From the NCBI GenBank assembly GCA_032718475.1, contig JAUCBJ010007407.1, positions 1 to 64,000 of the forward strand: DNA of 64,000 bases, given 5' to 3'. A model generated the notes under the pieces. It ran no database searches. It worked only from the letters and a program-made list of their open reading frames with translations, and was not told where the DNA came from. This stretch comes from Nemertoderma westbladi (Eukaryota; Animalia; Xenacoelomorpha). Numbering within the stretch: the first letter of the stretch is position 1; each line of letters opens with the position of its first letter. The translations under genes and the position numbers were made by a program. Shown in pieces: positions 1 through 64,000 of this stretch.

Positions 1-346
1 AAGGAAAAGGTGAGAAGTGATTATCTAATAATAACAGACAAAATCCGATTATTATACATACTCCTCCAGTCCTCCTTTTAACAAAGCCGCATTCAACTAA
101 CTCCCTTATTACGAATTAGCCTGTGCTGTATCAATGCCTCAGTGGGTGGTCTTTACTACAACTGAAAGGCCCGACTCAGCTCCAGGTAAGTTAACAATCT
201 GTCAATAATAAAAATGAAAGCGAGCCGACATTTACTCAGAGCAACCAAATGGATGTCCAAGGAGACGGGCTGTCTGGACTTGACTGAGTCGAGTTAAATC
301 GCTTCGCCAAAACGACCAAGTAGCCTATAGGAATACACTACATTTT

Positions 347-733
347 TTTGGCGATTTTGGTCATTTTGGCCGCCAAAACGACCAAGTTAATGTTTATTGG
401 GATTGGGACTGTACATTGTAAAAAAAATATTTAAAAAAATTTTATTATAAAAAAAAATATTATTGAAATTAATTTCCGAAATTAACATCCCGAAATTAAT
501 TTATGGACGTCCATTAATTAGTTTATTTCATTACGATTCTGATTGGTTGATAGATTAATTTCGGGACGTCCATAAATTAATTTCGGGACGTCAATAAATT
601 AATTTCGGGACGTCCATAAGTTAATTTCGGGACGTCCATAAGTTATTTTCGGGACGTCCATATGGTATACAGTCCCAATCCCAATAAACATTAACTTTGT
701 CATTTTGGCGGCCAAAATTACCAAAATGGCCAA
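347..733. mobile_element. Palindromic MITE/foldback-like element: ~66-bp inverted arms around a 22-bp tandem array
   Basis: 347-412 (ttggcgattttggtcattttggccgccaaaacgaccaagttaatgtttattgggattgggactgta) is the near-perfect reverse complement of 668-733. The interior has about 5 copies of aattaatttcgggacgtccat (555-661) and inverted copies (470-515). No TSD identified. Confidence 0.6.
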
Positions 734-924
734 GTAAAAACTGCGGTATTCATGAAAGGAACTGCTGAGGCACGTTGGCTTGTCAATCACAGCCAGTGAA
801 TACAGGCTGAGTGTAAGTAAAGCCCAGCATGATGGCGCTGATGTAGAGTTCTCTATACCTTTAGGTAGAGAGAAAGGCTCCAGTGTAGTAATGGCTGGGC
901 TCGCCACTGTAGTAAACATGCCTG

Positions 925-1102
925 TAGATACTAGGCTCTGTTCCTCGCCAGTAGTCGTTTGTGTATTGTATCTGTTTGTTTAGATATCCTGGACTGGGAT
1001 TTGTTGTCAGATACTGTACAAGCCCGTATACATTACTAGAGTCTCATAGTAAGATACATCATTACTAGGATCTGGTAAGCGGTATACTACTGGACCCTTA
1101 CA
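925..1102 (+). repeat. Remnant (3' end) of the 5' LTR of element A
   Basis: Direct repeat of 18229-18406, ending ...ggacccttaCA. Confidence 0.93.
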
Positions 1103-1112
1103 GTAGGAAGTA
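1103..1112 (+). promoter_or_regulatory. Primer-binding-site position of element A, non-canonical (GTAGGAAGTA, no TGG)
   Basis: Directly follows the LTR-terminal CA. It is the exact reverse complement of LTR sequence tacttcctac (17131-17140). Element B also starts GTAGGAA at this position. Confidence 0.6.
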
Positions 1113-2116
1113 TTTTATATAAATTAGTATATAGTACTTCTATCATAGTGTATAGTATTCCTACCTTACAGTAGGAAGTATATTATACAAATTCTGAGAT
1201 TAGCGTATAGTATAGTTTAGAATTGTTAGCTATTGAAAGTAGGAGATATTTAAAATCTAAGGTTAGTAAATTTAGTAATTTAGAACGTCCCCTGCTTCAG
1301 TAGGCTTTTAGGGTAGCTAGTACTTTCGTATTTAATATTTGACTAGCTAACAGTTAGTTTGTAGCACTTTGTTTTACGCCGTGTGTGTGCGGTGTTACTT
1401 TTCGGTACTTGAAAAGGTACATAGGGTTTAAAGACCAATTTGTATCGGTACCTAGGAAGATTTTTCGTAAGCGTAGAAGTAAAACTCTCACCTTCGACCT
1501 TTTCAGGACTCAAGGACTCATTTCTGGACCGCTTCGAGGATTAGACCGCTTTTCGCAAAGTTTGGGAGACAATAAATTCGTCCGCGCCGCCGAAAAACGG
1601 AAAGACCCACGTCCGGTTTGTATTTGGGAATTTGTACGACTGGAAGATCAAAGGAACGTAAGTTTTACGACTCGCGTCGTTCAAACTTAAGAAAGCACAG
1701 TAGTACTCAAAATTTGTGGGTTTCACTGTCTATTAGTAGTGTTGTTGGTACTTATTTTCCTGTTAGACGTTGCTGTTTGGCCTATTGTTTATACTTGTTG
1801 ATCTATATTTTGTTAACGTATACCGTTATCTCATTTATTCGTACAAATTTAGCCGGTAGGCTAGATTACTACTTATTTTATTATATACCTTGTTAGTTTA
1901 TTTGTACCGGTTAGGGTATATATATGATATATATATATATCAAGGTAAGTTTGACATTTGTACATTTTGACATTTTGACATTTCGACATTCTGACTTGTT
2001 GATTTATTTGTACCGGTTAGGGTATATATGTACTATATATACCAAGGTAAGTTTGACACTTCAACATTCAGACACTTTGACATTTTATTACCCTTAATTG
2101 ACGTATATAATAAGAC

Positions 2117-4495
2117 ATGAGTGACACACCCCATTCGACGAGATACCCACCTACCGACTATGACTCGTGCGACCCGGACAGATCGACAGTAGACGAACCG
2201 AGAAGGAGAACCCGAGATTCCACCGATGTCACACCGCTTGCGTCGCCGGTACCCCGAACGGAAATACCGGAAGCCGCAACGCGTGGCGACGGCAGAATCG
2301 AAGATTTCCTTACCGTCCCGCAGACTAGATCGCGGGAACCGGACATGGTAAGTTCGACTGGAAGCCAGGAGAACGTTATTAGAAGTATAGGAGGACACAT
2401 GGCCCAGATTACTCGGAACCTCGGAGAAGGTTTTCGCGTTTTACGCGAGTTAACCGCCCCGATGTCGAGATACGAGTTCTACACCTTACAGGTAAGGATA
2501 GAAGGTAGGGTACATGCCTCCGTAGATAAACTTAAAGGTTTGCACGAACTTGCAGAGTTGCGTGGCGACAACTTTACTCAGGTAAAGATAGTAGATAAAT
2601 TGGTAAGTGCGAGAGAAAGCCTTATCCAGTTTAAGTCGGTGATAAGATTGGCTCAACAGGAGCAGTTCGACCAACTGCTAGGTGAGTCAGTTTCGGACGC
2701 GTTGTTACAACCCGAAGAGGAAGAAGAACTCTACTGCCTGGACGGAAGGTTGGAAACGCTGACCAATTTTCTTCGTAGATGCGGCGTACCGATCGACGAA
2801 CCGGAAGTCGAACCGCGAGGGACAACGAAAGTTCTCACTACGGAAGGCTCGCGAGCCTACCAACATCCACCACTGGATAGATCGTTCGTTAGCGTACGGA
2901 GCGACGTTGGCAACGTTGGCGACATTAGTAGAACAGCGTCTGGAATTACTCGACAACAACAGGAGGTTGCACGCCGACAACAAGTCGCCGAGGAAGAAGC
3001 GCGACACCAGATGGCACAGATCGCCATCGAAGGAGAGAAACAACATAGAGAGGACGAGGCAAGAATTGCACAACTCAAGGCGCAAGCCGAATTCGAAGCT
3101 TCGGAGATGCGCAGATTGGAGGAGGACTTAGTGCGAGAAGCGGCAGCCGACGAGTTAGCACGACAGGCGGCAGCTGACGTGTTAGCACGACAGGCGGCAG
3201 CTGACGAGTTAGCACGGAAGAAAGCAGCATCCGACGCTCGTGCCAAGTTGGAGGCGCGGCAAATAAACGCTCGATTAGCTATACAGGAAGCTGAGTTAGC
3301 GGCACAACAACAGGATGCAGATCGAAGCGAAAGGGAGATGCAACTACAGTTCGAATTGAATCGTAGATCGCGCGAGACAGCGAACGCGCAAGCGGACCTC
3401 GAACTCGACGCGAGAGATAGATCTATAAGATCGCGAACTGGACACAACTTGTCTGCCCTGGATCGTATGGAAGCTCGATATTGCGGAATACAGAAGCGGA
3501 TCGAGGAAGGAAGCGTGGGAGCGATAGATCGAGGAGAGGAGTTCGTCGAGGATTACTGTAAACGTTTTCCCCAAGTTATTCCTATGCTCAAACCCACGAC
3601 TCCGATAAAACCGGTCTTTGTTACGAAACCTAAGGAAATAACGCCTGTGCGTTCGACGCAAGGCAACAGGTTTGTTGTGACGGAAATACCGCAACCTAGG
3701 GCGACTTCATCGCCAATCTTAGCAGGTAACGTAACTAGTCCACCTACAGTAAGTCGTAGTCTACTTGTAGGAAGAGAGGAACCTGCGTTTATGACCATTA
3801 AACAGGTGAGTAAACCATTACAAGTTAAACCTGTGACGTGCTGTGCAAATCCAGTTATTTACAGACCGACTACGAAACCCGACTATTTCACTCGACCGTT
3901 GACACAATGTTCGACGCAACCTACGACTTCGTGGAAGGCTTGCGAGCCTACCGAACTACGGAGGAGGATGGATGTGGGTAGTACCCACGGGATCGGACAA
4001 CGTATAGCGAGACCTACGACTTCGTGGAAGGCTTGCGAGCCTACCGAACAACGGAGAGCCGTAGATTCCGGACCACAACGGACGAAATCGAGAATAATAC
4101 GCCGGACACGAACCCGCCAACCACCTTATCCGGACGACAGCGACTCATCTAGTGACTCGGAGTCGACGGAACGGGAAATATTCCGTACTGGAGCGGCGGA
4201 AGATTATAAACGAGAGGAACGATCGACGAACCCCTATATCGACAATCCTCCACGAGAAACACCCCAACAGAAACCCACGTTGAAACCAGCGGAAACGATC
4301 AGCGCTAAACAGTTCACCGAGATGACGGACAGAATAGCTCAACTCGAAGAACGACTCGAAGCGCAACCGTCGGATCGATCACGAACCAGCGTGGAGTTGG
4401 AACAACCTAGACAACATCGACCACCGAGGAGAGAACAGGAGACTAGACGGACTCCGACACATCGAGAAGATGATCCCGTTAATAATTCCTACTGA
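2117..4495 (+). CDS. gag: Element A polyprotein part 1: Gag N-terminal extension (Ala/Glu/Gln coiled coil); ends at an in-frame TGA
   Basis: 792-aa ORF homologous to B ORF 42026-43738. In the same frame as 4553-7024 with only the TGA at 4493-4495 between them; B has a sense codon there. Confidence 0.85.
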   Translation: MSDTPHSTRYPPTDYDSCDPDRSTVDEPRRRTRDSTDVTPLASPVPRTEIPEAATRGDGRIEDFLTVPQTRSREPDMVSSTGSQENVIRSIGGHMAQITRNLGEGFRVLRELTAPMSRYEFYTLQVRIEGRVHASVDKLKGLHELAELRGDNFTQVKIVDKLVSARESLIQFKSVIRLAQQEQFDQLLGESVSDALLQPEEEEELYCLDGRLETLTNFLRRCGVPIDEPEVEPRGTTKVLTTEGSRAYQHPPLDRSFVSVRSDVGNVGDISRTASGITRQQQEVARRQQVAEEEARHQMAQIAIEGEKQHREDEARIAQLKAQAEFEASEMRRLEEDLVREAAADELARQAAADVLARQAAADELARKKAASDARAKLEARQINARLAIQEAELAAQQQDADRSEREMQLQFELNRRSRETANAQADLELDARDRSIRSRTGHNLSALDRMEARYCGIQKRIEEGSVGAIDRGEEFVEDYCKRFPQVIPMLKPTTPIKPVFVTKPKEITPVRSTQGNRFVVTEIPQPRATSSPILAGNVTSPPTVSRSLLVGREEPAFMTIKQVSKPLQVKPVTCCANPVIYRPTTKPDYFTRPLTQCSTQPTTSWKACEPTELRRRMDVGSTHGIGQRIARPTTSWKACEPTEQRRAVDSGPQRTKSRIIRRTRTRQPPYPDDSDSSSDSESTEREIFRTGAAEDYKREERSTNPYIDNPPRETPQQKPTLKPAETISAKQFTEMTDRIAQLEERLEAQPSDRSRTSVELEQPRQHRPPRREQETRRTPTHREDDPVNNSY

Positions 4496-4552
4496 CGAAC
4501 AACGCGCGGAAGGGAGCGACTGGACGACGCCGCCGAACAGGGACGCGGACAG

Positions 4553-7024
4553 TTGGACTTAGTTAGCGAGATTGCGAAATTCGCAGCTAGACACGGATTA
4601 CCGGCACAGCAACCGCCGAAGTTCTCTGGCAACGCGAAACACTGGCGCACACTGGTAGACTACGTAGAGTCCCAGATCGCTAAGTGTGCTTTCACCTCAA
4701 CGGAGAAGTTTAATTACTTGCTCCAAGTCCTGTCTGGTGAGCCGAAACGATTAGCGGAAACCTTTATCGGTGTTCCCGATGCCTTTGAGTTGGCGTACGA
4801 CCGTTTGTATTCAATTTACGGCGGTAATGTCGCCATGGCTAAATCCATCATTGAAGACCTCTGCAGAGGAGGCAACATTTCGAGACCGATCGACCTTTTA
4901 CGACTCGCGGACGAAATAAAGAACGCTATAGGGACTTTACGGTCCATTGGACAACTCGAGTACGCTAACGCACCGACGGTTCTCATTCGAATAATCGGTC
5001 GACTTCATCATCGACTACGACGAGAATGGCGACGCATCGAGTACCAGCGTGAAGAGGCCGGAGGGTTATTAAAACTCACCGATGTCTATCAACTTATTTC
5101 ACGGGAGGCCGTGATCGAGACTCGATCGAACTATACCAATCACCATATCGCGGCGGAAGGGATAGCTGTTTCTGCGCCGACTCGGACAAAACCATTTCCG
5201 ACGAACGTGAAAGCCGTTACTTACGCCACCCCTACTGAGACTTCTAAAGTTCTGACGCCTATCGGCACCACGCAGCCACGACAACAGTTGCCGGCGGACT
5301 TTGTGGGATGCTCATACTGCGAGCGGAACGGCAGAAACCATAGCGGACATAAACTACGTGGATGTCGCGCTTTTAAAGAGTTAGGGATCGAGGAGAGGAG
5401 ACTCCAAATCCGATCTCTAGATTCCTGTTGGAGATGTATGAAGCCAGGACACGTCCGGAAGGATTGCCCGAGCGACGATACATGTTCTCTGTGTGGACGT
5501 AACCATGACGCGTTGCTTCACACAACCAGTCATACTCCGACCAGACGCTTTCGACGAGAGCATCCAGATAAAGCGGCTAGATGCGACGCGCTTTATAAGG
5601 AGCGTGCGCCGCGCGAGATCCGTACCTTTTATACCGACTGTATGGATCAGTCAGGATCATCGGACGAGGATGAGGAGGAAGACGACACCTTTTACGTGCA
5701 TGCAGGTGAGGAACAGCCATCGATAACGCTCCTCACACAGAACCAATTGAAAGGGTTTAGCGTGATTCCTATAAAGATTACCGGAACCCGAGGGAGCAAG
5801 CGTATATACGCCATCTTAGACTCTGCGTCATCGCATAGTTATGTCGACGAACAAGTAGCCGACGTAGTTACGGACATGAGTCAAGGTAAGACTGCTCAGT
5901 ATACTGTAAGCAGCATGCATGGTAAGAGAGCGATCCCTGTGACAAGAGTAAAACTAACCTTAGACACTCTTCTTTCCAAAGCGGAACACAGCAAGGAGGA
6001 GCGCTCATTACTTCCGGTAATAAATTTGACCTTTGCAGCTACGAAGGACTTTAGTAACTTGCTCGGCCCTGTGCCAGAGCAATCACCGGAAGATCGTAAG
6101 TATTTCCGACACCTTGGAATACCGGAATGTCCTGTCAATTATCGTTCCATTGCGATGTTAATTGGGACAGACCAGTTTAACTTACATCAGGTATGGGAGA
6201 CACGCCCATCTGTTATTACAGCGGGCAACCCCTACGCATGTAGAACTCCCATAGGTTGGTATACTAGAGCACCAATACGTTCACTAGAGGTAAGTGACCA
6301 GGAGGACGACGTTTTGAGTACGTGTAGTTTATTGACTAACACGATAGATAATTCTCCTTCACACTCCTGTGGTCCAATTGTACGGACGGCACTACGACAG
6401 ACTTGCGTCACTAACGCAGACGCCACCGATACTGACGTAACCGATCTGGACACGACCATACGGACCTCTGACTTACAACTACTTGCAGTAGACCAGGTTG
6501 TATTGACTACTGAAGACCTAAGGGTTGTTGCCGTGGATGACTCGATGAACGAGGATTTTGGAAGGCTTGCGAGCCTACCGAAAAATCCGAAGGTCATTGA
6601 CCCCACCCACCAGGCTTCGACACCGGTCGTTGATTTTGGAAGGCTTGCGAGCCTACCGATAGATCAAAAGGTTGTCAAACCGCCGCACGACAATTCGACG
6701 CCGACTAGTGACACCGGAAGGCTTGCGAGCCTACCAGACACATTGACACTAGCCACCGCAGCGGACGAAGACGTGGATGAGGACCATGGCGCAGTGCAAG
6801 CAGCGCTTGACCGACTGCTGACTGAACGGACCATACAATGGTTGGAACAGGACTCAGCAGAACCCGGTAGTTACGAGACCGCTATGTCAGAACAGGAAAA
6901 ATGGTCATTAAATATTATGAGAGATACCATTCGCCAGACCGCGAATGGCCACTATGAGGTTGGTATGTTGTGGCGCAATGGACAGGACAACCTAAGTTCG
7001 TTAACAATTACCCGCTTGCTTTGA
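4553..7024 (+). CDS. gag-pro: Element A polyprotein part 2: BEL Gag core (DUF1759-like), Cys/His knuckles, aspartic protease
   Basis: PPKFSGN..HW...KFNYLLQVLSGEP core; CWRCMKPGHVRKDC and CSLCGRNH knuckles; protease ILDSASSHSY. Frameshifted to part 3 by a 5-bp duplication ggaca|ggaca at 6980-6989. Confidence 0.9.
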   Translation: MDLVSEIAKFAARHGLPAQQPPKFSGNAKHWRTLVDYVESQIAKCAFTSTEKFNYLLQVLSGEPKRLAETFIGVPDAFELAYDRLYSIYGGNVAMAKSIIEDLCRGGNISRPIDLLRLADEIKNAIGTLRSIGQLEYANAPTVLIRIIGRLHHRLRREWRRIEYQREEAGGLLKLTDVYQLISREAVIETRSNYTNHHIAAEGIAVSAPTRTKPFPTNVKAVTYATPTETSKVLTPIGTTQPRQQLPADFVGCSYCERNGRNHSGHKLRGCRAFKELGIEERRLQIRSLDSCWRCMKPGHVRKDCPSDDTCSLCGRNHDALLHTTSHTPTRRFRREHPDKAARCDALYKERAPREIRTFYTDCMDQSGSSDEDEEEDDTFYVHAGEEQPSITLLTQNQLKGFSVIPIKITGTRGSKRIYAILDSASSHSYVDEQVADVVTDMSQGKTAQYTVSSMHGKRAIPVTRVKLTLDTLLSKAEHSKEERSLLPVINLTFAATKDFSNLLGPVPEQSPEDRKYFRHLGIPECPVNYRSIAMLIGTDQFNLHQVWETRPSVITAGNPYACRTPIGWYTRAPIRSLEVSDQEDDVLSTCSLLTNTIDNSPSHSCGPIVRTALRQTCVTNADATDTDVTDLDTTIRTSDLQLLAVDQVVLTTEDLRVVAVDDSMNEDFGRLASLPKNPKVIDPTHQASTPVVDFGRLASLPIDQKVVKPPHDNSTPTSDTGRLASLPDTLTLATAADEDVDEDHGAVQAALDRLLTERTIQWLEQDSAEPGSYETAMSEQEKWSLNIMRDTIRQTANGHYEVGMLWRNGQDNLSSLTITRLL

Positions 7025-10000
7025 GGCGACTCAAATCAATAAGGCAGCGATTGTTGCGAGACGAGATGGCCCATATGCAATACAATGCACAACTTCAGAC
7101 GTATCTCCAAAAGGGATACGCCATTAGGATGTTAAATCCCGAGGTAACCTCAGACCAGACATATTACCTGCCACATCATTTTGTTCGACACCCGGACAAA
7201 CCTGGCAAGGTGCGTGTAGTCAACGACTGCGCTGCGCTTTACCAAGGGATGTCTATGAATAGCGAACTGATGGACGGGCCGAATATGAATAATTACCTCA
7301 TGGGAGTCCTAATGCGTTTTAGACAACGCAAAGTGGCTTTCACCTGTGACGTAGAGGCCATGTTTCACCAGGTTAAGGCTTTGGAGCGGGACAGGGACAG
7401 TTTGAGGTTTCTTTGGTATCCGGACGGAAACTTACAACTTCCGCCAGAAACTTACCAAATGCAGGTAAGAGTATTCGGAGCCAGGGACAGCCCCAACTGC
7501 ACCATGTACGCCTTAAAGCAGACAGCATTGGACAGACGAGACCAATTTGACCCAGAAGTAGTTCGGACCGTGGAACGAGACTTCTACGTGGATGACGGCC
7601 TCAAGAGTTGTGACACCTTGGAGCGCGCTACAACCGTAGCACACCAACTCCAGGATTGTCTCGCTGAGGGCGGATTTCACCTGACGAAGTTCGCTTCCAA
7701 CGAACCCGAACTGGTGAACTCATTTGACCCGATGGATCGCAGTGGAGGTGACTTGGACTTAGACTTAGAACCTCTGCCGACGACCAAAGTATTAGGACTT
7801 AGTTGGGACCCTAACACCGACAATTTTAGGGTACGTGTAAGGTCCAACGATCGGACTAGACCTCTCACTAAGAGAACTTGCTTATCGACCATGAGTCGAT
7901 TGTATGACCCATTGTGTTTCATTAGTCCAGTGATCCTACATGCCAGGATCATACTCCGCAGCATTTGGCAAGCCGGACTGGAATGGGACGATCCCATCCC
8001 AGAAAAGTTAGCTGAGCGATGGAGGGACTGGGAAGCCCAACTGACGTTCCTACAAGACTATACCATACCAAGGGTATACTTTCCTTTGCAAACCACCTTT
8101 CCTGCTGATTTAGAGCTTCACAGCTTTAGTGACGCTAGCAAGGATGGATTGGGGGTTACTTTATACCTTAGACGACAAGTGACATCGGACAGCTACGATG
8201 TATCTCTCGTTACTTCAAGGGCTAGAACAATGCCATTGAAGTATATGACTGTACCTCGTGGGGAGCTGCAAGCCGGGACGATATCCACCGATATTGTCAG
8301 TCTAGTTCAACGCGAGCTGGAGGCTAACTTGAAGGTCACATATTGGACGGATGCGACGTTGGTACTTTGGTACATAAACAACGAAACATTCGAGTTCAAG
8401 ACTTTCGTAGCCAACAGACGGGCTGAAATATTAGACCGGTCGCTCAAACAAGATTGGCGTCACTGTCCAGGGAAGCTGAACCCAGCTGACATCGCGTCAC
8501 GGGGGATGCAACCACTTGACTTTTGTAAACCGGACAATAAATCCTTTTGGTTTAGAGGACCCGATTTCCTACAGCGACCATCAGACGAATGGCCACCGTT
8601 ATTCGACGCGACAACCAACACCATACCAGAGGGTGCCGAGATAAAACTCGACAAGGTTGTCAAGTCTAAAGCGAAAGCCAACGCCAAGGTCAAGAGGAAA
8701 AAAGGACGGACGAAATCTGATGACCTGGATGCCAGACCTGACATTACGCCAGACGTCTCGCCAGACACTCGACCAGACGCTTGTACAAATCCTTCGCCGG
8801 ATGTTCCGCGGGAGATTTCACCAGACGTTTCGCCGGATTGTTCACCAGATTACTCGCCAGACTATTCACCAGAAGAGACACCAGATTGTTCTCCGGATTG
8901 TTCGCCAGATTGTTTGATGGAACTCTCGACAGAATGTCTACCGGACGTCTCACCAGACTGTTCACCAGACATCTCGACAGACTGTCCACCAGACTGTCCA
9001 CCAGACTTTAGACCAGACTTTCTGACAGAAGTTACGCTAGACAGACTTTGGGACCGACGACAGGACATTTCGCCGGATGTTCCGCGCTATGTCTCACCAG
9101 ACGTCTCACCAGACTGTTCACCAGACGCTTCACCAGACTGTCTACTAGACACTCCATTAGAAGACCCATTGGAGCGGACTTTTAGAGACGTACCGAATTT
9201 GACTTCTTTGGACGACAGAGGTGTGGCCACAGGGATTACACTCCGCTCGAAGAAGGTACTTGACTTACCTACAGGTAAACGTGTGACTAAGGTTAGGAAG
9301 CTTACAGGCTCACAGGAACACACTGACACTGTAGAGTTGAAACCATTACTGCCAGTCGACACATTAGGTGCGGACGGTAAAGGTAAGACCGTAGAGATTG
9401 ACGTACTTGGGGATTCAGACAAACCTACGGGAAGGCCCGTGGGCCTACCAAGTCCAGACAAGTATCCACACTACGACTACACCTTACCTGATGACGTCAC
9501 CAACACTTACGTTGACAGGATAGTGAACCTAACTAGATCATGGACTGACGCGTGCCGCAAGTTAGCATGGCTCAAACGATTGAGACAATATGCCAGAGGC
9601 AAACGCGACTTTCCTAGAAGACTTACCTTAAAGGAAATTGGCCACTGTGAAGTTGATATCATTCGACATTATCAATTGCGATATTTCGCACGAGAGTTCA
9701 CAGCGATCAAACAAGGTAAACAGATTAAGTCTTCACCGATTTTGAGTTGGAGTCCGATTATTTACCGGGGCTTACTTTGTCACAAGTCCAGACTACAAAA
9801 CATCGACTTTGCACTTGACTTTAGGTATCCTATCATCATACCGCAACACCATGAGTTACAGCGCGCTATGATACTGGACGCACATGTACAACTCAAACAC
9901 GTAGGTAGACACCACTGTCTATCACACTTACGCTCGAGGTTTGTACTGATTAGACCTAGTAAGGCACTGAGTTCGGTAACACGGAACTGTATTATTTGTA

Positions 10001-11016
10001 AGAAGGTGCACGCGAGGATAGGACACCAAGAAATGAGTGAACTACCACTAGCTAGATTACAGGCGTTTAGACCCCCTTTCACTGAGACAGGGATAGACTG
10101 TTTTGGACCCATAATCGCGAAACGCGGAAGGGTACAGGTAAAACGTTGGGGATTGATCTTCACTTGCATGGCCAGCAGAGCTGTCCATATAGAGCGAGTG
10201 ACAGACTTGACCACCAATGCCTTTATCCTAGCCTTACTGCGATTTATCGCTAGACGTGGATTGGTCAAATCCATATACTGCGACCAAGGGACAAACTTTG
10301 TGGGTTCACGGAACGAGATAACCAGAGCTTTGAGAAAATTGGACCAAAACCAGATTTCCGAGGAACTACGTCCTCACCGTATTGTTTGGGTTTTCAATAC
10401 TCCAGACAGTCCGTGGAGAGGCGGCGTTTGGGAAAGGCTGATTGGCTCAATAAAGACAGCTATGGCTAAAGTCGTACCGACGCAACACACCTTGACAGAC
10501 GACCAACTAACGACGTTACTAATAGAAATCGAAGCAATCTTAAATACCAGACCGATCGCTTTGATCCCAGACAATAACGACGTACAGTTTGCCTTGACAC
10601 CAGCGCACCTGCTTATGCAGGCGCCGACGACATTGTTGCCCATTTCGGTACCCGTTGATAGTGACGGATACGGCAACAAAGCTTGGAAAATCACTCAATT
10701 ACTTGCAAATAAATTCTGGGAAATATGGCAGAAATATTATTTGCCCTCTATTTCGACCAGAACTTCCTGGTATCTAAATACCCGATGTTTAAGACGTGGT
10801 GACCATGTTTTATTGGCTGAAGCTAATCTGAAAAGACGGTTTTGGCTGACTGGAGTCATTTTGACCACGCACCCTACATCTGGTGTAGTGAGGACAGTTA
10901 CTGTACGGACTATCGACGGACGTACCGTAGACAGACCTGTACAACGTCTCGTACTCCTTGAGGAAACTAGAAACGAGACGGGAGACTACAAATCTCCACC
11001 CAATATTAGTAAATAG
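6970..11016 (+). CDS. pol: Element A polyprotein part 3: reverse transcriptase, RNase H (Peptidase_A17-type region), integrase
   Basis: YYLPHH..KVRVVND, DVEAMFHQ, FYVDDGL (RT); HSFSDAS, YWTDA, NPADIASRG (RNase H); HHCC zinc finger, GIDCFGP, CDQGTNF, GGVWERL (DDE integrase); BEL C-terminal domain RPVQRLVLL. Confidence 0.95.
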   Translation: MAQWTGQPKFVNNYPLALRRLKSIRQRLLRDEMAHMQYNAQLQTYLQKGYAIRMLNPEVTSDQTYYLPHHFVRHPDKPGKVRVVNDCAALYQGMSMNSELMDGPNMNNYLMGVLMRFRQRKVAFTCDVEAMFHQVKALERDRDSLRFLWYPDGNLQLPPETYQMQVRVFGARDSPNCTMYALKQTALDRRDQFDPEVVRTVERDFYVDDGLKSCDTLERATTVAHQLQDCLAEGGFHLTKFASNEPELVNSFDPMDRSGGDLDLDLEPLPTTKVLGLSWDPNTDNFRVRVRSNDRTRPLTKRTCLSTMSRLYDPLCFISPVILHARIILRSIWQAGLEWDDPIPEKLAERWRDWEAQLTFLQDYTIPRVYFPLQTTFPADLELHSFSDASKDGLGVTLYLRRQVTSDSYDVSLVTSRARTMPLKYMTVPRGELQAGTISTDIVSLVQRELEANLKVTYWTDATLVLWYINNETFEFKTFVANRRAEILDRSLKQDWRHCPGKLNPADIASRGMQPLDFCKPDNKSFWFRGPDFLQRPSDEWPPLFDATTNTIPEGAEIKLDKVVKSKAKANAKVKRKKGRTKSDDLDARPDITPDVSPDTRPDACTNPSPDVPREISPDVSPDCSPDYSPDYSPEETPDCSPDCSPDCLMELSTECLPDVSPDCSPDISTDCPPDCPPDFRPDFLTEVTLDRLWDRRQDISPDVPRYVSPDVSPDCSPDASPDCLLDTPLEDPLERTFRDVPNLTSLDDRGVATGITLRSKKVLDLPTGKRVTKVRKLTGSQEHTDTVELKPLLPVDTLGADGKGKTVEIDVLGDSDKPTGRPVGLPSPDKYPHYDYTLPDDVTNTYVDRIVNLTRSWTDACRKLAWLKRLRQYARGKRDFPRRLTLKEIGHCEVDIIRHYQLRYFAREFTAIKQGKQIKSSPILSWSPIIYRGLLCHKSRLQNIDFALDFRYPIIIPQHHELQRAMILDAHVQLKHVGRHHCLSHLRSRFVLIRPSKALSSVTRNCIICKKVHARIGHQEMSELPLARLQAFRPPFTETGIDCFGPIIAKRGRVQVKRWGLIFTCMASRAVHIERVTDLTTNAFILALLRFIARRGLVKSIYCDQGTNFVGSRNEITRALRKLDQNQISEELRPHRIVWVFNTPDSPWRGGVWERLIGSIKTAMAKVVPTQHTLTDDQLTTLLIEIEAILNTRPIALIPDNNDVQFALTPAHLLMQAPTTLLPISVPVDSDGYGNKAWKITQLLANKFWEIWQKYYLPSISTRTSWYLNTRCLRRGDHVLLAEANLKRRFWLTGVILTTHPTSGVVRTVTVRTIDGRTVDRPVQRLVLLEETRNETGDYKSPPNISK
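8730..9150 (+). repeat. Coding 12-bp minisatellite (ccagac-based; S-P-D-C/V repeats) between RNase H and integrase
   Basis: Repeated tcaccagac/tcgccagat units giving SPDVSPDCSPDYSPD...; B has an analogous PDGQPDML array at 37430-37690. Confidence 0.85.
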
Positions 11017-11511
11017 ATGTGGGACCTTTGTTGGCCGCCACATAGACCTACTGTATTTTAGTTATTTGTATTTGTAGTACTGTACGTGCATTTGTAATCC
11101 TCTTCACTGTAGATAGAGACAGCGGTGGAATTCCATTGTCTTTATACGTGAACATGGAGGGTAGTACCCTTATGTATCACATAGGAGCGGGATTGTGTGT
11201 ACAGTAGGAATGGAATTCCACTTGGAACCCACAAGTGAGACAATTTTCAAAAATTATTAGACAAATCCATTTAGTTGGATTTTAATTTAAGAAAAACGAT
11301 TCTCCAGTGAAAAGCAAATTCTAGAATACAGCTAGAAAAAATTAAAATTGGGGAGGACAAGAGCGGATGGAAGGCTTGCGAGCCTACCGATAAATTTTTT
11401 TTGGAAAAAGAAAATCGGTCTTGTTCTACGTAGTCGTGTCTACTATTATTTAGACCAATTAATTCTCGACTGCATTATTTTCTTGGGAAACGTAGTTTGG
11501 GAAATTAAAAG

Positions 11512-11708
11512 GTGAGTATTTTAGACTCGCGGCTAGTTTACCCGGAATTCGTTTTTTATCGGCACATTTTGGATTAGGAGCCAGTGCGAAATCACGCGAA
11601 CCCGAAGTCATTAGGCAAAATGGGTTGGGGTTTAGAGCAGAGTTGAGCCAAAAGCCGACAAACTCTAAAGTCACCTCACATCTAACCTCTATTTTGTGCT
11701 TCATCTAG
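11512..11708 (+). other. Putative intron in the leader of the accessory gene
   Basis: Donor AG|GTGAGT at 11512, branch CTAAC at 11682, pyrimidine tract and CTAG ending 11708, 40 nt before the ATG at 11749. All three signals are conserved in B (35031 to 34827, minus strand). Confidence 0.55.
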
Positions 11709-11748
11709 TAGAAACGTAACGATATGTAACCGCATATATTCGTATACG

Positions 11749-12663
11749 ATGGCGGAGAAGATGTATAAAGAGTTACGTCAAGGGTTTACGCAAGAACAGG
11801 AGCACCAGGCGCCATTCAATCGTTATGGAGCTAAAAACTTTAGTGTGTTTGGAGTGGAGAGTATGGCTAGGAGTACGGCCAAGCTCGCTAAATCAAAGGC
11901 GGACCCGAATGTTACGCGACAGCGGTTGGACGCATACAATAAAAGAACGGAGGAATTACGCGCGGAATACAATGCGTTATATCCCTACGACGCGTTATGC
12001 GACGCTAGCGACATTTGCGAGGATCCAGACACCGAAATACGCCAATTGTATCATACGCTGCAATATTTAACGGTAAACGAACCTTTACCTGCAGCTAGAG
12101 ACGAATTTGAAGGAATGCATCTTTATAGACGCGCTCGAGGAGCGGATCCAGAGACCAAGGACGCGTTTTCCGTATACAAACTGTTTTATAAATGTGGAGC
12201 GTGTATGCGCGAGCAAGACAACGCGATTCCTATGCGGTTGAACTCGGAGAACCCCGAGCCGATATTAGCGCGATGTTCACACCACCAAAGTCTACGTTAC
12301 CAAGAAGGCGGATACCCTTTGACAAATCCGTATCATTCATTTAAGATGAGTGGACCGAACGCGGGTGAGATCGTTATTTACGAACCAAAATTAGTCGAAC
12401 CAGACGTCTACAGCATGGTAGTGGACGAGTCTAATAAGTCGACACAAGAGAAATGGGAAGCTTTGAGCCTCTACAGGGCGTACAAGGCGTACGAGAAAGG
12501 CGAGATCGAGGAGTTCGGCGGAAGGCTCGCGAGCCTACCATTCTATTGGATATCCCACGATCAAACCGAACCCAAGGAGATGACACCCGAGCTCTTCGAT
12601 AGTATCACCTTTGCTCAGCGTTTGTCGCAGAGACTACAGATACCTCATGTCGAGATGACGTGA
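11749..12663 (+). CDS. Element A accessory gene, N-terminal part (unknown function)
   Basis: 304-aa ATG ORF whose N-terminus is homologous to B 34600-34795 (APFNRYGAKNFSVFG vs APFERFGAKDYTIFG). The frame stays open after the TGA at 12661-12663 into 12829-15504. Confidence 0.8.
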   Translation: MAEKMYKELRQGFTQEQEHQAPFNRYGAKNFSVFGVESMARSTAKLAKSKADPNVTRQRLDAYNKRTEELRAEYNALYPYDALCDASDICEDPDTEIRQLYHTLQYLTVNEPLPAARDEFEGMHLYRRARGADPETKDAFSVYKLFYKCGACMREQDNAIPMRLNSENPEPILARCSHHQSLRYQEGGYPLTNPYHSFKMSGPNAGEIVIYEPKLVEPDVYSMVVDESNKSTQEKWEALSLYRAYKAYEKGEIEEFGGRLASLPFYWISHDQTEPKEMTPELFDSITFAQRLSQRLQIPHVEMT

Positions 12664-12828
12664 GAACCTCAGCCCCATTCTACTGGAGCGATAGTACCGG
12701 TTGCGAGACCAACTAGTTTTCCTATTAGTATACCGACCCGGAAGGAGACAACTTACGAGATCCCTATAGTTGAACACCCGGAGATCATCTCGAACCTGGA
12801 TTTCCTCCCATCGGTCACCTTCGGTGAT

Positions 12829-15504
12829 GTGTTAGAATCAACCGAGTTGCGTAAAGTAATAGTTCAAAAAATCGTACGCAACGTGCCTCCACATATCACG
12901 GACTTTAAGGAAGTGGATCGCGCGGGGACGGATATCGCACCTTGTATCTTGAGAGGATATCTGACGAAAATGATTCGATTATGGATCGGAGTTGGGACGT
13001 TTGAGACCGACACCGATATCGCGACCAATTGGACTGGTAAACCTATTAGTTTCGATGACGAAAAGTCGATCGGGAGAATTTGGAACCCTACCGACGATTT
13101 ACTCGACGATTGGGACGTGACTAGCCGATCTCTGAAAGAGAATGGATATATGTTCTACGATAATGAAGGAGGAAGCCATCAGCAAAGCCTCACTTCAAAG
13201 ACTATACAGATTAGAGCACCAGATGGCGTGTTACATGTCTTCAGCCGACAGAGGAGTGATAGGAAGATGCCTATGCCGGAAGGAACGACGCAAAGACACG
13301 CGATGATAAAACGGATAGTTAAATCCATGGACCTGGCTTGTAGCATAGAAGCTAGGATGTTGCCAAAGGCCGTGCGAGACGTTGTGTTGGATAAGAGCAT
13401 CGTCAAGATCGGATCCGGTGTACGGGATGACCTCATTAGCGACTTTGCAGGGATGCCCACGGAAGAGGACCGATTGCCTACGCCATACGTGGATACTAGA
13501 CCATTGTTGCTTTGGGCTATTGAGCAAGGATACTTTAGAGAGTATAACACGCTAAAAACTGGGACGGGTTATATCTCATATCTGATGTTCAGTTGGGATT
13601 ACAAGGAGAGTAAGAGGAACAAATACACGGACGTATACGGAGAGGGAGATACCCCCGGCGTAAACGAGTTCGAGTCACAGTTAAAGTGGCGAGGTTGCGT
13701 GTATTGGGCGATTACTTCACCTCCGCGGATAATCTTGCAATACTATTTAGCGATAGAATCTTCGGTTAACGTTTGTTTCATCGCGGACGTAGTATCCAGA
13801 ACCTTAAAGCGACACCCGTTATGTCTTGGCGAAGGACATACCTTTTACGAAGGAGGAAGGATGCATACTGATGTATTCCGACGATTTCTCCAACCCTTTT
13901 ATAACACTGATGCGCACTGCGAAGTTTTCACGCGAGCGGGACTTAGCGTTTTCAGGGACGTCTATCTCACTCACGCGGGAAGTCTAGTCGACAGACCGTC
14001 GATGTTAACGTTAGTACCCTATGACGGGGAACGCCACGCGGAATTCGAACGCCCGGAAGGATCCTGGAAGGCTCGCGAGCCTACCGCCCATCATGACGAT
14101 GTGGATCCGACCGAGTTGGCGCAAATAGACGAACCGTTACGGCAACTTATAGAAATAGAGGAGAACCTTCCGAGGAAGACGCGAACTGAGATACGCGAGT
14201 TAGAGAAAAGCGATGCCATGGTTTGTGTACAACCTACGGAGACGAACATACCGACTGACCCGGATGATGAGAATTATCACGTGGATGGTAGCGCTCACCC
14301 CATCGGAGATCTCATCTATGAGCGAGTTTGGTATCCTGCCAACACTATTTGTGGCAGATGTGGAGCAACTGGCCATCACGCAAAGAAGTGCGGAGCGAAG
14401 CACATATCTCTACCGGATTTAGTATGCAACTGGTGCAGGGATCAACGTTCGCACACTTTCTACACTTGCTGGCGTTTCGTGGCGCAGTGTACTTATTGTA
14501 ATATTAAGGGCCATAGGGCATCTGAATGTCAACTTAGAGACGTCCCCTATGAGCACATGTCAGTTAAAATCGTTCGACAATTATTCGACCATTGGGAGGA
14601 TCTAGCAGACGAGCATGTATCGACGCACCGACGCCGCTTCCTTATGAGAGCACATTTGGGATTTTGGGCCGTAAACCCTCTCATAATGTCAAAGGAAGGA
14701 TATGTATCGGCTATGCCTCAGTACGATGAATTGTTGGAGGTATTGGATATATTGCCGTTGGACAGTGGATTCAAAGTTGTGCGGGACTATTTCTTACAAG
14801 TGCACCCCGACAACAAGAATACTTGGAACTTTCAAACTGTGGTGAACAAGATTACCGCCGGAGAATTCGATAAACTGCGAGTTGAACAGCGGAATCGAGG
14901 AGCCTGGCATTCGATAGCTTGGGCATACCGGAGCGCATTTTATCACAAACGCGTAACCTCGTGCATTCTGGACGAGACCGACGTTTTGCGTGAGACTGGC
15001 TTCAAGGCCACGCCGTTAGCGGAGAAGACGCGTCACCCACAGGATGATCAGCAATTTCGTATACTCAAAGCCCAGAAGGCCGGACAAGAGATTAAGAAGA
15101 TAGTGAATGTCGCCGAGAGGACGACATCAAAGTCGCAAATCCGGATGACTCGGGGCACGGTTTCCCTTGCTAGAGAACCACGCGGAGGGACAGGATACGC
15201 TTTGACTGAACCCATTAGGATTCAAACGACGTCAGAGAGCGAGGTGTCAACGGACGGAACAGTCCTACCTTTTCGACTTCCTCCTAGCGTTGTAGAAACT
15301 CGATCCGATGTTAAGCCGACAGTTGGAATCGGACGAGGATTTAGAGGATTAAGCGCACGACGGATGTGCGAAACTCCCGTCGTCCCCTTTCCTAGCGTTT
15401 TGGAACCACCGACGACTCGACGCCGAAGTCCGAGCCAAGTTCGACCTCGACCACCCCCCAATCGCACTAGAGGACGTGGACGAGCCCGCTCAGCGAAGGA
15501 ATAG
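12829..15504 (+). CDS. Element A accessory gene, main part: DEDDy-type 3'-5' exonuclease-like domain, three zinc knuckles, Arg-rich tail
   Basis: MFYDNEG (ExoI), TIQIRAPDGVLHVF, LPKAVRDVVLDKSIVKIGSGVRDD (ExoII), YVDTRPLL, QYYLAIES (ExoIII-like); knuckles CGRCGATGHHAKKC, CNWCRDQRSHTFYTC, CTYCNIKGHRASEC; tail RGRGRARSAK. Domain call by motif recognition only. Confidence 0.75.
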   Translation: MLESTELRKVIVQKIVRNVPPHITDFKEVDRAGTDIAPCILRGYLTKMIRLWIGVGTFETDTDIATNWTGKPISFDDEKSIGRIWNPTDDLLDDWDVTSRSLKENGYMFYDNEGGSHQQSLTSKTIQIRAPDGVLHVFSRQRSDRKMPMPEGTTQRHAMIKRIVKSMDLACSIEARMLPKAVRDVVLDKSIVKIGSGVRDDLISDFAGMPTEEDRLPTPYVDTRPLLLWAIEQGYFREYNTLKTGTGYISYLMFSWDYKESKRNKYTDVYGEGDTPGVNEFESQLKWRGCVYWAITSPPRIILQYYLAIESSVNVCFIADVVSRTLKRHPLCLGEGHTFYEGGRMHTDVFRRFLQPFYNTDAHCEVFTRAGLSVFRDVYLTHAGSLVDRPSMLTLVPYDGERHAEFERPEGSWKAREPTAHHDDVDPTELAQIDEPLRQLIEIEENLPRKTRTEIRELEKSDAMVCVQPTETNIPTDPDDENYHVDGSAHPIGDLIYERVWYPANTICGRCGATGHHAKKCGAKHISLPDLVCNWCRDQRSHTFYTCWRFVAQCTYCNIKGHRASECQLRDVPYEHMSVKIVRQLFDHWEDLADEHVSTHRRRFLMRAHLGFWAVNPLIMSKEGYVSAMPQYDELLEVLDILPLDSGFKVVRDYFLQVHPDNKNTWNFQTVVNKITAGEFDKLRVEQRNRGAWHSIAWAYRSAFYHKRVTSCILDETDVLRETGFKATPLAEKTRHPQDDQQFRILKAQKAGQEIKKIVNVAERTTSKSQIRMTRGTVSLAREPRGGTGYALTEPIRIQTTSESEVSTDGTVLPFRLPPSVVETRSDVKPTVGIGRGFRGLSARRMCETPVVPFPSVLEPPTTRRRSPSQVRPRPPPNRTRGRGRARSAKE

Positions 15505-16142
15505 AAAGCGAGTGGAAGGAAGGCTTGCGAGCCTACCGATTTGAATATTATATTTGGATATTATATTTGGATATTATATTTGGATATTATATTTGGATAT
15601 TTATATTGGACATTATGTTTGAATGTTGGGTTTGGAGGAGCGAGATATGGAAAGGAAGGCTTGCGAGCCTACCGTTAGCAATTGGTGCTCAGGAGAAGAT
15701 ATCCAGACCAGCAGGACGAACTTTTCAGATCGTCAGGAGGACTCTTTAAGACTTATTTGAAAGTTATTAGCGCATTGTGTTTATATTATATTTGGACTGA
15801 TTTAATTTGGTGAAGGTTTATTATGTATATTTACAATATATAAAGATTTATCGAAAGAGTTTGATTTATTTGTTCGATTTGTTTTGATTTATTTGTTCTG
15901 ATTTGTTTAATTTGCTTACCTTGATAACCGAAAGCCTTTTTTTGTATTTTAGGCACTAAAGTTAATTCGTAAATTTGTATTTGTATGTACGATCGATTGT
16001 ATTTACGCCGTATCTGCAATATTAAGTATGCAATAATTAGATAGTGATTATATTTTATATTTTAGGCCCTACCAGTAAATTTAGAAATAGTTTGTAAATA
16101 TTTTTTATTTCGATTGGTGAAAACAGTCTTACTTACTGTTTT

Positions 16143-16152
16143 CATGGAGCGG
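16143..16152 (+). promoter_or_regulatory. Polypurine-tract position (catggagcgg) before the 3' LTR of A
   Basis: The same GGAGCGG directly precedes the 3' LTR in B (32312-32318, minus), C (25513-25519) and D (60708-60714, minus). Confidence 0.75.
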
Positions 16153-16294
16153 TGATGAATTATTTCACTATAAGGTAGCATTTGTAGTTTAACTTTAACG
16201 TAAAAACTTTCGAAAATCCGACGTATTTTGATTAAGTTACAGTAATGTAATATGCCTATTCATATTTGTACACATAAAACCCTTAGGTACTCTC

Positions 16295-16377
16295 GTGGCG
16301 TAGTGGTCAGATGGTTAAGGCGTTGGTTACATTACATAGGTTACGAGTTCGAATCCCAGTCGGGAAATTTGTATTTT
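16295..16377 (+). ncRNA. tRNA-derived Pol III cassette (A box, B box, T-run) inside LTR A
   Basis: gtggcgtagtggtcagatggttaaggcg...gagttcgaatcc followed by tttt. Stems pair poorly, so this is not a functional tRNA. Confidence 0.6.
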
Positions 16378-16440
16378 GGGACCATTTATTTTCGTTTGGT
16401 GCTAATTGGTAGGCCAATGAGAAGCGTACAACGTAGCGAA

Positions 16441-16656
16441 TAATGAGCCAGGCCAATCATAGGGCATAAATTATCTTATTGCTCAAATGTGAGGCAGTGG
16501 AAAATTCTGTTAGGATTCCATGTCCCAGATTAGTGTAAGGGCCGGACTGCGTTGAACGATGAGCTGGGCCAATCATAGGGCACGAAGCACTTTATTGCTC
16601 AATTGTGAAGCTGTGGAAAATTCTGTTTAGTTTCCATGTGCGATTTTAGTATAAAA
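16441..16656 (+). promoter_or_regulatory. LTR A promoter: duplicated ~117-bp CCAAT-box units and TATA box (16650-16656)
   Basis: Two copies of ggccaatcatagggca...tggaaaattctgtt, then TATAAAAGG. B has TATAAAAGG at the equivalent place (31880-31888, minus). Confidence 0.65.
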
Positions 16657-18406
16657 GGCCGGTTTGCCTTCGGTTATTATCTCTCTTACCACACCCTTAT
16701 AACCCTTATGTTAGTTTATTCGGTTTCTTGTTGAAACTTCGTTTGATAATTCTTTGTAAAACTGTAAATATACTGCAATTCCTGAACATGTTTTCCTTTG
16801 GTCCAACTTTGGGACAGCCAAACATCAGGGAGATGGCAGCCTAGACCGTTAGGCCGTAAGCAACGCAGGGAAGGGGTGTCCACAACACGCTAGCGCCCAC
16901 ATTGGATCGACCGCGCACCCCCTTTGCCCCTTCGAAATGCTCCACTTGCTATGCAGCGCCCGCTTTGTGAGAAGGTAAGACTTTGTTCGACGCCCTTGCC
17001 CGCCGTAAGACCTATAGATCAGGGTAAGCGTGACACCGTACTGGACGCCGCAAATTTAGGATCAAATAATTATATCCAGACAACCCCCCCCCCCCCTTTG
17101 TCAAGTCCTACGAATCCCTGGGTTAACCTGTACTTCCTACAGGTGCGAACTATTGCCATTCGTCAGTACGCGAGTACATATTAGGTACGGACAGCATATG
17201 TTCCATAATTTAGTGATTCATAGCACTGACTGTTTGGTACCGGTTCGCTTTGTAGAACGTACATTAGTACCCCCCCCCCCCCCCCCCCTGTCTGGAGTTA
17301 GCTATTTGATCAGGCAAGGAGCATTTCTGCTACCGGCACACTGCTTGGCCTAGGGAGGTTTATTAATATCCTACCGCGCCTTGCCACGTACTGATAGGTA
17401 TTGCTGCTAACTACCGCAGCAACAAAGTTCTAGAATTAAATTAGTATACCAGATCAGCTAACGTACGGTAGCGATTAACCCCTATTCTTATCTTACAACC
17501 AGAATCTGGTATTAGTGCCGATCACGGGTGTAGTTACTAACACTGTGGTTGCCCATTGGGTTGTGGATAGGAAGGAGAGAGCTTTGACGTCATTCGTGAG
17601 TATAAAGTTCTACAAAACGCGACTAGTTTATTTTAGTAGCTAGCGCACGGTATCATTTTAGTCAGAAAATCACTAAAACCTAGTAAAAGGAATTACACGA
17701 AATTGTTTTATTTGTAACACACCCACACACACACGCCCTAAAACATATTGCCCTTAAAGTTCTACTAGCTATAGCGCACTATACATTACTTTAGGTGGAA
17801 ATTGTCTGTATTTGTAAAATTAGGATCTGATTTAGTTGCGGCAAGATAGAGTATTTCACTTTCGTTATTAAACTGTTGATTTCTGTCCAGCAGTTATTGT
17901 TACATTTAGGCTTGACCCTTTAGACTGATTTCGTACAGGGGGATCAGTTATCGTTACATTTAGGCACGACCCCTTTTCGACTGATTTAGGACAGTCAGTG
18001 TTGTTACGCTAGGTCTGTTAACCCACTAGCTCGTATATAAACCATATAAATCACACCGCGGCAAGTTACTGTATTTAGGACTGTCAGTGATAGTTAGGAT
18101 TCGCTGCGCGGGGATTGTTTTCCCGTGAGTTTGGTCTGTTACTGTAACTGTACATCTGCCTCACCGGTTAGAGGACAGGTATCCTTCTGTCTAGTACGTA
18201 GGCATTAGACCCGCTCACGTACATAGAATAGATACTAGGCTCTGTTCCTCGCCAGTAGTCGTTTGTGTATTGTATCTGTTTGTTTAGATATCCTGGACTG
18301 GGATTTGTTGTCAGATACTGTACAAGCCCGTATACATTACTAGAGTCTCATAGTAAGATACATCGTTACTAGGATCTGGTAAGTGGTATACTACTGGACC
18401 CTTACA

Positions 18407-21400
18407 TACTCATCGGTCAAAACGCGCATGAAGCGCTCGAGACATTGGAGAAACGGCCTGCTCAACCGCAACCACTACAAGCTTATGCGGGAAGAACTAG
18501 AGTGGGTTGGTACTTTACTGGCCCTTCCCGTAGAACTCTCATGGAAAGATTACCGAAAGATCAGGTATATCAAGTAAGAGAATGGGAAGTTGAGAGCAGT
18601 GAGTTAAAAGATCCAACTGAGGGAACACCATACTCCTCAGATAATGACGATGTCCACCAACTCTTCGACGAGGAGAATACCATTGATCTCCTTAAGGAAA
18701 ACGAGACTTGGCAAAACCAAGTGAACTTATGTCAGCTCCTTCGTCCATCAGAACGAGACGACTATAACAACGAACTTAATGACGTCATTGAACGTTATAA
18801 TGCCAAGACTCGGGATGAACACGCCGTACGATTCTTTACTCAAGAGGCTGTAGAGCCCAATTCCTACGATTAGGCCCTATCGGTAGAAGAAGAAAGAGCC
18901 AAGCAGATCCAAGAGACAACTACACGTTTTCTTAAAGATCAAGGTAGATATGAAATCGGTCTACCTTTCCGAAAGCGAGAACCAAAGTTCATAAACAACA
19001 GACCCTTGGCGGAGAAAAGAATTGCTCAACTACATCGACGCCTTACAGCAAATTCTTCAGCTAAAGAAATGTATCAAACGCAGTTGAAGAAATTTATTAG
19101 CAAGGGATATGCGGAGCGAGTACCGGAAGAAACAACTATAACTGAGAGAATGTATTATTTAACTCACCATTACGTTCCCAAACCCGGTAAACCCCATGAG
19201 GTACGAGTGGTGTTTGACGGCTCCGCCCTCTATATGGGCCAATCCCTTAATTCCGAATTGTTACCCGGACCCAACTTACTCCAATCCTTTTTGGGAATAC
19301 TCTTAAGATTAAGACAATATTCAATCGCTTTCGCCTCAGATATAGAAGGCATGTTCTTACAAGTCAAGGCGCTGGATAGGGATCGAGATAGCCTACGATT
19401 TCTGTGGTGGCCTGAAGGAGACCTCAACCAGAAACCGGTGGAGTACTGGATGACCATCCAGGCTTTTGGGATAATCTCAAGCCCTTCAAACGCCTGTTCA
19501 GTGGTGCGCACCACTGCGGATGACAACCGAGAAGCCTTCTCTAAAGAGGTGATTGACAACATCAAACGGGATATATACATGGACGACAACCTAAAGTCCC
19601 TTCCATCAGTCGAAGAAGCATTTAATGTCGCTAAAGGAACGGTAGAGTGCTTAAAAAGAGGTGGATTTCGATTAACTAAATTCACCAGCAACTCCCGTGA
19701 GTTTCTGGAGTCGATCCCGGTAGAAGATCGAGGAGCGAAAGACCTAGATCTAATCAAAGATGATCTTCCAGAAACCAAGACACTTGGTTTGAAATGGGAC
19801 ACAGAGAGAGATATCCTGTTTTTCCAGCTAAAACAGCGAGATAATCCAGTTCGGACTAAACGGATTTGTTTAAGTATCCTGAGCACTTATTTCGATCCAT
19901 TGGGATTTATTCGCCCAGTTATATTGATTGCTCGGAGTTTAGTACAACAAATGTGGCTTGAAAACCACTCATGGGACGATCCACTTAAGGGAGAATTATT
20001 AAAGAAGTGGATGAAATGGGAAGATTCTCTACCAGCCATCGAGAACTTTATAATTTCCCGTTCATATTTTGGTCATGCTCTCCCTACGTATTCCTATCAA
20101 CTCCATGTGTTTGGAGACGCCAGCGATATGGGAATAGGTATAGTAGCCTACCTAAGAGTGGAAACTCCGGATGGAATCAAAGTCGCCTTGGTTACCTCTA
20201 AGGCATTGATAAACAACAAGTTGAAAGTTCCTCGAGCGGAGTTAAAAGCGGCTCTATACGCTACAGCCATCGGCCAGAATGTAACAGAACAGATCGACTA
20301 TCCACTGGAGAAAACTGTCTATTGGACCGATGCTTTACTCGTGTTGGAGTATATAACCAATGAAGTCTGTCAGTTCAGTGTCTTCGTTACCTACAGAGTA
20401 GCCATTATACTTAGTCGCACGAAGATGGATCAATGGAGACATTGCCCCGGAACGATCAATCCAGCAGACATCGCCTCCAGGGGAGCTACTCCACAAGAAC
20501 TGGTAGATACTCCAGACTGGTTAGGTGGACCCGACTTCCTCTACAAAGAAGAAGAAGAATGGCCTCCTCATCTTACTACGGCAGAGATCAGACAGGCCAA
20601 GGGAGCGGAGAAAGTCAAACCTAAAACTCGGGCGAGTAAATCGAAGTTATTTAAACCTATGGTAGATCTGTCTGTACTACACACTTCCGGAGACGACGCT
20701 TTGGATCCGAAACCCACAGCCATAAATAAGTCTGTTGTGGAAATCCATGAGAAGGATTGGAAATCTGGAATACCAGACGTCTCGCAAGGACTCTCACCTC
20801 TCCTGCAGAGAGCGATACATCACTACAGTTCCTGGAATCGGCTCTGTAAGGCCGTCACATATTTAAAACGATGTTTTCATCATCACTACTCCGGGACGAA
20901 GACCAATAGTGATACCGCTCCACTAACATCGGTGCAGGTCCATGTTGTTAAAGGTCTTCCCAAATATAAGATATCCGTCAGGTTTCTGAAGGAGAAGATC
21001 AGTTATCAGGAGCATGAAGAAACCAACAAGCAGATGCTGAGACTCCTGCAATGCTATGAGGATTCCGATAAGTATTTCCTGTTGTTGAGAAATCCACAGA
21101 TGCGCTTAAGGGATCATTTCTCTAGCACAATGATAGATGGGTTGATACGTGTTGGAGGAAGATTAACGAATGCTCCATTATCCTTTGACACTAAATTTCC
21201 CATACTTATTAGAAATCTTGAGATACAAGTCAAGATGATTGTAGATGTTCACAGCAAACTTTATCATGCTGGTAGAGAACGAGTTCTTAGCGAAATTCGA
21301 ACTCGCTATTATTTTTATAAACCCCGTAGAGCTCTGAATCAAGTTCTTAGGAACTGCATACCCTGTAGGAAAGCATTCAGTAGGCCTTTAACACGAGAAC

Positions 21401-22452
21401 GAGTAAGCTTCTATGAACCACCCTTTACTAATACCGGTGTAGATTTATTTGGCCCTATTGAAGTATATCGTGCTAGGACTATAGTCAAGAGATGGTGTGT
21501 CATCTTTGTTTGTATGACTTGTAGATCATCCATCTTGTCTATCCATCTCGATATGGTGAACGATTTATCTACCAACAGTTTCCTATTAAGCTTACGACGA
21601 CAGATCGCTCGCTTTGGAACCAGTAACACGATGAGATCTGATAAGGGAACAAACTTCATTGGTGCCAACAATGAAATCAAAGCTTACGTCAAAGATTGGA
21701 ACCAAAGACAGGTGGACGATAAGCTACGAGTAACAGCGTCTAGCTGGACCTTCAACGCCGCCGACGCCCCTTGGTGGGGAGGAAGTTGGGAGAGATTAAT
21801 AAGAAGTGTGAAGACCGCATTTCACTTTATAGTGCCGTGCCGCGCGTATCTCACCGACGAACTTTTGTGGACGTTAATGGAGGAAATCGCCTCCTATCTC
21901 AACGAGAGACCGCTTATGCCAGTCTCATCGAGTCCCGATTCCCTGGAAGCGCTAACACCCGCGCACTTCCTACTGAAGAAACCTGTAGCCATGCTCCCAC
22001 AATCGGAAATCACAGACGGAGACGAATACTGCCGGCAAACTTGGCAACTCATGCAGTTGTTATCCCGTCGTTTTGCTGACCATTTCGAAAAACATTATCT
22101 GCCCACGCTACAACTTCGAACTAAGTGGTTTGCGCAGCAAGAAAACGTCAGCGCTGGAGACATGGTCCTTATTGTGGATGCAGATCTTCCACGTAAGCGG
22201 TGGCAGACAGGTCGTATCATCGAGACTCACATCTCGGATGACGGTTTGGTGCGATCGGTAGAACTTGTCGTCATGCGACGTAACTTCAAGAAACCGGGAA
22301 TTGTCTTCGAGACACAGCAGCTCAATCGCCCAGTTGGTCGCTTATGTTTACTGGAAAGAGACAGAGAACTCTCCGGAAACTATGGAAGACAAGATACTCT
22401 TCCCACGACCACCTCCCTAATCCAACAAACATCTAGGGACTCCCCAGCTTAG
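18407..22452 (+). pseudogene. pol: Element C pol (RT-RNase H-IN); in-frame TAG at 18871-18873; main ORF 19006-22452
   Basis: YYLTHH, DIEGMF, IYMDDNL, HVFGDAS, NPADIASRG, GVDLFGP, SDKGTNF, GGSWERL. ORFs 18445-18873 and 19006-22452 share a frame. Confidence 0.92.
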
Positions 22453-24082
22453 CAGCGTCTGGAGTGGGTGTGTGAACATATTATTTTATATTCTTATTAT
22501 TTTATATTTATGTATGTATTATTATGTAATTTTATTATAATCGTTTTCTTTAATTTTATTTAGTAGAATGTTATTTTAGCGATTATTTAGTAGATTAGTG
22601 CAATATATATTTGCGTTTATTATTTAATTACTTATATATTATATATTTAGTGCGATGGCGGGAAATAATTCTTTTTCTCTTTCCTTACTGTCCGTATTAT
22701 ATTACAAATACGTAACTACAGTAAGATGAAATATCCGTACTTATTAAAGTACAATAAAGCTCCTACTATATTCAAGTATTATTGGTAAAGTAGAGTATTA
22801 GGAATGCAAAATTCAGATCCTCGTATCTCGGCTAAACCAAGCTCTGGGTAGACCTTGGAAACGACTTGCCTCTTCTCACTGACACTGCTTCGTGCGATAT
22901 TGCTCTCATACCGTATATTAAATAATACATATAGTAGCGTGATGTCCCTTTAACAGTAGCATACAACGCAAATAAATCTGTTAAACCCTTTGACCATCTG
23001 CAATTCTAGTCGATTAAGATATCGCGTCACCCACCGATATACTTGAAAGACAAAATTCTAGAATCAGTGGTTAACGTCCCCAGACAAGTTCTGGAATAAA
23101 CTGGTGCCCATCCTAAATATTAATTATTAATATTTACAAAATTGTCAAATTTTAGATCCTTTAAAATTCTAGTCTATTAAGATATCGTAGCACTTACCGA
23201 TATTCTTAAAAAGACCAATTTCCTAGAATCAAGGATCCTAGTCCCCAGACATGTTCTGGAATAAAATTGTGTCTATTCAATATTCAATAATAAAATTTAC
23301 GGGAATAAATTTAAATTCATATTTTAATGAATTTGATAAATTGTCATCTTTATACAATTTATAACATTCCCAAAATTCCATTAATTAATAGATCATGAGA
23401 GCGGAGATTCACCCTATTAAGTATGTTAGTGTGCAAGAATCTCCAATATATAGTCAATAGCCGATAAAATTCATAAAATCATGTATAAAGAGGAATATTG
23501 ACAATTAAAGAATTACTATTAAATAGCATCCCAGATCTGTATGCATGAGAATTACCCTAATTCTACCGCTAGCTTTCCATAATGTCACCATGGCAACAAC
23601 CACGCGTGAATTAGAAGTGAGTTAAAAGAACAATAAAGCTTGCCCATTGAATAGCATAAGGAATAAATAGCACACTGCTAGTATCCCAGGATACCCTATA
23701 ATAACGTGGCATTCTGGAAGGCACTGACTAACGGACAAATGGCCCGAATGTGTGCGATTTGTGACAGTTGTGTGGAATTTGTGTGTTTATAGGTGAATGT
23801 TACTACTAAAGTGTGTTTACAGTAGCGAGTCGCAATTGTGAAAGTAGCCCTAACTCTCCAGTAAGAACCTGAAGTAAATCTAAGCCTTTGGGACGGTCGG
23901 TGGAGTGACTCGCGCTGGTTGTTGTGGTCGTTGTGCAGCTACGACGTTGGCGATAGGCACATCGGCGAAAGTACACCAGCGCTGAGGATCTTGCGCTGTC
24001 CGGGGGCCGAGAGGGGTAGGCAGCGACGCCCGCTAGCCTAAATATAAACTCATTATAATATTGATAAACTCATATAGCAGAT

Positions 24083-25441
24083 ATGACTGAGTTGATAGAA
24101 GATGATCTTGGTATCAGGGAGCGATATATTCTACCTTTACAAGCGTTTGTTGATAGCTTGATACGCGGCGACGCTGGTCCAACTACTCCGGAGGACGATG
24201 GTCGTTATATCGAACCGCCGATGTCCCAGGAGCAACTTACGCGTGAATTGGACTATAGAAAATTCACTGCTCGCTATACGCATTGTAATGGTACGTATAT
24301 GGACTTCTTAACTACTGGCCATCCTATCGATTTACACGATACGGACGATATCGACACCGAAAGGGAAATGGTCCTGTTTAAATATCATACCCAGCGGAGT
24401 CGGAACGATAAATTGAGAATCGAATGCGAAAATTCCATTCGAAATCGACTCGAAAGAGAAGACGTTAAAGAACCGGATAAACGCGGTAACTCCAACGTAT
24501 ATTTGGAATTCTTGAGAGAAACATTGTAAAACCGAATAAATATCACCCGCGTTTCCCCTACAAGACGTGCGTCTTTGGTATTATTGCAATGAATGCCCAA
24601 GACCCAACCAACAAACGGAAAGACATAAACATCCGTAGAGACGTTGCTTTAAACACGGTTTTACTCGCTATATTTACAGGAGTTTCAAGCGAAACTTGTT
24701 CGATGTATCACCTACGCTCGCTCGATTCAAACAATCCTTAAATAAACCTATGATCAGAGTTCCGGAATACTCGGTCAGACCTCCTCATTCCCTAGTTAGA
24801 CCTCAGACTCTTGATCCTAATAGTATCATGGATCCTCCCGAACTGTACTCACTGTTCAAAGATCTAGTGCTACCCGAACAGTTAGTCGGTGGCACTCCGG
24901 TTGTGGGCTCCCTAAATATTCGCCCATCTTACCTAGTCGGATTGGGATGCGGACATCTAATATCGTCATTCAACCGTATCATCGCCCCTGTTTAACCCGA
25001 TACAACCTGTCACCGAGGCGGAGGAAAGAGTTATACGAAACGCGTTGGACACTATTCGTCAAAAGATCGGAAAATGAACCTACAATTGTTTAGAGAAACG
25101 TAAATTACAGTAGCAAGTCCAAGCGGTAAACGAATTAACTTTATCTCAGTTCGATCAGGAAAGTCAGAATCTCTAAGAAGATATCGAACTTGGACGACCC
25201 TATTCTCTGCAAGAGTTTTGGACTAACGCATCGAAAGATAAGCGGAGGAAAATCAGATCGAGGAGAAGCATATCGAAATGGACGAGACATCGACCGTAAC
25301 CCTAAACCTTCAGATGCAATTGTATTGCACCCTTTACCCAGGAGTTACAGCCCTCCTAGTAAAGTGGCTCGCCCCAAAGAGAAAAGGACTCTTGCTAGCC
25401 TCAAAAAACTGCGTAAACGCCGTCCGCGTAAGAAAGACTAA
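24083..25441 (+). pseudogene. Element C accessory ORF (fragmented), ending in basic NLS-like KKLRKRRPRKKD
   Basis: The N-terminal ~120 aa and C-terminal ~50 aa are nearly identical to D ORFs 61835-62233 and 60786-61118. Confidence 0.7.
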
Positions 25442-25519
25442 CTGTTTAGAGTATTTTTATATTTTAGAAACTGTGATTTTTTATATTTTATAGACTAAAA
25501 TCCCATTTTCTGGGAGCGG

Positions 25520-26685
25520 TGTAAAAGCTTTTGCGGAATTAGCCGGTTATTTTCCCCGTAAAGTACTCTGTAGTTGGTTTAACAGGCATAAAAAGCCGTA
25601 TCCTTACTGTACTGGTGTTTTAGGGGACATAAAAAGCCATTTCTTCTGTATGTGTACTTTAGCGGACATAATTAGCAATTCTATGACGCAATGCGCTAGA
25701 TCCTCTTGAAACAGTGTAGTTACTATGACGACAGCTAACAGCTGAGCTGTACACGTGTAGCTTTTTCCTTGTTCTCTGGTGTTTCTTTGTTCGGTCAACC
25801 AATCAGAGCGATTCTCCTGCTTTTTGTACAGAAACCTCCGGGAAATCGCGCAATGCATTATGGGTCAATGTTTACATTTTGTCCTGAGCCCAGAAGACCG
25901 GCTTTTGGAATCTCTGTGTTTTCAGTCTTTAGCCCAACATTAGTAGGCTTAATTATAGAACGTATATCTGTTATCTCACTCACCTAATCATATTGTCAAC
26001 TACAAACACCGCATTTTTACTGCTATTTACTGTCGGTTGTTCATTATATCAGTTGATGGAATATTGTTATATTTGGATAATATCAATCAATAATCAGACA
26101 CCCCAATCTTCTTGATATACTGAAGGTTAGAGAGACCGGTTACATATAACGATTGCGACTCACATAAAAGTGGTTTGAAGTGAATCTAATGCTATTTCAT
26201 AGGCACTACATGTATTGGCTGTTGTTCTCTTTATATGTGACTAAAATTAGTGAAGGTCGGCAGATCGGTGTGCAGCTTTGTGCAGTATTGTGTATGATTG
26301 TGACTGATAACAAAGCATCTCCTAAAGAATGCGCCATATACGTGAATCTATAGCCACCCCGTTGTGTCTAGTTTAAGTCATAACTCTGTTTACATATTTA
26401 GAGCGCCACGTCCTAAAGGAACTGTTAATATTTCCCGAAAGTGATTAATATTTGTCAGAGATTATATATTACGATCAGTCGAATAATACAGTAGGCCTAC
26501 ACCGCAAAACGGTTAGGCTTCCGAATCCAGTCTCCCGGGTATATCCAGCGGGTGAATGGTCGCGCATAGACTGGCTTCGGCTAATGTAGTGTATCAAATA
26601 CTTGTCATAGGCTAAAGACGATTTATTATCTAGAAGACATCCCAATTTGGCAGTTTAAACTGCTAAAGGTCTAAAAGCGCGAACA
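25520..26685 (+). repeat. 3' LTR of element C (1166 bp, TGT...ACA)
   Basis: Starts tgtaaaagc after gggagcgg and ends aaaagcgcgaaca; both ends match the D LTR (59490-60707, minus). Confidence 0.85.
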
Positions 26686-28961
26686 GTAGCTAACCTTTCC
26701 TTGTGCTTCAACGCCTTGTACTCACTACACCAAAACACTGTATGTGTACCACCGCAATAAACACAGACAATCACTCTTTTGTTCTGCTACCGGTACCTTC
26801 GTACCTGTACTCTTTTCACTCTCAGACGTCCCGCATACCTGATTACTGGAAGGCCTACCAGTACCGATACTCTCAGCTGCACTGTCCATCTGCATACTGG
26901 ATTTAAACACCGAAGCATTCTTGCGATTGAAGTCACCACTTTTCTTCCCACTACTAGCGCCATATTTCTCCCCCTCTTTACTATGGCCCGGTGTGACTTC
27001 AGATAATTCAATAGTGCTGGGCTCAAATGAGGCCTTAACTCGCCTTCTCAACCAACTCTCCATACTCATAAATAAGTGAAGGCTCATTACCCCCTTCCCT
27101 AATAATCAGGCACTGCTCTCTCCACCTTCTCTGCACATAAGCCGGCATCCTCAGATACACCTTACGCAATGTCTCAGCTGAGTGTAAGTCAGCCACATTG
27201 TTCATCTGATCCAAAGTATACACACACAGAGAAATGTTTGATAACAGTTGTCTCAGACCCAGCCTATCCAACTCTGCTACCTGTCTTCCATTCGTAACAG
27301 TACCAATGAAAACGCGTGAAATAATTGCTGGATGAGCAAACATCTCTTTCAAAGTTTTCCAAACAACCGCATAGGCTCGGCCATTACAACCGAAACCCGA
27401 CACCGCATGTTTCGCCTTCCCATCCAGCTGCCCTTGCAACATCGCTAACTGTCTAGAATCAGTGTAGTGCACCCTCGTATGCACAAGTTCATGGAACCAC
27501 TCAACAAACTGTGGCCACGCTACAGGGTCACCACTAAACCGCAGTAGGTGGATATCCGGTACACCCCTCTCATCACTCAAACGCAGTAGGGCAACCTCAA
27601 CACCACGTCCTCCAGCAGTCTCTGGGTCCGGAATAATGGTCTCTTCTCCTTCTACTAACTCATCTATCCAATCATGTGTTCCTACAGGGTGGCCTCCTCT
27701 CACCCTACAATCGCCCCTAGACCCTGTGTCTCCCTCAGAAACACGTCTACTCCTCACTCCCTCATCAACCCTCCGACTCCCATAACCAGGGCCTCTGTCT
27801 CTGTCCCATCGCCTATTGTTCAACCCAGTCTCACCCTGTGGAGCACAACCTCCATCCACTCTATCCCGACTACCCTGCTCTGAAATGGGTTCCTGTTTGC
27901 TTTCCACAGGCCAAGCATCACCCTGCAGGCCCCCCATATCAACTCTTGCACCCGAATGCATAGGAACCTGTTCCACTTTCTCCCCTCCCAGCCAAACACC
28001 CCCCTGTTGAAATACAGGGCCCTGATGGCCACCTACATCGACCATCCTCACATTTTCGACATTGTTTCCCAGCACTGTGAGGTGCTGTTCAACCGCTGTC
28101 ACCAGCCCCCCCCCCCCTCAAACTCTTGCAACCTCACCCTCTGCTCATCCTCTACATCTCCTCTCAATCCTTGCTTGTACAACCCAGCTTCATAAGCTTT
28201 CTCTGCATGTTCCCATGCTAACACCTCTTCCCATTGCACCCTTATCTCCTCTACTCTTGCTTTTCTCCTCTCCTCTCTTGCAATCTCTTTCTTCTTACGC
28301 AATTCCTTGTCTACTTCTAACCGCTCAACCTCCCTCTTTCGGTCTACTTCTATCCGTTCAACCTCCCTCTTACTACAAGCCCGTTCTTTCTGTAACCGAA
28401 ACTCAGCCATCTTCGCTTCCCCCTCTAGCCTTCTCGCCTCAGACATACCACTATATCCCGAAGCCTGTGAACTTCCTTTCACCACTTTGCCTGTATGGAC
28501 CGATCTACCACTCTCCTTACTGTATGTAGACAGAGTCCCACTACCTTTTCCTGTTACTCTCCGTACACTAACACATCCCAAGGTATGTGTGCCACAATTC
28601 TCCTTCTAGCCTCCTCATATGTGCCCGCAATCCATCCTCGTTCTCCAGGTGTAATATCTCCACTCAAATATGCCGCTTTCACCCGCAATCCTGCCTGTTC
28701 CAACAACCGGCCTAAACTATCCGCACCAGCTACCGCATCTACACCTCCCCCTCCAGCGATGAATGCCCGCACCTCATCCTCAACTTTCTCCAACTTCTCC
28801 AATTCCACCTTAAACCTATCCATGGGCCTCACTTCCTCACTCTGCCCACCTGCCAGTACACACACACTCGCTACCCTCTGCGCAATAGTTGGCCCAGAAT
28901 TATCAGGGGACGACACCTCTTCACTATTATCCATGGCACACACTACACAAGAAACAGTCAC
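26686..28961 (-). pseudogene. gag: Element E gag (several frameshifts, one in a C-homopolymer near 28105-28118)
   Basis: Consecutive ORFs 28554-28961, 28099-28581 (coiled coil), 27035-28102 (DUF1759-like) and 26725-27087. Confidence 0.8.
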
Positions 28962-29028
28962 TCACCCGAGATCGGCCGACAACAAAGGTAGGGCCGTTAG
29001 CTGACAGTGTCTGACAGAGTGGTAGGGA

Positions 29029-29426
29029 TGTAGATAAAATAAATAAGGTGTGGCAATAAAATAAAGTTATAAAAACATAAGGTTATAAAAACAATCATAT
29101 AAAGTTCTGTATATTTACATACTTAAGGTTATCATGGTTTACAATATGATGTTACAATCAGTAAAAATATTATGACAATATAGTGAATATAATATAAATA
29201 ATTAAGGCATAATAATAAACGCATAATCAACCGCAATATAAATTGCCCAAACTATGTCGCTAAAATAATAATAATAATAAAAAATATCCTTCTGCTTGGC
29301 TGGGGTTCTGTAGGCTACTGAAGAAATGAAACCAAGAATATCGGTTTATATACAACAAATCCAATATTATATACTAAAAATGTGTTAATTAATAACCGAG
29401 CAATAAACTGCACTGTTACTCCTACA
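29029..29426 (-). repeat. Putative 5' LTR of element E (~398 bp, TGTAG...CTACA)
   Basis: 5-bp terminal inverted repeat, minus-strand TATATAAA at ~29345-29352, position directly upstream of gag. No second copy in the window. Confidence 0.5.
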
Positions 29427-30423
29427 AACATCCGGGCTGGCTATAACCAGTTTGACCTTTACGACAATAGAGTAACACAACTGAGTGCATCTCCACATAA
29501 AGAACTATAGATACAACAACAAGCGAAGCACACACCACAAAGGCACTCCAATATACCCGCCCGGGTTGAAATTCTTGGTATATTTCCTAAGTTCTAAACA
29601 AGTCTGCTTAGAAAGTCTTAGAACGCTTAGCAACGCTGGTGCAAAGGGTGAGTAAAGTACTAACAAATTTTCCAATTTCATAAAAAGGACATTGCAAGTT
29701 TATAATGTTTAGCAAGTTGTTGCTATGTGACTGACAAGTATTACAGGATATATAAACGTGCTTTATATGTAACCGATGATATATGCAAGCACTTTAGAAG
29801 TGTAATGAACTAATAACATGCGCATTACAAATCGAGCATATATCTGTTCCTATATATTCCTGGCACTAGTTCGAACCTGCGTCGCTAATTTTTTTAAGTA
29901 ATAATTATTTTAGAAAAATAAATGTTGTGGGAATAGTGGTGGTTAGCTTTCAAATGAAAGTAAATTATGACCCCCCCCCCCCCCCCCCCCCAATGACATA
30001 TGTAAACAAAACAAATTAATACAGAGACTGTTAATGTTTTTAATATAAACAACATATCAACAAACATATTATTACGCTCTACATTACATAGATATATACA
30101 CATCAGATATAAACGCGTAAATACTGTAGGTCTACACTAAAACACAGTTACGTCGGAAAAATTTAACCAAAAAGTTTAAAAATGGGATTCCTCATTTCTG
30201 TTTATGCAATAAAACTATTTAATTCAAATTTTTAATCTTATCAAGCGCTACAGTAGATTACGACTTGGAGCACAAAATAAAATACAAAATTTATCACCCG
30301 TCATATAAAGTTACCAATAACATATATTATATTCTAACTATGGATTGCAGCAATTGTATTTTGAACATTAAGGTTAACTTTTCCCAACGAAGATAGTGGT
30401 TCAATGAACCAATTAACATTAAC

Positions 30424-32311
30424 TATGCGAAGAGACAGTAACAAAATACCCTGCAATATCCTACTGTAAAGTTTGTGAATGAAATCATAAATCCGACCTT
30501 CTCACCAAAACAATAAACTCTAAGTAAGCGAATATATATATTGCAGTATTTTGTCTCTTATAACCGGTGAGGCAGAAAACAGTCTACGAACGGACAAACT
30601 TCGATAAAACAAAATCCTGCGCAGCGAATCCTAAAATCAGGCTGACTCACTGACGGACTAAGGGCGCTCGTATACCTTGCCGCGGTGTGATTTATATGGT
30701 TGGGATAGAGAAATGCTAGCTAGGTGCAGAGATGTCTAACTAGCGGGCAAAGCGCAGTACGGACAAAAGTTAATTTTATATATTTTGAGGTGTAAATAAT
30801 TTCTAACGCGCGTTTGTCTTGATTCTAAACAGTCAAAGTCAGTTTTGCTCCTTCACATATATAATTACTGGGTCCGGTGTGCATTTTACAAATATTCTAA
30901 TTTTGTAACTTGTAGGTCCAATACTCACGAATGATAAGGCTCCTTCCCCTTTCGTGTATTTCCAGGACTCAAATTCAGGCATAAGGTTAATACTACGCCC
31001 AGAATTCGGCAATTTAATTTACCAGGTCCCTAATACTAAGAAGAAATGTGTTAGTTTACTACAGTAGGCGTACAGTTACTAATAGCTAGCCTGGTTTTCT
31101 TATCTAGAATTTTGGTTGCCTAGATGTGCACGGCAACTTCCTAACAGAATGTTGGCGGGGACACGGTAGATGTTAGTATCCCTAATAGCCTCAATTTATT
31201 TTGCGCCTAGTTGTAAACTGCCCTACCGCCTGAACGGTACAATCCTAATTCAGGTAAAATACAGTAACCCTTCTGGCCTACAAGTTCTAATGCAATGGAC
31301 ACCGTTGTACTACAAACAGTCGCCGACGCACCTATACTTAGCAAGAGTTAGGCGTACAGTTTGCTGCACCCTACCAATGTGTATGCCTTGTACCGGTGTG
31401 CCTGCGTCCTATCTGTGTACTAGTATCTCTGCCTGATCTCCTCTCCCCCGTAGGAATATGAAGGTCTACTGCGGGTTTTTCTCTGAATTAAGACAGTACG
31501 GTCCCTAGATGTAATTTTTTAGCGCACAGCGTGTCACTACCTCTACCTTTGATCTTTGGTCTTACACTTAGGTAGCAAGGCATTGAACGCTGTCTAACCT
31601 TCAGGCGATGGGCGAATAACTCAAGAATGATATTGCGGGTTGTCTCCTCCTACATTCCTCAGATGTTCCCGTTCATTGCTGGGGTCCGATGTTTAGCCTG
31701 CCATCCTGTCCCTTAGTTGGGTTCACCGTGGTGAAGCATAGTAAAACAGATAGGAAAAGGGCAGATGTAACAAGTATTTCTAACTTTTATTACAGAATTA
31801 AACAATAACTATTATACAATAAATGTAACAAGAGTGAAGATAGATAGATAGAAAGAGATAACTAATGAACGAAATCGCACCTTTTATAGCAAATTTGTGC
31901 TGCAATCAATCGAGAAAATTCTCGATTGTTCTATGAGTTCTAATAGGTTTTTAAAGATAACTATTGGTCCAGCGAATATATAACTTGCACGACATTGGTT
32001 ACTATCTAATAACTGCAATCCCATTGGTTAATCTACTTCGAGCAAATGCAATTTAATTTGTAGCGGTTAATTTAAATGAGTTGAAACTCTGCACAAAAAA
32101 TAATTCGCACCTACTAGGATTCGAACTCAATACCTACTACATATAATTTCCAACGCTTTACCGACTGAGCTACTGAACCACTTGAATAATCATCGTACAA
32201 ATAGATATAGTAAATACAAATGAGGACTTAATGTAGTCTTTTATAGCAAAGTTAATTCGAACAAAATAAAATTTTGAAAATCCACGGCATTTATGAGAAT
32301 ATAATTCTATA
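30424..32311 (-). repeat. 3' LTR of element B (1888 bp, TA...TA termini)
   Basis: Direct repeat of 45000-46882; abuts the PPT ccgctccatg (32312-32321). Confidence 0.95.
32096..32181 (-). ncRNA. tRNA-derived Pol III cassette in the 3' LTR of B
   Basis: Minus strand gtggttcagtagctcagtcggtaaagcg...gagttcgaatcc...tttttt. Confidence 0.62.
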
Positions 32312-32823
32312 CCGCTCCATGAAAACAGGATATTATCGTGCATAAAATATACGGTTTTCACCAATACTAAATCAAATTATGGAATACTTGGGACGTACTT
32401 ACATATTTACAAATTAAATTATCAACAATAATACCTCTACATAATAATTCGATACAAAAATAATTACAAATTCAAATTTACGTATTTAAGGCTTTATTAA
32501 GTAAGTACAATATAAATCTAAATTAAATTCACCAAAATAAATCTATTGCATCTCAAATATTGCATAAATTCAAAGAATCACAAATACTAATACTACTTAA
32601 ATATAAAACAAATTGCATAAGTGCGGAATAAATCACAAGAAAGGCTCACAAGTCTTCCGTCTGCTCTTGCCTTCTATTTACTGCGAATACAAATACTGCT
32701 TCTTTATAAAATATAAATTGCATAATATTCGAAACAATAAATTGCGTAAGTTTGGAATGACTACAAATATAGCACTTTCTAAATATAAATCTTTCTAAAT
32801 GCAAATCTTTACTAAATATAGAT

Positions 32824-32930
32824 ATAAACTGCATAAGTTTAGAACAATATAAACTGCATAAGTTTAGAACAATATAAACTGCATAAGTTTAGAACAATAT
32901 AAACTGCATAAGTTTAGAACAATATAAACT
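32824..32930. repeat. 25-bp tandem repeat (ataaactgcataagtttagaacaat) x~4 in the 3' UTR of B
   Basis: Direct inspection; degenerate copies at 33045-33100. Confidence 0.85.
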
Positions 32931-33193
32931 CTTTAGGCATCTCAAATATAAAATATAAATCTTTCAAATATAAATTCCTTCTAAATACAAAACTTTCTGA
33001 ATTTCATAAAATCGGAACAATACAAATACATAAACTTGGGGCAATAATAAATTGCATAAATTTAGAACAATATAAATTGCATAAATTTAGAGCAATATAA
33101 ATTTTAAACAATACAAATTACACAAACAATACATAAGACAAACAATTCATAAGAAAGGCTCACGAGTCTTCCGTCCACTCCTTCCTTCCCGCT

Positions 33194-34795
33194 TTAACGC
33201 TTAGCGGATCGAGCTCTGCCGCGTCCTCGAAAACTGCGTATCGGCGATTTAGCTCGTGATATGGGACTTGTTGGGCGAGCTACTGGTTTACTTTGGACGT
33301 TGGGAGGTGGTACGACCATTTCCTCACATATTCGTCTCTTAGTTATCCCAAATCCTCGTCCAATCCCTTGTGACCGATCGGTTGTATCTACCGCTGGTAA
33401 AACGTCTGGGAACGCGCGGGAAGCGGACGACGCAGACCCAAGAGAAGCTTGCGCCCCCTTTTGATCAGCTGGTATATGTCCCGATCCTCCTTGCGGTTCT
33501 CTGGGAAGCGAAACCGTATCCCGAGTAATTCGAATAGTCGGTTCGTATCCCCTTCGTTCTTCAACGTTGATAGTTTTCTTTAACTGTTGGCCCACTTTCT
33601 GAACCCTTATGATCCTGTGCTGTCCGTCCTCCCGAGGGTGACGTGCAGACGGCGCGTCCGGAGTAGCTGGTATGTTGGTCGCCTCTAGGACCTCCTCTTC
33701 CTCGAATACGCTCGCTCGTATACGTTTATGGTAGAACGCGGCTCGGTACGCCCATGCGACGGTTAACCAAGCTCCCTTGTTCCGCTTTTCCGTTCGGAAC
33801 CGGTCAAATTCACCATAGGTGATACGATTAACGACTTTCTGGAAATTCCATGTATTCTTATTGTCAGGGTGTATCTGTAACAAATATTCGCGCACAACTC
33901 GGAATCCGCTATCGTGAGGCAAAATATCAACTACCTCGATGAGTTCGTCATATTGTGGCATAGCGGAGATATATCCTTCCGACATCATAGTTTGGGGATT
34001 TACCGCCCAAAATCCAAGATGCGCTCTCATCGGGAATCGTCTTCTTTGTGCCGATACATGTTCGTCAGCTAAATCTTCCCAATCATCAAATAGTTTTCGC
34101 ACGAGTTTTACAGATTCGTGTTCGTATGGTATGTCTCGCAGTTGGCATTCAGATGCTCAATGTCCCTTTATATTGCAGTATGTGCATTGAGCCATAAATC
34201 TCCAGCAAGTATAAAATGTATGGGACCCTTGATCTCCACACCATCCACAGATTAGTTGAGTCGTAGTAATGTGCTTTCCACTGCACTTTGTCGAATGATG
34301 TCCAGCGACGCCACATTTACCACACATCGTATTAGCAGGGTACCACACTCGCTCATATATAAGATCGCCAATGGGTCGAGCGCTTCCTCCCACACTATAG
34401 TCATAATCGTCTGGATCGATAGGTTGGTGTGTTTCAGAAGGTTGTATTGCAAACTACAGCATCTGTTGCTTCTAGTTGTCGAATCTCCGTCTGAGATTTC
34501 TTCGGGAGGTTCCTTTCAATCTCAAGAAGTTCCTCTAAAGGATCATCGATGGTCGTCGTTACTTCGAAATCAGCACCTAAGTGACCGATAGGCGCGCGCG
34601 TCTGCCGTGATTCGTCCGTAACCTCCACGATACCGTCGTGTCATATTTAGTCTTTGCGAGTTTCGCTGTACTTTCTGATAAGTCCTTTATTCCAAATATG
34701 GTATAGTCTTTAGCTCCAAATCGTTCAAATGGCGCTGCTGCTTCCTCTTGGATATCATATCCCCATCTCGGCTCTCCATGTATCCCCTTCGCCAT
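33194..34795 (-). pseudogene. Element B accessory gene, internally deleted (exonuclease domain missing); zinc knuckles and C-terminal domain retained
   Basis: ORFs 34577-34903, 34434-34628, 34157-34393 and 33194-34102 match the A accessory N-terminus and the region from ~14090 on (e.g. PIGDLIYERVWYPANT identical). Confidence 0.85.
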
Positions 34796-35461
34796 TCTTT
34801 GAAGTATGGTTATATAATCATTGCTACTAGAGGGAATACAACAGAGTTTATTGTTAGTTGTGAGGAGATGTGAGAGTTTTAGTCTGCCCTTTTGGCTCGA
34901 CAACGCTCTAACCTCCTACCCATAGCCTAAGATCTAGGGTTTCTTTAATGACACGCTGCTTCTTATCTAAAATTTTTTGCCGAAATAAAAACGATTTTGG
35001 GCTAAACTGGCTGTGAGTCTAAAATACTCACTTTTTGATCCCAAACTATTATCAGAAAATAAGCAATCAAGAGTTAGTAATAAATATAGGGAAGTCTATT
35101 ATTTGACGTAACTTATTGAAACAAGACTGTGTAAAATTTAATTAAAATTTAAGAAAGGCTCGCGAGTCTTCCATTCTCTTGTTTCTCTAATTTTAAGTTC
35201 CACCCGACTGTACCCTGAAATCTATTCACTGGAGAAAATTTTAAAATTTTTTCAAATCCAAATGGATTGTCTAAAATTTCGAAAATGTCTCAATATTGTG
35301 AGTTCCAAGTAGAATTCCATTTCTTATACCTACAAATCCCGCTCCTATGTGACACATAAGGGTACTACGGTGCTCAATGTTCACATATAAAGACAATGGA
35401 ATTCTACCGCTGTCTTTACTACGGTGTACAGGTACGTGGAAATCTATTTGTAAACTCCTTA

Positions 35462-38400
35462 CTATTTACTAACATTTGTTGGAGATTTGTAATCTCCAGA
35501 CTTGTTTCACGTCTCTTCAAGAAGTACGAGACGTTGTGTCGGTCTGTCTACTGTACGACCGTCAATTGTCCGTACAGTCACAGTTCTTGTCACTCCATCC
35601 ATAGATGGATGTGTGTCCAAAATTACACCTGTTATCCAGAAGCTTCTTTTTAGATTCACTTCTGCCAACAGCACGTGATCTCCCGCTCTTAAAGCGCGAG
35701 TTTTGTTGTACCAGGTAGTTCTGGCAGAAATAGAGGGCAAATAATGGTTTTGCCATATTTCCCAGAATTTGTTAGCTAGTAGTTGCGTGATTTTCCACGC
35801 TTTTCTACCGTAGCTATCGCCTTCTATGGGAATAGAAATAGGCGTTAATGTGGTCGGTGCCTGCATAAGCAGGTGTGCCGGTGTCAAAGCAAACTGGGAT
35901 TGTTTGTCATCGGGTACTAATACTATTGGTCTAATATTTAGTATTGCCTCGATTTCAACAAACAATGTTGTCAGTTGGTCGTCTGTCAAGATGTGGTTTA
36001 CTGGAATTACTTTTGCCATGGCTGTTTTTATAGATCTAATCAATCTCTCCCAGACTCCGCCTCTCCATGGACTATCTGGAGGATTAAACTTCCAAACAAT
36101 CTTGTAAGGACGTAGTTCGTTTGAGATTTGATCATGATCTAATTTCTTAAAGGCTCTAGCAATTTCATTTCGTGCACCAACAAAGTTTGTACCTTGATCT
36201 GAGTACAAGCATGTTACTAGTCCGCGTCTAGCGATAAATCGCCACAATGCTAGTATAAAGGCGTTGGTGGAAAGATCCATCACACGTTCAATATGAACTG
36301 CCCTACTGGACATGCATGTGAAAATCAGTCCCCAACGTTTTACTAGTATATGTCCACGTTTTGTATGTATGGGACCAAAGCAGTCAATTCCAGTCTCTGT
36401 GAAGGGTGGTCTGAATGCTTGTAGTCGTGCTTGTGGAAGTTCACTCATTTCTTGGGTACTTATTCTAGAATGTACCTTTTTACAAATAATACACATACGC
36501 GTCACTGAACTTAATGCTTTACTGGGTCTAATTAATACAAATCTTGTACGTAAGTAGGAAAGACAGTGGTGTCTTCCAGCTTGTTTCAGATGTAAATGTG
36601 CATCCAGTATCATTGCACGTTGTAATTCGTGATGTTGTGGTATTATTATTGGGTACCTAAAATCAGTATTAAAGTCAATGTTTTGAAGCCGAGATTTATG
36701 ACAAATTAAGCCATTATAAATAATCGGACTCCAACTTAATATTGGTGATGACTTGATTGGTTGACCTTGACTTATAGATGTAAATTCGCGCGCGAAATAT
36801 CGCAATTGATAATGGCGAATTAATTTAATTTCACATCTGTCAATCTCAGTCAATGTGAGTCGACGTGTAAAGTCGCGTTTGCCTTTAACGTATTGTACAA
36901 AACGTACAATCCACGCTAATTTTCGGCACGCTTTGGTCCAAGAATCTGTTAGGTTTACAATACGGTCGACGTAAGTATTTGTGACGTCATCAGGTAAGTC
37001 AATGGAGAATTTAGAAGGTTTTGTTTTACTAGATGGGCCCACGAGTCCGCCGGTAAGTATTCCCTTGTTGACTGTTGATCCATCCGGGTCTACAAGTAAT
37101 TTGTCCTTCTTCGTCTTCTTACCTTGATTGTCAGTACTTTGTGCGTCGATCCCTAATGGTGGTTTTAACTTTATGGGATCACTGGGTTTTGGTAAATTTA
37201 TTTTTGTGCCGATATTAATCCCAGGTCTCACCGTAGGTTGTAAGGTTGGTATGTCTCTTGAGCGTAAAGTAACACCTGTATTTACATTAGCGTAGGTACT
37301 ACCCACATCTGTAATACATGAGGTTTCACTGTACTTATGGTTACTCAAGGGTGTCAAGTTTGGTAGTTTGTCAATAGAAGGCTGCTCCAATAGGGAAACT
37401 GCGGCTTTACTATGTGTCGCTACGTTACTAATGTCTGGTAGAACATCTTGTGAAATGTCTGGTAAAATGTTTCGCGGAACATCCGGCGAAACGTCTAGTG
37501 ACATGTCTGGCAAAATGTCTGGTTGACCGTCTAGTAACGTGTCTGGTTGACCGTCTAGTAACGTGTCTGGTTGACCGTCTAGTAACATGTCTGGTTGACC
37601 GTCTGGCGATACGTCTGGTTGACCGTCTGGCGATACGTCTGGTAACATGTCTGGTTGACCGTCTGGCGATACGTCTGGTTGAGAAAGGCTCGCAAGTCTT
37701 CCTGCCCTAACTTTGTGAGTTATATTCTTCCATTTCGCCTTTGGTTTCTTCTTAAGTTTCGCCGTTGTCTTTTTCTTTGCTTTACCTTTCTTTGGTTTTT
37801 TAATTTCGGCGTCCTTAGGAATAGTATTAGACTTGTTATCGTAAAGTGGCGGCCAATGTTGTGTTGCTCTTTGTAAGAATTGTGGTCCATGTTGCCAAAA
37901 TTTCTTGTTTTCCGGTTTACAGAATTCCTCAGGCATCATTCCTCGCGATGCAATATCAGCTGGATTTTGTGGTCCGGGACAATGTCGCCAATCTTCCTTT
38001 ATTGAACGGTCTAGAATTTCTGCACGACGGTTAGCTACGAATGTCTTGAATTCAAGTGTGTCATTGTTTATATAAAATAAAACTAACGTCGCGTCAGTCC
38101 AATAAAATATCTGTAAACTTGACTGTAGTTCAGTCTGTATGAGGTTTACAATTGTCGTTGACAGAGTTGCGGCTTGTAGCTCAGCGCGTGGTGTCGTCAT
38201 ATACTTAGTAGGCATTGTTTTAGCCTTAGAAGTAATGAGCGAAACATCAAACTCGTCTGAGTCTACTTGTCTGCGCAAATACGCTGTCACTCCAAAGCCG
38301 TTGTCACTGGCGTCGGAAAAACAATGTAATTCTAAGTTGTCAGGAAATGTCGTCTGTAATGGAAAGTACACCCGGGGTATGGAATAATCCTCTAGCGAAG

Positions 38401-41400
38401 ATAATTGCGCCTCCCAAGTCTTCCATAAGTCCACTTGTTCGGATGAGATTGGTTCGTCCCATGTCAGTCCATCTTTCCAAATACTGCGCATATATATTCT
38501 TGCTTGCAGTATTATTGGGCTGATGAAACCTAATGGATCGAACAGTCTGCTTAGTTTCGACAAGCAAGACCTCTTTGTCAGAGAATCTCCTTCAGCGTCC
38601 AGTTTTACTTTCACTCGAAAGTTGTCTGTGTTCGGGTCCCAAAATAGTCCCAACACCTTGGTCGTCGGCAGTGGTTCGAACTCTAAGTCAATGTCCCCAC
38701 CCCCACGTTCAGTCGTTTCGAATGAATTTACCAATTCGGTGCTGTTTGAGGCAAACTTAGTGAGGTTAAAACCTCCGCCTGCTAAACAGTCCCGTAATTG
38801 ATGTGCTACTGTTATAGCACTTTCTACTGTGTCACAACTCTGTAATCCATCGTCTACGTAAAAGTCTCGTTCTACGATCCGGATTACCTCTGGGTCATAC
38901 ATATGTTTCTGATCCCTAGCGGTCTGTTTTAGGGCGTACATAGTGCAATTTGGGCTGTCCCTGGCACCGAAAACGCAAACTTGCATTTGGTAAGTCGCCG
39001 GTGGTTGACTTAAGTCTCCATCCGGGTACCAGAGGAACCTCAAACTGTCTCTGTCTCGCTCTAATGCTCGCACTTGGTGAAACATCGCTTCTACGTCACA
39101 AGTAAATGCTACTTGGCGCTGACGGAAGCGCATAATCACCCCCATGAGATAATTATTCATGTTTGGTCCGTCCATCAAGTCACTGTTGAGAGACATTCCT
39201 TCAAACAGGGCCGCGCAGTCGTTAACTACGCGTACTTTATCAGGTTTGTCGGGGTGTCTCACATAGTGATGTGGCAAATAGTATGTCTGGTCTGTCACAA
39301 TCTCTGGGTTTGTCATCCTGATAGCGTACCCTTTTGTCAAATACGTCTCCATCTGAGTATTGTACTGCAGATGGGCTTTCTCGTCCTTTAATAAACGTTG
39401 TCGTATTGAGTGTAGACGTCTTAAGGCTAGCGGATAATTATTGATAAGTTTAGGGCTTTGGCTACGCCATAGCATCCCTACCTCATAATGTCCGTCTTTC
39501 GTCTGGTGGATAGTATCTTCCATGATCTTCAAAGATTGTTTCTCTTGTTCCGACATACACGGTTCATAACTACCGGGTTCTGCTGTATCTTGTTCTAACC
39601 ACCTGATAGTTTTCTCTGTTAATTCTTTGTCTAATGCAGCTTGTTCCACTTGACAGTTCCTTAGTGTGTCGACATCGATATCGACGGGCATCGTTAATGT
39701 TATTGGTGTAGATAGACTCGCAAGCCTTCCGGCGTTATCATCTGTCGTCGATGGAACCTCTGCCTGACTCGTCTTCTTTTCACGCTCTATACTAACCTTG
39801 TGGATAGGTTGCTTTCTGTGACTTATCGTATTAGCTACACACGTCGTACCTGTAACGTTGTCGTGTTTTGTCGAACGTAGTGTAGTATAGTCTATGTCAG
39901 GTGAAAAGGAATGAATCGAAGTTGTAGTTAGTAAACTACATGTACTTTGTACATCGTCTTCTTCATCACTTATATCCAGTGTGCGCACAGGCGCTCGAGT
40001 ATACCACCCTATCGGAATTCTACAGGCGTAAGCATTTCCTGCTACGACTACCGATGGTCTGGTTTCCCACACTTGATGTAAGTTGAATTGGTCTGTCCCG
40101 ATCAGCATTGCTACTGACCGATAATTAACAGGACATTCAGGTACACCAAGGTGTCTGAAATACTTACGGTCCTCTAAGGATTGCTCCGGCACTGGACCCA
40201 GTAGGTTACTAAAGTCCTTGGTGGCCGCAAAAGTCAAATCCTTAAAGGGTAACAAAGACCTCTCCTTTTCGCTATGTTGCGATCTCGGAAGAAGAGTGTC
40301 CAAGTTTAACTTAACTCGTGTCACTGGTATTGCACGTTGTCCATGCATACTACTTACAGTGTACTTTAGATGCTTACCTTGTCTGAGATCTGTGACGACA
40401 TCAGCTACCTTTTCATCCACGTAGCTGTGAGATGAGGCTGAATCTAGGATAGCGTAGATTCTTTTGCTCCCTTTTGTGCCTGTAATCTTAACGGGAATTA
40501 CACTAAACCCTTTTAGTTGATCAGGCGTCAGAAGAGCGATCAATGGTTGTTCGTCTTCATCCGAGTATATGTCCTCGTCTTCATATTCTTCACCAGAAGA
40601 CCCGGATTGTTCTGGGAAGCAATCCCAAATATGTGTCACAAAGGTTGGCGTTGTTCTCGATTCGCGCGTTTTGTACGCATTATTACATTTCGCTGCTGCT
40701 TCTGGGTGTTCCCTGGTGAAGCGTATGGTCGGTGTATGACTGTCCGTGTGGAGTAAAGCGTCGTGATTGCGTCCACATAAATGACAGGTATCCGTATTAG
40801 GGCAATCCTTGCAGACATGTCCATGTTGTGTACACCTCCAACAAGAATCTAACGGTCTTATTTGAAGTCGTCGTTCCTCTGAGTTTAATTCCCGAAATAA
40901 CCGGCAACCTCTTAATTTGTGACCAGTGTGCCGCTTGCCTAACTGCTCGCAGTATTGGCAACCGCTAAAATCTGCACTCAGTTGTTGTCGGGTCTGTTTG
41001 ATTCCAATAGGTGCAGACACCTTACTACCATCTGAAAATTGTCGGGTTTCCGTCGGTGTAGCGTAAGTGGCCGTCTTGGTGGATGTCGTCAGTTGTTTTT
41101 GTCGGTTGTGTGATGGTAAGGAAATTCCTTCTGCTACGATGTGTTGGTCAGTGTAGTTGGATCGAGTCTCCACTACCGCTTCCCTGGATATTAATAAGTA
41201 CACATCTTCTAGTTTTAGGAATCCACCTCTCTCTTCCCGCTGGTATTCAATCTTCCTCCACTCCCGACGAAGTCGATGGTGGAGTCTTCCTATAATCTTT
41301 AATAGGACAGTAGGGGTGTTTCCATACTCAAGTTGTCCAATAGATCTTAAGGTTGTGATAGCGTTTTTTATTTCGTCAGTGAGTTTTAGTAAGTCGACGG

Positions 41401-44191
41401 GTTTAGTAATGGCGCCTCCCTTACAGAGTTCTTCTATCACTGACTTAGCCATACTTACGGTGCCTCCGTAAATCAAAGTTAAGCGATCGTACGCTAATTC
41501 GAAGGCGTCTGGTACACCAACAAAGGTCTCTGCCAAACGTTTGGGTTCTCCCGATAATGTTTGAAGCAGGTAATTAAATTTCTCCCTTGATGTAAAGGCG
41601 CACACAGAGATCTGAGATTCAATATAGTCGACGAAAGTGTGCCAATGTTTGGAGCTACCGGAAAACTTAGGTGGTTGTTGCACCGGTAGTCCTTGTCTCG
41701 CTGCGAATTTAGCTATTTCCTCGGCAACGTTCAAAGTTTCGCGTCCTGGGTTGGCAATCTGGCTGGTGTTCTCTCTTCTAGGCGCTTTTCTTTGATACGA
41801 TGTGTTTGTCGATGGTATTGGTCTTTGCGGAACTTTAGGATTTCTATTGTGTTCGAATTCGGAATTTCTCGAACTGTCGGTGTGAACTTCCTCCAAGCGT
41901 TCCTCTATCTGGGCCAACTTGTTGACAACTGGTCTCAGAATGTCGGCAAATTGTTGGGTACTGATCGCGTCCGTTGGTTGTAACGCCCTTTGTATTGGTG
42001 TATTTTGTGGAGGATTATCGATAAATTAATTATCTGAACGCTCATGTTTACATTCGTCGGCCGCTCCTGTTCTAAATACCTCGCATTCCGGGTAATCCGA
42101 CTCGCTTGAAGTACTACTATCACCTGGATACAGTGGTCGACGTGCTCGTGTCCGTTGCGTCGTTCGAATTTTAACATTCCGCTTCGGAACATCGTCTACT
42201 GGTCTCCGTTGTTCGGTAGGCTCGCAGGTCTTCCTCGAAGTCGTAGATTGCGATGTAAACTGGTTAAATGGTCGAGTATCCACTGGTCTCCGTTGTTCGG
42301 TAGGCTCGCAGGTCTTCCTCGAAGTCGTAGATTGCGATGTAAACTGGTTAAGCGGTCGCGTATCCACTGGTCTCCATTGTTCGGTAGGCTCACAGGTCTT
42401 CCTCGAAGTCGTAGATTGCGATGTAAACTGAATCGTTGGTCGCGTAATGGCGTTTGAGTCCAAAGTCCTCGTAGGTCTAAACACAGTTGGGTTTACGTTG
42501 TGCGTGACCGGTTTTGGTGTCGACGGTTGACTCACCTGTTTAGTCGTCATTAATGCAGGTCCGACTAATAAACTACTACGATCCGTTATTGGCGGATTAC
42601 TTACCTTGACCTTTGGAATAGGCGATGATGTTACTCTCGGCGGTACAAATTTGTCCGGAATAACATACCTGTGTTCCATCGCATCATGTATAGGAGATAT
42701 ACTGCCACTACCAGCAATCAAAACAGGTCTTTTATTCGTAATTGGTGCGAACATTGGAGTTACTTGCGGAAATCGTTGACATAAGTCTTTAACCAATTCC
42801 CATTCTCGCTCAGGTGCTCCTACGCTTCCTTCCTTCATTCGTTCCTGAATTTGACGGTGTCTTACCTCTAACTGGTCTAGATCGTGTCCGTCTCGAGATC
42901 TCATCGATCGATCGCGGGCTTGTAGATCCAGATCTTCCTTAGCGTTGGCTAATTCTCTCGCCTTCTTCTCGAGTTCGAAATGAAGTTTAACTTCCTTCTC
43001 GCGTTGTTCCGTCTGTTGTTGTTGCGCCTCGAACTCCGCTAGTCGTATAGCTGATTGAGCCTTTATTTGCCGTTTTTTCATTTCGGCTCTCGCTTCTGAA
43101 ACTAGCCTTTGTCGCTCTAACTCGGCCGCTGCCGCCGCCGCCGCCGCTTGTCGCTCTAACTCAGCCGCTGCTGCTGCCGCCGCTTGTTGTGCAATGTCCA
43201 ACTCTAACTTTTCCATCTCGGCTGCTTCCAACTCGGCTTGTTCTTGCAGATGAGAGATTCTCGCAACATTTGCGACGCGTAGTTTCTCTTCCTCTACAGC
43301 TGCTTGTACCGTCAGCAGTTGAGTTTGTTCCTCAATTTCTCGTTGTTGTCTGTAGTACTGTTGTAGCTGTCGAGAAATTTCTGACGTCGCTATACTTACC
43401 TCGCCAATTTTGCTGCGAATACTCACTAATGATTGGTCCAGTATTCCCGGTGCCGGTTCGATTTGTACGGGTGAAGTTTCCCTCGTATATTCCGGCACGG
43501 TTTCCAAATCGCCGACGTCTTCGCCGCACATACGTAAGTGATCCGTCAGATGTTTCAATTGTCCATCCAGTCGGTACAGTTCCTGTTCTTCCTCGGGCTG
43601 TAATAACTCGTCGGAAACCGACTCACCTAGCAACTGGTCCGCTTGTTCCTGTTGTATCTGTCTAACGGTCGTCTTAAACTGAATCAGTTTCTCCCTAGCG
43701 ATCATTAATTTCTCGAGGATTCTAAACTGTGTGTCCATATCCGGTCTCTGTCTAGCTAGATCTTGTAGACCAATTAGATTATCTACGGACTAATGTACTT
43801 TACTCTGTACTCTAACCTGGAGGGTGTAGAACTCAAACCGAGACATCGGAGCGGTCAACTCGTCTAATATGCGTTGGCCTTCTCCAATACTCCTGGTAAT
43901 ATGCGCCATGTATCCTCCGACGCTTCTAACCACACTTTCCTGGCTTCCTACTGAACTTACCATGTCCGTTTCTCTATGTCTAGGTTGCGGGACCGTTAGA
44001 AAATCCTCAGTCCTGCCGTCGCCTCGTACTACGGCATCCGGTACTCCCGTTGGATGTACTGGTGACGCGCACGGAGTAGGTTCGGTAGGCTCATGAGTCT
44101 TCCCCTGTGGTTCTTCCGCTTCTGACTTATCCGTGTTACATGAGTCATAGTCGGTTTGTGTATTCTTCGTATAGTCTTATTTGTCACTCAT
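35462..44191 (-). pseudogene. gag-pol: Element B gag-pol polyprotein (single frame with a few in-frame stops; main ORFs 42026-43738 and 35507-41917)
   Basis: The 2136-aa ORF carries gag core, LDSAS protease, FYVDDGL RT, RNase H and DDE integrase, closely similar to A. Stops near 44177, 43792, 42026 and 35507. Confidence 0.95.
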
Positions 44192-44988
44192 TTCGGTAGT
44201 TGTAAGTCAAGTAAAGTGAGTGTCAAAGTATCAAACTTACCGTATTTATATCAAAACGGTATTAATTACAGTCATATAAAATTAGCCTACCGGCCGATTT
44301 TATAGCAGATGGATAAAATTAGCCAAGCGGCCAATTTTACAGCAAATAAATGTCACGGAATAAGTATATAATAAAATTAGCCTAGCGGCCAATTTTATAA
44401 CAAATAAATCGGATAACGATATACGTTATCAAAAGGTAGATTAAATACAATAATACGGACTAATTCAGCAATAAACAAAGAAATCGTACGGAATGCATAA
44501 ATACTTGAGACAGTGGAACCCACAATAATTTTAACTAATACGGTAATGCCTAACTGATTTATGCAACTTTTCGAACTCACCCCCTCCAATGATTCTCCAG
44601 AAAAACAGATTCCCAGATACAAACCGGACGTGAACCTTTCCGTTTCCAGCGTTGCGGACGAAGTGCGATTTTCCCAACCAAAGTTGTTGAGTTATCTATC
44701 TCCCAAACTTGCTAAACACGGTCTTGCTCTCGTTACAGTCTAGAAATGAGCTCTGAATCCTGAAAAACAAAAGAGTTAGGTTTTACTTTACAAAAATTTT
44801 GTACCGGTACAATATGGTATTTAAACCCTTTTTGAACACCGGTATTCAATTCCAAATATTTTACACGCGGTTCAAATCAAAATTTTTATTTCAAAATATT
44901 AGCACTTAGCTTATCAAATATAAACTTTTACCTCAAAATACAAAATTTTCAAATAACTTTAGTCCTACCGAACCGTAGTTCAGTAAAA

Positions 44989-44999
44989 CATATTCCTAC
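44989..44999 (-). promoter_or_regulatory. Primer-binding-site position of element B, non-canonical (GTAGGAATATG)
   Basis: Adjacent to the 5' LTR end; exact complement of LTR sequence at 46026-46036 and 31450-31460. Confidence 0.62.
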
Positions 45000-46882
45000 T
45001 ATGCGAAGAGACAGTAACAAAATACCCTGCAATATCCTACTGTAAAGTTTGTGAATCAAATCATAAATCCGACCTTCTCACCAAAACAATAAACTCTAAG
45101 TAAGCGAATATATATATTGCAGTATTTTGTCTCTTATAACCGGTGAGGCAGAAAACAGTCTACGAACGGACAAACTTCGATAAAACAAAATCCCGCGCAG
45201 CGAATCCTAAAATTAGGCTGACTCACTGACGGACTAAGGGCGCTCGTATACCTTGCCGCGGTGTGATTTATATGGTTGGGATAGAGAAATGCTAGCTAGG
45301 TGCAGAGATGTCTAACTAGCGGGCAAAGCGCAGTACAGACAAAAGTTAATTTTATATATTTTGAGGTGTAAATAATTTCTAACGCGCGTGTGTCTTGATT
45401 CTAAACAGTCAAAGTCAGTTTTGCTCCTTCACATATATAATTACTGGGTCCGGTGTGCATTTTACAAATATTCTAATTTTGTAACTTGTAGGTCCAATAC
45501 TCACGAATGATAAGGCTCCTTCCCCTTTCGTGTATTTCCAGGACTCAAATTCAGGCATAAGGTTAATACTACGCCCAGAATTCGGCAATTTAATTTACCA
45601 GGTCCCTAATACTAAGAAGAAATGTGTTAGTTTACTACAGTAGGCGTACAGTTACTAATAGCTAGCCTGGTTTTCTTATCTAGAATTTTGGTTGCCTAGA
45701 TGAGCAGGGCAACTTCCTAACAGAATGTTGGCGGGGACACGGTAGATGTTAGTATCCCTAATAGCCTCAATTTATTTTGCGCCTAGTTGTAAACTGCCCT
45801 ACCGCCTGAATGGTACAATCCTAATTCAGGTAAAACACAGTAACCCTTCTGGCCTACAAGTTCTAATGCAATGGACACCGTTGTACTACAAACAGTCGCC
45901 GACGCACCTATACTTAGCAAGAGTTAGGCGTACAGTTTGCTGCACCCTACCAATGTGTATGCCTTGTACCGGTGTGCCTGCGTCCTATCTGTGTACTAGA
46001 ATCTCTGCCTGATCTCCTCTCCCCCGTAGGAATATGAAGGTCTACTGCGGGTTTTTCTCTGAATTAAGACAGTACGGTCCCTAGATGTAATTTTTTAGCG
46101 CACAGCGTGTCACTACCTCTACCTTCGATCTTTGGTCTTACACTTAGGTAGCAAGGCATTGAACGCTGTCTAACCTTCAGGCGATGGGCGAATAACTCAA
46201 GAATGATATTGCGGGTTGTCTCCTCCTACATTCCTCAGATGTTCCCGTTCATTGCTGGGGTCCGATGTTTAGCCTGCCATCCTGTCCCTTAGTTGGGTTC
46301 ACCGTGGTGAAGCATAGTAAAACAGATAGGAAAAGGGCAGATGTAACAAGTATTTCTAACTTTTATTACAGAATTAAACAATAACTATTATACAATAAAT
46401 GTAACAAGAGTGAAGATAGATAGATAGAAAGAGATAACTAATGAACGAAATCGCACCTTTTATAGCAAATTTGTGCTGCAATCAATCGAGAAAATTCTCG
46501 ATTGTTCTATGAGTTCTAATAGGTTTTTAAAGATAACTATTGGTCCAGCCAATATATAACTTGCACGACATTGGTTACTATCTAATAACTGCAATCCCAT
46601 TGGTTAATCTACTTCGAGCAAATGCAATTTAATGCGGTTAATTTAAATGAGTTGAAACTCTGCACAAAAAATAATTCGCACCTACAAGGATTCGAACTCA
46701 ATACCTACTACATATAATTTCCAACGCTTTACCGACTGAGCTACTGAACCACTTGAATAATCATCGTACAAATAGATATAGTAAATACAAATGAGGACTT
46801 AATGTAGTCTTTTATAGCAAAGTTAATTCGAACAAAATAAAATTTTGAAAATCCACGGCATTTATGAGAATATAATTCTATA
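45000..46882 (-). repeat. 5' LTR of element B (1883 bp)
   Basis: Direct repeat of 30424-32311, followed by the TTAAC TSD. Confidence 0.95.
46667..46752 (-). ncRNA. tRNA-derived Pol III cassette in the 5' LTR of B
   Basis: Copy of 32096-32181. Confidence 0.62.
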
Positions 46883-47519
46883 TTAACTTTTAAAAATAAT
46901 TTTAGTCATGTTCAATGAATCATTAATACAAGGAATTCCAAATAATGAAGTGCTACGGCTACCATAGTACTGGCATTACTAACGAGCTGACACGCCGTCT
47001 TCAGGGAGTGGAGTTTCAATACTGGAGTTACTCAACATAGTACTGGCATGGCCTACTACTGTATATATACGGCCTAACATGTTGTCGATTTGGCCTTAAA
47101 AAAAGAGGCAGGTATTTTTTACACTATTTTGATATTTTGATATGGGGAGAGTTCTATAAATTTTCATTTGCTGCAATTTACTCAATGGACGTAATTGAAG
47201 TCTCTTCGTTAAGCAAGATACTAAATTTTATGGTAGCTAGTGTTTTAGATAGGTTTAGCTAGTAATTTCGACACTGGTTCCGATATCCTACTTCCTTCTA
47301 TAAATATTTTGTAGTAGCTAGTTCTTATTACTATTTGTATAGAAAATGTTCCAGAGCAAGTTAGCTATTCATTTTAAGAAAAAATCACGTTCTAGAACGA
47401 ATATTTTTTGTTCTAGAACATTTTTTAGAAAAAAATCTAGATTCTATTTGAAACGCATGTAATCGTTCTAAAACGTGTTTAAAATCAATAAAAAAAAAAT
47501 TTCAAAATTTTAATTTTGA

Positions 47520-49612
47520 CCATTCCAATCTGTCTCCACCGATCTATTCACTACTAGGATCGGCATGCTGCATTGCAGCTGCATTTTTAAGAATGCTGTG
47601 CCGGCTTGTCAACAAAATTGCACCGCCACAACTCCCTATCACCCATGACATTTGCTAGATCATCCGCATCTTTAAGGCCAGTGTCCTTTAAGATGCGTCT
47701 CAAGAAAGTCATGGGCTGTCCACCATGCTTATTCACTCCATGAGGCTGCCAAAGTACAAGATTATGCACTGGCTGATCCTCACGGCGAAAGCAATGTCCT
47801 GCAAAGCGGAGGCGATTTTGTTCTAGTGTCAAGCTTGGGGGAACCAATGAGACACCTCCAATGTTATATAGTGTCTGGTTGGATATGTGTGCATTGTACT
47901 TGACACAATGAACCCGGCGTAGCATTCTTGTGAATGTGCCATCCAGAGATTTGGTGTCCTCAGCAGTTAGAGCCCAGCATGGACTCCCGTAGAGGAGTAC
48001 TGGAACTACTGCTGCTCTAAATAATCGGACCTTAAGTTTCCGATTAATTCTCGGTGACTTCCAAATCCTGGAAAGCCTATTCAAGGCTGCCCATGCCTTT
48101 CCCTTACGTATTCGAAGGTCCTTGAACATCCTTACGTATTCTGACTTCCGGATCCATGATCCCAGGTAACAGAAGTCGTCCACATGCTCAAGCATACCAT
48201 CCTTTGAGCTTATGCTCATCCGATCAGAGACTTGCTGAGGACTTTCAAAGTTAACTGTCAGAATTTTGGTCTTTCTGGAGTTAATAAAAAGACCAACACT
48301 AGAAGCAGCATGTTCTAATGAGCTGAGGAGCCGTTGGGCTCCCTCTAATGATTCTGAGAGTACTCCTAAGTCATCAGCAAAGTCTAGATCAGTTAGGTAC
48401 TTGGCAGGATTTCCTCGACTTCTGGAGCCAGTAGGTGGAGTTATCATCACACCATCATCATTATAATGATCTAAGGACATGCGTAGAACATAGTCAACCA
48501 CAATAATGAACAAGAATGGTGCAAGTGTGTCTCCTTGGAGGACGCCCCATAACACTTCAAATGGTTCTGTGTCACCGTCAACAGTAGACACAAATGTTGT
48601 CGAACCATCGTATACTGATCTGATTGCTGCAATAATTTCATCAGGAATCCCATATAATGAAAGTATGCTGAACATACATGAGCGAGAGACTGAATCAAAG
48701 GCCTTGAAGAAGTCAACAAAGATAACAGTCAGATGCCTGTCTTTCTTTTTTGATAACTCTTCAATTATCCTTCTAAGTGCCAAAATGGGCTCCATGGTCC
48801 CACGACCTTTACGGAACCCATTCTGATTTCCACGGAGCAGTCTCTCAATGGGATCCCTGATGCGATTTAATAGAATCCTATTGTATAGCTTTGCAGCAAT
48901 CGAGATCAATGAGATTCCCCGAAAAGAACCATAGAGTGTTAGGTTGCCCTTCTTGGGAACTGGCACCAACTTATTTGTTTTCATTTCTTGTGGGACTCTT
49001 GTTGTTCGGTACATGTCTACTATGATGGGATAGATGAGCTTTAAACACTCAGGTATTTTAAAGACCTCAGGGGGAACACCATCTACTCCACTGGCACGAT
49101 TGGTCTTAATGCTCTTTGCAGCAGCCTTCACTTCTGCAAAAGAGATATCGCCAATGGGAATATCTGGGAGTACAGACTCAGACACTTTTACTTCTATAAA
49201 GTTATCAGGCAATACCCTGTCATTATTGAGGAGCTTTTCAAAGTGGGCTTTCCAACCATTGAGGCGATCGGCCGGTGATTCAGCCTTAACCTTGGTGGTT
49301 GGTTGGCTTTTCCGCCCAGTAAGCAGATTGATCGATTTCCATGCCTGGGATGATTGCCTGCTGTCGTCAACCTGTTGGTTTATTAGCTCCTGTAGATTAG
49401 CAGAGTACTGCCTGTTCAGGGACCTAGATGCAGCCTTAACTGCATTCTTGGCCGCTGTAGTCTGTTTGAGTCGGGACTCTTTCTGCGCCTTATGAAGGTC
49501 ATTTCGGCACTTCTGAATTTTGTTGTCAGTCCAGGGGGCCCTTTTCCTGTTTCGAGGGTATACAGGAACTGTTTCTGCAGCTGCTAACTTAACTGCTTCA
49601 CTGATCTATTCA
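47520..49612 (-). mobile_element. 5'-truncated non-LTR retrotransposon (RTE-clade-like LINE)
   Basis: The RT ORF and its upstream linker (KRAPWTD..AWKSI..WKAHFEKLL) stop abruptly at ~49612; no endonuclease domain present. The 3' boundary is approximate. Confidence 0.85.
47587..49212 (-). CDS. LINE reverse transcriptase (C-terminal half of the ORF)
   Basis: FRGISLIS, QNGFRKGR, FVDFFKAFDSV, GVLQGDTLAPFLF, LDFADD, FCYLGS, PVLLYGS, RLRFAGH (RTE-type C-terminus). Confidence 0.92.
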   Translation of the reverse strand: MPDNFIEVKVSESVLPDIPIGDISFAEVKAAAKSIKTNRASGVDGVPPEVFKIPECLKLIYPIIVDMYRTTRVPQEMKTNKLVPVPKKGNLTLYGSFRGISLISIAAKLYNRILLNRIRDPIERLLRGNQNGFRKGRGTMEPILALRRIIEELSKKKDRHLTVIFVDFFKAFDSVSRSCMFSILSLYGIPDEIIAAIRSVYDGSTTFVSTVDGDTEPFEVLWGVLQGDTLAPFLFIIVVDYVLRMSLDHYNDDGVMITPPTGSRSRGNPAKYLTDLDFADDLGVLSESLEGAQRLLSSLEHAASSVGLFINSRKTKILTVNFESPQQVSDRMSISSKDGMLEHVDDFCYLGSWIRKSEYVRMFKDLRIRKGKAWAALNRLSRIWKSPRINRKLKVRLFRAAVVPVLLYGSPCWALTAEDTKSLDGTFTRMLRRVHCVKYNAHISNQTLYNIGGVSLVPPSLTLEQNRLRFAGHCFRREDQPVHNLVLWQPHGVNKHGGQPMTFLRRILKDTGLKDADDLANVMGDRELWRCNFVDKPAQHS

Positions 49613-49614
49613 CG

Positions 49615-50127
49615 GTGGGGGGTAAACATTTCATGGTTTACACGGACCGCCTATCGGGATACCCCATGGCCCACCAATGGCGGGACGACCCCACAGCGCA
49701 ACAGTGTGCGTTTGTTATTCGCAAATGGTTTGTGGATCTGGGAGTCCCGACTATACTCCGGTCAGACCGTGGTCCTCAGTTTGCGGCTGCTAGTTTCGGG
49801 AAGTTTCTAAACCGTTGGGGTGTTGCTTCGCAACCCAGTACTCCACACTTCCCAAGCAGCAACGGACACGCGGAAACAAGCGTCAAACAGATAAAACATC
49901 TGCTCAAAGAAATTCCTCATCCAGACATTAATTCAGAGGAATTCCAAGAGGGACTCCTTGAAATGAAGAACACACATCGCGAAGCGGGATTGTCACCAAG
50001 CGAGATTGTATTCGGGCGACAATTACGCACTCGGGTTCCGGCGCACCACAACCGGTACGCGCCGCAATGGCGAGGACGCGCCGATGAAGCCGACCAGAAA
50101 GCGGAAAGCAGAAAGTTGGCGAGGTAG
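49615..50127 (+). pseudogene. Gypsy integrase catalytic core fragment
   Basis: rve-type D..D..E motifs as above. Confidence 0.85.
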
Positions 50128-50334
50128 TAGGAGTAGAACTCGACGAGATTATCGAATTAAATTCCCATCAGGGCGGTCTTGGTGGCTAAATCGCCGTTTT
50201 ATCAGAGTATACCACGAACCGAACTTCCTAGTACAAGAACCCAATAGTATAGGCCGGGAAACGGATAGTAAATCGGGAAACAGTAATAATCAAAGTGGAA
50301 CTAATTTTGTACCAGAACCAAGACGTAGCCTTAA

Positions 50335-50835
50335 CCCTATCCATACCGGGGGGGGGGGGGGGGGGAACTTTTGGAGACGCACTTTATTTGATTGCTTGGT
50401 TCAAAGCCAAACCACATTTATTGCAAGTGAAATTCCGTTACTTTTCCTAAAATTTATTATTCTTTATCTTAAAACAAAAATTAATTTTCATATTATTATT
50501 TATGACCATTAAAAAGACACGTAAACTGACCTGTCTCTGAAACTGTCATATTATTGCTGAACTATTGTAGGAGGGAAATTTAAAATTCAATCAATTTAAT
50601 ATAAATTTAAAATCAATTTAAACATAATTATAGGATATAAATATTATATTTGAGCATTAGTGTGTGGCATATTTGAAAAGAGGAATACATTTTGTATCTA
50701 AAACTTTTTACTTTAAAGTAATATCATCACACCACACAAAGTTATATGCTTCCAAACTTTACGTCCCCAAAAGTCCCCCCCCCCCCCCCCCCCCCTGGTA
50801 GTTTGAGCGTCTAAAGTACCCCGGTATGGATAGGG
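50335..50835. mobile_element. piggyBac-type MITE (501 bp)
   Basis: 17-bp TIR ccctatccataccgggg / ccccggtatggataggg flanked by TTAA (50331-50334 and 50836-50839). Confidence 0.9.
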
Positions 50836-53800
50836 TTAAGGAGCGTAAAGAAACTGTACATTTCGGGTCTACAACAGTTCATTTTATAGAAAAAAATAGC
50901 AAAAAATTGTAAATGAGAAATTAAGTGAGATAAATTGATATCCAACAATTGTAAACATTGGATTTCAAAACTGAAAGTAACTTAATATAAAATACATATA
51001 ACTATTCGTATGAGGTACGATCGCAATAGGCATTTTTAAAATGGGCAAGATTAGCCTATTTCGATCGCGAAGGGAAAGGGAGATGGAATAGACCCATCAA
51101 TATTGTATATTGTTGTATGTTGGTGGTGTTATTTGTTATTGTTATTACCATACTCTAGTGCCCTGTTACATGGCCTATATTTCATATACTTATTGTATGC
51201 CTAGACATCGGCCTAGTACAGACTTCAGCACACAGTGTACAGGTGTATAGTGCTGCATGCAGTAGTGCAGTAGCGCACTACATGCTGACACCTTGTCAGC
51301 ATCTATATTTAGGAGCCCGCTTGACAGCGGGATACTTACTGTAAGAATCTTCAGGATACATTACATTGACTGACATACTGACTGACTGATAATTATCTAG
51401 GTTAAGGCACTTCCTGCCTGGCGATTTTGATGAAATTTTGCAAGTACATTGCTTTTGAGGTTCATAATCGCGTTACAAAATTTCAGATCGATTCTATGTG
51501 TGGTATTCGATATATTTAGTTTTTTGACATTGTTTTGTCGCGAAATTAAAAGCAATGGTAAAATAACAGCTGGTGTTCATGATGAAATATGGCTTAATAT
51601 GTTATACACAGTCATAGAAAAACGTGTTGGTTGCCAAGTTTTACTAGTACAGTAGGCTATAAGGAAAGGCAATGTTTACTCACACATAAGCTGTTGGTTT
51701 CTAATGTATTACCCCATAAGCTGATTGCTCTCCCAGTGCTTCCTAAGGGTATATCTACAATGAGGTTACTCACTCTGCTATGTTAGGGGGTGGATCAGGA
51801 GAATGAATTTTAGTTACACAAAGCAGTGTGTTGTGTCCTATTGCAGTCGATACTCACTGTGGATTGCAAAATGTTTTATAGTTGACCTACACTATAATAC
51901 AGTAGTTGCATGTATTTAAGGAGCCCGCTCTGGCCTACTGCCTAACTTAGCAGTAATACCTATATTACATATACACATATTAAAAATATTCTTATTTTTT
52001 TTATTACATACGATTTTTTAGCTGAAACGATTTTTTAGCTGAAGTATTAATAGTGTAAATTAATTTAATTATATTTTAATACCATTACTACATTGGCATA
52101 CTGTAAGATAAGTTTTAATATTTCTTACAAATAGTGGTGCGAGCATAAATCAAATCACGCAAATTTAAAAGAACCGGGTGTGTTGTCATAGCAAAGTTTC
52201 AGTTTTTATTATGTGGGACGAGCCACAAAGTACTGCTGAGAAAGACTGAAAGGTTCAAAGACTGTATGTCAACAATGTTATTATTATTATAGTCTGCGCC
52301 ACAAACAGAATATGCCAAATAATTAAATTAGCAATATAAATTTCAGAAAAATAGCTATCGGACTTGGCTGAAGAAATCGAATTATAATCCACTTAGTTTG
52401 TTATATTGATGATATTATTACTCTCTGGGAATGTGTTGGAATGGGAGATTGTAAATTATTATTGAACAGTAAATATTACATATCCCATAAAAGTCGTCAT
52501 AATTAATTGTGTAGAAAAAACAATTGTTCACCTTCTCGTTTAGATTAATTAGTAAATAAATAAATTAGTTTAGTAGGCCGATTGTATGGTTGTTTAATTT
52601 GCGTTATTATTTTTCGCCGCGACCTAGACTTCTATTAATTGTTAAATCTAATGGTTTTCAAAAAGAAAGGTAACCGTACCTGTACTGGTAAATCTAACTT
52701 GTTATTTATCTGGTTGTGAATCATGGGCATTTTCTTATAAATATTCGGTTGTTAGTGGCAGCAAAGTTTCATTTTTTATTATATATGTGGGGCAAGCCAC
52801 AAAGTCAGCTATGTATCATCACACCATTTAGACAATTGTTTAGTTTAGTATTGGCTAGGATTCTTCCCCCCGGGCTCCTTCCAGCCAGCTTGCTGGCTCT
52901 CTAGTTCATACATATACTTATTGACATACTTATAATATATACTTATTTATATTCAATATATGATTGTTTACATGGATTAATATTATCCCCTCGGGAGTTC
53001 AGCCAGACATGAGCTAATACAGTTATACCAAATAGTGCGTCTATTTGAGTAAACACCATGCCGCCTCTTCCATTTCTAGTATAAGGGATTAAATTCGGCT
53101 GACAGGATGTACATTTAAATGTTGAATTAAACCAAAACTAATAATGGGTGATAGTTGATATTCACACAAGTCCAACTAATAATTATCAAACAATTCTCCA
53201 TGCGAATTTTCAAGGCTAAATAAGCTTGTAGAGATTTCTTTAATTTCATGTTTTATTACGATTGAACTCAACAAAACTCAATGTAGTTACAAAATTTCGA
53301 ATATTTTAAATTAAAAAAACGCCGGGAATATGTTTAGTATACAGTATGTGAGTAGTCCATAATAACTTCGATTTAGCAAATACCAATCATTGATAGATAA
53401 ATAATTTGTAGTTCAAATATACCTTAAAATGAAATTTTGCTGAAATTTTTGTGAAATGAAAAGTGCTGGTTACCTATCTCTACAAATCGGGTGATTCATA
53501 ATTCTTTGCTACGTGTCTAATTATTAATTAAACTAATCATTAGTCTCATTTTAACCGTCTTCCTAGCATGTAGACCAACGATAATGACAATAATGTAACT
53601 ATTAATTTTCGCCAAATTCGAAAATAAAGTGGCTCTAAAAAATTTTCTACTGCTTCATTAGGTGCCAAACGTCAACCACTCGTTATATAACATATTTTGA
53701 ACATTTTCACAAAATATTTTTGAAATCTGCGATATAGTGCCACACCGATTTGTTGTTGTTGCATGGAATGAGCCTGCAGTGGAAATCTAAAACGTCTCGC

Positions 53801-54119
53801 AGGAGGTTTTGTGTTACAAGTCAGTCATGGATGGATCAAAACGACTTCGTAACCTTCCTACAAGCAGTTGTTTGTCTGTACCACGGAATAGGCCTTGATA
53901 GTCAACATTTTCAACGTTTATAGTACACATGTGGAGCATAGTATATATTACTTACATACTGTAATATATGGCACGCAACGTGCCGACTACGTGATGTTTG
54001 TGCATAATTCACTGCCTAATACTGTCACAAACTTCCTTTTAACACGATGTTTCGCACTGTTATAAATGCAGCATTTCCTCTTTCATAAAACTTGTCATTT
54101 TCATTAAATGTCCCTTGAT

Positions 54120-55888
54120 CGGTAATGGTGAAAAATATCGAGACTTGAAAAATATCGAGAGTAAAAATAACGAGAGTAAAAATATCGAGAGTAAAAATAA
54201 CGAGAGTAAAAATAACGAGAGTAAAAATATCGAGAGTAAAAATAACGAGTGGGAAAATTAACGTGATTAAAAAATATCGAGAGTAAAAATAACACAAGAT
54301 GAAAAATATCGAAAATAACGAGTGTTGAAAAATATCGAGTGTTGAAAAATATCGAGAGTAAAAATATCGAGTGTTGAAAAATATCGAGTGTTGAAAAATA
54401 TCGAGTGTTGAAAAATATCGAGTGTTGAAAAATATCGAGTGTTGAAAAATATCGAGTGTTGAAAAATATCGAGTGTTGAAAAATATCGAGAGTAAAAATA
54501 TCAAGAGTAAAAATATCGAGAGTAAAAATAACGAGTGTTGAAAATTAACGTGATTAAAAAATATCGAGAGTAAAAATAACACGAGATGAAAAATATCGAA
54601 AATAACGAGTGTTGAAAAATATCGGTGTTGAAAATATCGAGTGTTGAAAAATATCGAGTGTTGAAAAATATCGAGAGTAAAAATATCGAGTCTTGAAAAA
54701 TATCGAGTGTTGAAAAATATCGAGAGTAAAAATATCGAGTGTTGAAAAATATCGAGTGTTGAAAAATATCGAGAGTAAAAATATCGAGAGTAAAAATATC
54801 GAGTGTTGAAAAATATCGAGAGTAAAAATATCGAGTGTTGAAAAATATCGAGAGTAAAAATAACGAGTGTTGAAAATATCGAGTGTTGAAAAATATCGAG
54901 TGTTGAAAATATCGAGTGTTGAAAATATCGAGTGTTGAAAAATATCGAGTGTTGAAAAATATCGAGAGTACAAATATTTCATTTTGCTTGAGCATTTTAT
55001 TTAGAATTATGGAACAATATTGCAGTGCATGGGTTACAACAGTGCAAGTGCAAGTGAATGGCATTATGTAATACACCTTGGGTACCCATTTACCAGATTT
55101 ATTATACTAGCTAGTTTTTGCTATTTTTTTAATAAATATTATAAAAGAAGTGCTAGCTATAAATTTTGATAAATATTCTTAAATATTATATTAGAACACG
55201 TATAAGCTACCAAATTTCGATAAATTTTTAGTAAAAACATTATTAGTAAAAAAAATTATCATACAACCCTTATTTTAAAAAATTGTTACTATCGATATTT
55301 TTACTCTCGATATTTTTCAACATTCTATATTTTTTTCAACACTCGATATTTTTACTCTCGATATTTTTCAACACTCGATATTTTTCAACACTCGATATTT
55401 TTCAACACTCGATATTTTTCAACACTCGATATTTTTCAACACTCGATATTTTTACTCTCGATATTTTTCAACACTCGATATTTTTACTCTCGATATTTTT
55501 CAACACTCGATATTTTTACTCTCGATATTTTTCAACACTCGATATTTTTACTCTCGATATTTTTCAACACTCGATATTTTTACTCTCGATATTTTTCAAC
55601 ACTCGATATTTTTACTCTCGATATTATTCAACACTCGATATTTTTACTCTCGATATTTTTCAACACTCGATATTTTTACTCTCGATATTTTTCAACACTC
55701 GATATTTTTACTCTCGATATTTTTCAACACTCGATATTTTTACTCTCGATATTTTTACCCTCGATATTTTTACTCTCAATATTTTTTGAACTCTCGATAT
55801 TATCGTTATTTTTCAACACTCGATGTTTTTACTCGCGTTATTTTTACTCTCGATATTTTTCATGTCTCGATATTTTTCAATATAACCG
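54120..55888. mobile_element. Foldback-like element: long inverted arms built from 15/17-bp tandem units
   Basis: The left arm 54120-54970 is built of (aaaaatatcgagtgttg / aaaaatatcgagagt)n and the right arm 55288-55888 is the reverse-complement array. Outer ends match (cggt.at..tgaaaaatatcgagac.tg); ~320-bp unique spacer. No clear TSD. Confidence 0.8.
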
Positions 55889-56469
55889 TCTGTATGTACA
55901 TCTACATCTGATTATACCAGTTGCCGGCGCCGTCGGTCGTACAAATACACAGTCTTGAATTAACATATTTAACCGTTAACAAGAGCAGAAACCGTAAACG
56001 AAGAAATTCATTTTCTTTTGTCGCTGACACGTGTCAGGAGCGTAGAAATGCGGTATAGTGCTGTCGTAGTTCAGTACCGTACCGGTAGTTCTGTAGCTGG
56101 CAGTTCAGCAGTTGCTACCAGTCCGGTTATACTTCTACAGTCTGACAGTAGTCAGGTAGTAGGGCGGTACGGCGGGCGGTGCCAACAGACCCTCTAATCT
56201 AATTCAGGACCGCAGTCCAACAGTCCGGAGTCCGCACTGCATGGCTAATTAGGGCCTACAGAATTAGGCCTGTCCTGTAGTACAAGTATACGTGATCTAT
56301 AATGACTGAACCGGTACCGCGGTACTAGTCAGCCAGTACCGTAAAACACCGAATACAGTATGGCTGTATGGTATTGCAGTATTGCTGTATTGGATGATTA
56401 CAGGATTCCTGATTCAGGGATTGACATTGAGTATAGTACCGGTTAAGGCAGACAGGCCACAATGGCATT

Positions 56470-56860
56470 ACTGTAATTTCCCAGCTGATTTAGTCTCCTA
56501 GCAACCTGTTGATGTCAAGCGTAATAATTTTGGATAAATAAATTTATTATAACTGTAAGACAGTTACATTGGTGCTGCACGAAGGCCCCAAGCAAATTCA
56601 ACTTGGAAAATTTCTAAACTTTTGACAGACTATTTGTGTACCAAATTTGGTTACATTTCATCGAGGATTGATCGAGTTATTAACGTTCAAAATTTAACAC
56701 TGCAAAAAAAGCGACAGAACGACAGAACGACAGGTTGATTAATGGTACCCCTACGCTAAGGCTCACTCACTTCGTGGCTCGCCCCACAGAGCAACAGACA
56801 CACCGATTGAGTTAGTGGTACCTGTATGCTAAGCTCGCTTACTTTCGTCGCTCGCCCCAC
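56470..56860 (+). repeat. Helitron/HINE-like non-autonomous repeat with doubled terminal motif
   Basis: ccaaatttgg...cgttcaaa...gacag repeats, then two copies of gctaa(g)gctc...cgt..ctcgccccac; similar to 57830-58213. Family call is tentative. Confidence 0.4.
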
Positions 56861-57829
56861 ATGTACATTATATTGGTTGGTCCGATGTTTTAATTAGGCT
56901 AACTGAGAATGTATTAGGTATAAATAGTTCGTATTCTTTATTTTATTTATCTAATACAGAAAGACCCCTTCGCAGAATAAACTGCTCTTTGGGGCCGTTT
57001 CCCAGGTTACGGATAGGGATAACATTTCACACATCGCGATCGCAGTAATTGTGATTATGATTTATTTGCCTAGGCGAATGTGTATTACATTAAAAGGGAG
57101 GAAGTTTTTTGGTTGATATAAATCATTATTGGTTTGCATCTTCCAATCCCATCTGTTTCTTGGAGTCTGTGTAAGACAAGTTCGTTTAAAGCCATCTTGA
57201 TGGCGTTCTAGTTGTACATACAGTAAATTATCCTACAGTATAACTACTATGGTGACATTTGGAATAAAAACATGTATACAAATGGGTACGCGTCCAAAGT
57301 ACGCGCGGCAAACTGTGGGAAGGCAACCTAACCAGGCTGTTGGACATCAGGCCAAATATGGGAATAGGATATCAGGCCGGAAATTATGATTCACATGGTC
57401 TGCCAGAGTGGGCGACAGATCCACCAGCATTCTATGGGATTCAAATGGGAGCACCACCACAGATAGTGTGTAATCGGGTCATACACGCAGAAGTCATGGC
57501 ACAAACCAGGCTCACAGCATTAAACCCAAACGCCAATGTATACGAATGTTATCCCAGAACTATGGAGAGCAGACATACCAGAGCAGTGCTTATTTGTACA
57601 GGATGGGACCAGTTCAACACGGCAGAGTATAACATGGCACAAAAAGAGCAACAATATAACCAGCAAATAGCCCTTATAGTGACGGGAAGTGGCAGCAACA
57701 ATCATATGTTAATCCGCTAGGTGGTGTCAAATTGTCATTCTGCAATTTCGTACTTACCAGTGCAGCACTGTACAGCAGTACCGTACCGGTAGGCCTATGT
57801 CATTACTTCTGAGTCTCTAGCGGATCCCC

Positions 57830-58096
57830 AATTAAATGTCTTAACTTTTCAATTTCGTAAAATATAGATTTCATGATTCTCTACAGGCCACCAAAATTTC
57901 AGCTCAGGAAAATGAGGCCTTCCCGAGAAATTTAACATTTTCTAAAAACCACATAATCTGTCGTAGCTGACGTCAGACTGCATGATTTTTCACCAAACTT
58001 TACAAACTTTCTAAACTTTCTCTCTACTACTTACCTACTAAGTTTGGTTCAATTCCGAACCAGCGATGCAGAGAAATTCGCGTTCAAACATTTACC

Positions 58097-58144
<48 letters not shown>

Positions 58145-58213
58145 GGACATGCCCCATTTGCCCTATATGAACCGTATGCCAAGGCTCGCCGACTACGTGT
58201 CTCGCCCCACATA
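57830..58213 (+). repeat. Helitron/HINE-like repeat containing a (CAGA)n microsatellite (58096-58148)
   Basis: Same layout as 56470-56860: aagtttgg..cgttcaaa..(caga)~12..gccaaggctcgcc..cgtgtctcgccccac. Confidence 0.45.
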
Positions 58214-58861
58214 GCATGATTAACTGCGAGGCATACAGATCGTTCAAGGTTGTGCTTGCTAAATAGATATGTTACGCAATCAAATTTGCTTGTTAGAGAA
58301 GAAAGGGAGACTAAAGTGACTCAACTGGTTGCTACTCTCAAGCTGTTTTATTTGATTTCCGCCCTAAACATATTAATTTTAAAATTAATATTTAACTTAA
58401 AACGGCGATACTACATTATTATTAATAGTAATAAAAATGCGCTATTAGTCCCCTACAATTTCATTTTAGAGATATTTTAATTGGTTAATTATTATATTAA
58501 TTCTTTAAATATTTTCAACTTTTTCTTTTACAAAAATTAAGTAACATTTTTTTGTCCGAATTTTCAATCCGCAGTTTATAAGTTTATTTTTGAGTAAGTT
58601 CGGATAAGAAAGGGGAGAACATATGTGTGGACCGGTACTCCTCTATGTGGCAGTTGGCGATATAAACTTGTAAATACAAATGCGGACTAAATCATACCCT
58701 TATATTATAAAATATATACATTGGTAAGTTACGCCTTCCATGTGTGTAGGTTTCCAGAACAGAATATGACTTCGTTTTTGCTTCTCCAGCAGTAACCACT
58801 GAATGTAATTTTAATTTTTTAATACCTTTATGGTAATATTTACACCATAACCCTTAATTAA

Positions 58862-59489
58862 CCCTATTAAACCCGGGGGGGGGGGGGTCAATATGACCCC
58901 CCCCCCCGTGGTTTTTTTATAATAATTCTGAAAAAAACGCAGTTGGGAATCTGAAATTTTATGACCTTTCCTAAAAATCTATTGTCTTCCTAGTAGTGAA
59001 AACCGTTTTCAAAAATATTTGGTAGTTTTCGAGTTAATGCACCATTTTTTAACCCTACTTTTGGCACTTTTTTGAGAGGTTTTTTGAAAATTACATTTCA
59101 TTAAATATTAATTGTAACATCTCTATTGGCTCATTCCATGAAAAGGTCAACCTCCCCACTAATTTCGAAAAATGAGATGTAGCTTTGAATTTATACTTAT
59201 TTTAGGTCAAAATTTATCGTACTTCATGAATTCAGTGCTAAAAATTGTATCAACGCAGGTGGTTTCTCAATAATAGTCGAATTACAAATTATGCACCTGC
59301 TCTGCACAAAATGTGAATAAAAGTGTGCAAAAGTTTCGTTTCCTGTAGGCACTTCCTATGACCAATAAATTAACATTTCTGAGCATGTACCAAATCAAAA
59401 ACAAACCCATTTTCGAATTTTTTTGGTTTCCTTTAATTTCACCAGTGTTTCAATCCTCTATAATGAAATCGATAAAGTTAATCATGTGA
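58862..59489. mobile_element. Left part of a TTAA/piggyBac-type element interrupted by element D
   Basis: ttaa|ccctattaaacccgggg resembles the TIR of 50335-50835, with a subterminal palindrome gggggtcaatatgaccccc. Other end not in the window. Confidence 0.55.
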
Positions 59490-60707
59490 TGTTCGCGCTT
59501 TTGAAGACCTTTAGCAGTTTAACCTGCCAAAATTTATATGTCTTCTAGTTAATTAAAACCACTTTAGCATACGACAATATTTTATGCTAATACGCAAAAC
59601 ATTAACCGAAGTCAGCCCATGCGCGATCATTCACCCGATGGATCTACACCCGGGAGACTGAATTCGGATCCTTGAATTGTATTATTACAGTGTAAGGTTG
59701 CAGTGTAAACTTACTGTATTATTCGATAGATCGTTAATAATTAATCTCTGACAGATATTATTGGCTTTCGGGAAATATTAACAGTTCCTTTAGGACGTGG
59801 CGCTTTATCTATTTAAACAGAACTAAGACTTATACTAAAACGCAACGATACTGCTTATGATTAAAGTATAAAGCGTATTCTTTAGGAAATACTTTGTTAC
59901 CAATCTCAATCATACACACTATTCTGCCGACAGTCAGTATATTTGATCACACATAAAGAGAGCAGTAATTGACTCACGTAGGGTCTGCTAAATAACATTG
60001 GATTCAATACACACCACATTAATATAAATCGCAATTGTTATGTATAGCCGGTCTCTCTAACCTGTAGTGTTATCAAGAAAATTGGGAATTGGGTGATTTA
60101 TCCGTATTATCCAAATAGCAATATTTCCATCAACAAAATAAGTACAATTAATAACTGACGGTAAAATAACAGTACAAACAATATGATTAGTTAAATTGAT
60201 CGGTAGTTAGGTAACAGTTTATACTTTCGATAATTCAAGCAGTTTACGGTACAGCAGTATCTATCCAAAATGCCGGTGTTTCTGGCTTAGACAGCAATAA
60301 CAACAAAGTATCAAGTAAGGCAGTAAGACTGAACACTCTCCTTATGATCGACTAAAAGCTACACGTCGACAGGAAAAATCGCTCTGATTGGCTCAAGCCA
60401 AACAAAGAACCGTGCGTCCAATGGCTGTTTCCATGTCAGCAACCAGCTGTTAGATGTCGTAATATGAATTATCACGGCTAAACTGTGAAAGGTAGTTGGT
60501 GCATGGCAGGTTTTTTGCCTTACCATGTCCACTAAAACACGTATATAGCAGAATTACTCTTATGTCCGTTAAAACACCTGTAAAGGTACCTTGCGGGCGA
60601 GGGGAATATATCTACAGTTAGAAAACCTTTTAGAGTATTCCAGCGCCTGTGGGGAAACTGGATTGCGAAGCAAAAGGGGCCAGTTATATCCCACAGAAGC
60701 TTTTACA
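59490..60707 (-). repeat. 3' LTR of element D (1218 bp, TGT...ACA)
   Basis: Ends shared with the C LTR; PPT ccgctccc at 60708-60715. Confidence 0.85.
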
Positions 60708-60785
60708 CCGCTCCCAGAAAATGGGATTTAAGTCTATAAAATATACAAAATCACAGTTTCTAAAATATAAAAATACTCTAAACAG

Positions 60786-62233
60786 TTAGTCTTTCTTGCG
60801 CGGACGGCGTTTACGCAGTTTTTTAAAGCTAGCAAGAGTCCTTTTCTCTTTGGGGCGAGCCACTTTACTAGGAGGGCTATAACTCCTGGGTGAAGGGTGC
60901 AATATGATTGCATCAGAAGGTATGGGATTGCGATCGGTATATCCGCCGGTCGAAGTACCGGGTTGATTGACATCAACGTCCGGGGAGAGGGGTCTAACGG
61001 CTTTGAGAGCTCGTTTCAAGACAGCCGCTCTTACGGGTCCTTTACGAGTGGTCTGAACGAGGGCCGTGGGTGGACCATAGGCAGTTAGAAACTTCCTTGG
61101 TTTAATGGTTCTTTCCAACTCGCGTTCGCGGGCTCTGTACTCGTAAGGCCGTCGATATACTTCCTGTAACTCAGGGTGTGAGTTGACAAATAAGTCTCCA
61201 TAGGCCGGATCTTAACGGATAAAGTTTATTAAGTTATACGAATTGATGTCACTCGGATTAATGCTCCTGAGGAATTTGCGTACATATTTGGTTGAAATAC
61301 ATTCTCCAACGCACTTCAATAGTTCATAACTTGATATGCATGATTTCTGTTCAACCGAAGCGAATAGATAAGGATGTAACGCATAAACTCCTTCGTAAGC
61401 GCGTCCGGGATAATAGCGATGGCGCGAATCACAATATAAATCAGTGTTCGCTTCCCAAGCTCTGATGTAACGTAGTGTGATCATTTCATCTACGCTTTCC
61501 AAATCGTGATTAAAAGGGCAATCGAAACTGGCATGTCCCTTTAGTTGACAATGGTGACATTGAGTCATAAATTGAGGGCAAACCGCAAAATGTGCAAATT
61601 ATTAAATCTGCAATACGCGCAATAAATTTCCATCGCCGGTTGTTCGTGGAAATAAGAACAGCGGACGTTTGTGTCCATGGGCGTAACATGGTCTCTCGAT
61701 GCGCATAATCGACAACGTTGCCGAGAAACATAGTTGGCATGGCGATAATCGTACGCAGTGAGACACTGTGGACTTTGATACCATTCTAGGATGTAATCGT
61801 TGTCGCTGTTCCGAGCGCGATAGGCTGAATCTCCTCAGATTCTAGACATATTGGTTCGTCTTCCCAGTCTGTTACGAATGGAATTTTCGTGATCTATTCT
61901 CGGTTTATCGTTACGACGCCGCTGGGTATGATATTTAAATAGAACCATTTCCCTTTCGGTGTCTACATCGTCCGTATAATGTAAATCGATAGGATGGCCA
62001 GTAGTTAAGAAGTCCATATACGTACCATTACGATTCGTATAGCGAGCGGTGAATTTTCTATAGTCCAATTCACGCGTAAGTTGTTCCTGGGACATCGGCG
62101 GTTCGATATAACGACCATCGTCCTTCGTAATAGTCGGATCGGCTTCACCGCGTATCAAGCTATCCACAAACGCTTGTAAAGGTAGAGTATATCGCTCCCT
62201 GATACCAAGGTCCTCTTCTATCAATTCCGTCAT
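60786..62233 (-). pseudogene. Element D accessory gene (fragmented) with zinc knuckles and basic tail
   Basis: ORFs 61835-62233, 61602-61784, 61510-61740, 61212-61568 and 60786-61118. CHHCQLKGHASFDC and RAYEGVYALHP align with A's CTYCNIKGHRASEC and RAHLGFWAVNP. Confidence 0.75.
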
Positions 62234-63838
62234 ATCTGTTATCTGAGTTTATTAATATCAATATAAGTTAATATTTTAGGCAAACGGGCGTCGCTGCCTA
62301 CTAGGCTTTTGCCCCCGGACAGTGGGTTTCTCAGCGCCGATATACCGCTGTCGCAGTGTTTGCGCCAACATGTAGCAACAGCACGACAACGATAATCGAC
62401 ACAAGTCCCACCACTGTCCGTCCCAAAGGCTTGATTCCACTTGAGGTTATCTCGGTAGAGTTAGGGCTACTTTACAATTGCGATTAGCTACTGTAAACAC
62501 ACTTTAGTAGTAACATTCACCTATAAACGCACAAATTCCATACAATCATTACTTATTGCACACATGCATGCCATTTGTCCGTTAGTCAGTGTCTTCCAGA
62601 ATGTCACGTTATTACTATGTATCCTTGGATACTAATAGTGCGCTATGTATACTCTTATGCTACGCAATGGGGCAAGCTTTTATTGGTCCTTTAACTTGTT
62701 TCTAATTCTAGCGTGGGTGTTGCCATGGTGACATTATGGAAAACTAGCGGTAGAATTAGGGCAATCCTCAGGCATACAGATCTGGGATGTTATTTAATAG
62801 TAATTCTTTAATTGTCAATATCCTCTTTATGCATGATTTTATAAATTTTATCGGCTATTGACTATATGTTGGAGATTCTCACACTCTAGTACACTCAATA
62901 TGAATCTCCGCTCCCATGATCTATTAATTACTGGAATTTTGGGAATGTTATAAATTGTACAAAATGACAATTTATGAAATTCATTTGAATATGAATTTAA
63001 ATTTATTCCCGTGAATTTTATTATTTGATGTTAAATTGACATAAATTTTATTCCAGAGCATATCTGGGGACTTAGGATCCTTAATTCTATAAAATAGTCC
63101 TTCTAAGAATATCGGTAAATACTGCGATATCTTAATTGACTAGAAATTTTAAAGGATCGGGATTTTACAGATTTTAATAAATATTAAATTAATATTTAGG
63201 ATGGGCACCGATTTATTCCAGAACTTGTCTGGGGACGTTAACCACTGATTCTAGAATTTGTCTTTCAAGTATATCGGTGGGTGCCGCGATATCTTAATCG
63301 ACTAGAATTACAGATGGTCAAAAGGTTTAACAGCTTTATTTGCGTTTTACGCTACTGTTAGAGGGACATCACGCTACTATATGTATTATTTGTTATAAGG
63401 TAGAAGAGCAATATCGCACGAAGCAATGTCAGTGTGAAGAGGCAAGTCGTTTCCAAGGTCTACCCAGAGCTTGGTTTAGCCGAGACACGAGGATCTGAAC
63501 TTTGCATTCCTAATACTCTGCCTACCAATAATACTTAAATATAGTAGTGGCTTTATTGTACTTTAAGAAGTACTGACATGTCATCTTACTATAGTCTCGC
63601 ATTTATAATATAATACGGACAGTAAGGAAAGAGAAAAATAATTATTTCTTGCCGTCGCACTAAATATATTATAAGTAATTAAGTACGTAATAAACACTAA
63701 TATATTGCACTAATTTACTAAATAATCGCTAAAATAACATTCTACTAAATAAAATTAAAGAAAACGATTATAATAAAATTACATATAAAATAAAAACAAA
63801 TATAAAATGATATAGTCACACACCCACTCCATATGTTA

Positions 63839-64000
63839 TTATGTTATGGAGTCCCTAGATATTTGTCGGATTAGGGAAGTGGTCGTAGGAAGAGTATCTT
63901 GCCTTCCATAGTTTCCGGACAGTTTTTGGTCTCTTTCCAGTAAACATAAACGACCAGCTGGGTGATTGGGTTGTCGTGTTACTTTCTCCGCTCCCTTGGC
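63839..64000 (-). pseudogene. pol: C-terminal tail of element D pol with the integrase deleted
   Basis: Translates AKGAEKV|TRQPNHPAGRLCLLERD...; in C these two peptides are ~1.7 kb apart. Confidence 0.75.

What the first reader, a model, noticed from the sequence alone, without database searches (positions are those of the whole stretch)
925..18406. Synthesis: a possible tRNA-independent BEL/Pao replication system (LTR-encoded primer RNA, trimming exonuclease, hairpin-tagged genome)
Inference from co-occurring observations. The LTRs are very long (1.9-2.25 kb) and appear to hold more than one transcription unit: a Pol III cassette, a TATA at 16650 upstream of the anti-PBS, and a second TATA-like conserved block at ~18040. 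The PBS pairs with LTR RNA instead of tRNA, and the element encodes a 3'-5' exonuclease-like protein. A simple model is that an LTR transcript anneals to the PBS and is trimmed back to the duplex by the exonuclease, leaving a 3'-OH exactly at the LTR boundary (the duplex ends at the first base after the LTR in both A and B). The components are observed; the link between them is a hypothesis.
Basis: inference. Interest (0 to 1): 0.8.

Follow-up and report, generated by a model that had tools for sequence, protein, structure and literature searches.

The report
Self-priming giant BEL/Pao retrotransposons
Two giant jumping genes lack the usual docking site for a host tRNA and instead carry, inside their terminal repeat, an exact 10-11-letter match to the spot where DNA copying likely starts, so they likely prime themselves, as do many relatives in which a predicted intron splits that match, while the proposed trimming role of their likely exonuclease has no direct support.

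Summary
Components confirmed; the proposed link is only partly supported. Elements A (925-18406) and B (46882-30424, minus) are BEL/Pao retrotransposons with 2.25/1.89-kb LTRs. Neither has a TGG-type PBS. Each LTR holds a 10-11-nt complement that ends exactly at the first base after the LTR (shuffles 12/3000 and 4/3000), and four positions co-vary between A and B. Of 22 relatives with both LTR ends, 2 have tRNA-type sites, 15 have an 11-15-nt complement split by a GT-AG intron, 4 have it contiguous, and 1 is unclear (controls 0/360 and 0/540 for the spliced form). An LTR-derived RNA primer is therefore likely and clade-wide, against the ICTV description. None of those 20 relatives has room for an exonuclease gene, so an element-encoded exonuclease is not generally needed in cis. 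A's exonuclease rests on motif order and one embedding search. The hairpin motif (12 copies in A, 9 in B) and the Pol III boxes are real but not tied to priming. Best reading: Tf1-like self-priming with an RNase H cut; trimming remains possible for this lineage. The scan had noted splice-built BEL/Pao primers in other genomes; I saw those notes after my own test.

The parts
925..1102 (+). A: surviving 3' end of the 5' LTR
   Evidence: 98.9% to 18229-18406
1103..1113 (+). A: non-tRNA primer-binding site, abutting the LTR end
   Evidence: no TGG in 1103-1300; complement in LTR
1156..1180 (+). A: second copy of LTR-end+PBS motif inside a predicted leader hairpin
2117..11016 (+). A: gag-pol (DUF1759, zinc knuckle, RT YVDD, RNase H, integrase); broken by a stop at 4493-4495 and a frame change near 6960-7020
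11749..15504 (+). A: ORF3, about 1250 codons; in-frame stop at 12661-12663 in this copy, not shared by most laid contigs
13108..13863 (+). A: likely DEDDy/WRN-type 3'-5' exonuclease domain (D-x-E, a SIVKIGSGVRDD motif, third motif probably with E for D)
   Evidence: Atlas 0.92 to DNA_pol_A_exo1 clusters; motif order by alignment; HMM searches blank
14350..14535 (+). A: three CCHC-like zinc knuckles in ORF3
   Evidence: sequence; weak zf-CCHC, E 0.012
2843..15671 (+). A: 12 dispersed sense copies of a ~20-nt hairpin motif (2843, 3934, 4027, 6561, 6639, 6717, 9431, 11370, 12521, 14067, 15519, 15655); none in the LTR
16143..16152 (+). A: plus-strand primer tract, same 10-mer before B's 3' LTR (32321)
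16153..18406 (+). A: complete 3' LTR, 2254 nt
16296..16356 (+). A: Pol III A box and B box (tRNA-like), T-run after
   Evidence: not called by ARAGORN or Rfam
16650..16655 (+). A: upstream TATA, conserved with B together with an initiator-like block ~25 nt on
17130..17140 (+). A: anti-PBS (predicted primer end at 17140), on the loop and 3' arm of a 7-bp hairpin 17126-17144
17590..17603 (+). A: 14-nt block identical in B, holding a splice-donor consensus (GT at 17596)
18040..18170 (+). A: best-conserved LTR block, starting with a second TATA-like box
   Evidence: 73% over 147 nt to B, E 2e-12
45000..46882 (-). B: 5' LTR (TA..TA ends; Pol III boxes 46743-46688; TATA 46464; second TATA block 45274)
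46026..46036 (-). B: anti-PBS, 11 Watson-Crick pairs (also 31460-31450 in the 3' LTR)
44989..44999 (-). B: primer-binding site abutting the LTR end
35507..44170 (-). B: gag-pol, two in-frame stops in gag; RT-RNase H 75% identical to A
33194..34796 (-). B: ORF3 remnant; about 2.1 kb including the exonuclease region is missing near 34630
   Evidence: loose end at 34633 in other copies
30424..32311 (-). B: 3' LTR

Best explanation
A and B are BEL/Pao retrotransposons whose PBS is complementary to their own LTR and lacks the tRNA-type TGG start, so they likely prime reverse transcription with their own LTR RNA, whose 3' end is probably made by an RNase H cut in the folded-back transcript as in Tf1 rather than by the ORF3 nuclease. 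Shown: complementarity, register, co-variation and distribution in relatives. Inferred steps: (1) a transcript from the upstream TATA (16650) carries the anti-PBS about 460 nt from its start and folds back onto the PBS; (2) a cut just 3' of the anti-PBS frees a 3'-OH at the LTR boundary; (3) RT copies the LTR from the PBS back to the cut, 1.0-1.27 kb here. In most relatives the primer is assembled by splicing an intron out of the LTR. A and B likely represent a derived intron-less state. A cut in cis would explain why most families keep the intron: strong-stop DNA would end downstream of it, and the intron would be recopied from the 3' LTR. The downstream TATA block (18043) likely drives a shorter, primer-less mRNA for translation. 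ORF3, the Pol III boxes and the hairpin motif are lineage-specific accessories. My guesses are RNA processing or counter-silencing for ORF3, a TFIIIC boundary or small RNA for the boxes, and a repeated protein-binding or packaging site for the hairpin.
For: Exact register and shuffles in A and B. Positions 8-11 differ between A and B in both PBS and anti-PBS and stay paired. Relatives (106 loci fetched; 22 with both LTR ends): 15 spliced complements of 11-15 nt across GT-AG, 4 contiguous of 10-11 nt, 1 by eye only, and 2 tRNA-type with neither. Controls for the spliced form: 0 of 360 downstream windows and 0 of 540 cross-family pairs. L082 and L084 differ at the donor-side letters and at the matching PBS letters. 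A poly(A) hexamer follows the predicted primer end within 31 nt in 10 of 19 and within 132 nt in 16 of 19. No room for ORF3 in these 20 (pol end to LTR 83-477 nt in the 17 measured by script; the other three judged from coordinates), and no ORF3 match in 106 loci. On an RT-RNase H tree rooted on the tRNA-type loci, A/B nest among splice-primer families. RT YVDD and an RNase H DAS motif are present in A and B. Precedents: Tf1 11-nt self-primer cut by RNase H (PMC7175516, passages); Tf2 alternative starts with and without the primer (PMC5341516, passages); BARE two-TATA RNA pools (PMC3735527, abstract and headings).
Against: No RNA evidence of starts, splicing or cleavage was obtained. Unlike Tf1, the anti-PBS is predicted to lie hundreds of bases inside the transcript. 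A crude test for Tf1's second duplex (sequence after the primer against the LTR end) passed in only 2 of 22 elements, both one family; A p=0.45, B p=0.14. A 1.0-1.27-kb strong-stop DNA is long. A's anti-PBS lies about 30 nt from the position aligned to B's, where A has a second, shorter match. A's anti-PBS also scores as the pyrimidine tract of a splice acceptor. Splice filters were relaxed after a first pass (10 spliced; 15), and two LTR limits (L089, L098) were corrected by hand. The 20 relatives include near-kin (L004/L013/L045, L082/L084, L023/L098), and some may be collapsed assemblies. The tree root is assumed.
Confidence: 0.6

Rival explanations
1. One reading: a separate short transcript from the upstream TATA anneals to the PBS of a genomic RNA started at the downstream TATA block, and ORF3's exonuclease trims its 3' tail back to the duplex.
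For: Only the A/B lineage has both the nuclease-like ORF and the anti-PBS more than 1 kb from the LTR end. The downstream TATA block is the best-conserved LTR part and would give an ordinary 240-330-nt R-U5. Poly(A)-like hexamers lie 294 (A) and 249 (B) nt after the anti-PBS. Contigs cover the exonuclease region, and the ORF3 stop is private to the window copy. Other B-family copies run on into the region deleted in the window copy. ORF3 has zinc knuckles.
Against: 20 of 20 non-tRNA relatives have no ORF3 in cis. Copies deleted for the nuclease exist (window B; joint 12311 to 15374 in 3 of 4 runs). Exonuclease identity is unproven and its last acidic residue is probably E. DEDDy ORF3s also occur in unrelated rotifer LTR and Penelope-like elements with no priming role shown (PMC5408684, passages). 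One lineage cannot establish co-occurrence.
Confidence: 0.17
2. The primer is LTR RNA, but its 3' end is made by host enzymes (trimming of a short spliced, polyadenylated LTR transcript) throughout the clade.
For: Poly(A) hexamer 0-31 nt after the primer end in 10 of 19 relatives; no consistent Tf1-type second duplex; needs no element-encoded nuclease.
Against: It does not by itself explain why most families keep the LTR intron. The RNase H route has an experimental precedent. The tail would be 250-300 nt plus poly(A) in A/B.
Confidence: 0.15
3. In A and B the match is chance or a structural pairing, and priming uses something else (tRNA fragment, local leader hairpin).
For: Contiguous matches of 10 or more appear in 14 of 540 cross-family pairs and in 5 of 30 downstream windows of A and B. 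The leaders fold into local hairpins that cover the PBS. Host tRNAs could not be searched (no genome).
Against: Exact register in both elements, co-variation, and the same feature in 19 of 20 non-tRNA relatives.
Confidence: 0.08

Closest known systems
Tf1/Tf2 and the Tf1/sushi group, incl. Tj1 (Ty3/gypsy; PMC7175516, PMC4600332, PMC5341516, passages)
   Same: About 11 nt of LTR RNA complementary to a PBS just after the 5' LTR; no tRNA needed; RT with RNase H.
   Different: Different superfamily. [quoted passage not shown] No general second duplex found.
Belpaoviridae / Semotivirus as defined by ICTV (PMC8742986, whole text)
   Same: gag, then PR-RT-RH-IN order, Pao-specific Pfam families, optional third ORF, LTRs, purine tract.
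   Different: The profile gives an 18-nt PBS for tRNA-Arg or -Gly, LTRs of 0.2-1.2 kb and 4.2-10 kb in all. Here there is no tRNA-type PBS, LTRs are 1.9-2.25 kb, B is 16.5 kb and A would be about 19.6 kb with a whole 5' LTR; ORF3 is not env-like.
Juno/Vesta LTR elements and Terminons of bdelloid rotifers (PMC5408684, passages)
   Same: An ORF3 with a DEDDy-type 3'-5' exonuclease in an LTR retrotransposon, with an altered acidic motif (DEED there).
   Different: Those LTR clades are separate rotifer lineages, not tested against A/B here. No priming role was shown in the passages seen. ORF3 here is much longer and carries CCHC knuckles.
BARE1 two-promoter LTR (PMC3735527, abstract and headings)
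   Same: A long LTR with two TATA boxes giving separate RNA pools for replication and translation.
   Different: A plant element of another superfamily (Copia, tRNA-primed; recalled). The parallel here is inferred from sequence only.

Membership tests
BEL/Pao (Belpaoviridae) | Pao-type gag/pol domains in the order RT-RH-IN | tested here: met
   DUF1759, Peptidase_A17 (5e-40), Integrase_H2C2, DUF5641; 41-47% to metazoan Pao-type polyproteins among most top hits
BEL/Pao (Belpaoviridae) | LTRs with target-site duplication | tested here: met
   B: 99.05% LTRs, 5-bp duplication; A: 5' LTR truncated
BEL/Pao (Belpaoviridae) | 18-nt PBS for host tRNA-Arg/Gly (ICTV description) | tested here: not met
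   No TGG in A 1103-1300; first TGG 145 nt into B's leader. Only 2 of 22 relatives have a TGG-type site. Filed as BEL/Pao by proteins and tree; the priming trait departs from the profile.
BEL/Pao (Belpaoviridae) | LTR 0.2-1.2 kb, genome 4.2-10 kb | tested here: not met
   1.9-2.25 kb LTRs; 16.5 kb (B)
Tf1/sushi self-priming group | Ty3/gypsy RT lineage | tested here: not met
   Pao-type proteins
Tf1/sushi self-priming group | About 11-nt PBS complementary to LTR RNA | tested here: met
Tf1/sushi self-priming group | Primer is the first 11 nt of the transcript | tested here: inconclusive
   Nearest TATA 491/439 nt upstream of the primer end; starts not mapped
Tf1/sushi self-priming group | RNase H cleavage frees the primer | not testable with these tools
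   needs biochemistry
DEDDy / DNA_pol_A_exo1 exonucleases | Exo I D-x-E, Exo II D, Exo III Y-x3-D in order | tested here: inconclusive
   Exo I and II motifs align to eight bacterial RNase D/Pol I domains; Exo III is ambiguous, probably E for D; HMM score not above shuffles
DEDDy / DNA_pol_A_exo1 exonucleases | Profile or fold match | tested here: inconclusive
   Atlas 0.92, ten best family-bearing hits in one family or clan, recognition 2253 just under the 2300 guide; Pfam, PDB and protein searches blank; model pLDDT 35

The most novel reading that the evidence does not exclude
A large clade of BEL/Pao elements has abandoned tRNA and builds its primer from LTR RNA, usually by splicing. The giant A/B lineage has gone further and split the LTR into a primer gene and a genome promoter, with its own 3'-5' exonuclease trimming the primer RNA to the PBS duplex and a repeated hairpin marking the genome RNA for packaging.
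Probability: 0.15. Interest if true: 0.9.

Novelty: new variant of a known kind. Interest (0 to 1): 0.7.

Why it matters
The ICTV profile says BEL/Pao replication is primed by host tRNA and is poorly understood. The sequences point to a tRNA-free primer in a broad clade, built by splicing in most families, which would tie retrotransposition to host splicing and give a precise prediction for the RNA at the 5' end of the first cDNA. It would also explain why a tRNA-based PBS search fails on these elements. The A/B lineage, at hand in many copies in one organism, is the natural test of cut versus trim because it alone pairs a distant anti-PBS with a nuclease-like ORF. I found no paper on BEL/Pao self-priming in the listings (open-access library only; listings, not full reading).

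Tried and rejected
No genome is held, so copies in the host and host tRNAs could not be examined. No RNA holder was listed; the one run guessed to be RNA gave low-depth contigs and is not used. DNA pattern scans for the conserved LTR block (metagenomes) and the hairpin (viral contigs), and protein scans of viral contigs, found nothing. Exonuclease homologue searches were blank; the one hit is a repeat protein matching 40 residues and was rejected. The single-sequence model was unusable, so no fold search was run; folding on an alignment of bacterial RNase D was rejected as circular. Rfam found nothing near threshold in 15500-48000, so no known ribozyme or tRNA family explains the LTR blocks. 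ARAGORN's tRNA-Cys at 15802-15892 lies in AT-rich DNA and is treated as spurious. A spliced primer for A or B was sought and rejected (best 7 nt). The Pol III RNA as primer was rejected: its end is not complementary to the PBS. A strict A+B box pattern hit none of 106 loci, but it also missed A's own cassette, so that blank is weak. Of 106 loci, 84 were left out of the PBS count because both LTR ends were not resolved, including L083 and L102 with decayed repeats. Term look-ups in PMC554778, PMC3118150 and PMC9094657 found no mention of primer or tRNA. A recalled report of a tRNA gene carried by the nematode element Cer7 could not be found and is not relied on. An Atlas look-up of the other ORF3 parts did not complete. 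Supplements of the papers were not read.

Full report
Anatomy. The window holds nested retroelements of an animal genome; no assembly was available. Element A runs 925-18406 on the plus strand: a 178-nt remnant of the 5' LTR, a 1-kb leader, gag-pol (2117-11016), a third ORF (11749-15504) and a 2254-nt 3' LTR that starts after the purine-rich tract at 16143-16152. Element B is a relative on the minus strand (46882-30424) with both LTRs (99.05%), TA..TA ends and a 5-bp target duplication. Pfam places both in BEL/Pao, and their RT-RNase H regions are 75% identical. The best database relatives are mostly 41-47% identical. Both window copies are broken by stops, a frame change or a deletion. Contigs of three DNA studies cover both families deeply and in many variants; depth is not a copy number.

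The PBS observation. Neither leader starts with TGG. The first 10 (A) or 11 (B) bases after the LTR have one perfect complement in the element's own LTR, at 17131-17140 and 46036-46026. Of 60 registers around each LTR end, the longest duplex begins exactly at the first base after the LTR, and dinucleotide shuffles reproduce the word in 12 and 4 of 3000. Positions 8-11 differ between A and B on both strands and stay paired. Against: A's site is about 30 nt from the position aligned with B's, it also reads as a splice-acceptor tract, and with looser rules 5 of 30 downstream windows reach 10 pairs.

Relatives. An alignment of RT-RNase H fetched 79 loci from metagenome contigs and 27 from genome records. 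Both LTR ends could be fixed in 22 of these 106. Two (L100, L103) have a TGG-type PBS 6-7 nt after the LTR. The other 20 do not. In one search their partial complements often began right after an acceptor-like AG, and the missing letters sat before an upstream donor. A scripted search gave 10 spliced cases with strict filters and 15 with relaxed filters and two hand-corrected LTR limits: 11-15 paired bases across a GT-AG intron of 76-697 nt, starting 0-5 nt after the LTR. Four more have a contiguous 10-11-nt complement like A and B; L088 fits only by eye, with one mismatch. The same search scored 11 or more in 0 of 360 downstream windows and 0 of 540 cross-family pairs; contiguous matches of 10 or more arose in 14 of 540. 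A complement that exists only after splicing implies an RNA-level partner, which makes an LTR-derived primer the plain reading (inference). On a FastTree tree of 115 sequences rooted on the tRNA-type loci, A, B and C form a long branch nested among such families, so their contiguous form is likely derived; the root is assumed. After these calls I found two earlier scan notes (e1-7811049, e1-7809694) reporting splice-built BEL/Pao primers in other genomes; they agree and are not counted as evidence.

The exonuclease. ORF3 codons at 13108-13863 show D-x-E, a SIVKIGSGVRDD motif and a later Y-x3-E in the order of RNase D/Pol I exonucleases, and an embedding search ranks WRN-like DNA_pol_A_exo1 clusters first at 0.92. 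Pfam, PDB, two word searches, a full profile search and a small HMM were blank. It is likely but unproven, with activity unknown. The stop at 12661-12663 is absent from nearly all laid depth in four runs, and the domain is covered throughout; B-family copies run on into the part deleted in the window. So the lineage probably carries ORF3 whole, though deleted copies exist. The co-occurrence test, however, fails: in the 20 non-tRNA relatives the 3' LTR follows pol closely (83-477 nt in the 17 measured by script), and ORF3 matches none of 106 loci. Several have LTRs 99-100% alike, though collapsed assembly may inflate that. An element-encoded nuclease in cis is thus not required for this kind of priming. 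DEDDy ORF3s are known from rotifer Juno and Vesta elements, with only an auxiliary role suggested (PMC5408684, passages).

Other parts. Pol III A and B boxes are kept in both LTRs, but their RNA would end some 770 nt before the anti-PBS and does not match the PBS. The hairpin motif is real: 12 sense copies in A and 9 in B, in three frames and non-coding DNA, none in the LTRs, in C/E or in 106 relatives. In B most copies fold weakly, so the sequence may matter more than the hairpin. Two TATA regions are conserved.

Mechanism. Tf1 pairs its first 11 bases with the PBS and RNase H cuts after base 11 (PMC7175516, passages; Tj1 in PMC4600332, passages). I judge a similar cut in cis most likely (0.6). 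It needs no extra gene, and it would explain why introns persist in most LTRs, since strong-stop DNA would end downstream of them. The second TATA would then give a primer-less mRNA, as with Tf2's alternative starts (PMC5341516, passages) and BARE's RNA pools (PMC3735527, abstract and headings). Against: the primer is not at a predicted cap, a Tf1-like second duplex passed in only 2 of 22 elements, and the copied stretch would be 1.0-1.27 kb in A/B against 44-240 nt in 19 relatives. Host trimming (0.15) and chance (0.08) follow. That the primer is LTR RNA at all I put near 0.9.

Novelty and score. The ICTV profile gives tRNA priming, 0.2-1.2-kb LTRs and 4.2-10 kb (PMC8742986, whole text); A and B depart on all three. 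No listing or 86 pointed to BEL/Pao self-priming; PMC3601003 (passages) mentions it for chromoviruses only. The library is open-access only and most listed papers were not read. The mechanism type is known from Tf1, so this is a new variant of a known kind. Interest is 0.7: the tRNA-free primer is well supported and directly testable, while the three-part system in the finding's title is not shown.

Noticed in passing
window 18407-26685 (+) and 63979-59490 (-): Two copies of a sister BEL/Pao family (C, E; RT 44% to A, sister to A/B with support 0.994). They share the GGAGCGG end of the purine tract and a knuckle-bearing ORF3 part (25% to A, E 2e-7) but show no exonuclease match and no hairpin motif. 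No 5' LTR is in the window, so their PBS is unknown.
   Followed up: partly
window 45046-45031 (-) and 1166-1180 (+): An LTR-end-plus-PBS-like motif recurs about 40 nt inside B's LTR end and about 65 nt into A's leader, suggesting the LTR boundary has shifted by duplication.
   Followed up: partly
window 46882/45000 and 32311/30424; L106, L026, L009: B's LTR has TA..TA instead of TG..CA ends; some relatives also end in TA or AA.
   Followed up: partly
window 8745-9160 (+) and 37432-37680 (-): An in-frame 12-nt repeat array (Ser-Pro-Asp-rich) lies between RNase H and integrase in both A and B.
   Followed up: no
window 1940-1950, 2042-2052, 11695-11712 (+): Splice-donor consensus sites just before gag and an acceptor just before ORF3, conserved in B, suggest an env-like spliced mRNA for ORF3.
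   Followed up: no
window 16835-16843 (+) and its B counterpart near 46280 (-): A three-codon upstream ORF (Met-Ala-x-stop) is conserved in both LTRs between the upstream TATA and the anti-PBS.
   Followed up: no
window 30421 to 46918: Contigs in 3 of 4 runs join across the whole of B: an empty site or related target repeat.
   Followed up: no
window 26700-29000 (-): Another, unrelated Pao-type gag fragment (DUF1759, 1e-15) next to element C's LTR.
   Followed up: no
window 47587-49605 (-): A non-LTR-type reverse transcriptase ORF (RVT_1 2e-28, DUF6451).
   Followed up: no
window 54000-55900: Two opposed arrays of a 15/17-nt satellite forming a large inverted repeat.
   Followed up: no
window 528-662: A 22-nt tandem repeat within a larger imperfect inverted repeat upstream of A's truncation point.
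   Followed up: no
L080-L106: 27 BEL/Pao loci lie in bacterial or archaeal metagenome-assembled genome records, most likely animal host DNA binned in by mistake.
   Followed up: no

Follow-up and report, generated by a model that had tools for sequence, protein, structure and literature searches.

Within the literature searched, and in the accessible portions of the papers concerned, priming of reverse transcription by an element's own RNA has been demonstrated only in the Tf1/sushi group of Ty3/Gypsy elements. In Tf1 and Tf2 of Schizosaccharomyces pombe, Tj1 of S. japonicus and the Tf1/sushi group there is no tRNA site, and about 11 bases following the LTR pair with the element's own LTR RNA; in Tf1 it is the first 11 bases that pair with the site, and the RNase H cut, between bases 11 and 12, is the proposed source of the 3'-OH (PMC7175516, PMC4600332, in their accessible parts). 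The BEL/Pao elements are described differently by the ICTV, whose account of the Belpaoviridae specifies a site of 18 nt for host tRNA-Arg or tRNA-Gly, LTRs of 0.2–1.2 kb and a total length of 4.2–10 kb, and calls their replication poorly understood (PMC8742986). The first-pass annotation of the locus described here knew of no self-priming in BEL/Pao, and our literature search, mainly of freely accessible main texts, likewise found neither BEL/Pao self-priming nor a splice-made primer described, the ICTV listing host tRNA priming.

The window, a stretch of 64,000 nucleotides from Nemertoderma westbladi, contains two elements, A on the plus strand and B on the minus strand, with the following features.

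925..1102, plus: remnant of the A 5' LTR, its last 178 nt, 176/178 identical to 18229-18406
1103..1112, plus: A primer-binding site, GTAGGAAGTA, without TGG, adjoining the LTR end ..CTTACA (1102)
1113..1185, plus: A leader, holding two local hairpins, with the site repeated at 1171-1180
2114..11013, plus: A gag-pol in three open stretches, interrupted by a stop at 4493-4495 and a frame change near 6958-7021; DUF1759, Peptidase_A17, DUF5641, integrase zinc domain, YVDD motif
11686..15501, plus: A extra 3' reading frame, two stretches with one stop between
16143..16152, plus: A polypurine tract core, identical to that of B
16153..18406, plus: A 3' LTR, 2254 nt, TG..CA
16287..16367, plus: tRNA-like segment with A box and B box in the U3 of A, 68% match between A and B; in B at about 46760-46675 (minus)
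16650..16684, plus: predicted promoter of A, a TATA box and, 27 nt on, the initiator-like TTATCTCT (predicted start), downstream of three CCAAT boxes; spaced identically in B (46464, 46437)
16971..17112, plus: conserved block upstream of the match in A, a hairpin with conserved loop and donor-like GT motifs; in B at 46178-46060 (minus)
17131..17140, plus: complement of the A site (anti-PBS), predicted 3' end of the primer RNA
30424..32311, minus: B 3' LTR, 1888 nt, TA..TA, containing the anti-PBS at 31460-31450
32312..32321, minus: B polypurine tract core
33197..34915, minus: pieces of the B extra 3' frame, with zinc knuckles present and the exonuclease part absent in this copy
35510..44176, minus: B gag-pol, in a single frame broken into three stretches by stops near 43790 and 42026
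44989..44999, minus: B primer-binding site, GTAGGAATATG, without TGG, adjoining the LTR end ..CGCATA (45000)
45000..46882, minus: B 5' LTR, with target duplication GTTAA
45776-45771, minus: second B AATAAA, 250 nt downstream of the anti-PBS
46026..46036, minus: anti-PBS in the B 5' LTR, predicted 3' end of the primer RNA
46362..46367, minus: B AATAAA, 341 nt upstream of the anti-PBS; AATAAA is absent from A

Judged by their predicted proteins, A and B are members of the BEL/Pao lineage that depart from the ICTV description, and neither is a typical semotivirus. Their domains run DUF1759, Peptidase_A17, Integrase_H2C2 and DUF5641, with a YVDD motif; the RT region of B is 74% identical to that of A, and PF05380 is present in all 120 relatives listed. 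They share with Belpaoviridae and Semotivirus DUF1759, the Pao peptidase A17, DUF5641 and an integrase after RT-RH, as well as LTRs, a polypurine tract and a 5-bp target duplication (PMC8742986). LTR pair, polypurine tract and target duplication are complete in B, whose LTRs are identical at 1870/1883 positions with one 5-nt gap and whose TA..TA termini are fixed by the 5-bp duplication GTTAA (46887-46883, 30423-30419); the 5' LTR of A is cut. Unlike Belpaoviridae, neither has the 18-nt tRNA-Arg or tRNA-Gly site, the LTRs reach 2254 nt (A) and 1888 nt (B), the complete B is 16,459 nt long and A exceeds 17 kb even with its 5' LTR cut, B ends in TA..TA, and the extra frame is exonuclease-like, not env-like. 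With the Tf1/sushi group they share the complementarity of some 11 nt between the post-LTR site and the element's own LTR, but their Pol carries BEL/Pao and not Ty3/Gypsy domains.

The U3 segment invites comparison with two other systems. Cer7 of Caenorhabditis elegans is a BEL/Pao element said to encode its own tRNA-like primer, which would set a precedent in this superfamily for a primer supplied by the element; the partner of the site in A and B is, in contrast, not tRNA-like and has no CCA end, and the tRNA-like U3 segment does not pair with the site. As a candidate primer the segment was rejected, its best complement to the site being 3–5 nt, as was the one, AT-rich and doubtful, tRNA that ARAGORN places at 15802-15892, which does not pair with the site. 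Helenus TRIMs resemble A and B in carrying tRNA-like internal promoter boxes within the LTR without any pairing between these boxes and the primer site. They are, however, short non-coding elements primed by host tRNAs, whereas A and B are coding, over 16 kb and self-complementary (PMC10886601, in its accessible part).

No TGG follows the LTR in either element, and the bases of each site match only its own LTR. The A site has a 10/10 complement at 17131-17140 (plus), the sole perfect complement in the window, and the B site an 11/11 complement at 46036-46026 and 31460-31450 (minus). The first-pass annotation had reported both the missing TGG and these exact complements; re-reading the window bore out all its coordinates for sites and complements, with the proviso that in A the match is seen only in the 3' LTR, the 5' copy being cut down. 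Dinucleotide shuffles of the LTR reached the match in 12/3000 cases for A and 0/3000 for B, and internal k-mers with a complement in their own LTR number 24/15039 in A and 14/12660 in B. The two sites share only seven bases (GTAGGAA), and the A site against the B LTR, like the B site against the A LTR, matches over 7 nt only. The matches lie, as had been claimed, at comparable positions past a shared block, about 95 nt (A) and 70 nt (B) from its GTGACAC. The small hairpin proposed around each anti-PBS finds moderate backing in A (z -1.6, 14/200 shuffles) and none in B (z +0.97, 167/200). That annotation overlooked local hairpins on or immediately behind the site in both elements (A z -3.17, B z -2.8, 1/200 shuffles each), as well as the second copy of the A site at 1171-1180, which is preceded by the same six LTR-end letters; the local hairpin can hide the A primer site.

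To place these matches we examined relatives at 103 loci, 49 of which have a direct repeat over 3.5 kb apart; the 19 distant relatives kept are those in which both repeat copies run into different flanks at the LTR-like end. Contig-end overlaps, cut LTRs, tandem arrays and L059, which resembles L050, were left out, as were L084, L092 and L098, where the repeat is not the element's LTR pair. TGG is absent from the first six bases in 18/19 relatives, the exception being L088 with TGG at offset 1. A perfect self-match of 10–15 nt occurs in 16/19 (the other three fail the strict test), so that together with A and B 18 of the 21 elements have a self-match of at least 10 nt within 0–4 nt of the LTR end. 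Sites of other elements used as controls gave 7/420, with six of the seven among close kin with near-identical sites, and random internal 30-mers gave 4/2100. The pairing persists across 20 different site sequences among the 21 elements, and the site begins with GT in A, B and 11/17 relatives. A blind test on 11 further loci produced five matches of 11–13 nt, reached by 0/20 shuffles, two of which re-found known families; the other six loci failed or were weak. The comparison establishes a self-match in place of a tRNA site as a trait of the clade. It also lends strong support to a primer derived from the element itself instead of a tRNA, in keeping with what the first-pass annotation had deduced from A and B. 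Chance complementarity could be entertained for two LTRs of about 2 kb, and A alone stands at 0.4%, but A and B have different letters at matching positions and the contrast of 16/19 relatives with 4/2100 random segments refutes it; we regard it as hardly conceivable.

The relatives also reveal how the partner is arranged. In 12 of the 16 self-matches the complement exists only across a canonical GT-AG joint within the LTR, with a pyrimidine-rich acceptor, and in the remaining four it is contiguous, as in A and B; the contiguous matches likely arose after intron loss, and A and B would be such intron-loss forms. This clade-wide and mostly splice-assembled nature of the self-match had not been seen in the first-pass annotation. 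A quite different use of splicing would make the A match an intron pyrimidine tract (with a branch-like TTAAC and CAG at 17140-17142) whose lariat tail primes, or a mere by-product of a splice acceptor. The match does lie in the only strong pyrimidine-tract acceptor of the A LTR, with donor-like motifs at 16975, 17005 and 17024; B, however, has GG, not AG, after its match, with no variant there among the B-family contigs listed, and in the relatives the match is in exons, 3' of the acceptor, which makes this reading very improbable. Joining a donor at LTR nt 612 of A to an acceptor at 953 would create a second partner of 9 + 5 pairs, a borderline case reached by 63/1500 random sites and 79/1000 part-shuffles, and B has no such joint.

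The reading towards which we lean, if only slightly, is that A and B self-prime with RNA cut from their own 5' leader. The 5' leader of the element RNA would fold onto the primer site and be cut just after ...UUCCUAC, yielding a 3'-OH for minus-strand DNA; as in Tf1, the cutting enzyme is probably the element's RNase H. With transcription starting at the CCAAT/TATA promoter, the primer would measure about 460 nt in A and 410 nt in B, and exact RNA ends are predicted at 17140 (A) and 46026 (B). For most relatives, the prediction is that splicing of an LTR intron puts the partner together. During plus-strand synthesis the 3'-terminal bases of the primer would then be copied into the primer site again, as is established for tRNA primers, and site and partner would change together because of this copying, with no separate compensatory mutation needed. 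Leader cutting also requires that the poly(A) signal follow the partner, because R must survive the cut for the strand jump, and A[AT]TAAA is found downstream of the match in 14/17 relatives and upstream in 0/17, which fits cutting of the Tf1 kind.

Several observations speak against simple priming in cis. The predicted primer, at 410–460 nt, is some forty times that of Tf1, and the AATAAA 341 nt upstream of the match in B lies 65–70 nt after the predicted start; were it a working signal, R would end before the match and priming would not be purely cis. A, without AATAAA, has only ATTAAA at +295 and +727. In a rival reading the primer is element RNA acting in trans, as a separate LTR transcript (also from a solo LTR) or a second packaged genome, cut or trimmed to ...UUCCUAC and set on an uncut, unspliced template. 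The upstream AATAAA of B would shorten R. The stretch leading up to the match is conserved over a long block in A and B, as might be seen in a dedicated RNA, and intron retention in the relatives requires an unspliced LTR copy in the template. But the block folds, by prediction, no better than shuffled sequence (z 0.31 and -1.13), and a strong RNA fold is not supported for it; B-family variants in its hairpin are in part tolerated and in part disruptive, none being cleanly compensatory. Leader cutting in cis, moreover, predicts the downstream poly(A) signals, which a trans primer does not need.

Trimming of a trans primer could fall to the extra frame of A, which likely encodes a DEDD-type 3'-5' exonuclease domain at about 13090-13830 together with CCHC zinc knuckles. 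The exonuclease assignment comes from an Atlas feature (score 0.93; 23/30 matches in the PF01612 set), and the knuckles from zf-CCHC (E 2.5e-5). For the exonuclease part, searches of Pfam, PDB and homologues gave no match and a single-sequence structure model was unusable (pLDDT 34); a representatives search on the knuckle region gave one weak match. The exonuclease part is absent from the B copy, and the relatives self-match with no such frame noted. On balance we consider a trans primer unlikely.

A further possibility is 5'-3' cyclisation, in which the site pairs with the copy of the match in the 3' LTR and the tail-cut 3' end of the genomic RNA primes. A poly(A) signal downstream of the match would place a copy at both RNA ends, the signal of L081 and L082 beginning 1 nt past the match. 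The spliced relatives, however, would need the 3' copy spliced and the 5' copy unspliced, and the strand jump would be left with exon 1 only, part of it held in duplex; the exon predicted for L031, whose TATA box precedes the donor by about 35 nt, is under ten bases long. The Tf1 precedent, in the accessible account, uses the 5' end, and priming from the 3' end appears improbable.

The pairing could instead be structural, serving cyclisation or packaging, for which Ty1 offers a parallel, with a host RNA as the primer, for example a half-tRNA pairing with the shared GTAGGAA. The first-pass annotation had offered circularisation of the genomic RNA beside priming, and it is the weaker of its two readings because in 12/19 relatives the partner exists only after the predicted splice, and because the match stays 0–4 nt from the LTR end and conserves its initial GT, which is how a primer site would behave. 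Half-tRNA priming in Copia, Ty5 and fungal Helenus uses sites without TGG, as in A and B, but there the site matches the anticodon loop of a host tRNA and here the element's own LTR (PMC10886601, in its accessible part). The TGG of L088 is on the side of a host primer; against it, A and B share only those seven bases, the match begins at the LTR end, and each of 20 different sites would call for a host RNA of its own and, by coincidence, a self-match as well. A host primer is rather improbable.

Returning to leader cutting, A and B differ from Tf1, as described in the accessible parts of its papers, in their BEL/Pao Pol, in a partner predicted 400–450 nt into the RNA instead of at the first 11 bases, and, for most relatives, in a partner split by a predicted intron. 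The 80–90 nt after the TATA box match the primer site over 4–5 nt only, the start being a predicted one. In B, seven more pairs form past a short loop beyond the 11-nt match. Extra pairing with the U5 end is not general: Fisher's test over 19 elements gives p 0.30 (B 0.033, A 0.32), or 0.47 without two near-duplicates, and such pairing finds no support as a clade trait. In its widest form, which we hold to be about evenly balanced, the proposal is that a wide animal branch of BEL/Pao swapped the tRNA for an own-leader primer, mostly joined by the spliceosome from two LTR exons, which would make splicing the licence for reverse transcription. A and B, with their giant LTRs, would be members that lost the intron, their capped primer of 400–460 nt being cut internally and, in A, possibly trimmed by the element's own exonuclease. 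If true, a second superfamily has evolved or retained self-priming, and two features of it are new, the partner far from the RNA start and its making by splicing in most relatives. Such elements would be freed from host tRNA supply and tRNA-fragment defence while their copying was tied to splicing, and the primer sites missing from tRNA-based annotation of many BEL/Pao elements might be explained.

Searches beyond these elements returned little. Rfam gave no ribozyme in the window and one chance microRNA match outside the elements, the DNA pattern of the shared block matched 0 stretches in metagenome contigs, an A pol query had no match among viral contigs, and a search with the B gag region found one distant protein.

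Variation within the B family was followed in sequencing runs. A run search listed no RNA run among the holders; run X5, guessed to be RNA, has holes over the anti-PBS and primer site and carries no evidential weight. B-family contigs from three DNA runs have at least one substitution in the 39 nt around the anti-PBS and at least 19 in the next 105 nt, a contrast that speaks for the self-priming reading. To be set against this, an A>G change at 46034 within the anti-PBS, whose covariation with the primer site is not visible among 40 of 208 rows, accounts for about a tenth of B-family depth in X1–X3 and for most of it in X4.

The primer sites directly 3′ of the 5′ LTRs of the retrotransposons A and B (GTAGGAAGTA in A, GTAGGAATATG in B) are complementary to their own LTRs, and this self-complementarity is real and far beyond chance. 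As the first-pass annotation had claimed, the matches are perfect: the sole perfect complement of the A site within the window is in its own LTR (17131–17140), and that of the B site occurs only in its own LTRs (46036–46026 and 31460–31450). Dinucleotide-shuffled LTRs reach the match in 12 of 3000 cases for A and 0 of 3000 for B, and pairing the A site with the B LTR, or the B site with the A LTR, gives a match of only 7 nt. The B duplex has 7 further pairs beyond a short loop, a second copy of the A site lies at 1171–1180, and each leader carries a strong local hairpin, at the site or immediately after it. The small hairpin also described at each LTR complement (the anti-PBS) is moderate in A, but does not hold up in B.

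Retroelements and other features of the window
925–18406, plus strand: element A, retrotransposon, inserted into a third element, C
46882–30424, minus strand: element B, retrotransposon, complete copy
18407–26684, plus strand: C, BEL/Pao copy, host of the A insertion
64000–59491, minus strand: D, BEL/Pao copy
16287–16367, plus strand; 46760–46675 and 32190–32100, minus strand: tRNA-like segment (A-box/B-box) with T runs behind it, in the U3 region of both LTR families
11686–15501, plus strand: extra 3′ frame of A with exonuclease-like motifs and CCHC zinc knuckles, not env-like
~3900–6735, 12600 and 15520–15670, plus strand; 42195–42446: recurrences of GGAAGGCTTGCGAGCCTACCG
300–760: long imperfect inverted repeat, MITE-like, with short tandem units, upstream of the cut 5′ LTR of A
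27038–28600, minus strand: further BEL/Pao gag piece
47590–49605, minus strand: non-LTR reverse transcriptase
49588–50124, plus strand: integrase piece
54000–55900: two facing arrays of 15–17 nt repeats

DUF1759, Pao peptidase A17 and DUF5641 domains are present in both elements, with an integrase zinc domain in A in addition, and these predicted domains, together with the YVDD motif in the A reverse transcriptase (RT), assign both to the BEL/Pao lineage. The two RT regions share 74% identity, and the nearest proteins are 41–47% identical, the named ones being from sea urchins, corals, molluscs and fish. Stops interrupt the coding regions of both, with a frame change too in A. The 3′ LTR of A is 2254 nt long and ends TG..CA, and its 5′ LTR is truncated to a remnant (925–1102). 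The B LTRs are 1883 and 1888 nt (identity 1870/1883), with a clean 5-bp target duplication (GTTAA) and TA..TA rather than TG..CA termini at both ends (45000, 46882, 30424, 32311); odd LTR ends are also seen in the relatives L009 and L022 (TG..TA) and L103 (TA..AA). The ICTV describes BEL/Pao as having a primer site of 18 nt for host tRNA-Arg or -Gly, with LTRs of at most 1.2 kb and genomes of at most 10 kb (PMC8742986), whereas A and B depart from this in site type, LTR length and genome size, and are assigned to the lineage by protein only. Term counts in the main text of three BEL/Pao surveys (PMC554778, PMC3118150, PMC6238403) give no mention of PBS or tRNA, BEL/Pao LTRs are not modelled in the accessible part of PMC3601003, and the available text of PMC8220671 gives a general scheme only. 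A literature search of main texts, including few subscription papers, found no account of BEL/Pao self-priming or splice-made primers, and tRNA-free, largely splice-assembled priming would be surprising for this family.

The self-match belongs to a trait shared across the clade. An alignment that combined A and B with 20 relatives retrieved 80 metagenome and 23 genome-bin loci (29–46% identity), 49 of the 103 with a long-range direct repeat and 19 with both LTR 3′ ends visible. The 23 genome-bin contigs (L081–L103) come from bacterial and archaeal bins and most likely represent DNA of animal hosts that was binned together with symbionts. No TGG occurs in the first six post-LTR bases of 18 of the 19 relatives, the exception being L088 (TGG at offset 1). 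Under a strict test (perfect Watson–Crick pairs, offsets 0–4, canonical donors and acceptors only), 16/19 match their own LTR over 10–15 nt, twelve across a predicted splice joint (L004, L014, L019, L022, L031, L038, L043, L081, L082, L089, L096, L103) and four contiguously (L009, L037, L051, L064), giving 18/21 with A and B, although the near-duplicates L014/L096 and L081/L082 make the independent cases fewer than this count. The controls gave 7/420 for cross pairs, six of these between close kin, and 4/2100 for random internal 30-mers. Among the misses, L088 has an 11-nt joint once the acceptor rule is loosened, and L050 and L090 each show one wobble or mismatch by inspection and were left unscored. 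In a blind test of 11 loci with no visible LTR 3′ end (20 shuffles each), L028, L039, L036, L047 and L066 match at 11–13 nt with 0/20 shuffles, the first two belonging to the same families as L019 and L038; L032 matches at 10 nt, which 4/20 shuffles reach, and L003, L008, L012, L046 and L060 gave no match. Among the 21 elements, 20 distinct sites occur, most of them starting with GT, and the core common to the A and B sites is similar to the start of exon 2 in L031, L038, L088, L089 and L103.

A quick tree unites A, B and C in one clade (99) and joins this clade to L031 and L008 (95); C and D are a sister family to A and B (99), with LTRs of ~1.2 kb and primer sites outside the window. The contiguous-match elements are scattered among the joint-match ones, which suggests repeated loss of the LTR intron; such an intron would be lost whenever the 3′ LTR copy gets spliced. 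Neither A nor B needs a joint for its match, and the evidence for an additional joint in A is borderline.

From its 5′ end, the LTR of both A and B contains the tRNA-like segment, three CCAAT boxes and a TATA box, with TTATCTCT, the predicted transcription start site, 27 nt further on. Then follow a U-rich stretch, a conserved block and the anti-PBS, which lies 462 nt (A) or 410 nt (B) past the predicted start and 1266 or 1026 nt, respectively, from the LTR end. In both elements the conserved block is predicted to fold into a hairpin whose loop is conserved but which is no more stable than shuffles; its motifs are readable as splice donors too, and its AGGTTAGA motif is common to the C and D LTRs. 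Cer7 of C. elegans reportedly encodes its own tRNA-like primer. The tRNA-like segment of A and B was rejected as partner of the site, with which it shows no pairing, as is likewise the case for Helenus LTRs in the accessible text of PMC10886601; it may serve as a polymerase III promoter or as an insulator. Other blocks conserved between A and B lie in the LTR 3′ half (17590–17603, 18040–18068 and 18093–18112, plus strand; 45510 and 45274 in B, minus strand), one being a perfect donor-like TCATTCGTGAGTAT and another, TATAAAT..CCGCGG (28/29 identical), which may act as a second promoter or as a signal for packaging or dimer formation. An acceptor-like TTTTCAG is conserved downstream of the site (1505, plus strand, in A; 44760, minus strand, in B) with donor-like sites upstream, from which we read that splicing of the long leader may serve translation.

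We propose that the primer would be a piece cut from the element's own 5′ leader, acting in cis, and R would have to extend beyond the cut for strong-stop DNA to jump. Of 17 relatives, 14 have A[AT]TAAA downstream of the match and none has it upstream, and the match is pinned to the LTR end. Precedents are Tf1, in which the site is paired with the first 11 bases and the RNase H cut falls between 11 and 12 (available text of PMC7175516), and the further Tf1-type element Tj1 (PMC4600332, in the part accessible). On these grounds cis self-priming is the best reading, and on balance a probable one, although we infer all of its RNA steps. The proposed priming works as in Tf1, yet A and B lie outside the Tf1 group. 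In retroviruses generally, plus-strand synthesis copies the 3′ end of the primer into the primer site. By the same copying, any change in the partner would pass into the site. This accounts for the covariation with no need for compensating mutations, and it speaks for priming rather than a purely structural pairing. Four points count against cis priming: an AATAAA in B precedes the match by 341 nt, the A element has no canonical AATAAA, extra U5 pairing of the Tf1 type is not general among the elements tested, and the predicted primer is long. They leave room for element RNA priming in trans, which we consider unlikely, and for priming by a 3′ copy of the match or by a host RNA, both of which we regard as more doubtful still. 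The RNA ends predicted for A and B are open to direct test.

The B family occurs at high copy number in three DNA sequencing runs from a single organism. In its contigs the 39 nt round the anti-PBS show one substitution and one rare deletion among the variants listed, and the next 105 nt at least 19 variants; the substitution, A>G at 46034, makes up 11, 9 and 12% of summed depth in sequencing runs X1–X3 and is dominant in X4. A matching change at 44991 is not visible in the 40 listed rows of 208.

The extra frame of A likely encodes a 3′–5′ exonuclease domain, judging from an Atlas score of 0.93 to PF01612 clusters and from motifs that we take to resemble a DEDD 3′–5′ exonuclease; the other searches run were blank for this domain. 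It could trim the primer, but the B copy of the frame keeps the knuckles and is missing the exonuclease part, so the domain is not needed for the self-match. D has a distant knuckle region. The repeat at 300–760 gave an Rfam microRNA match under threshold. The short motif GGAAGGCTTGCGAGCCTACCG is repeated many times within A and B, in coding and non-coding sequence and in 78–84 nt tandem units.

Follow-up and report, generated by a model that had tools for sequence, protein, structure and literature searches.

Introduction

To our knowledge, most of what is understood about the selection and compaction of LTR retrotransposon RNA comes from work on 5' signals in a small number of models. Daidara is a giant LTR lineage with accessory nucleases; a literature search for that name found no paper, and a search on cis signals of BEL/Pao elements found nothing. 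Multiple dispersed packaging signals of varied affinity are described for single-stranded RNA viruses and for the hepatitis B virus (HBV) pregenome (PMC6281560). In the muPsi signal of Rous sarcoma virus (RSV), a UGCG tetraloop is bound by a CCHC knuckle of the nucleocapsid (PMC8833184; bioRxiv 10.1101/2023.11.30.569461). The rotifer LTR retrotransposons Juno and Vesta are reported to carry an ORF3 encoding a DEDDy exonuclease; the word "hairpin" is absent from the main text of that paper (PMC5408684). Here we analyze a 20-nt motif, GGAAGGCTYGCGAGCCTACC, that recurs in a 64,000-nt window of the Nemertoderma westbladi genome (contig JAUCBJ010007407.1, positions 1 to 64,000).

The motif recurs in a BEL/Pao retrotransposon

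The motif resides in element A, an LTR retrotransposon of the BEL/Pao group that has ORF3 as an additional reading frame (Table 1). Profile matches to Gag DUF1759 (E = 1e-9), Pao peptidase A17 (5e-40), integrase (2e-4) and DUF5641 (5e-18), in PR-RT-RH-IN order, place it in this group, and the same families were found in its sister, element D. The 5' LTR of A is reduced to its last 178 nt, and the 3' LTR (16153-18406) has TG..CA ends. The pol frame differs from the gag frame in A and is the same in D, whose gag is interrupted by three stops and whose ORF3 has lost an internal stretch.

CCHC knuckles are present in both Gag and ORF3, and ORF3 likely joins a DEDD-type exonuclease to its knuckles. 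In the exonuclease-like domain D-x-E and D are invariant among three sequences, and an Atlas match to a WRN-like exonuclease cluster was obtained at 0.90. The domain profile gave only two matches against PDB, both weak (EXD2, E = 0.054; WRN, E = 0.28), and the domain had no match in Pfam. Two AlphaFold models of ORF3 had pLDDT values of 33 and 32, too low for use.

The exact 20-mer was found on the plus strand at all 11 positions of element A listed in the initial annotation, and these copies agree over 19 of 20 bases. None is expected by chance: 100 dinucleotide shuffles gave no match, even with three mismatches allowed. The readings assigned to the copies (EGSRAY, WKACEPT or WKAREPT, and GRLASLP, in three frames, plus three non-coding copies) were likewise correct. 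A twelfth, worn copy at 9430, with three mismatches, was absent from that list. The copies at 3933 and 4026 lie within a 93-nt duplicated unit and those at 6560, 6638 and 6716 within a 78-nt unit, so the 11 copies are not independent events and about eight sites remain. Local duplication or conversion is also expected to give a fixed orientation.

The motif had not been noticed earlier in the LTRs or in further elements of the window. The exact 20-mer is indeed confined to A and no LTR holds it, but element D carries 11 variant copies with two to six differences, every one on D's own sense strand. The LTRs gave no profile match (score at least 11), nor did the remaining 36,263 bases of the window. 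The window also contains a third family, with a homologous ORF3 knuckle region (E = 1e-8); no motif occurs in its 7.1 and 3.3 kb of available sequence.

Table 1. Coordinates of elements A and D, their coding regions and their motif copies in the window
Feature	Position	Strand	Remarks
Element A, BEL/Pao LTR retrotransposon	925..18406	+	
gag-protease frame	2117..7024	+	DUF1759, CCHC knuckle; in-frame stop at 4493-4495
Motif copy	2842..2861	+	Gag linker, frame EGSRAY; matching place in D without copy
Motif copy	3933..3952	+	Gag linker, frame WKACEPT; 93-nt duplication
Motif copy	4026..4045	+	Gag linker, frame WKACEPT; 93-nt duplication
Motif copy	6560..6579	+	Protease-RT linker, frame GRLASLP; 78-nt repeat
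Motif copy	6638..6657	+	Protease-RT linker; 78-nt repeat
Motif copy	6716..6735	+	Protease-RT linker; 78-nt repeat
pol	6958..11016	+	RT, Pao peptidase A17/RNase H region, integrase, DUF5641
Worn twelfth copy	9430..9449	+	RNase H-integrase linker; compensated stem pair U-A to C-G
Motif copy	11369..11388	+	Non-coding spacer between pol and ORF3; purine-rich 20-mer precedes
ORF3	11749..15504	+	In-frame stop at 12661-12663
Motif copy	12520..12539	+	ORF3, upstream of exonuclease-like domain; frame GRLASLP
Likely DEDD-type 3'-5' exonuclease domain of ORF3	about 13114-13791	+	
Motif copy	14066..14085	+	ORF3, past the exonuclease-like domain and before the knuckles; frame WKAREPT
CCHC knuckles of ORF3	about 14340-14540	+	
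Motif copy	15518..15537	+	3' UTR; purine-rich 20-mer precedes
Motif copy	15654..15673	+	3' UTR; purine-rich 20-mer precedes
Element D, BEL/Pao	30424..46882	-	Pair of 1.9-kb LTRs with 99% identity; target duplication of 5 bp
D second 3' UTR variant copy	32639..32658	-	Paired with A 15654 by order only
D variant copy	33153..33172	-	Matches A 15518, 3' UTR
D worn copy	34587..34606	-	Matches A 14066, placed by eye from downstream sequence; compensated U-A to G-C
D variant copy	35153..35172	-	Matches A 11369, non-coding
D worn copy	37032..37051	-	Matches A 9430; compensated pair A-U to G-C
D variant copy	37683..37702	-	pol linker; only in D
D variant copy	39711..39730	-	Matches A 6560-6735 cluster; two sense-strand G.U pairs
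Three D variant copies (42383, 42299, 42215)	42215..42402	-	84-nt repeat; match A 3933/4026
D variant copy	44084..44103	-	Only in D; loop CAUG (compensated)

Conservation, orientation and placement

Occurrence in both orientations had been named as one outcome that would speak against the RNA-signal reading. All 23 copies are sense. They represent about ten independent sites, and A and D, the two elements of one genome that the comparison covers, have opposite orientations in the window. At fourfold-degenerate pol sites A and D are identical in 137 of 368 cases, as against 47 of the 60 bases in three non-coding orthologous motif pairs, so the motif has been kept at the nucleotide level, as had been proposed. 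Constraint at the protein level is ruled out by the three reading frames and the UTR copies. Whole-element DNA alignment of A and D is unreliable past 11.9 kb because part of ORF3 is missing in D; the placement of the three 3' matches relied on local alignment, inspection by eye or order.

The copies occupy inter-domain linkers and UTRs, 17 of the 23 in coding frames and six non-coding. Local protein identity at the seven gag/pol coding copies of A falls within the lowest 1-38%. The spacing of the eight collapsed sites is even (CV 0.40, p = 0.006). The first copy lies inside gag, 1.7 kb (A) or 0.9 kb (D) past the 5' LTR, and the 5' leader has none. Two copies are kept in each 3' UTR although the UTRs hardly align. 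Family variation over 15470-15720 comprises seven variable places in 251 nt, none of them in the 40 motif bases where 1.1 were expected, a difference that is not significant. At sites held by one element only, the other differs in length by 0 or a few nt; insertion of a mobile 20-mer was rejected for want of a matching length gain.

G12 is invariant in 23/23 copies, including eight in which it is a silent third position. One stem position shows a concerted family difference: 12/12 copies of element A have G at position 6, and 10/11 copies of element D have an adenine there, including seven of the eight matched pairs.

Predicted folding and covariation

The 20-mer of element A is predicted to form a hairpin with a YRYG loop. 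The stem, initially annotated as 8 bp with one mismatch around a 4-nt loop, consists of seven Watson-Crick pairs and a 1x1 A.A mismatch, at -7.6 kcal/mol. UGCG is the commonest loop, with CGCG, CGUG, UGUG and CAUG also present, and few events lie behind the C-to-U bias of the loop. CpG decay was rejected as a general cause of this variation, there being no CpG depletion (observed/expected 1.22 in A and 1.14 in D).

The simple sense hairpin does not appear to be conserved between the elements. In D one stem G-C corresponds to an A.C mismatch in 10/11 copies and the sense hairpins are weak (0 to -3.4 kcal/mol). In a 160-nt context the hairpin was predicted in 8/12 copies of A versus 1/11 of D, and the minimum-energy folds of D with 30-nt flanks contained it in 0/11. 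Stem cells are paired in 84/104 cases in sense and 88/104 in antisense, so sense is no better. The four central bases pair in 26/26 sense cells versus 15/26 antisense, which fits an RNA signal on the sense strand. Four single-copy changes hit both sides of a pair. Covariation is modest, and the shuffles used to assess it ignore the relatedness of the copies: the score was reached by 2/500 shuffles, the share of paired cells by 6/500 and the 3/10 pairs changed on both sides by 87/500.

Searches beyond the window

Rfam covariance models gave no match up to E = 1 over positions 800-18500. SECIS, histone stem-loop and REP elements were rejected, as their shapes do not fit and Rfam gave no match. 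The exact motif had no occurrence in viral contigs. The listing of sequencing runs named no RNA sample, one run being tentatively taken as RNA, and this carries no information on expression. A wider pattern hit 60 loci in metagenome contigs, each a single place (four with a second weak profile match) and none with a BEL/Pao pol, which we take as chance. ORF3 relatives numbered zero in two word-indexed searches and two in an exhaustive search; no ORF3 locus was found in viral or metagenome contigs. Relatives of pol were absent from viral contigs; genome contigs contained 10 distant loci (27-42% identity), none with the motif or ORF3. Repeated seeds are present in four of these loci (L001, L006, L008 and L009). 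A Gag search returned nine distant proteins.

Discussion

The explanation we prefer, tentatively and at somewhat less than an even chance, is that the 20-mers are tags, dispersed along the RNA, that zinc knuckles of the element itself would read. The tags would be strung along the coding strand of the genomic RNA of two related BEL/Pao retrotransposons. A zinc-knuckle protein, most likely Gag and possibly ORF3, would bind many of them at once, and this multiple binding would pick out and compact the element's 15-17-kb RNA for packaging. We infer RNA to be the working strand, the invariant loop G to be what a knuckle recognises, the difference between A and D to have arisen together with change in the cognate protein, and packaging to be the step in question. 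Given the self-complementarity of every copy, the copies may also pair with each other, like retroviral dimer-initiation hairpins. The earlier reading as a multivalent RNA signal is partly supported: nucleotide-level constraint, sense orientation, even spacing, some covariation and the retroviral precedent of a knuckle on a UGCG tetraloop agree with it, and the hairpin as first described does not. The protein partner and the step (packaging, export or localisation) are candidates.

A bolder and doubtful extension gives long LTR retrotransposons a barcode for self-recognition that spans their whole genome. The same self-complementary hairpin, present in every inter-domain linker, would be rewritten in concert as families diverge, the single mismatch shifting stem position. 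Knuckles of the element itself, among them those of an RNase-D-like ORF3, would read it, each family packing, pairing or sparing only its own RNA.

An unlikely alternative, yet the strongest of the rivals, is that the motif works as double-stranded DNA, a quasi-palindrome bound by a dimeric protein, either host or element-encoded (a VANC-like anti-silencing factor), and spread along the integrated copy to keep it active. One degenerate half-site read on both strands fits all variants and needs no stable stem, which would explain the weak folding of D. Family-specific motifs that co-change with a transposon protein are already described (PMC5735166), and the N-terminal 300 residues of ORF3 carry a Cys/His cluster. 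Yet a near-symmetric site need not hold one orientation in every copy, nor would both sides of a pair be expected to change within a single copy. The LTRs lack any copy, neither element is depleted of CpG, ORF3 matched no DNA-binding family, and VANC motifs are described as 8-9 bp long, non-palindromic and placed in non-coding tandem repeats (PMC5735166).

The copies might also work chiefly by mutual pairing, a loop-loop kiss leading to a duplex of 20 bp. They would then be numerous dimer-initiation sites linking two genomes or folding the RNA back on itself, with nucleocapsid as no more than a general chaperone; we judge this decidedly unlikely. All 26 sense loop cells are self-complementary, one of them through a double change. 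The GC dyad, found in 17/23 copies, resembles those of retroviral dimer-initiation palindromes (PMC13736810) and Ty1 PAL1/PAL2 (PMC6844567). Copy-to-copy duplexes in A average -30.8 kcal/mol in sense, -25.5 in antisense and -6.0 for random 20-mers. Duplexes in D, however, average -14.6 kcal/mol in sense, no better than antisense (-16.6), and A-D hybrids (-21.5) are stronger than D-D pairs, so pairing cannot explain the spread of the mismatch through D. The known dimer sites are also described as clustering at the 5' end (PMC13736810; PMC6844567).

It is more improbable that host RNA-binding proteins use the copies for export, localisation or shielding of the long unspliced RNA. The orientation, spacing and conservation data fit such sites as well as they fit tags read by the element's knuckles, and all six non-coding copies are preceded by purine-rich 20-mers (16-17/20 purines; only 2.3-2.5% of UTR 20-mers are so rich). 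A conserved host protein, however, offers no explanation for why two families of the same genome should have changed in concert, and Rfam had nothing to match over element A.

The same tracts bear on a very remote alternative in which the minus strand is the working form, with hairpins in single-stranded cDNA (or antisense RNA) marking several places in a long genome at which plus-strand synthesis is primed or pauses. Antisense RNA folds better than sense in 10/11 copies of D, and the tract preceding the 3' LTR is poor in purines. Against this, D hairpins reach only 0 to -1.7 kcal/mol with DNA parameters, coding copies mostly lack the tract (8-13/20 purines in 16/17), and the loop asymmetry favors the sense strand. 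It is hardly credible that the copies are a neutral mini-repeat, spread through template switching or conversion, that linkers alone tolerate: some copies do come from local duplications and linkers do tolerate neutral change, but the idea is largely refuted by the retention of copies at matched sites when silent positions have reached saturation, and sites held by one element only show no 20-nt insertion and the other 36 kb of the window lack the motif.

If the copies are indeed RNA tags read by the element's knuckles, packaging by many dispersed signals would extend from RNA viruses to retrotransposons, and the concerted motif change would offer a small model for how transposon families tell self from non-self. 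Were the DNA reading correct instead, sequence-specific anti-silencing would have a counterpart in an animal. A defined 20-mer in a dozen copies with a natural sister variant can be tested with short RNAs and isolated knuckle domains.

Comparison with known systems

As with the VANC targets of Arabidopsis VANDAL transposons, a family-specific short motif accompanies an accessory gene and differs between sister families. The VANC targets are DNA motifs of a DNA transposon in a methylating host, described from non-coding tandem repeats (PMC5735166), whereas the copies here are mostly coding, some of them in local tandem repeats. Juno and Vesta share with element A a third ORF after pol that likely encodes a DEDD-type exonuclease; element A differs in being BEL/Pao and in joining the exonuclease to CCHC knuckles (PMC5408684).

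Like retroviral dimer-initiation palindromes and Ty1 PAL1/PAL2, the copies are short imperfect palindromes with a central GC dyad that could pass from hairpin to extended intermolecular duplex. Those systems are described as having a few different sites near the 5' end (PMC13736810; PMC6844567); here one site occurs many times, outside the 5' leader, in coding linkers and the 3' UTR. The RSV muPsi shares its UGCG loop with the commonest loop here, and its CCHC knuckle has counterparts in the element. It is a single signal in the 5' leader, whereas about a dozen are spread along this genome, with a U-A closing pair and variable loops (PMC8833184).

The signals of single-stranded RNA viruses and HBV bind capsid, while the partner here is a candidate known from sequence. 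Their motif is loose, and their stem-loops vary in strength, as do the hairpins predicted here; the 11 copies of A are near-identical, self-complementary and carried by an LTR retrotransposon. As in those genomes, a shared short motif is present in many copies on the strand that is packaged, spread over the genome and into coding sequence (PMC6281560).

Motif copies in element A

All 11 copies of the 20-nt motif GGAAGGCTYGCGAGCCTACC that the initial annotation had placed along element A, a BEL/Pao LTR retrotransposon, are exact and lie on the + strand, and 100 shuffles gave 0 matches with up to 3 mismatches allowed. We identified a twelfth copy at 9430 with 3 differences. Translation bears out the earlier statement that copies fall in three reading frames or are non-coding; three of them are non-coding. 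Five copies are members of two local duplications, so that A has about 8 motif sites. The 7 gag/pol copies lie in the least conserved 1–38% of the protein, and by our own reading of the domain map the A copies occupy inter-domain linkers, the pol-ORF3 spacer and the 3' UTR. Spacing of the 8 sites is more even than random (CV 0.40, p = 0.006; widest gap 2.8 kb, p = 0.015), in part because linkers are evenly spaced. The RNase H-integrase linkers of A and its sister element D also hold 12-nt tandem repeats with PDxS-type units (table).

Conservation in the sister element D

The motif had not been seen in the LTRs or in the other elements of the window. The exact 20-mer is confined to A, but D, a BEL/Pao element on the minus strand whose Pol is 70% identical to that of A (895/1276 residues), carries 11 variant copies, all sense-strand relative to D. 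A motif profile scan found no match in the LTRs or in the remaining 36,263 bases of the window; the latter include a more distant third family (45% Pol identity, homologous ORF3 knuckle region), represented there by its 3' part only. Nine D copies lie at seven places matching A and two have no A counterpart; A has one site of its own and one in a stretch lost from D. Where just one of the two elements has a site, there is no 20-base insertion, so the copies apparently replace linker sequence.

A and D are identical at 137/368 fourfold-degenerate sites of pol, as compared to 47/60 positions over the three non-coding matched copies, a figure somewhat inflated since the copies were picked as motif matches. 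Two copies are kept in the 3' UTR of both elements, where little else aligns. In public-run contigs the two 3' copies are joined, end to start, by shorter, differing spacers; these contigs have short sides and some may derive from other copies. Because matched and 3' UTR copies persist where silent and other sequence has diverged, the motif is, on sequence comparison, under nucleotide-level selection, as first proposed. Purine-rich 20-mers precede all six non-coding copies.

Mean base differences are 1.0 among A copies, 4.3 among D copies and 3.9 between matched A/D pairs. Motif position 6 is G in 12/12 A copies and A in 10/11 D copies; therefore the same base changed in one lineage at at least seven scattered sites. 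This concerted change could be due to co-change with a cognate protein or to conversion between copies.

ORF3 of element A

Pfam assigns A to BEL/Pao retrotransposons, with a 5' LTR remnant, gag-protease, pol, a third ORF of ∼1250 codons and a 2.25-kb 3' LTR; this copy has two in-frame stops, and its gag and pol frames differ. Public contigs cover A deeply over its full length (26,378 records placed in a single run), and the family is thus abundant in the host. Contigs of two public runs lack most of the ORF3 DNA and retain sequence on its 3' UTR side, which points to derivatives with internal deletions.

The ORF3 domain ahead of the CCHC zinc knuckles is likely a DEDD-type exonuclease. Only two relatives, both distant (E = 3.5e-4 and 6.7e-4), were found among 1.84 billion proteins, and both align across the exonuclease-like domain and the knuckles; a PDB search with the domain profile matched EXD2 and WRN only, weakly; and the Atlas gave a hit to a WRN-like exonuclease cluster at 0.90. 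The top PDB match of a longer ORF3 profile, mostly via the knuckles, is 7C42 (E = 0.0013), named there a CCHC-domain protein, which we take to be a trypanosome RNase D. Exonuclease ORF3s are described for rotifer LTR elements in PMC5408684.

LTRs, priming and other features

Downstream of the 5' LTR, both A and D lack a tRNA-type TGG primer site. Instead, the initial 10 bases there in A, and the initial 11 in D, are perfectly complementary to an LTR-internal stretch 1.0–1.3 kb before the LTR end, whose letters differ between the elements (chance 7/2000 for A, 0/2000 for D). This suggests self-priming as in Tf1. About 130 bases into the LTRs of both elements lies a tRNA-like stretch, recognized by eye, whose motifs resemble A and B boxes and for which ARAGORN and Rfam gave no call; it is a possible Pol III promoter or insulator. 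The D LTR termini are TA rather than TG..CA. In all four elements a purine-poor conserved tract ending GGAGCGG adjoins the 3' LTR, replacing the usual polypurine tract. Two opposed arrays of 15/17-base units resemble the termini of a fold-back element or of a miniature inverted-repeat element.

Features of the window and their positions
Feature	Position	Strand	Remark
Complementary pair, A	1103-1112 with 17131-17140	+	
Complementary pair, D	44989-44999 with 46026-46036	-	
tRNA-like stretch, LTR	16290-16365	+	
tRNA-like stretch, LTR	46685-46760	-	
Purine-poor tracts before 3' LTR	16136-16152, 32312-32328, 25504-25520, 60708-60724		
Element D	30424-46882		Flanked by 5-bp duplication GTTAA
ORF3	11749-15504		Likely DEDD exonuclease domain, then CCHC knuckles, in BEL/Pao element; N-terminal 300 residues carry no domain assignment
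DNA mostly missing from contigs of two runs	12311-15374		
12-nt tandem repeats	8745-9161, 37432-37682		
Third BEL/Pao family, two partial copies	18407-26700	+	Family has long post-pol spacer with duplicated 160-nt unit and degraded ORF3 akin to that of A
	59490-64000	-	
Opposed 15/17-base arrays	54080-54960, 55283-55851		

Structure and possible function of the motif

The initial annotation had described an 8-bp hairpin stem with one mismatch. The 4-base loop stands; the stem has 7 pairs, with an A.A mismatch at 3:18 as the sole mismatch in A, and the 20-mer folded alone gives −7.6 kcal/mol. The three non-coding D copies have A-U at pair 3:18, and their mismatch is A.C at 6:15. Evidence for an RNA hairpin is mixed. 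On one side, double-sided pair changes occur in four copies, and the covariation score was matched or beaten by 2/500 shuffles, which ignore relatedness; where a change is uncompensated, the sense strand has G.U (five pair positions) or A.C (two positions that are normally paired); the four central bases occur in five forms, self-complementary in 26/26 sense cells and 15/26 antisense cells, and G12 is invariant, including where silent. On the other, the number of pairs with double changes was reached in 87/500 shuffles. Folding energies of the D copies are 0 to −3.4 kcal/mol, the antisense strand folding better in 10/11, and in context the stem forms in 1/11 D and 8/12 A copies (A antisense 7/12). 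As stem cells pair no better on the sense strand (84/104; antisense 88/104) and D folds weakly, the conservation of sequence and dyad symmetry is judged to be firmer than that of a stable hairpin.

We tentatively favor dispersed RNA tags, whose copies would be read by the element's own knuckles. A double-stranded DNA site, with a precedent in VANC (PMC5735166), gives the best account of the weak folding; it leaves the fixed orientation and the single-copy compensation unexplained, and we consider it unlikely. Copy-to-copy pairing as the main function is a little less likely still: A duplexes average −30.8 kcal/mol, but D duplexes average −14.6 kcal/mol and A-D hybrids are stronger than D-D pairs. 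Such pairing may be part of the RNA-tag function. A site for a host RNA-binding protein is improbable, a minus-strand signal very improbable, and a neutral motif scarcely credible.

The arrangement, seen to date in two elements from a single genome, is real, selected and unexplained. Titles and opening lines of abstracts in the open literature, main texts only, listed no paper on an LTR retrotransposon with scattered hairpins that are nearly identical. For RNA tags read by knuckles, PMC6281560 describes packaging-signal-mediated assembly with dispersed signals of unequal strength as the rule, so that weak D copies would be tolerated. In the Rous sarcoma virus packaging contact, as given in PMC8833184 and bioRxiv 10.1101/2023.11.30.569461, a CCHC knuckle binds a UGCG tetraloop via an exposed G, which fits the YRYG loop of the motif with its invariant G.

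Follow-up and report, generated by a model that had tools for sequence, protein, structure and literature searches.

What does a BEL/Pao-type retrotransposon carry past pol if the gene there is not env? In BEL/Pao elements the post-pol position sometimes holds an env gene. In the window (the whole 64,000-nt stretch of Nemertoderma westbladi DNA analysed here), one such element, element A, has at this place a 1251-codon reading frame, ORF3, which the first-pass annotation had read as a captured DEDDy-type exonuclease joined to zinc knuckles.

Judged by its proteins, the carrier of ORF3 is an LTR retrotransposon of the BEL/Pao type. Pfam finds the order gag, PR, RT, RH, IN with Pao-type domains (DUF1759, Peptidase_A17, Integrase_H2C2, DUF5641), and in this copy the pol piece lies in a different frame from the upstream gag/protease piece. 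LTRs of 1.9–2.3 kb and a purine tract are present in A and in its sister, element B. The family is a high-copy one, as a 5.5-kb stretch draws 6683 contigs from run X2. Gene order, Pao-specific Pfam families, purine tract and an optional third gene are all shared with Belpaoviridae/Semotivirus (PMC8742986). In contrast to that group, the third gene of A is not env-like, the LTRs exceed the stated 0.2–1.2 kb and the elements, at 16–17.5 kb, lie above the stated range. Moreover, no TGG directly follows the LTR in A or B, so that the 18-nt tRNA-Arg/tRNA-Gly primer site is missing from both; the elements are therefore BEL/Pao by their proteins but atypical against the ICTV description.

Table 1 Features of elements A and B in the window.
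Feature	Position	Strand	Details
5' LTR of A, 3' remnant	925..1102	+	178 nt, ends CA, 98.9% identity with 18229-18406
Primer-binding position, A	1103..1113	+	no TGG start; complementary to own LTR
gag and protease region, A	2114..7024	+	Pfam DUF1759, zf-CCHC; one stop at 4493-4495
pol (RT, RNase H, integrase), A	6958..11016	+	Pfam Peptidase_A17 5e-40, DUF5641 5e-18, Integrase_H2C2
ORF3, A	11749..15504	+	1251 codons
Stop codon limited to window copy	12661..12663	+	contig-depth comparison with other copies
Likely exonuclease domain of DEDDy type (WRN/EXD2-like), aa 461-694	13129..13830	+	D471, E473, D561, Y666, E670
Three CCHC zinc knuckles, ORF3	14350..14529	+	motif reading, Pfam zf-CCHC
Conserved domain after knuckles, family not known	14530..14973	+	identity 73% with B and 24% with D (E 3e-11)
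Arg-rich tail, ORF3	15322..15501	+	14 R among last 60 residues
Purine tract preceding 3' LTR, A	16146..16152	+	common to elements A, B, C, D
3' LTR, A	16153..18406	+	2254 nt, TG...CA; three CCAAT boxes; TATAAAAGG at 16650
Candidate self-primer, LTR of A	17130..17140	+	10 Watson-Crick pairs and one G-U with primer-binding position
Sister element B, full-length insertion	30424..46882	-	LTRs of 1883 and 1888 nt with 99.05% identity; target site duplicated over 5 bp
ORF3 of element B	33194..34795	-	without part matching aa 57-792 (including exonuclease); frameshift and stop
Primer-binding position, B	44989..44999	-	each B LTR carries an 11-nt complement (46026-46036; 31450-31460)

ORF3 is broken once, by a TGA at codon 305; the stretch aa 461-694 is uninterrupted in the window copy. 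Counted in units of summed contig depth, other copies were unlike the window at this codon in 238/238 (X1), 23382/23428 (X2) and 21047/21097 (X4); the stop is private to the window copy, and the frame is open in other copies. Stop-codon read-through was rejected because those copies carry another codon there. The first-pass description of a single frame of about 1250 codons with one TGA was thus correct; the second of its two pieces is open from 12664 on, 12829 being just a GTG. Its statements that ORF3 is not env and has no obvious signal peptide or transmembrane helix were also borne out: the scan found no membrane helix, hydrophobic N-terminus or RxK/RR furin motif, and the highest Kyte-Doolittle mean over 19 residues was 1.48. 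The three knuckles that it listed follow the patterns CX2CX4HX4C (14350), CX2CX5HX4C (14425) and CX2CX4HX4C (14488) and score 21.1 bits against Pfam zf-CCHC (cut-off 20.8), and the tail is Arg-rich, as described. Besides the knuckles and the likely exonuclease, ORF3 holds two domains of no known family; a Pfam search with the conserved domain after the knuckles returned no match. In run X6, which we guess to be an RNA run, low-depth coverage extended over 19 of 30 bins, with none in the exonuclease-like domain.

Is the central domain an exonuclease? All the motifs reported for it are in place: D471-N-E473 (13159, 13165), IQI (486-488), the LPKAVRDVVLDKSIVKIGSGVRDD block (538-561), VDT (581-583) and QYYLAIE. 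The last supplies the ExoIII candidate, Y666-L-A-I-E670, with E where Y-x-x-x-D expects D, as the first pass had seen. Acidic residues occupy all four predicted catalytic places. In a language-model search (Atlas), 30 of 30 named matches were PF01612/WRN-like, with a best score of 0.93 and shared-feature counts of 161–168, slightly below the customary 170; the untrimmed query gave no match. A custom WRN/EXD2-like profile gave the domain 8.1 bits, a score reached by 0/2000 global and 0/2000 local shuffles, and ranked it top of 1626 six-frame chunks; the same profile gave 25.5 bits to RNase D and 14.0 to a viral Egalitarian-like domain. This signal comes mainly from 26 residues. The ExoII block (K.G.G...D, D561) ranked first of 1228 positions (23.5 versus 2.7 bits), and the middle 80 residues aligned unaided with WRN/EXD2-like proteins. 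The flanking motifs are correctly ordered and spaced, ranking 15/1244 (ExoI, D471-N-E473) and 18/1235; automatic alignments placed ExoI correctly in 2/15 runs and ExoIII in 0/15, so that both are set by motif and spacing. A joint ExoI and ExoIII pattern test (0/20000 shuffles) is not counted as evidence because its patterns were drawn up after the sequence had been seen.

Searches of Pfam, NCBIfam, PHROGs and PDB sequences with ORF3 found no exonuclease, and the Pfam check that the first-pass annotation had proposed yielded no match to the exonuclease model at E up to 10. Pairwise comparison of the domain with the viral Egalitarian-like domain and E. coli RNase D revealed nothing, and a segment-wise alignment meant to force the motif register was not obtained. 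Single-sequence AlphaFold gave no compact fold (pLDDT 32, pTM 0.21), nor did a second run for which 25 middle segments of WRN/EXD2-like proteins served as seed rows (pLDDT 56, pTM 0.35), although this seeded model has a beta hairpin at IQIR/LHVF, a part for which no rows had been supplied. Foldseek placed EXD2 at ranks 1–11 at E 0.03 or worse, for a model itself seeded with EXD2-like rows, and nothing at E 0.001 or better; the top VIA-align hit (Z 4.1) fell on unrelated helices. We conclude that the region likely encodes a WRN/EXD2-like DEDDy-type exonuclease domain, firmly so for the ExoII block. We class it as DEDDy-like rather than strict DEDDy because ExoIII has E for D and the register is set by motif alone. 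The family proposed in advance is therefore the best reading, with an ExoII block beyond chance, but one for which Pfam, PDB and structure searches gave no confirmation of the fold.

Purifying selection acts on the domain, the outcome that the earlier interpretation called for in place of neutral evolution. Among the 40 listed of 104 variant sites, 28 are synonymous and 12 non-synonymous (pN/pS 0.12–0.18), and none of these 40 falls on D471, E473, D561, Y666 or E670. Between A and B, the knuckles and following domains are 73–74% identical and RT-RH 74%, with synonymous sites saturated. Taken as a whole, the first-pass interpretation is supported in part: the gene is selected and not env, a WRN/EXD2-like domain is its best reading, and the structure searches gave no firm match for the predicted fold. 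Relatives of ORF3 were absent from 4533 candidates and from metagenome and viral contigs, and relatives of the knuckle region from 70 shorter proteins. The sole match in a 1.84-billion library, a repetitive 296-aa protein, was judged spurious, and a weak knuckle match in a bacterial contig was dropped.

Exonuclease genes of this kind are known elsewhere. Bdelloid rotifer LTR retrotransposons (Juno1/2, Vesta2/5), and also Terminons, carry DEDDy-exonuclease ORF3s (Rodriguez, Kenefick, Arkhipova 2017, PMC5408684). The rotifer genes, like ORF3 of element A, are non-env third ORFs past pol with a DEDDy-type exonuclease (a likely one in A) and no membrane helix, and the catalytic tetrad is altered in both (DEED in rotifers, DEDE, at the last residue, in A). 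The likeness is one of description: the rotifer LTR carriers are Gypsy-type, whereas A is BEL/Pao, lacks a tRNA primer site and sets the domain within a protein of 1251 aa that also has three CCHC knuckles and a pair of unfamiliar domains. With WRN/EXD2 domains (PF01612; PDB 2fbt, 6k17) and their Bacteroidota relatives, ORF3 shares the LP..LL.D..I.K.G.G..DD block, with a DxE before it and a YxxxD-like motif after it, both placed by motif and spacing; it differs in insertions of ~30 and ~20 residues, in scoring too low for Pfam, in having E where the last D is expected and in the lack of a helicase domain. The domain order predicted for ORF3 recurs in TbRND, the RNase D of Trypanosoma brucei (PMC7797062; PDB 7c42/7c45), which joins a DEDD exonuclease to RNA-gripping CCHC fingers for 3' trimming, but TbRND is a cellular enzyme with four fingers near the nuclease. 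The published literature searched showed no DEDDy-type third gene in BEL/Pao, nor a demonstrated function for any retrotransposon-borne DEDDy gene. What is likely new here is the exonuclease-like third gene in BEL/Pao together with the LTR self-match described below, DEDDy ORF3s in rotifer Gypsy-type elements being known already; BEL/Pao would join the Gypsy-type and Penelope-like elements as a carrier of exonuclease cargo.

How, then, do these elements prime? In A and its diverged sister B, which have no tRNA primer site, the primer-binding position matches 10–11 nt of the element's own LTR. The 10-mer complement in A was held by 12/3000 LTR shuffles and the 11-nt complement in B by 3/3000. 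The stretch has the same relative LTR position in both, while its letters differ with compensating changes, and cross-pairing between A and B covers just 7 nt. Pairing of the primer position with the own LTR over about 11 nt, with no tRNA, is also reported for Tf1, Tf2 and Tj1 (PMC4600332, PMC7175516). The Tf1 primer reportedly consists of the 11 nt at the very start of its RNA, released by an RNase H cut, whereas the matching stretch here is ~450 nt behind a predicted CCAAT/TATA promoter, in LTRs of 1.9–2.3 kb. An Rfam search of both LTRs gave nothing credible, and an ARAGORN tRNA-Cys (15802-15892) in AT-rich surroundings was taken as chance. An intron-derived primer, raised by an acceptor-like site just after the 11-mer in A, was set aside because B lacks such a site.

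We tentatively favour, at somewhat less than an even chance, an ORF3 protein whose knuckles and likely exonuclease trim element RNA, most likely finishing the LTR-derived primer. Without a tRNA primer site and with pairing to the own LTR, primer maturation gains a concrete substrate. The 11-mer, so far downstream of the predicted promoter, would lie within a longer RNA; it would anneal beside the 5' LTR and leave a 3' overhang. The knuckles would grip the RNA in the manner of TbRND, whose zinc-finger domain helps the DEDD domain to bind and trim RNA (PMC7797062), and the exonuclease would remove the overhang up to the duplex, giving a 3'-OH for RT extension. WRN-like Atlas and profile evidence, the acidic catalytic places, selection, the self-primer pairing and TbRND as a biochemical model all suggest this. 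Other observations count against it. In Tf1, RNase H is reported to suffice for producing the 11-nt self-primer, with no further nuclease required (PMC7175516). The exonuclease domain is missing from the window copy of element B, although B shows the self-primer signature and its LTRs are young; this copy may have been moved in trans or have decayed afterwards. The last catalytic residue is E, the Pfam, NCBIfam, PHROGs and PDB searches were negative, automatic placement of ExoI and ExoIII was poor and Atlas counts stayed below 170. In a predicted fold of the whole 1535-nt B leader, the 11-bp duplex has zero pairing probability, and the transcription start is itself a prediction. A fuller version, in which a BEL/Pao lineage has its own priming kit (an LTR-internal primer RNA, a primer site and a knuckle exonuclease trimming to a flush 3'-OH), strikes us as unlikely; if true, priming would bypass both the host tRNA and RNase H cutting of the Tf1 type.

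Possible, if rather unlikely, is that ORF3 acts without catalysis, as an RNA-binding adaptor like Egalitarian or EXD1 that binds unspliced element RNA to export, localise or package it. Fold and knuckles would then grip the RNA, perhaps at a 20-nt quasi-palindrome with 11 occurrences along A and at least 8 in B (0/100 shuffles contain one match), which is absent from C and D, in which no exonuclease was seen. The E at the last catalytic position and the Arg-rich tail fit such a role, as does Egalitarian, which reportedly has all five DEDDy residues although they are dispensable for RNA binding and function (10.1101/2025.08.03.668247). However, the predicted active-site positions all remain acidic, no link joins the ORF3 protein to the motif, and an RNA hairpin is not established because one position of the sense-strand stem is left unpaired in the B copies. 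With many selected copies and two candidate cis-targets, the 11-nt self-primer and the 20-nt repeated motif, the family makes the question why retrotransposons carry DEDDy nucleases open to direct assay.

Decidedly unlikely, in our judgement, is a counter-defence nuclease that degrades or over-trims piRNAs, siRNAs or nucleic-acid by-products and so weakens silencing. The family is abundant, the related cellular DEDDy proteins Mut-7 and EXD1 work in small-RNA pathways, and DEDDy-bearing rotifer Juno1/2 may show higher copy numbers (PMC5408684); but the same study found no clear copy-number link, small RNAs cover those rotifer elements anyway, and the fixed association with knuckles is explained no better than by other readings. 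A conserved domain with a different fold, alike to ExoII only locally, would fit the lack of a curated or structural match, the non-compact models and the 26-residue signal, but this reading is very improbable given that two independent methods, Atlas and the profile, named the family predicted in advance, that the middle 80 residues align unaided and that the flanking motifs are correctly ordered and spaced.

Between pol and the 3' LTR of element A, a BEL/Pao LTR retrotransposon, lies ORF3, a real, selected, non-env third gene that encodes three zinc knuckles and a likely WRN/EXD2-like exonuclease. The gag-pol of element A is of BEL/Pao type by its Pfam domains: DUF1759, Peptidase_A17 (5e-40), Integrase_H2C2 and DUF5641. 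As the first-pass annotation had read it, ORF3 is one frame broken by a single stop codon, the exonuclease motifs it had named from sequence alone are all present where it placed them, and the three CCHC knuckles score above the Pfam cut-off of zf-CCHC. Read from the sequence, their pattern is unlike that of the element's own gag knuckles. The same annotation had argued against env, and a scan of the protein sequence found neither a membrane helix nor a furin motif, and the N-terminus is not signal-like; env identity was therefore ruled out.

Features of elements A and B and of their surroundings
Feature	Position	Strand	Remarks
ORF3	11749-15504	+	1251 codons, single TGA at codon 305
pol of element A	ends 11016	+	upstream neighbour of ORF3
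Purine tract and 3' LTR of element A	16146-18406	+	downstream neighbours of ORF3
Primer position of A	1103-1113	+	pairs with 17130-17140: 10 pairs plus one G-U
Element B	30424-46882	-	LTRs 99.05% identical, 5-bp target duplication
Primer position of B	44989-44999	-	11 pairs; complement at 46026-46036 and 31450-31460
20-nt motif in A	2842, 3933, 4026, 6560, 6638, 6716, 11369, 12520, 14066, 15518, 15654	+	
20-nt motif in B	42402, 42318, 42234, 39730, 37702, 35172, 33172, 32658	-	at least 8
Element C	18407-26685	+	decayed second BEL/Pao family; third ORF with basic tail
Element D	59490-64000	-	same family as C; third ORF with basic tail
12-nt tandem repeats	8745-9161; 37432-37682	+; -	DxSP/DGQP-type RNase H-integrase spacer of A and B
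Reverse transcriptase frame	47587-49605	-	non-LTR type, by eye
Integrase fragment	49588-50127	+	Gypsy-like, by eye
Satellite arrays	54025-55958		inverted pair, 15/17-nt
150-codon frame	57268-57720	+	weak DUF7822 score only

The DEDDy exonuclease-like assignment stood in part: two methods name that family, although ORF3 has no exonuclease match among curated families or the sequences of solved structures. Nor did a homologue turn up in the protein collections searched. Two tests aimed at a family named in advance came out positive. When the domain (aa 461-694) was compared with named clusters only of the ESM Atlas, 30 of 30 matches were 3'-5' exonuclease or Werner-like. The top three scored 0.93, 0.92 and 0.92, with 167, 161 and 168 shared features and PF01612 on 92%, 34% and 38% of members. 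A score of 0.9 is also attained by 4-10% of shuffled proteins, but not for a family chosen in advance. A longer, unfiltered query gave no usable match. Against a custom profile built from 120 bacterial WRN/EXD2-like domains the domain scored 8.1 bits; no shuffle came up to this, the best being 5.8 among 2000 global ones (979 reported) and 3.5 among 2000 local ones (1018 reported). When the window was cut into 1626 six-frame chunks, the ORF3 domain took the first three places and the next chunk scored 1.7, and hhalign gave 30.4 against at most 23.7 among 200 shuffles (probability 35%). Most of the profile signal came from the ExoII block, ranked 1 of 1228 positions; ExoI ranked 15 of 1244, ExoIII 18 of 1235, and the two strands between them 41 and 67. 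ExoI fell at its proposed place in 2 of 15 automatic alignment runs, ExoIII in 0 of 15. Neither of two structure predictions formed a compact fold; in a Foldseek search the EXD2 rows were non-significant and partly circular, and a second fold search (VIA-align) matched at best unrelated helices (Z 4.1). The last catalytic D reads E. In our judgement the domain is very probably of DEDDy type, and somewhat more probably active than inactive as a catalyst.

ORF3 belongs to a family; its TGA does not. Four of nine listed sequencing runs contained more than half of the sampled words; these four come from three studies, all of organism A. Contigs of three runs (X1, X2 and X4) covered 30 of 30 bins across 11000-16500. 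The 702-nt domain was met in 25, 675 and 329 contigs, respectively, 8, 104 and 89 of them less than 90% alike, and in each run more than 99% of summed depth at codon 305 differs from the window copy. No indel at 3% share or more is listed within the domain in these contigs. The domain holds 104 variant sites, of which the best-supported 40 were scored one at a time: 28 were synonymous and 12 non-synonymous, 28 lay at third positions, and none touched D471, E473, D561, Y666 or E670. Set against neutral evolution across copies, selection in these best 40 of 104 sites is purifying (expected synonymous share 0.22-0.30; pN/pS 0.12-0.18; p at most 1.5e-7, which overstates certainty because sites are linked within contigs and the subset was chosen). 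By eye, the loose ends of diverged relatives retain DGVLHVFS, LPKAVRD, NEFESQL and LQYYLA, with mostly silent changes.

Element B, a full-length sister of A, lacks in this copy the stretch matching ORF3 aa 57-792, exonuclease included. Elsewhere residue identity between the two is 74% over the knuckles and 73% over the 140 residues that follow, as against 74% over RT-RH and 80% over the integrase, and synonymous sites are saturated. The C/D family is more distant (C pol is 40-42% identical to A) and also has a third ORF. That of D matches the last knuckle and following domain of A (24%, E 3e-11), and no exonuclease was seen in the third ORF of C or D. Because this module is shared without the exonuclease, the knuckles are probably the older core, the exonuclease having been added to them or lost from C/D.

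Element A also looks self-primed, judging from its LTRs. A TGG primer site is missing after the 5' LTR in both A and B; instead, the 10-11 nt found there exactly complement a stretch within the element's own LTR. Only 12 of 3000 (A) and 3 of 3000 (B) LTR shuffles held the complement word, and 0.16% and 0.11% of internal words had an equivalent LTR match. The two primer words differ in their letters through compensating changes and cross-pair over 7 nt only, and the LTRs otherwise align in short blocks only. In each LTR, three CCAAT boxes and TATAAAAGG precede the 11-mer by about 430-480 nt. In a local duplex fold, pairing extends into the LTR end in B; in a fold of B's entire leader the 11-mer duplex did not form. 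Within 1103-1180 of A, a second copy of the last LTR bases and primer position follows about 68 nt downstream, with a partial complement in front of it. The LTRs of B (30424-32311 and 45000-46882) have TA at both ends in place of TG...CA. A tRNA-like A-box/B-box element lies near both LTR starts (about 16290-16370, +; 32105-32180, -), with no ARAGORN or Rfam call. Some blocks are conserved although the LTRs otherwise do not align (18040-18170 with its B counterpart, 17590-17603 and about 11510). They include GTGAGT donor-like sites, within the LTR as well as ahead of ORF3, and may mark introns or a poly(A) region.

We tentatively propose that ORF3 is an RNA-processing helper that trims an LTR-derived primer for RT. 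The anatomy is observed, and we infer each step: the LTR 11-mer, as part of a longer transcript, would pair next to the 5' LTR, the RNA would be gripped by the knuckles, and the 3' overhang would be cut back by the exonuclease as far as the duplex, leaving a primer for RT. The proposal is weakened by the B copy without the exonuclease domain, by the E in place of the last catalytic D, and by Tf1, which in the accessible text of PMC7175516 cuts its own primer with RNase H. An Egalitarian-like RNA adaptor is somewhat less likely than primer trimming. A silencing suppressor is less likely again; Mut-7 and Nibbler act in small-RNA (piRNA/siRNA) processing. That the domain is not DEDDy, despite both positive tests, is very improbable.

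DEDDy ORF3s are described, in the accessible text, for the rotifer Juno and Vesta LTR elements and Terminons (Rodriguez, Kenefick and Arkhipova 2017, PMC5408684), with function not shown; accessible parts of PMC5718144, PMC6431247 and PMC6338049 give the same account. Their tetrad is altered to DEED, whereas in ORF3 of element A the last D became E. The ICTV profile (PMC8742986) gives BEL/Pao elements env-like third genes only, as do the accessible parts of PMC3118150, and priming by tRNA; element A, in contrast, has a non-env ORF3 and no TGG site. Excerpts of other work offer TbRND as a model for nuclease plus CCHC fingers (PMC7797062), the Egalitarian comparison (10.1101/2025.08.03.668247) and self-priming retrotransposons (PMC4600332, PMC6317226, PMC7175516). 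Among the accessible literature listed by our searches, subscription journals and Repbase aside, no exonuclease gene came up for a BEL/Pao element, and no title dealt with self-primed BEL/Pao. What is likely new here is the combination, in one BEL/Pao element, of apparent self-priming with an ORF3 that encodes knuckles and a likely exonuclease.

A 20-nt quasi-palindrome recurs in 11 copies along coding and non-coding parts of A, two inside ORF3. It was found in neither C nor D, and 0 of 100 shuffles held a match. It may be either a protein-binding DNA site or an RNA hairpin. Its copies in B lie mostly at places matching A.
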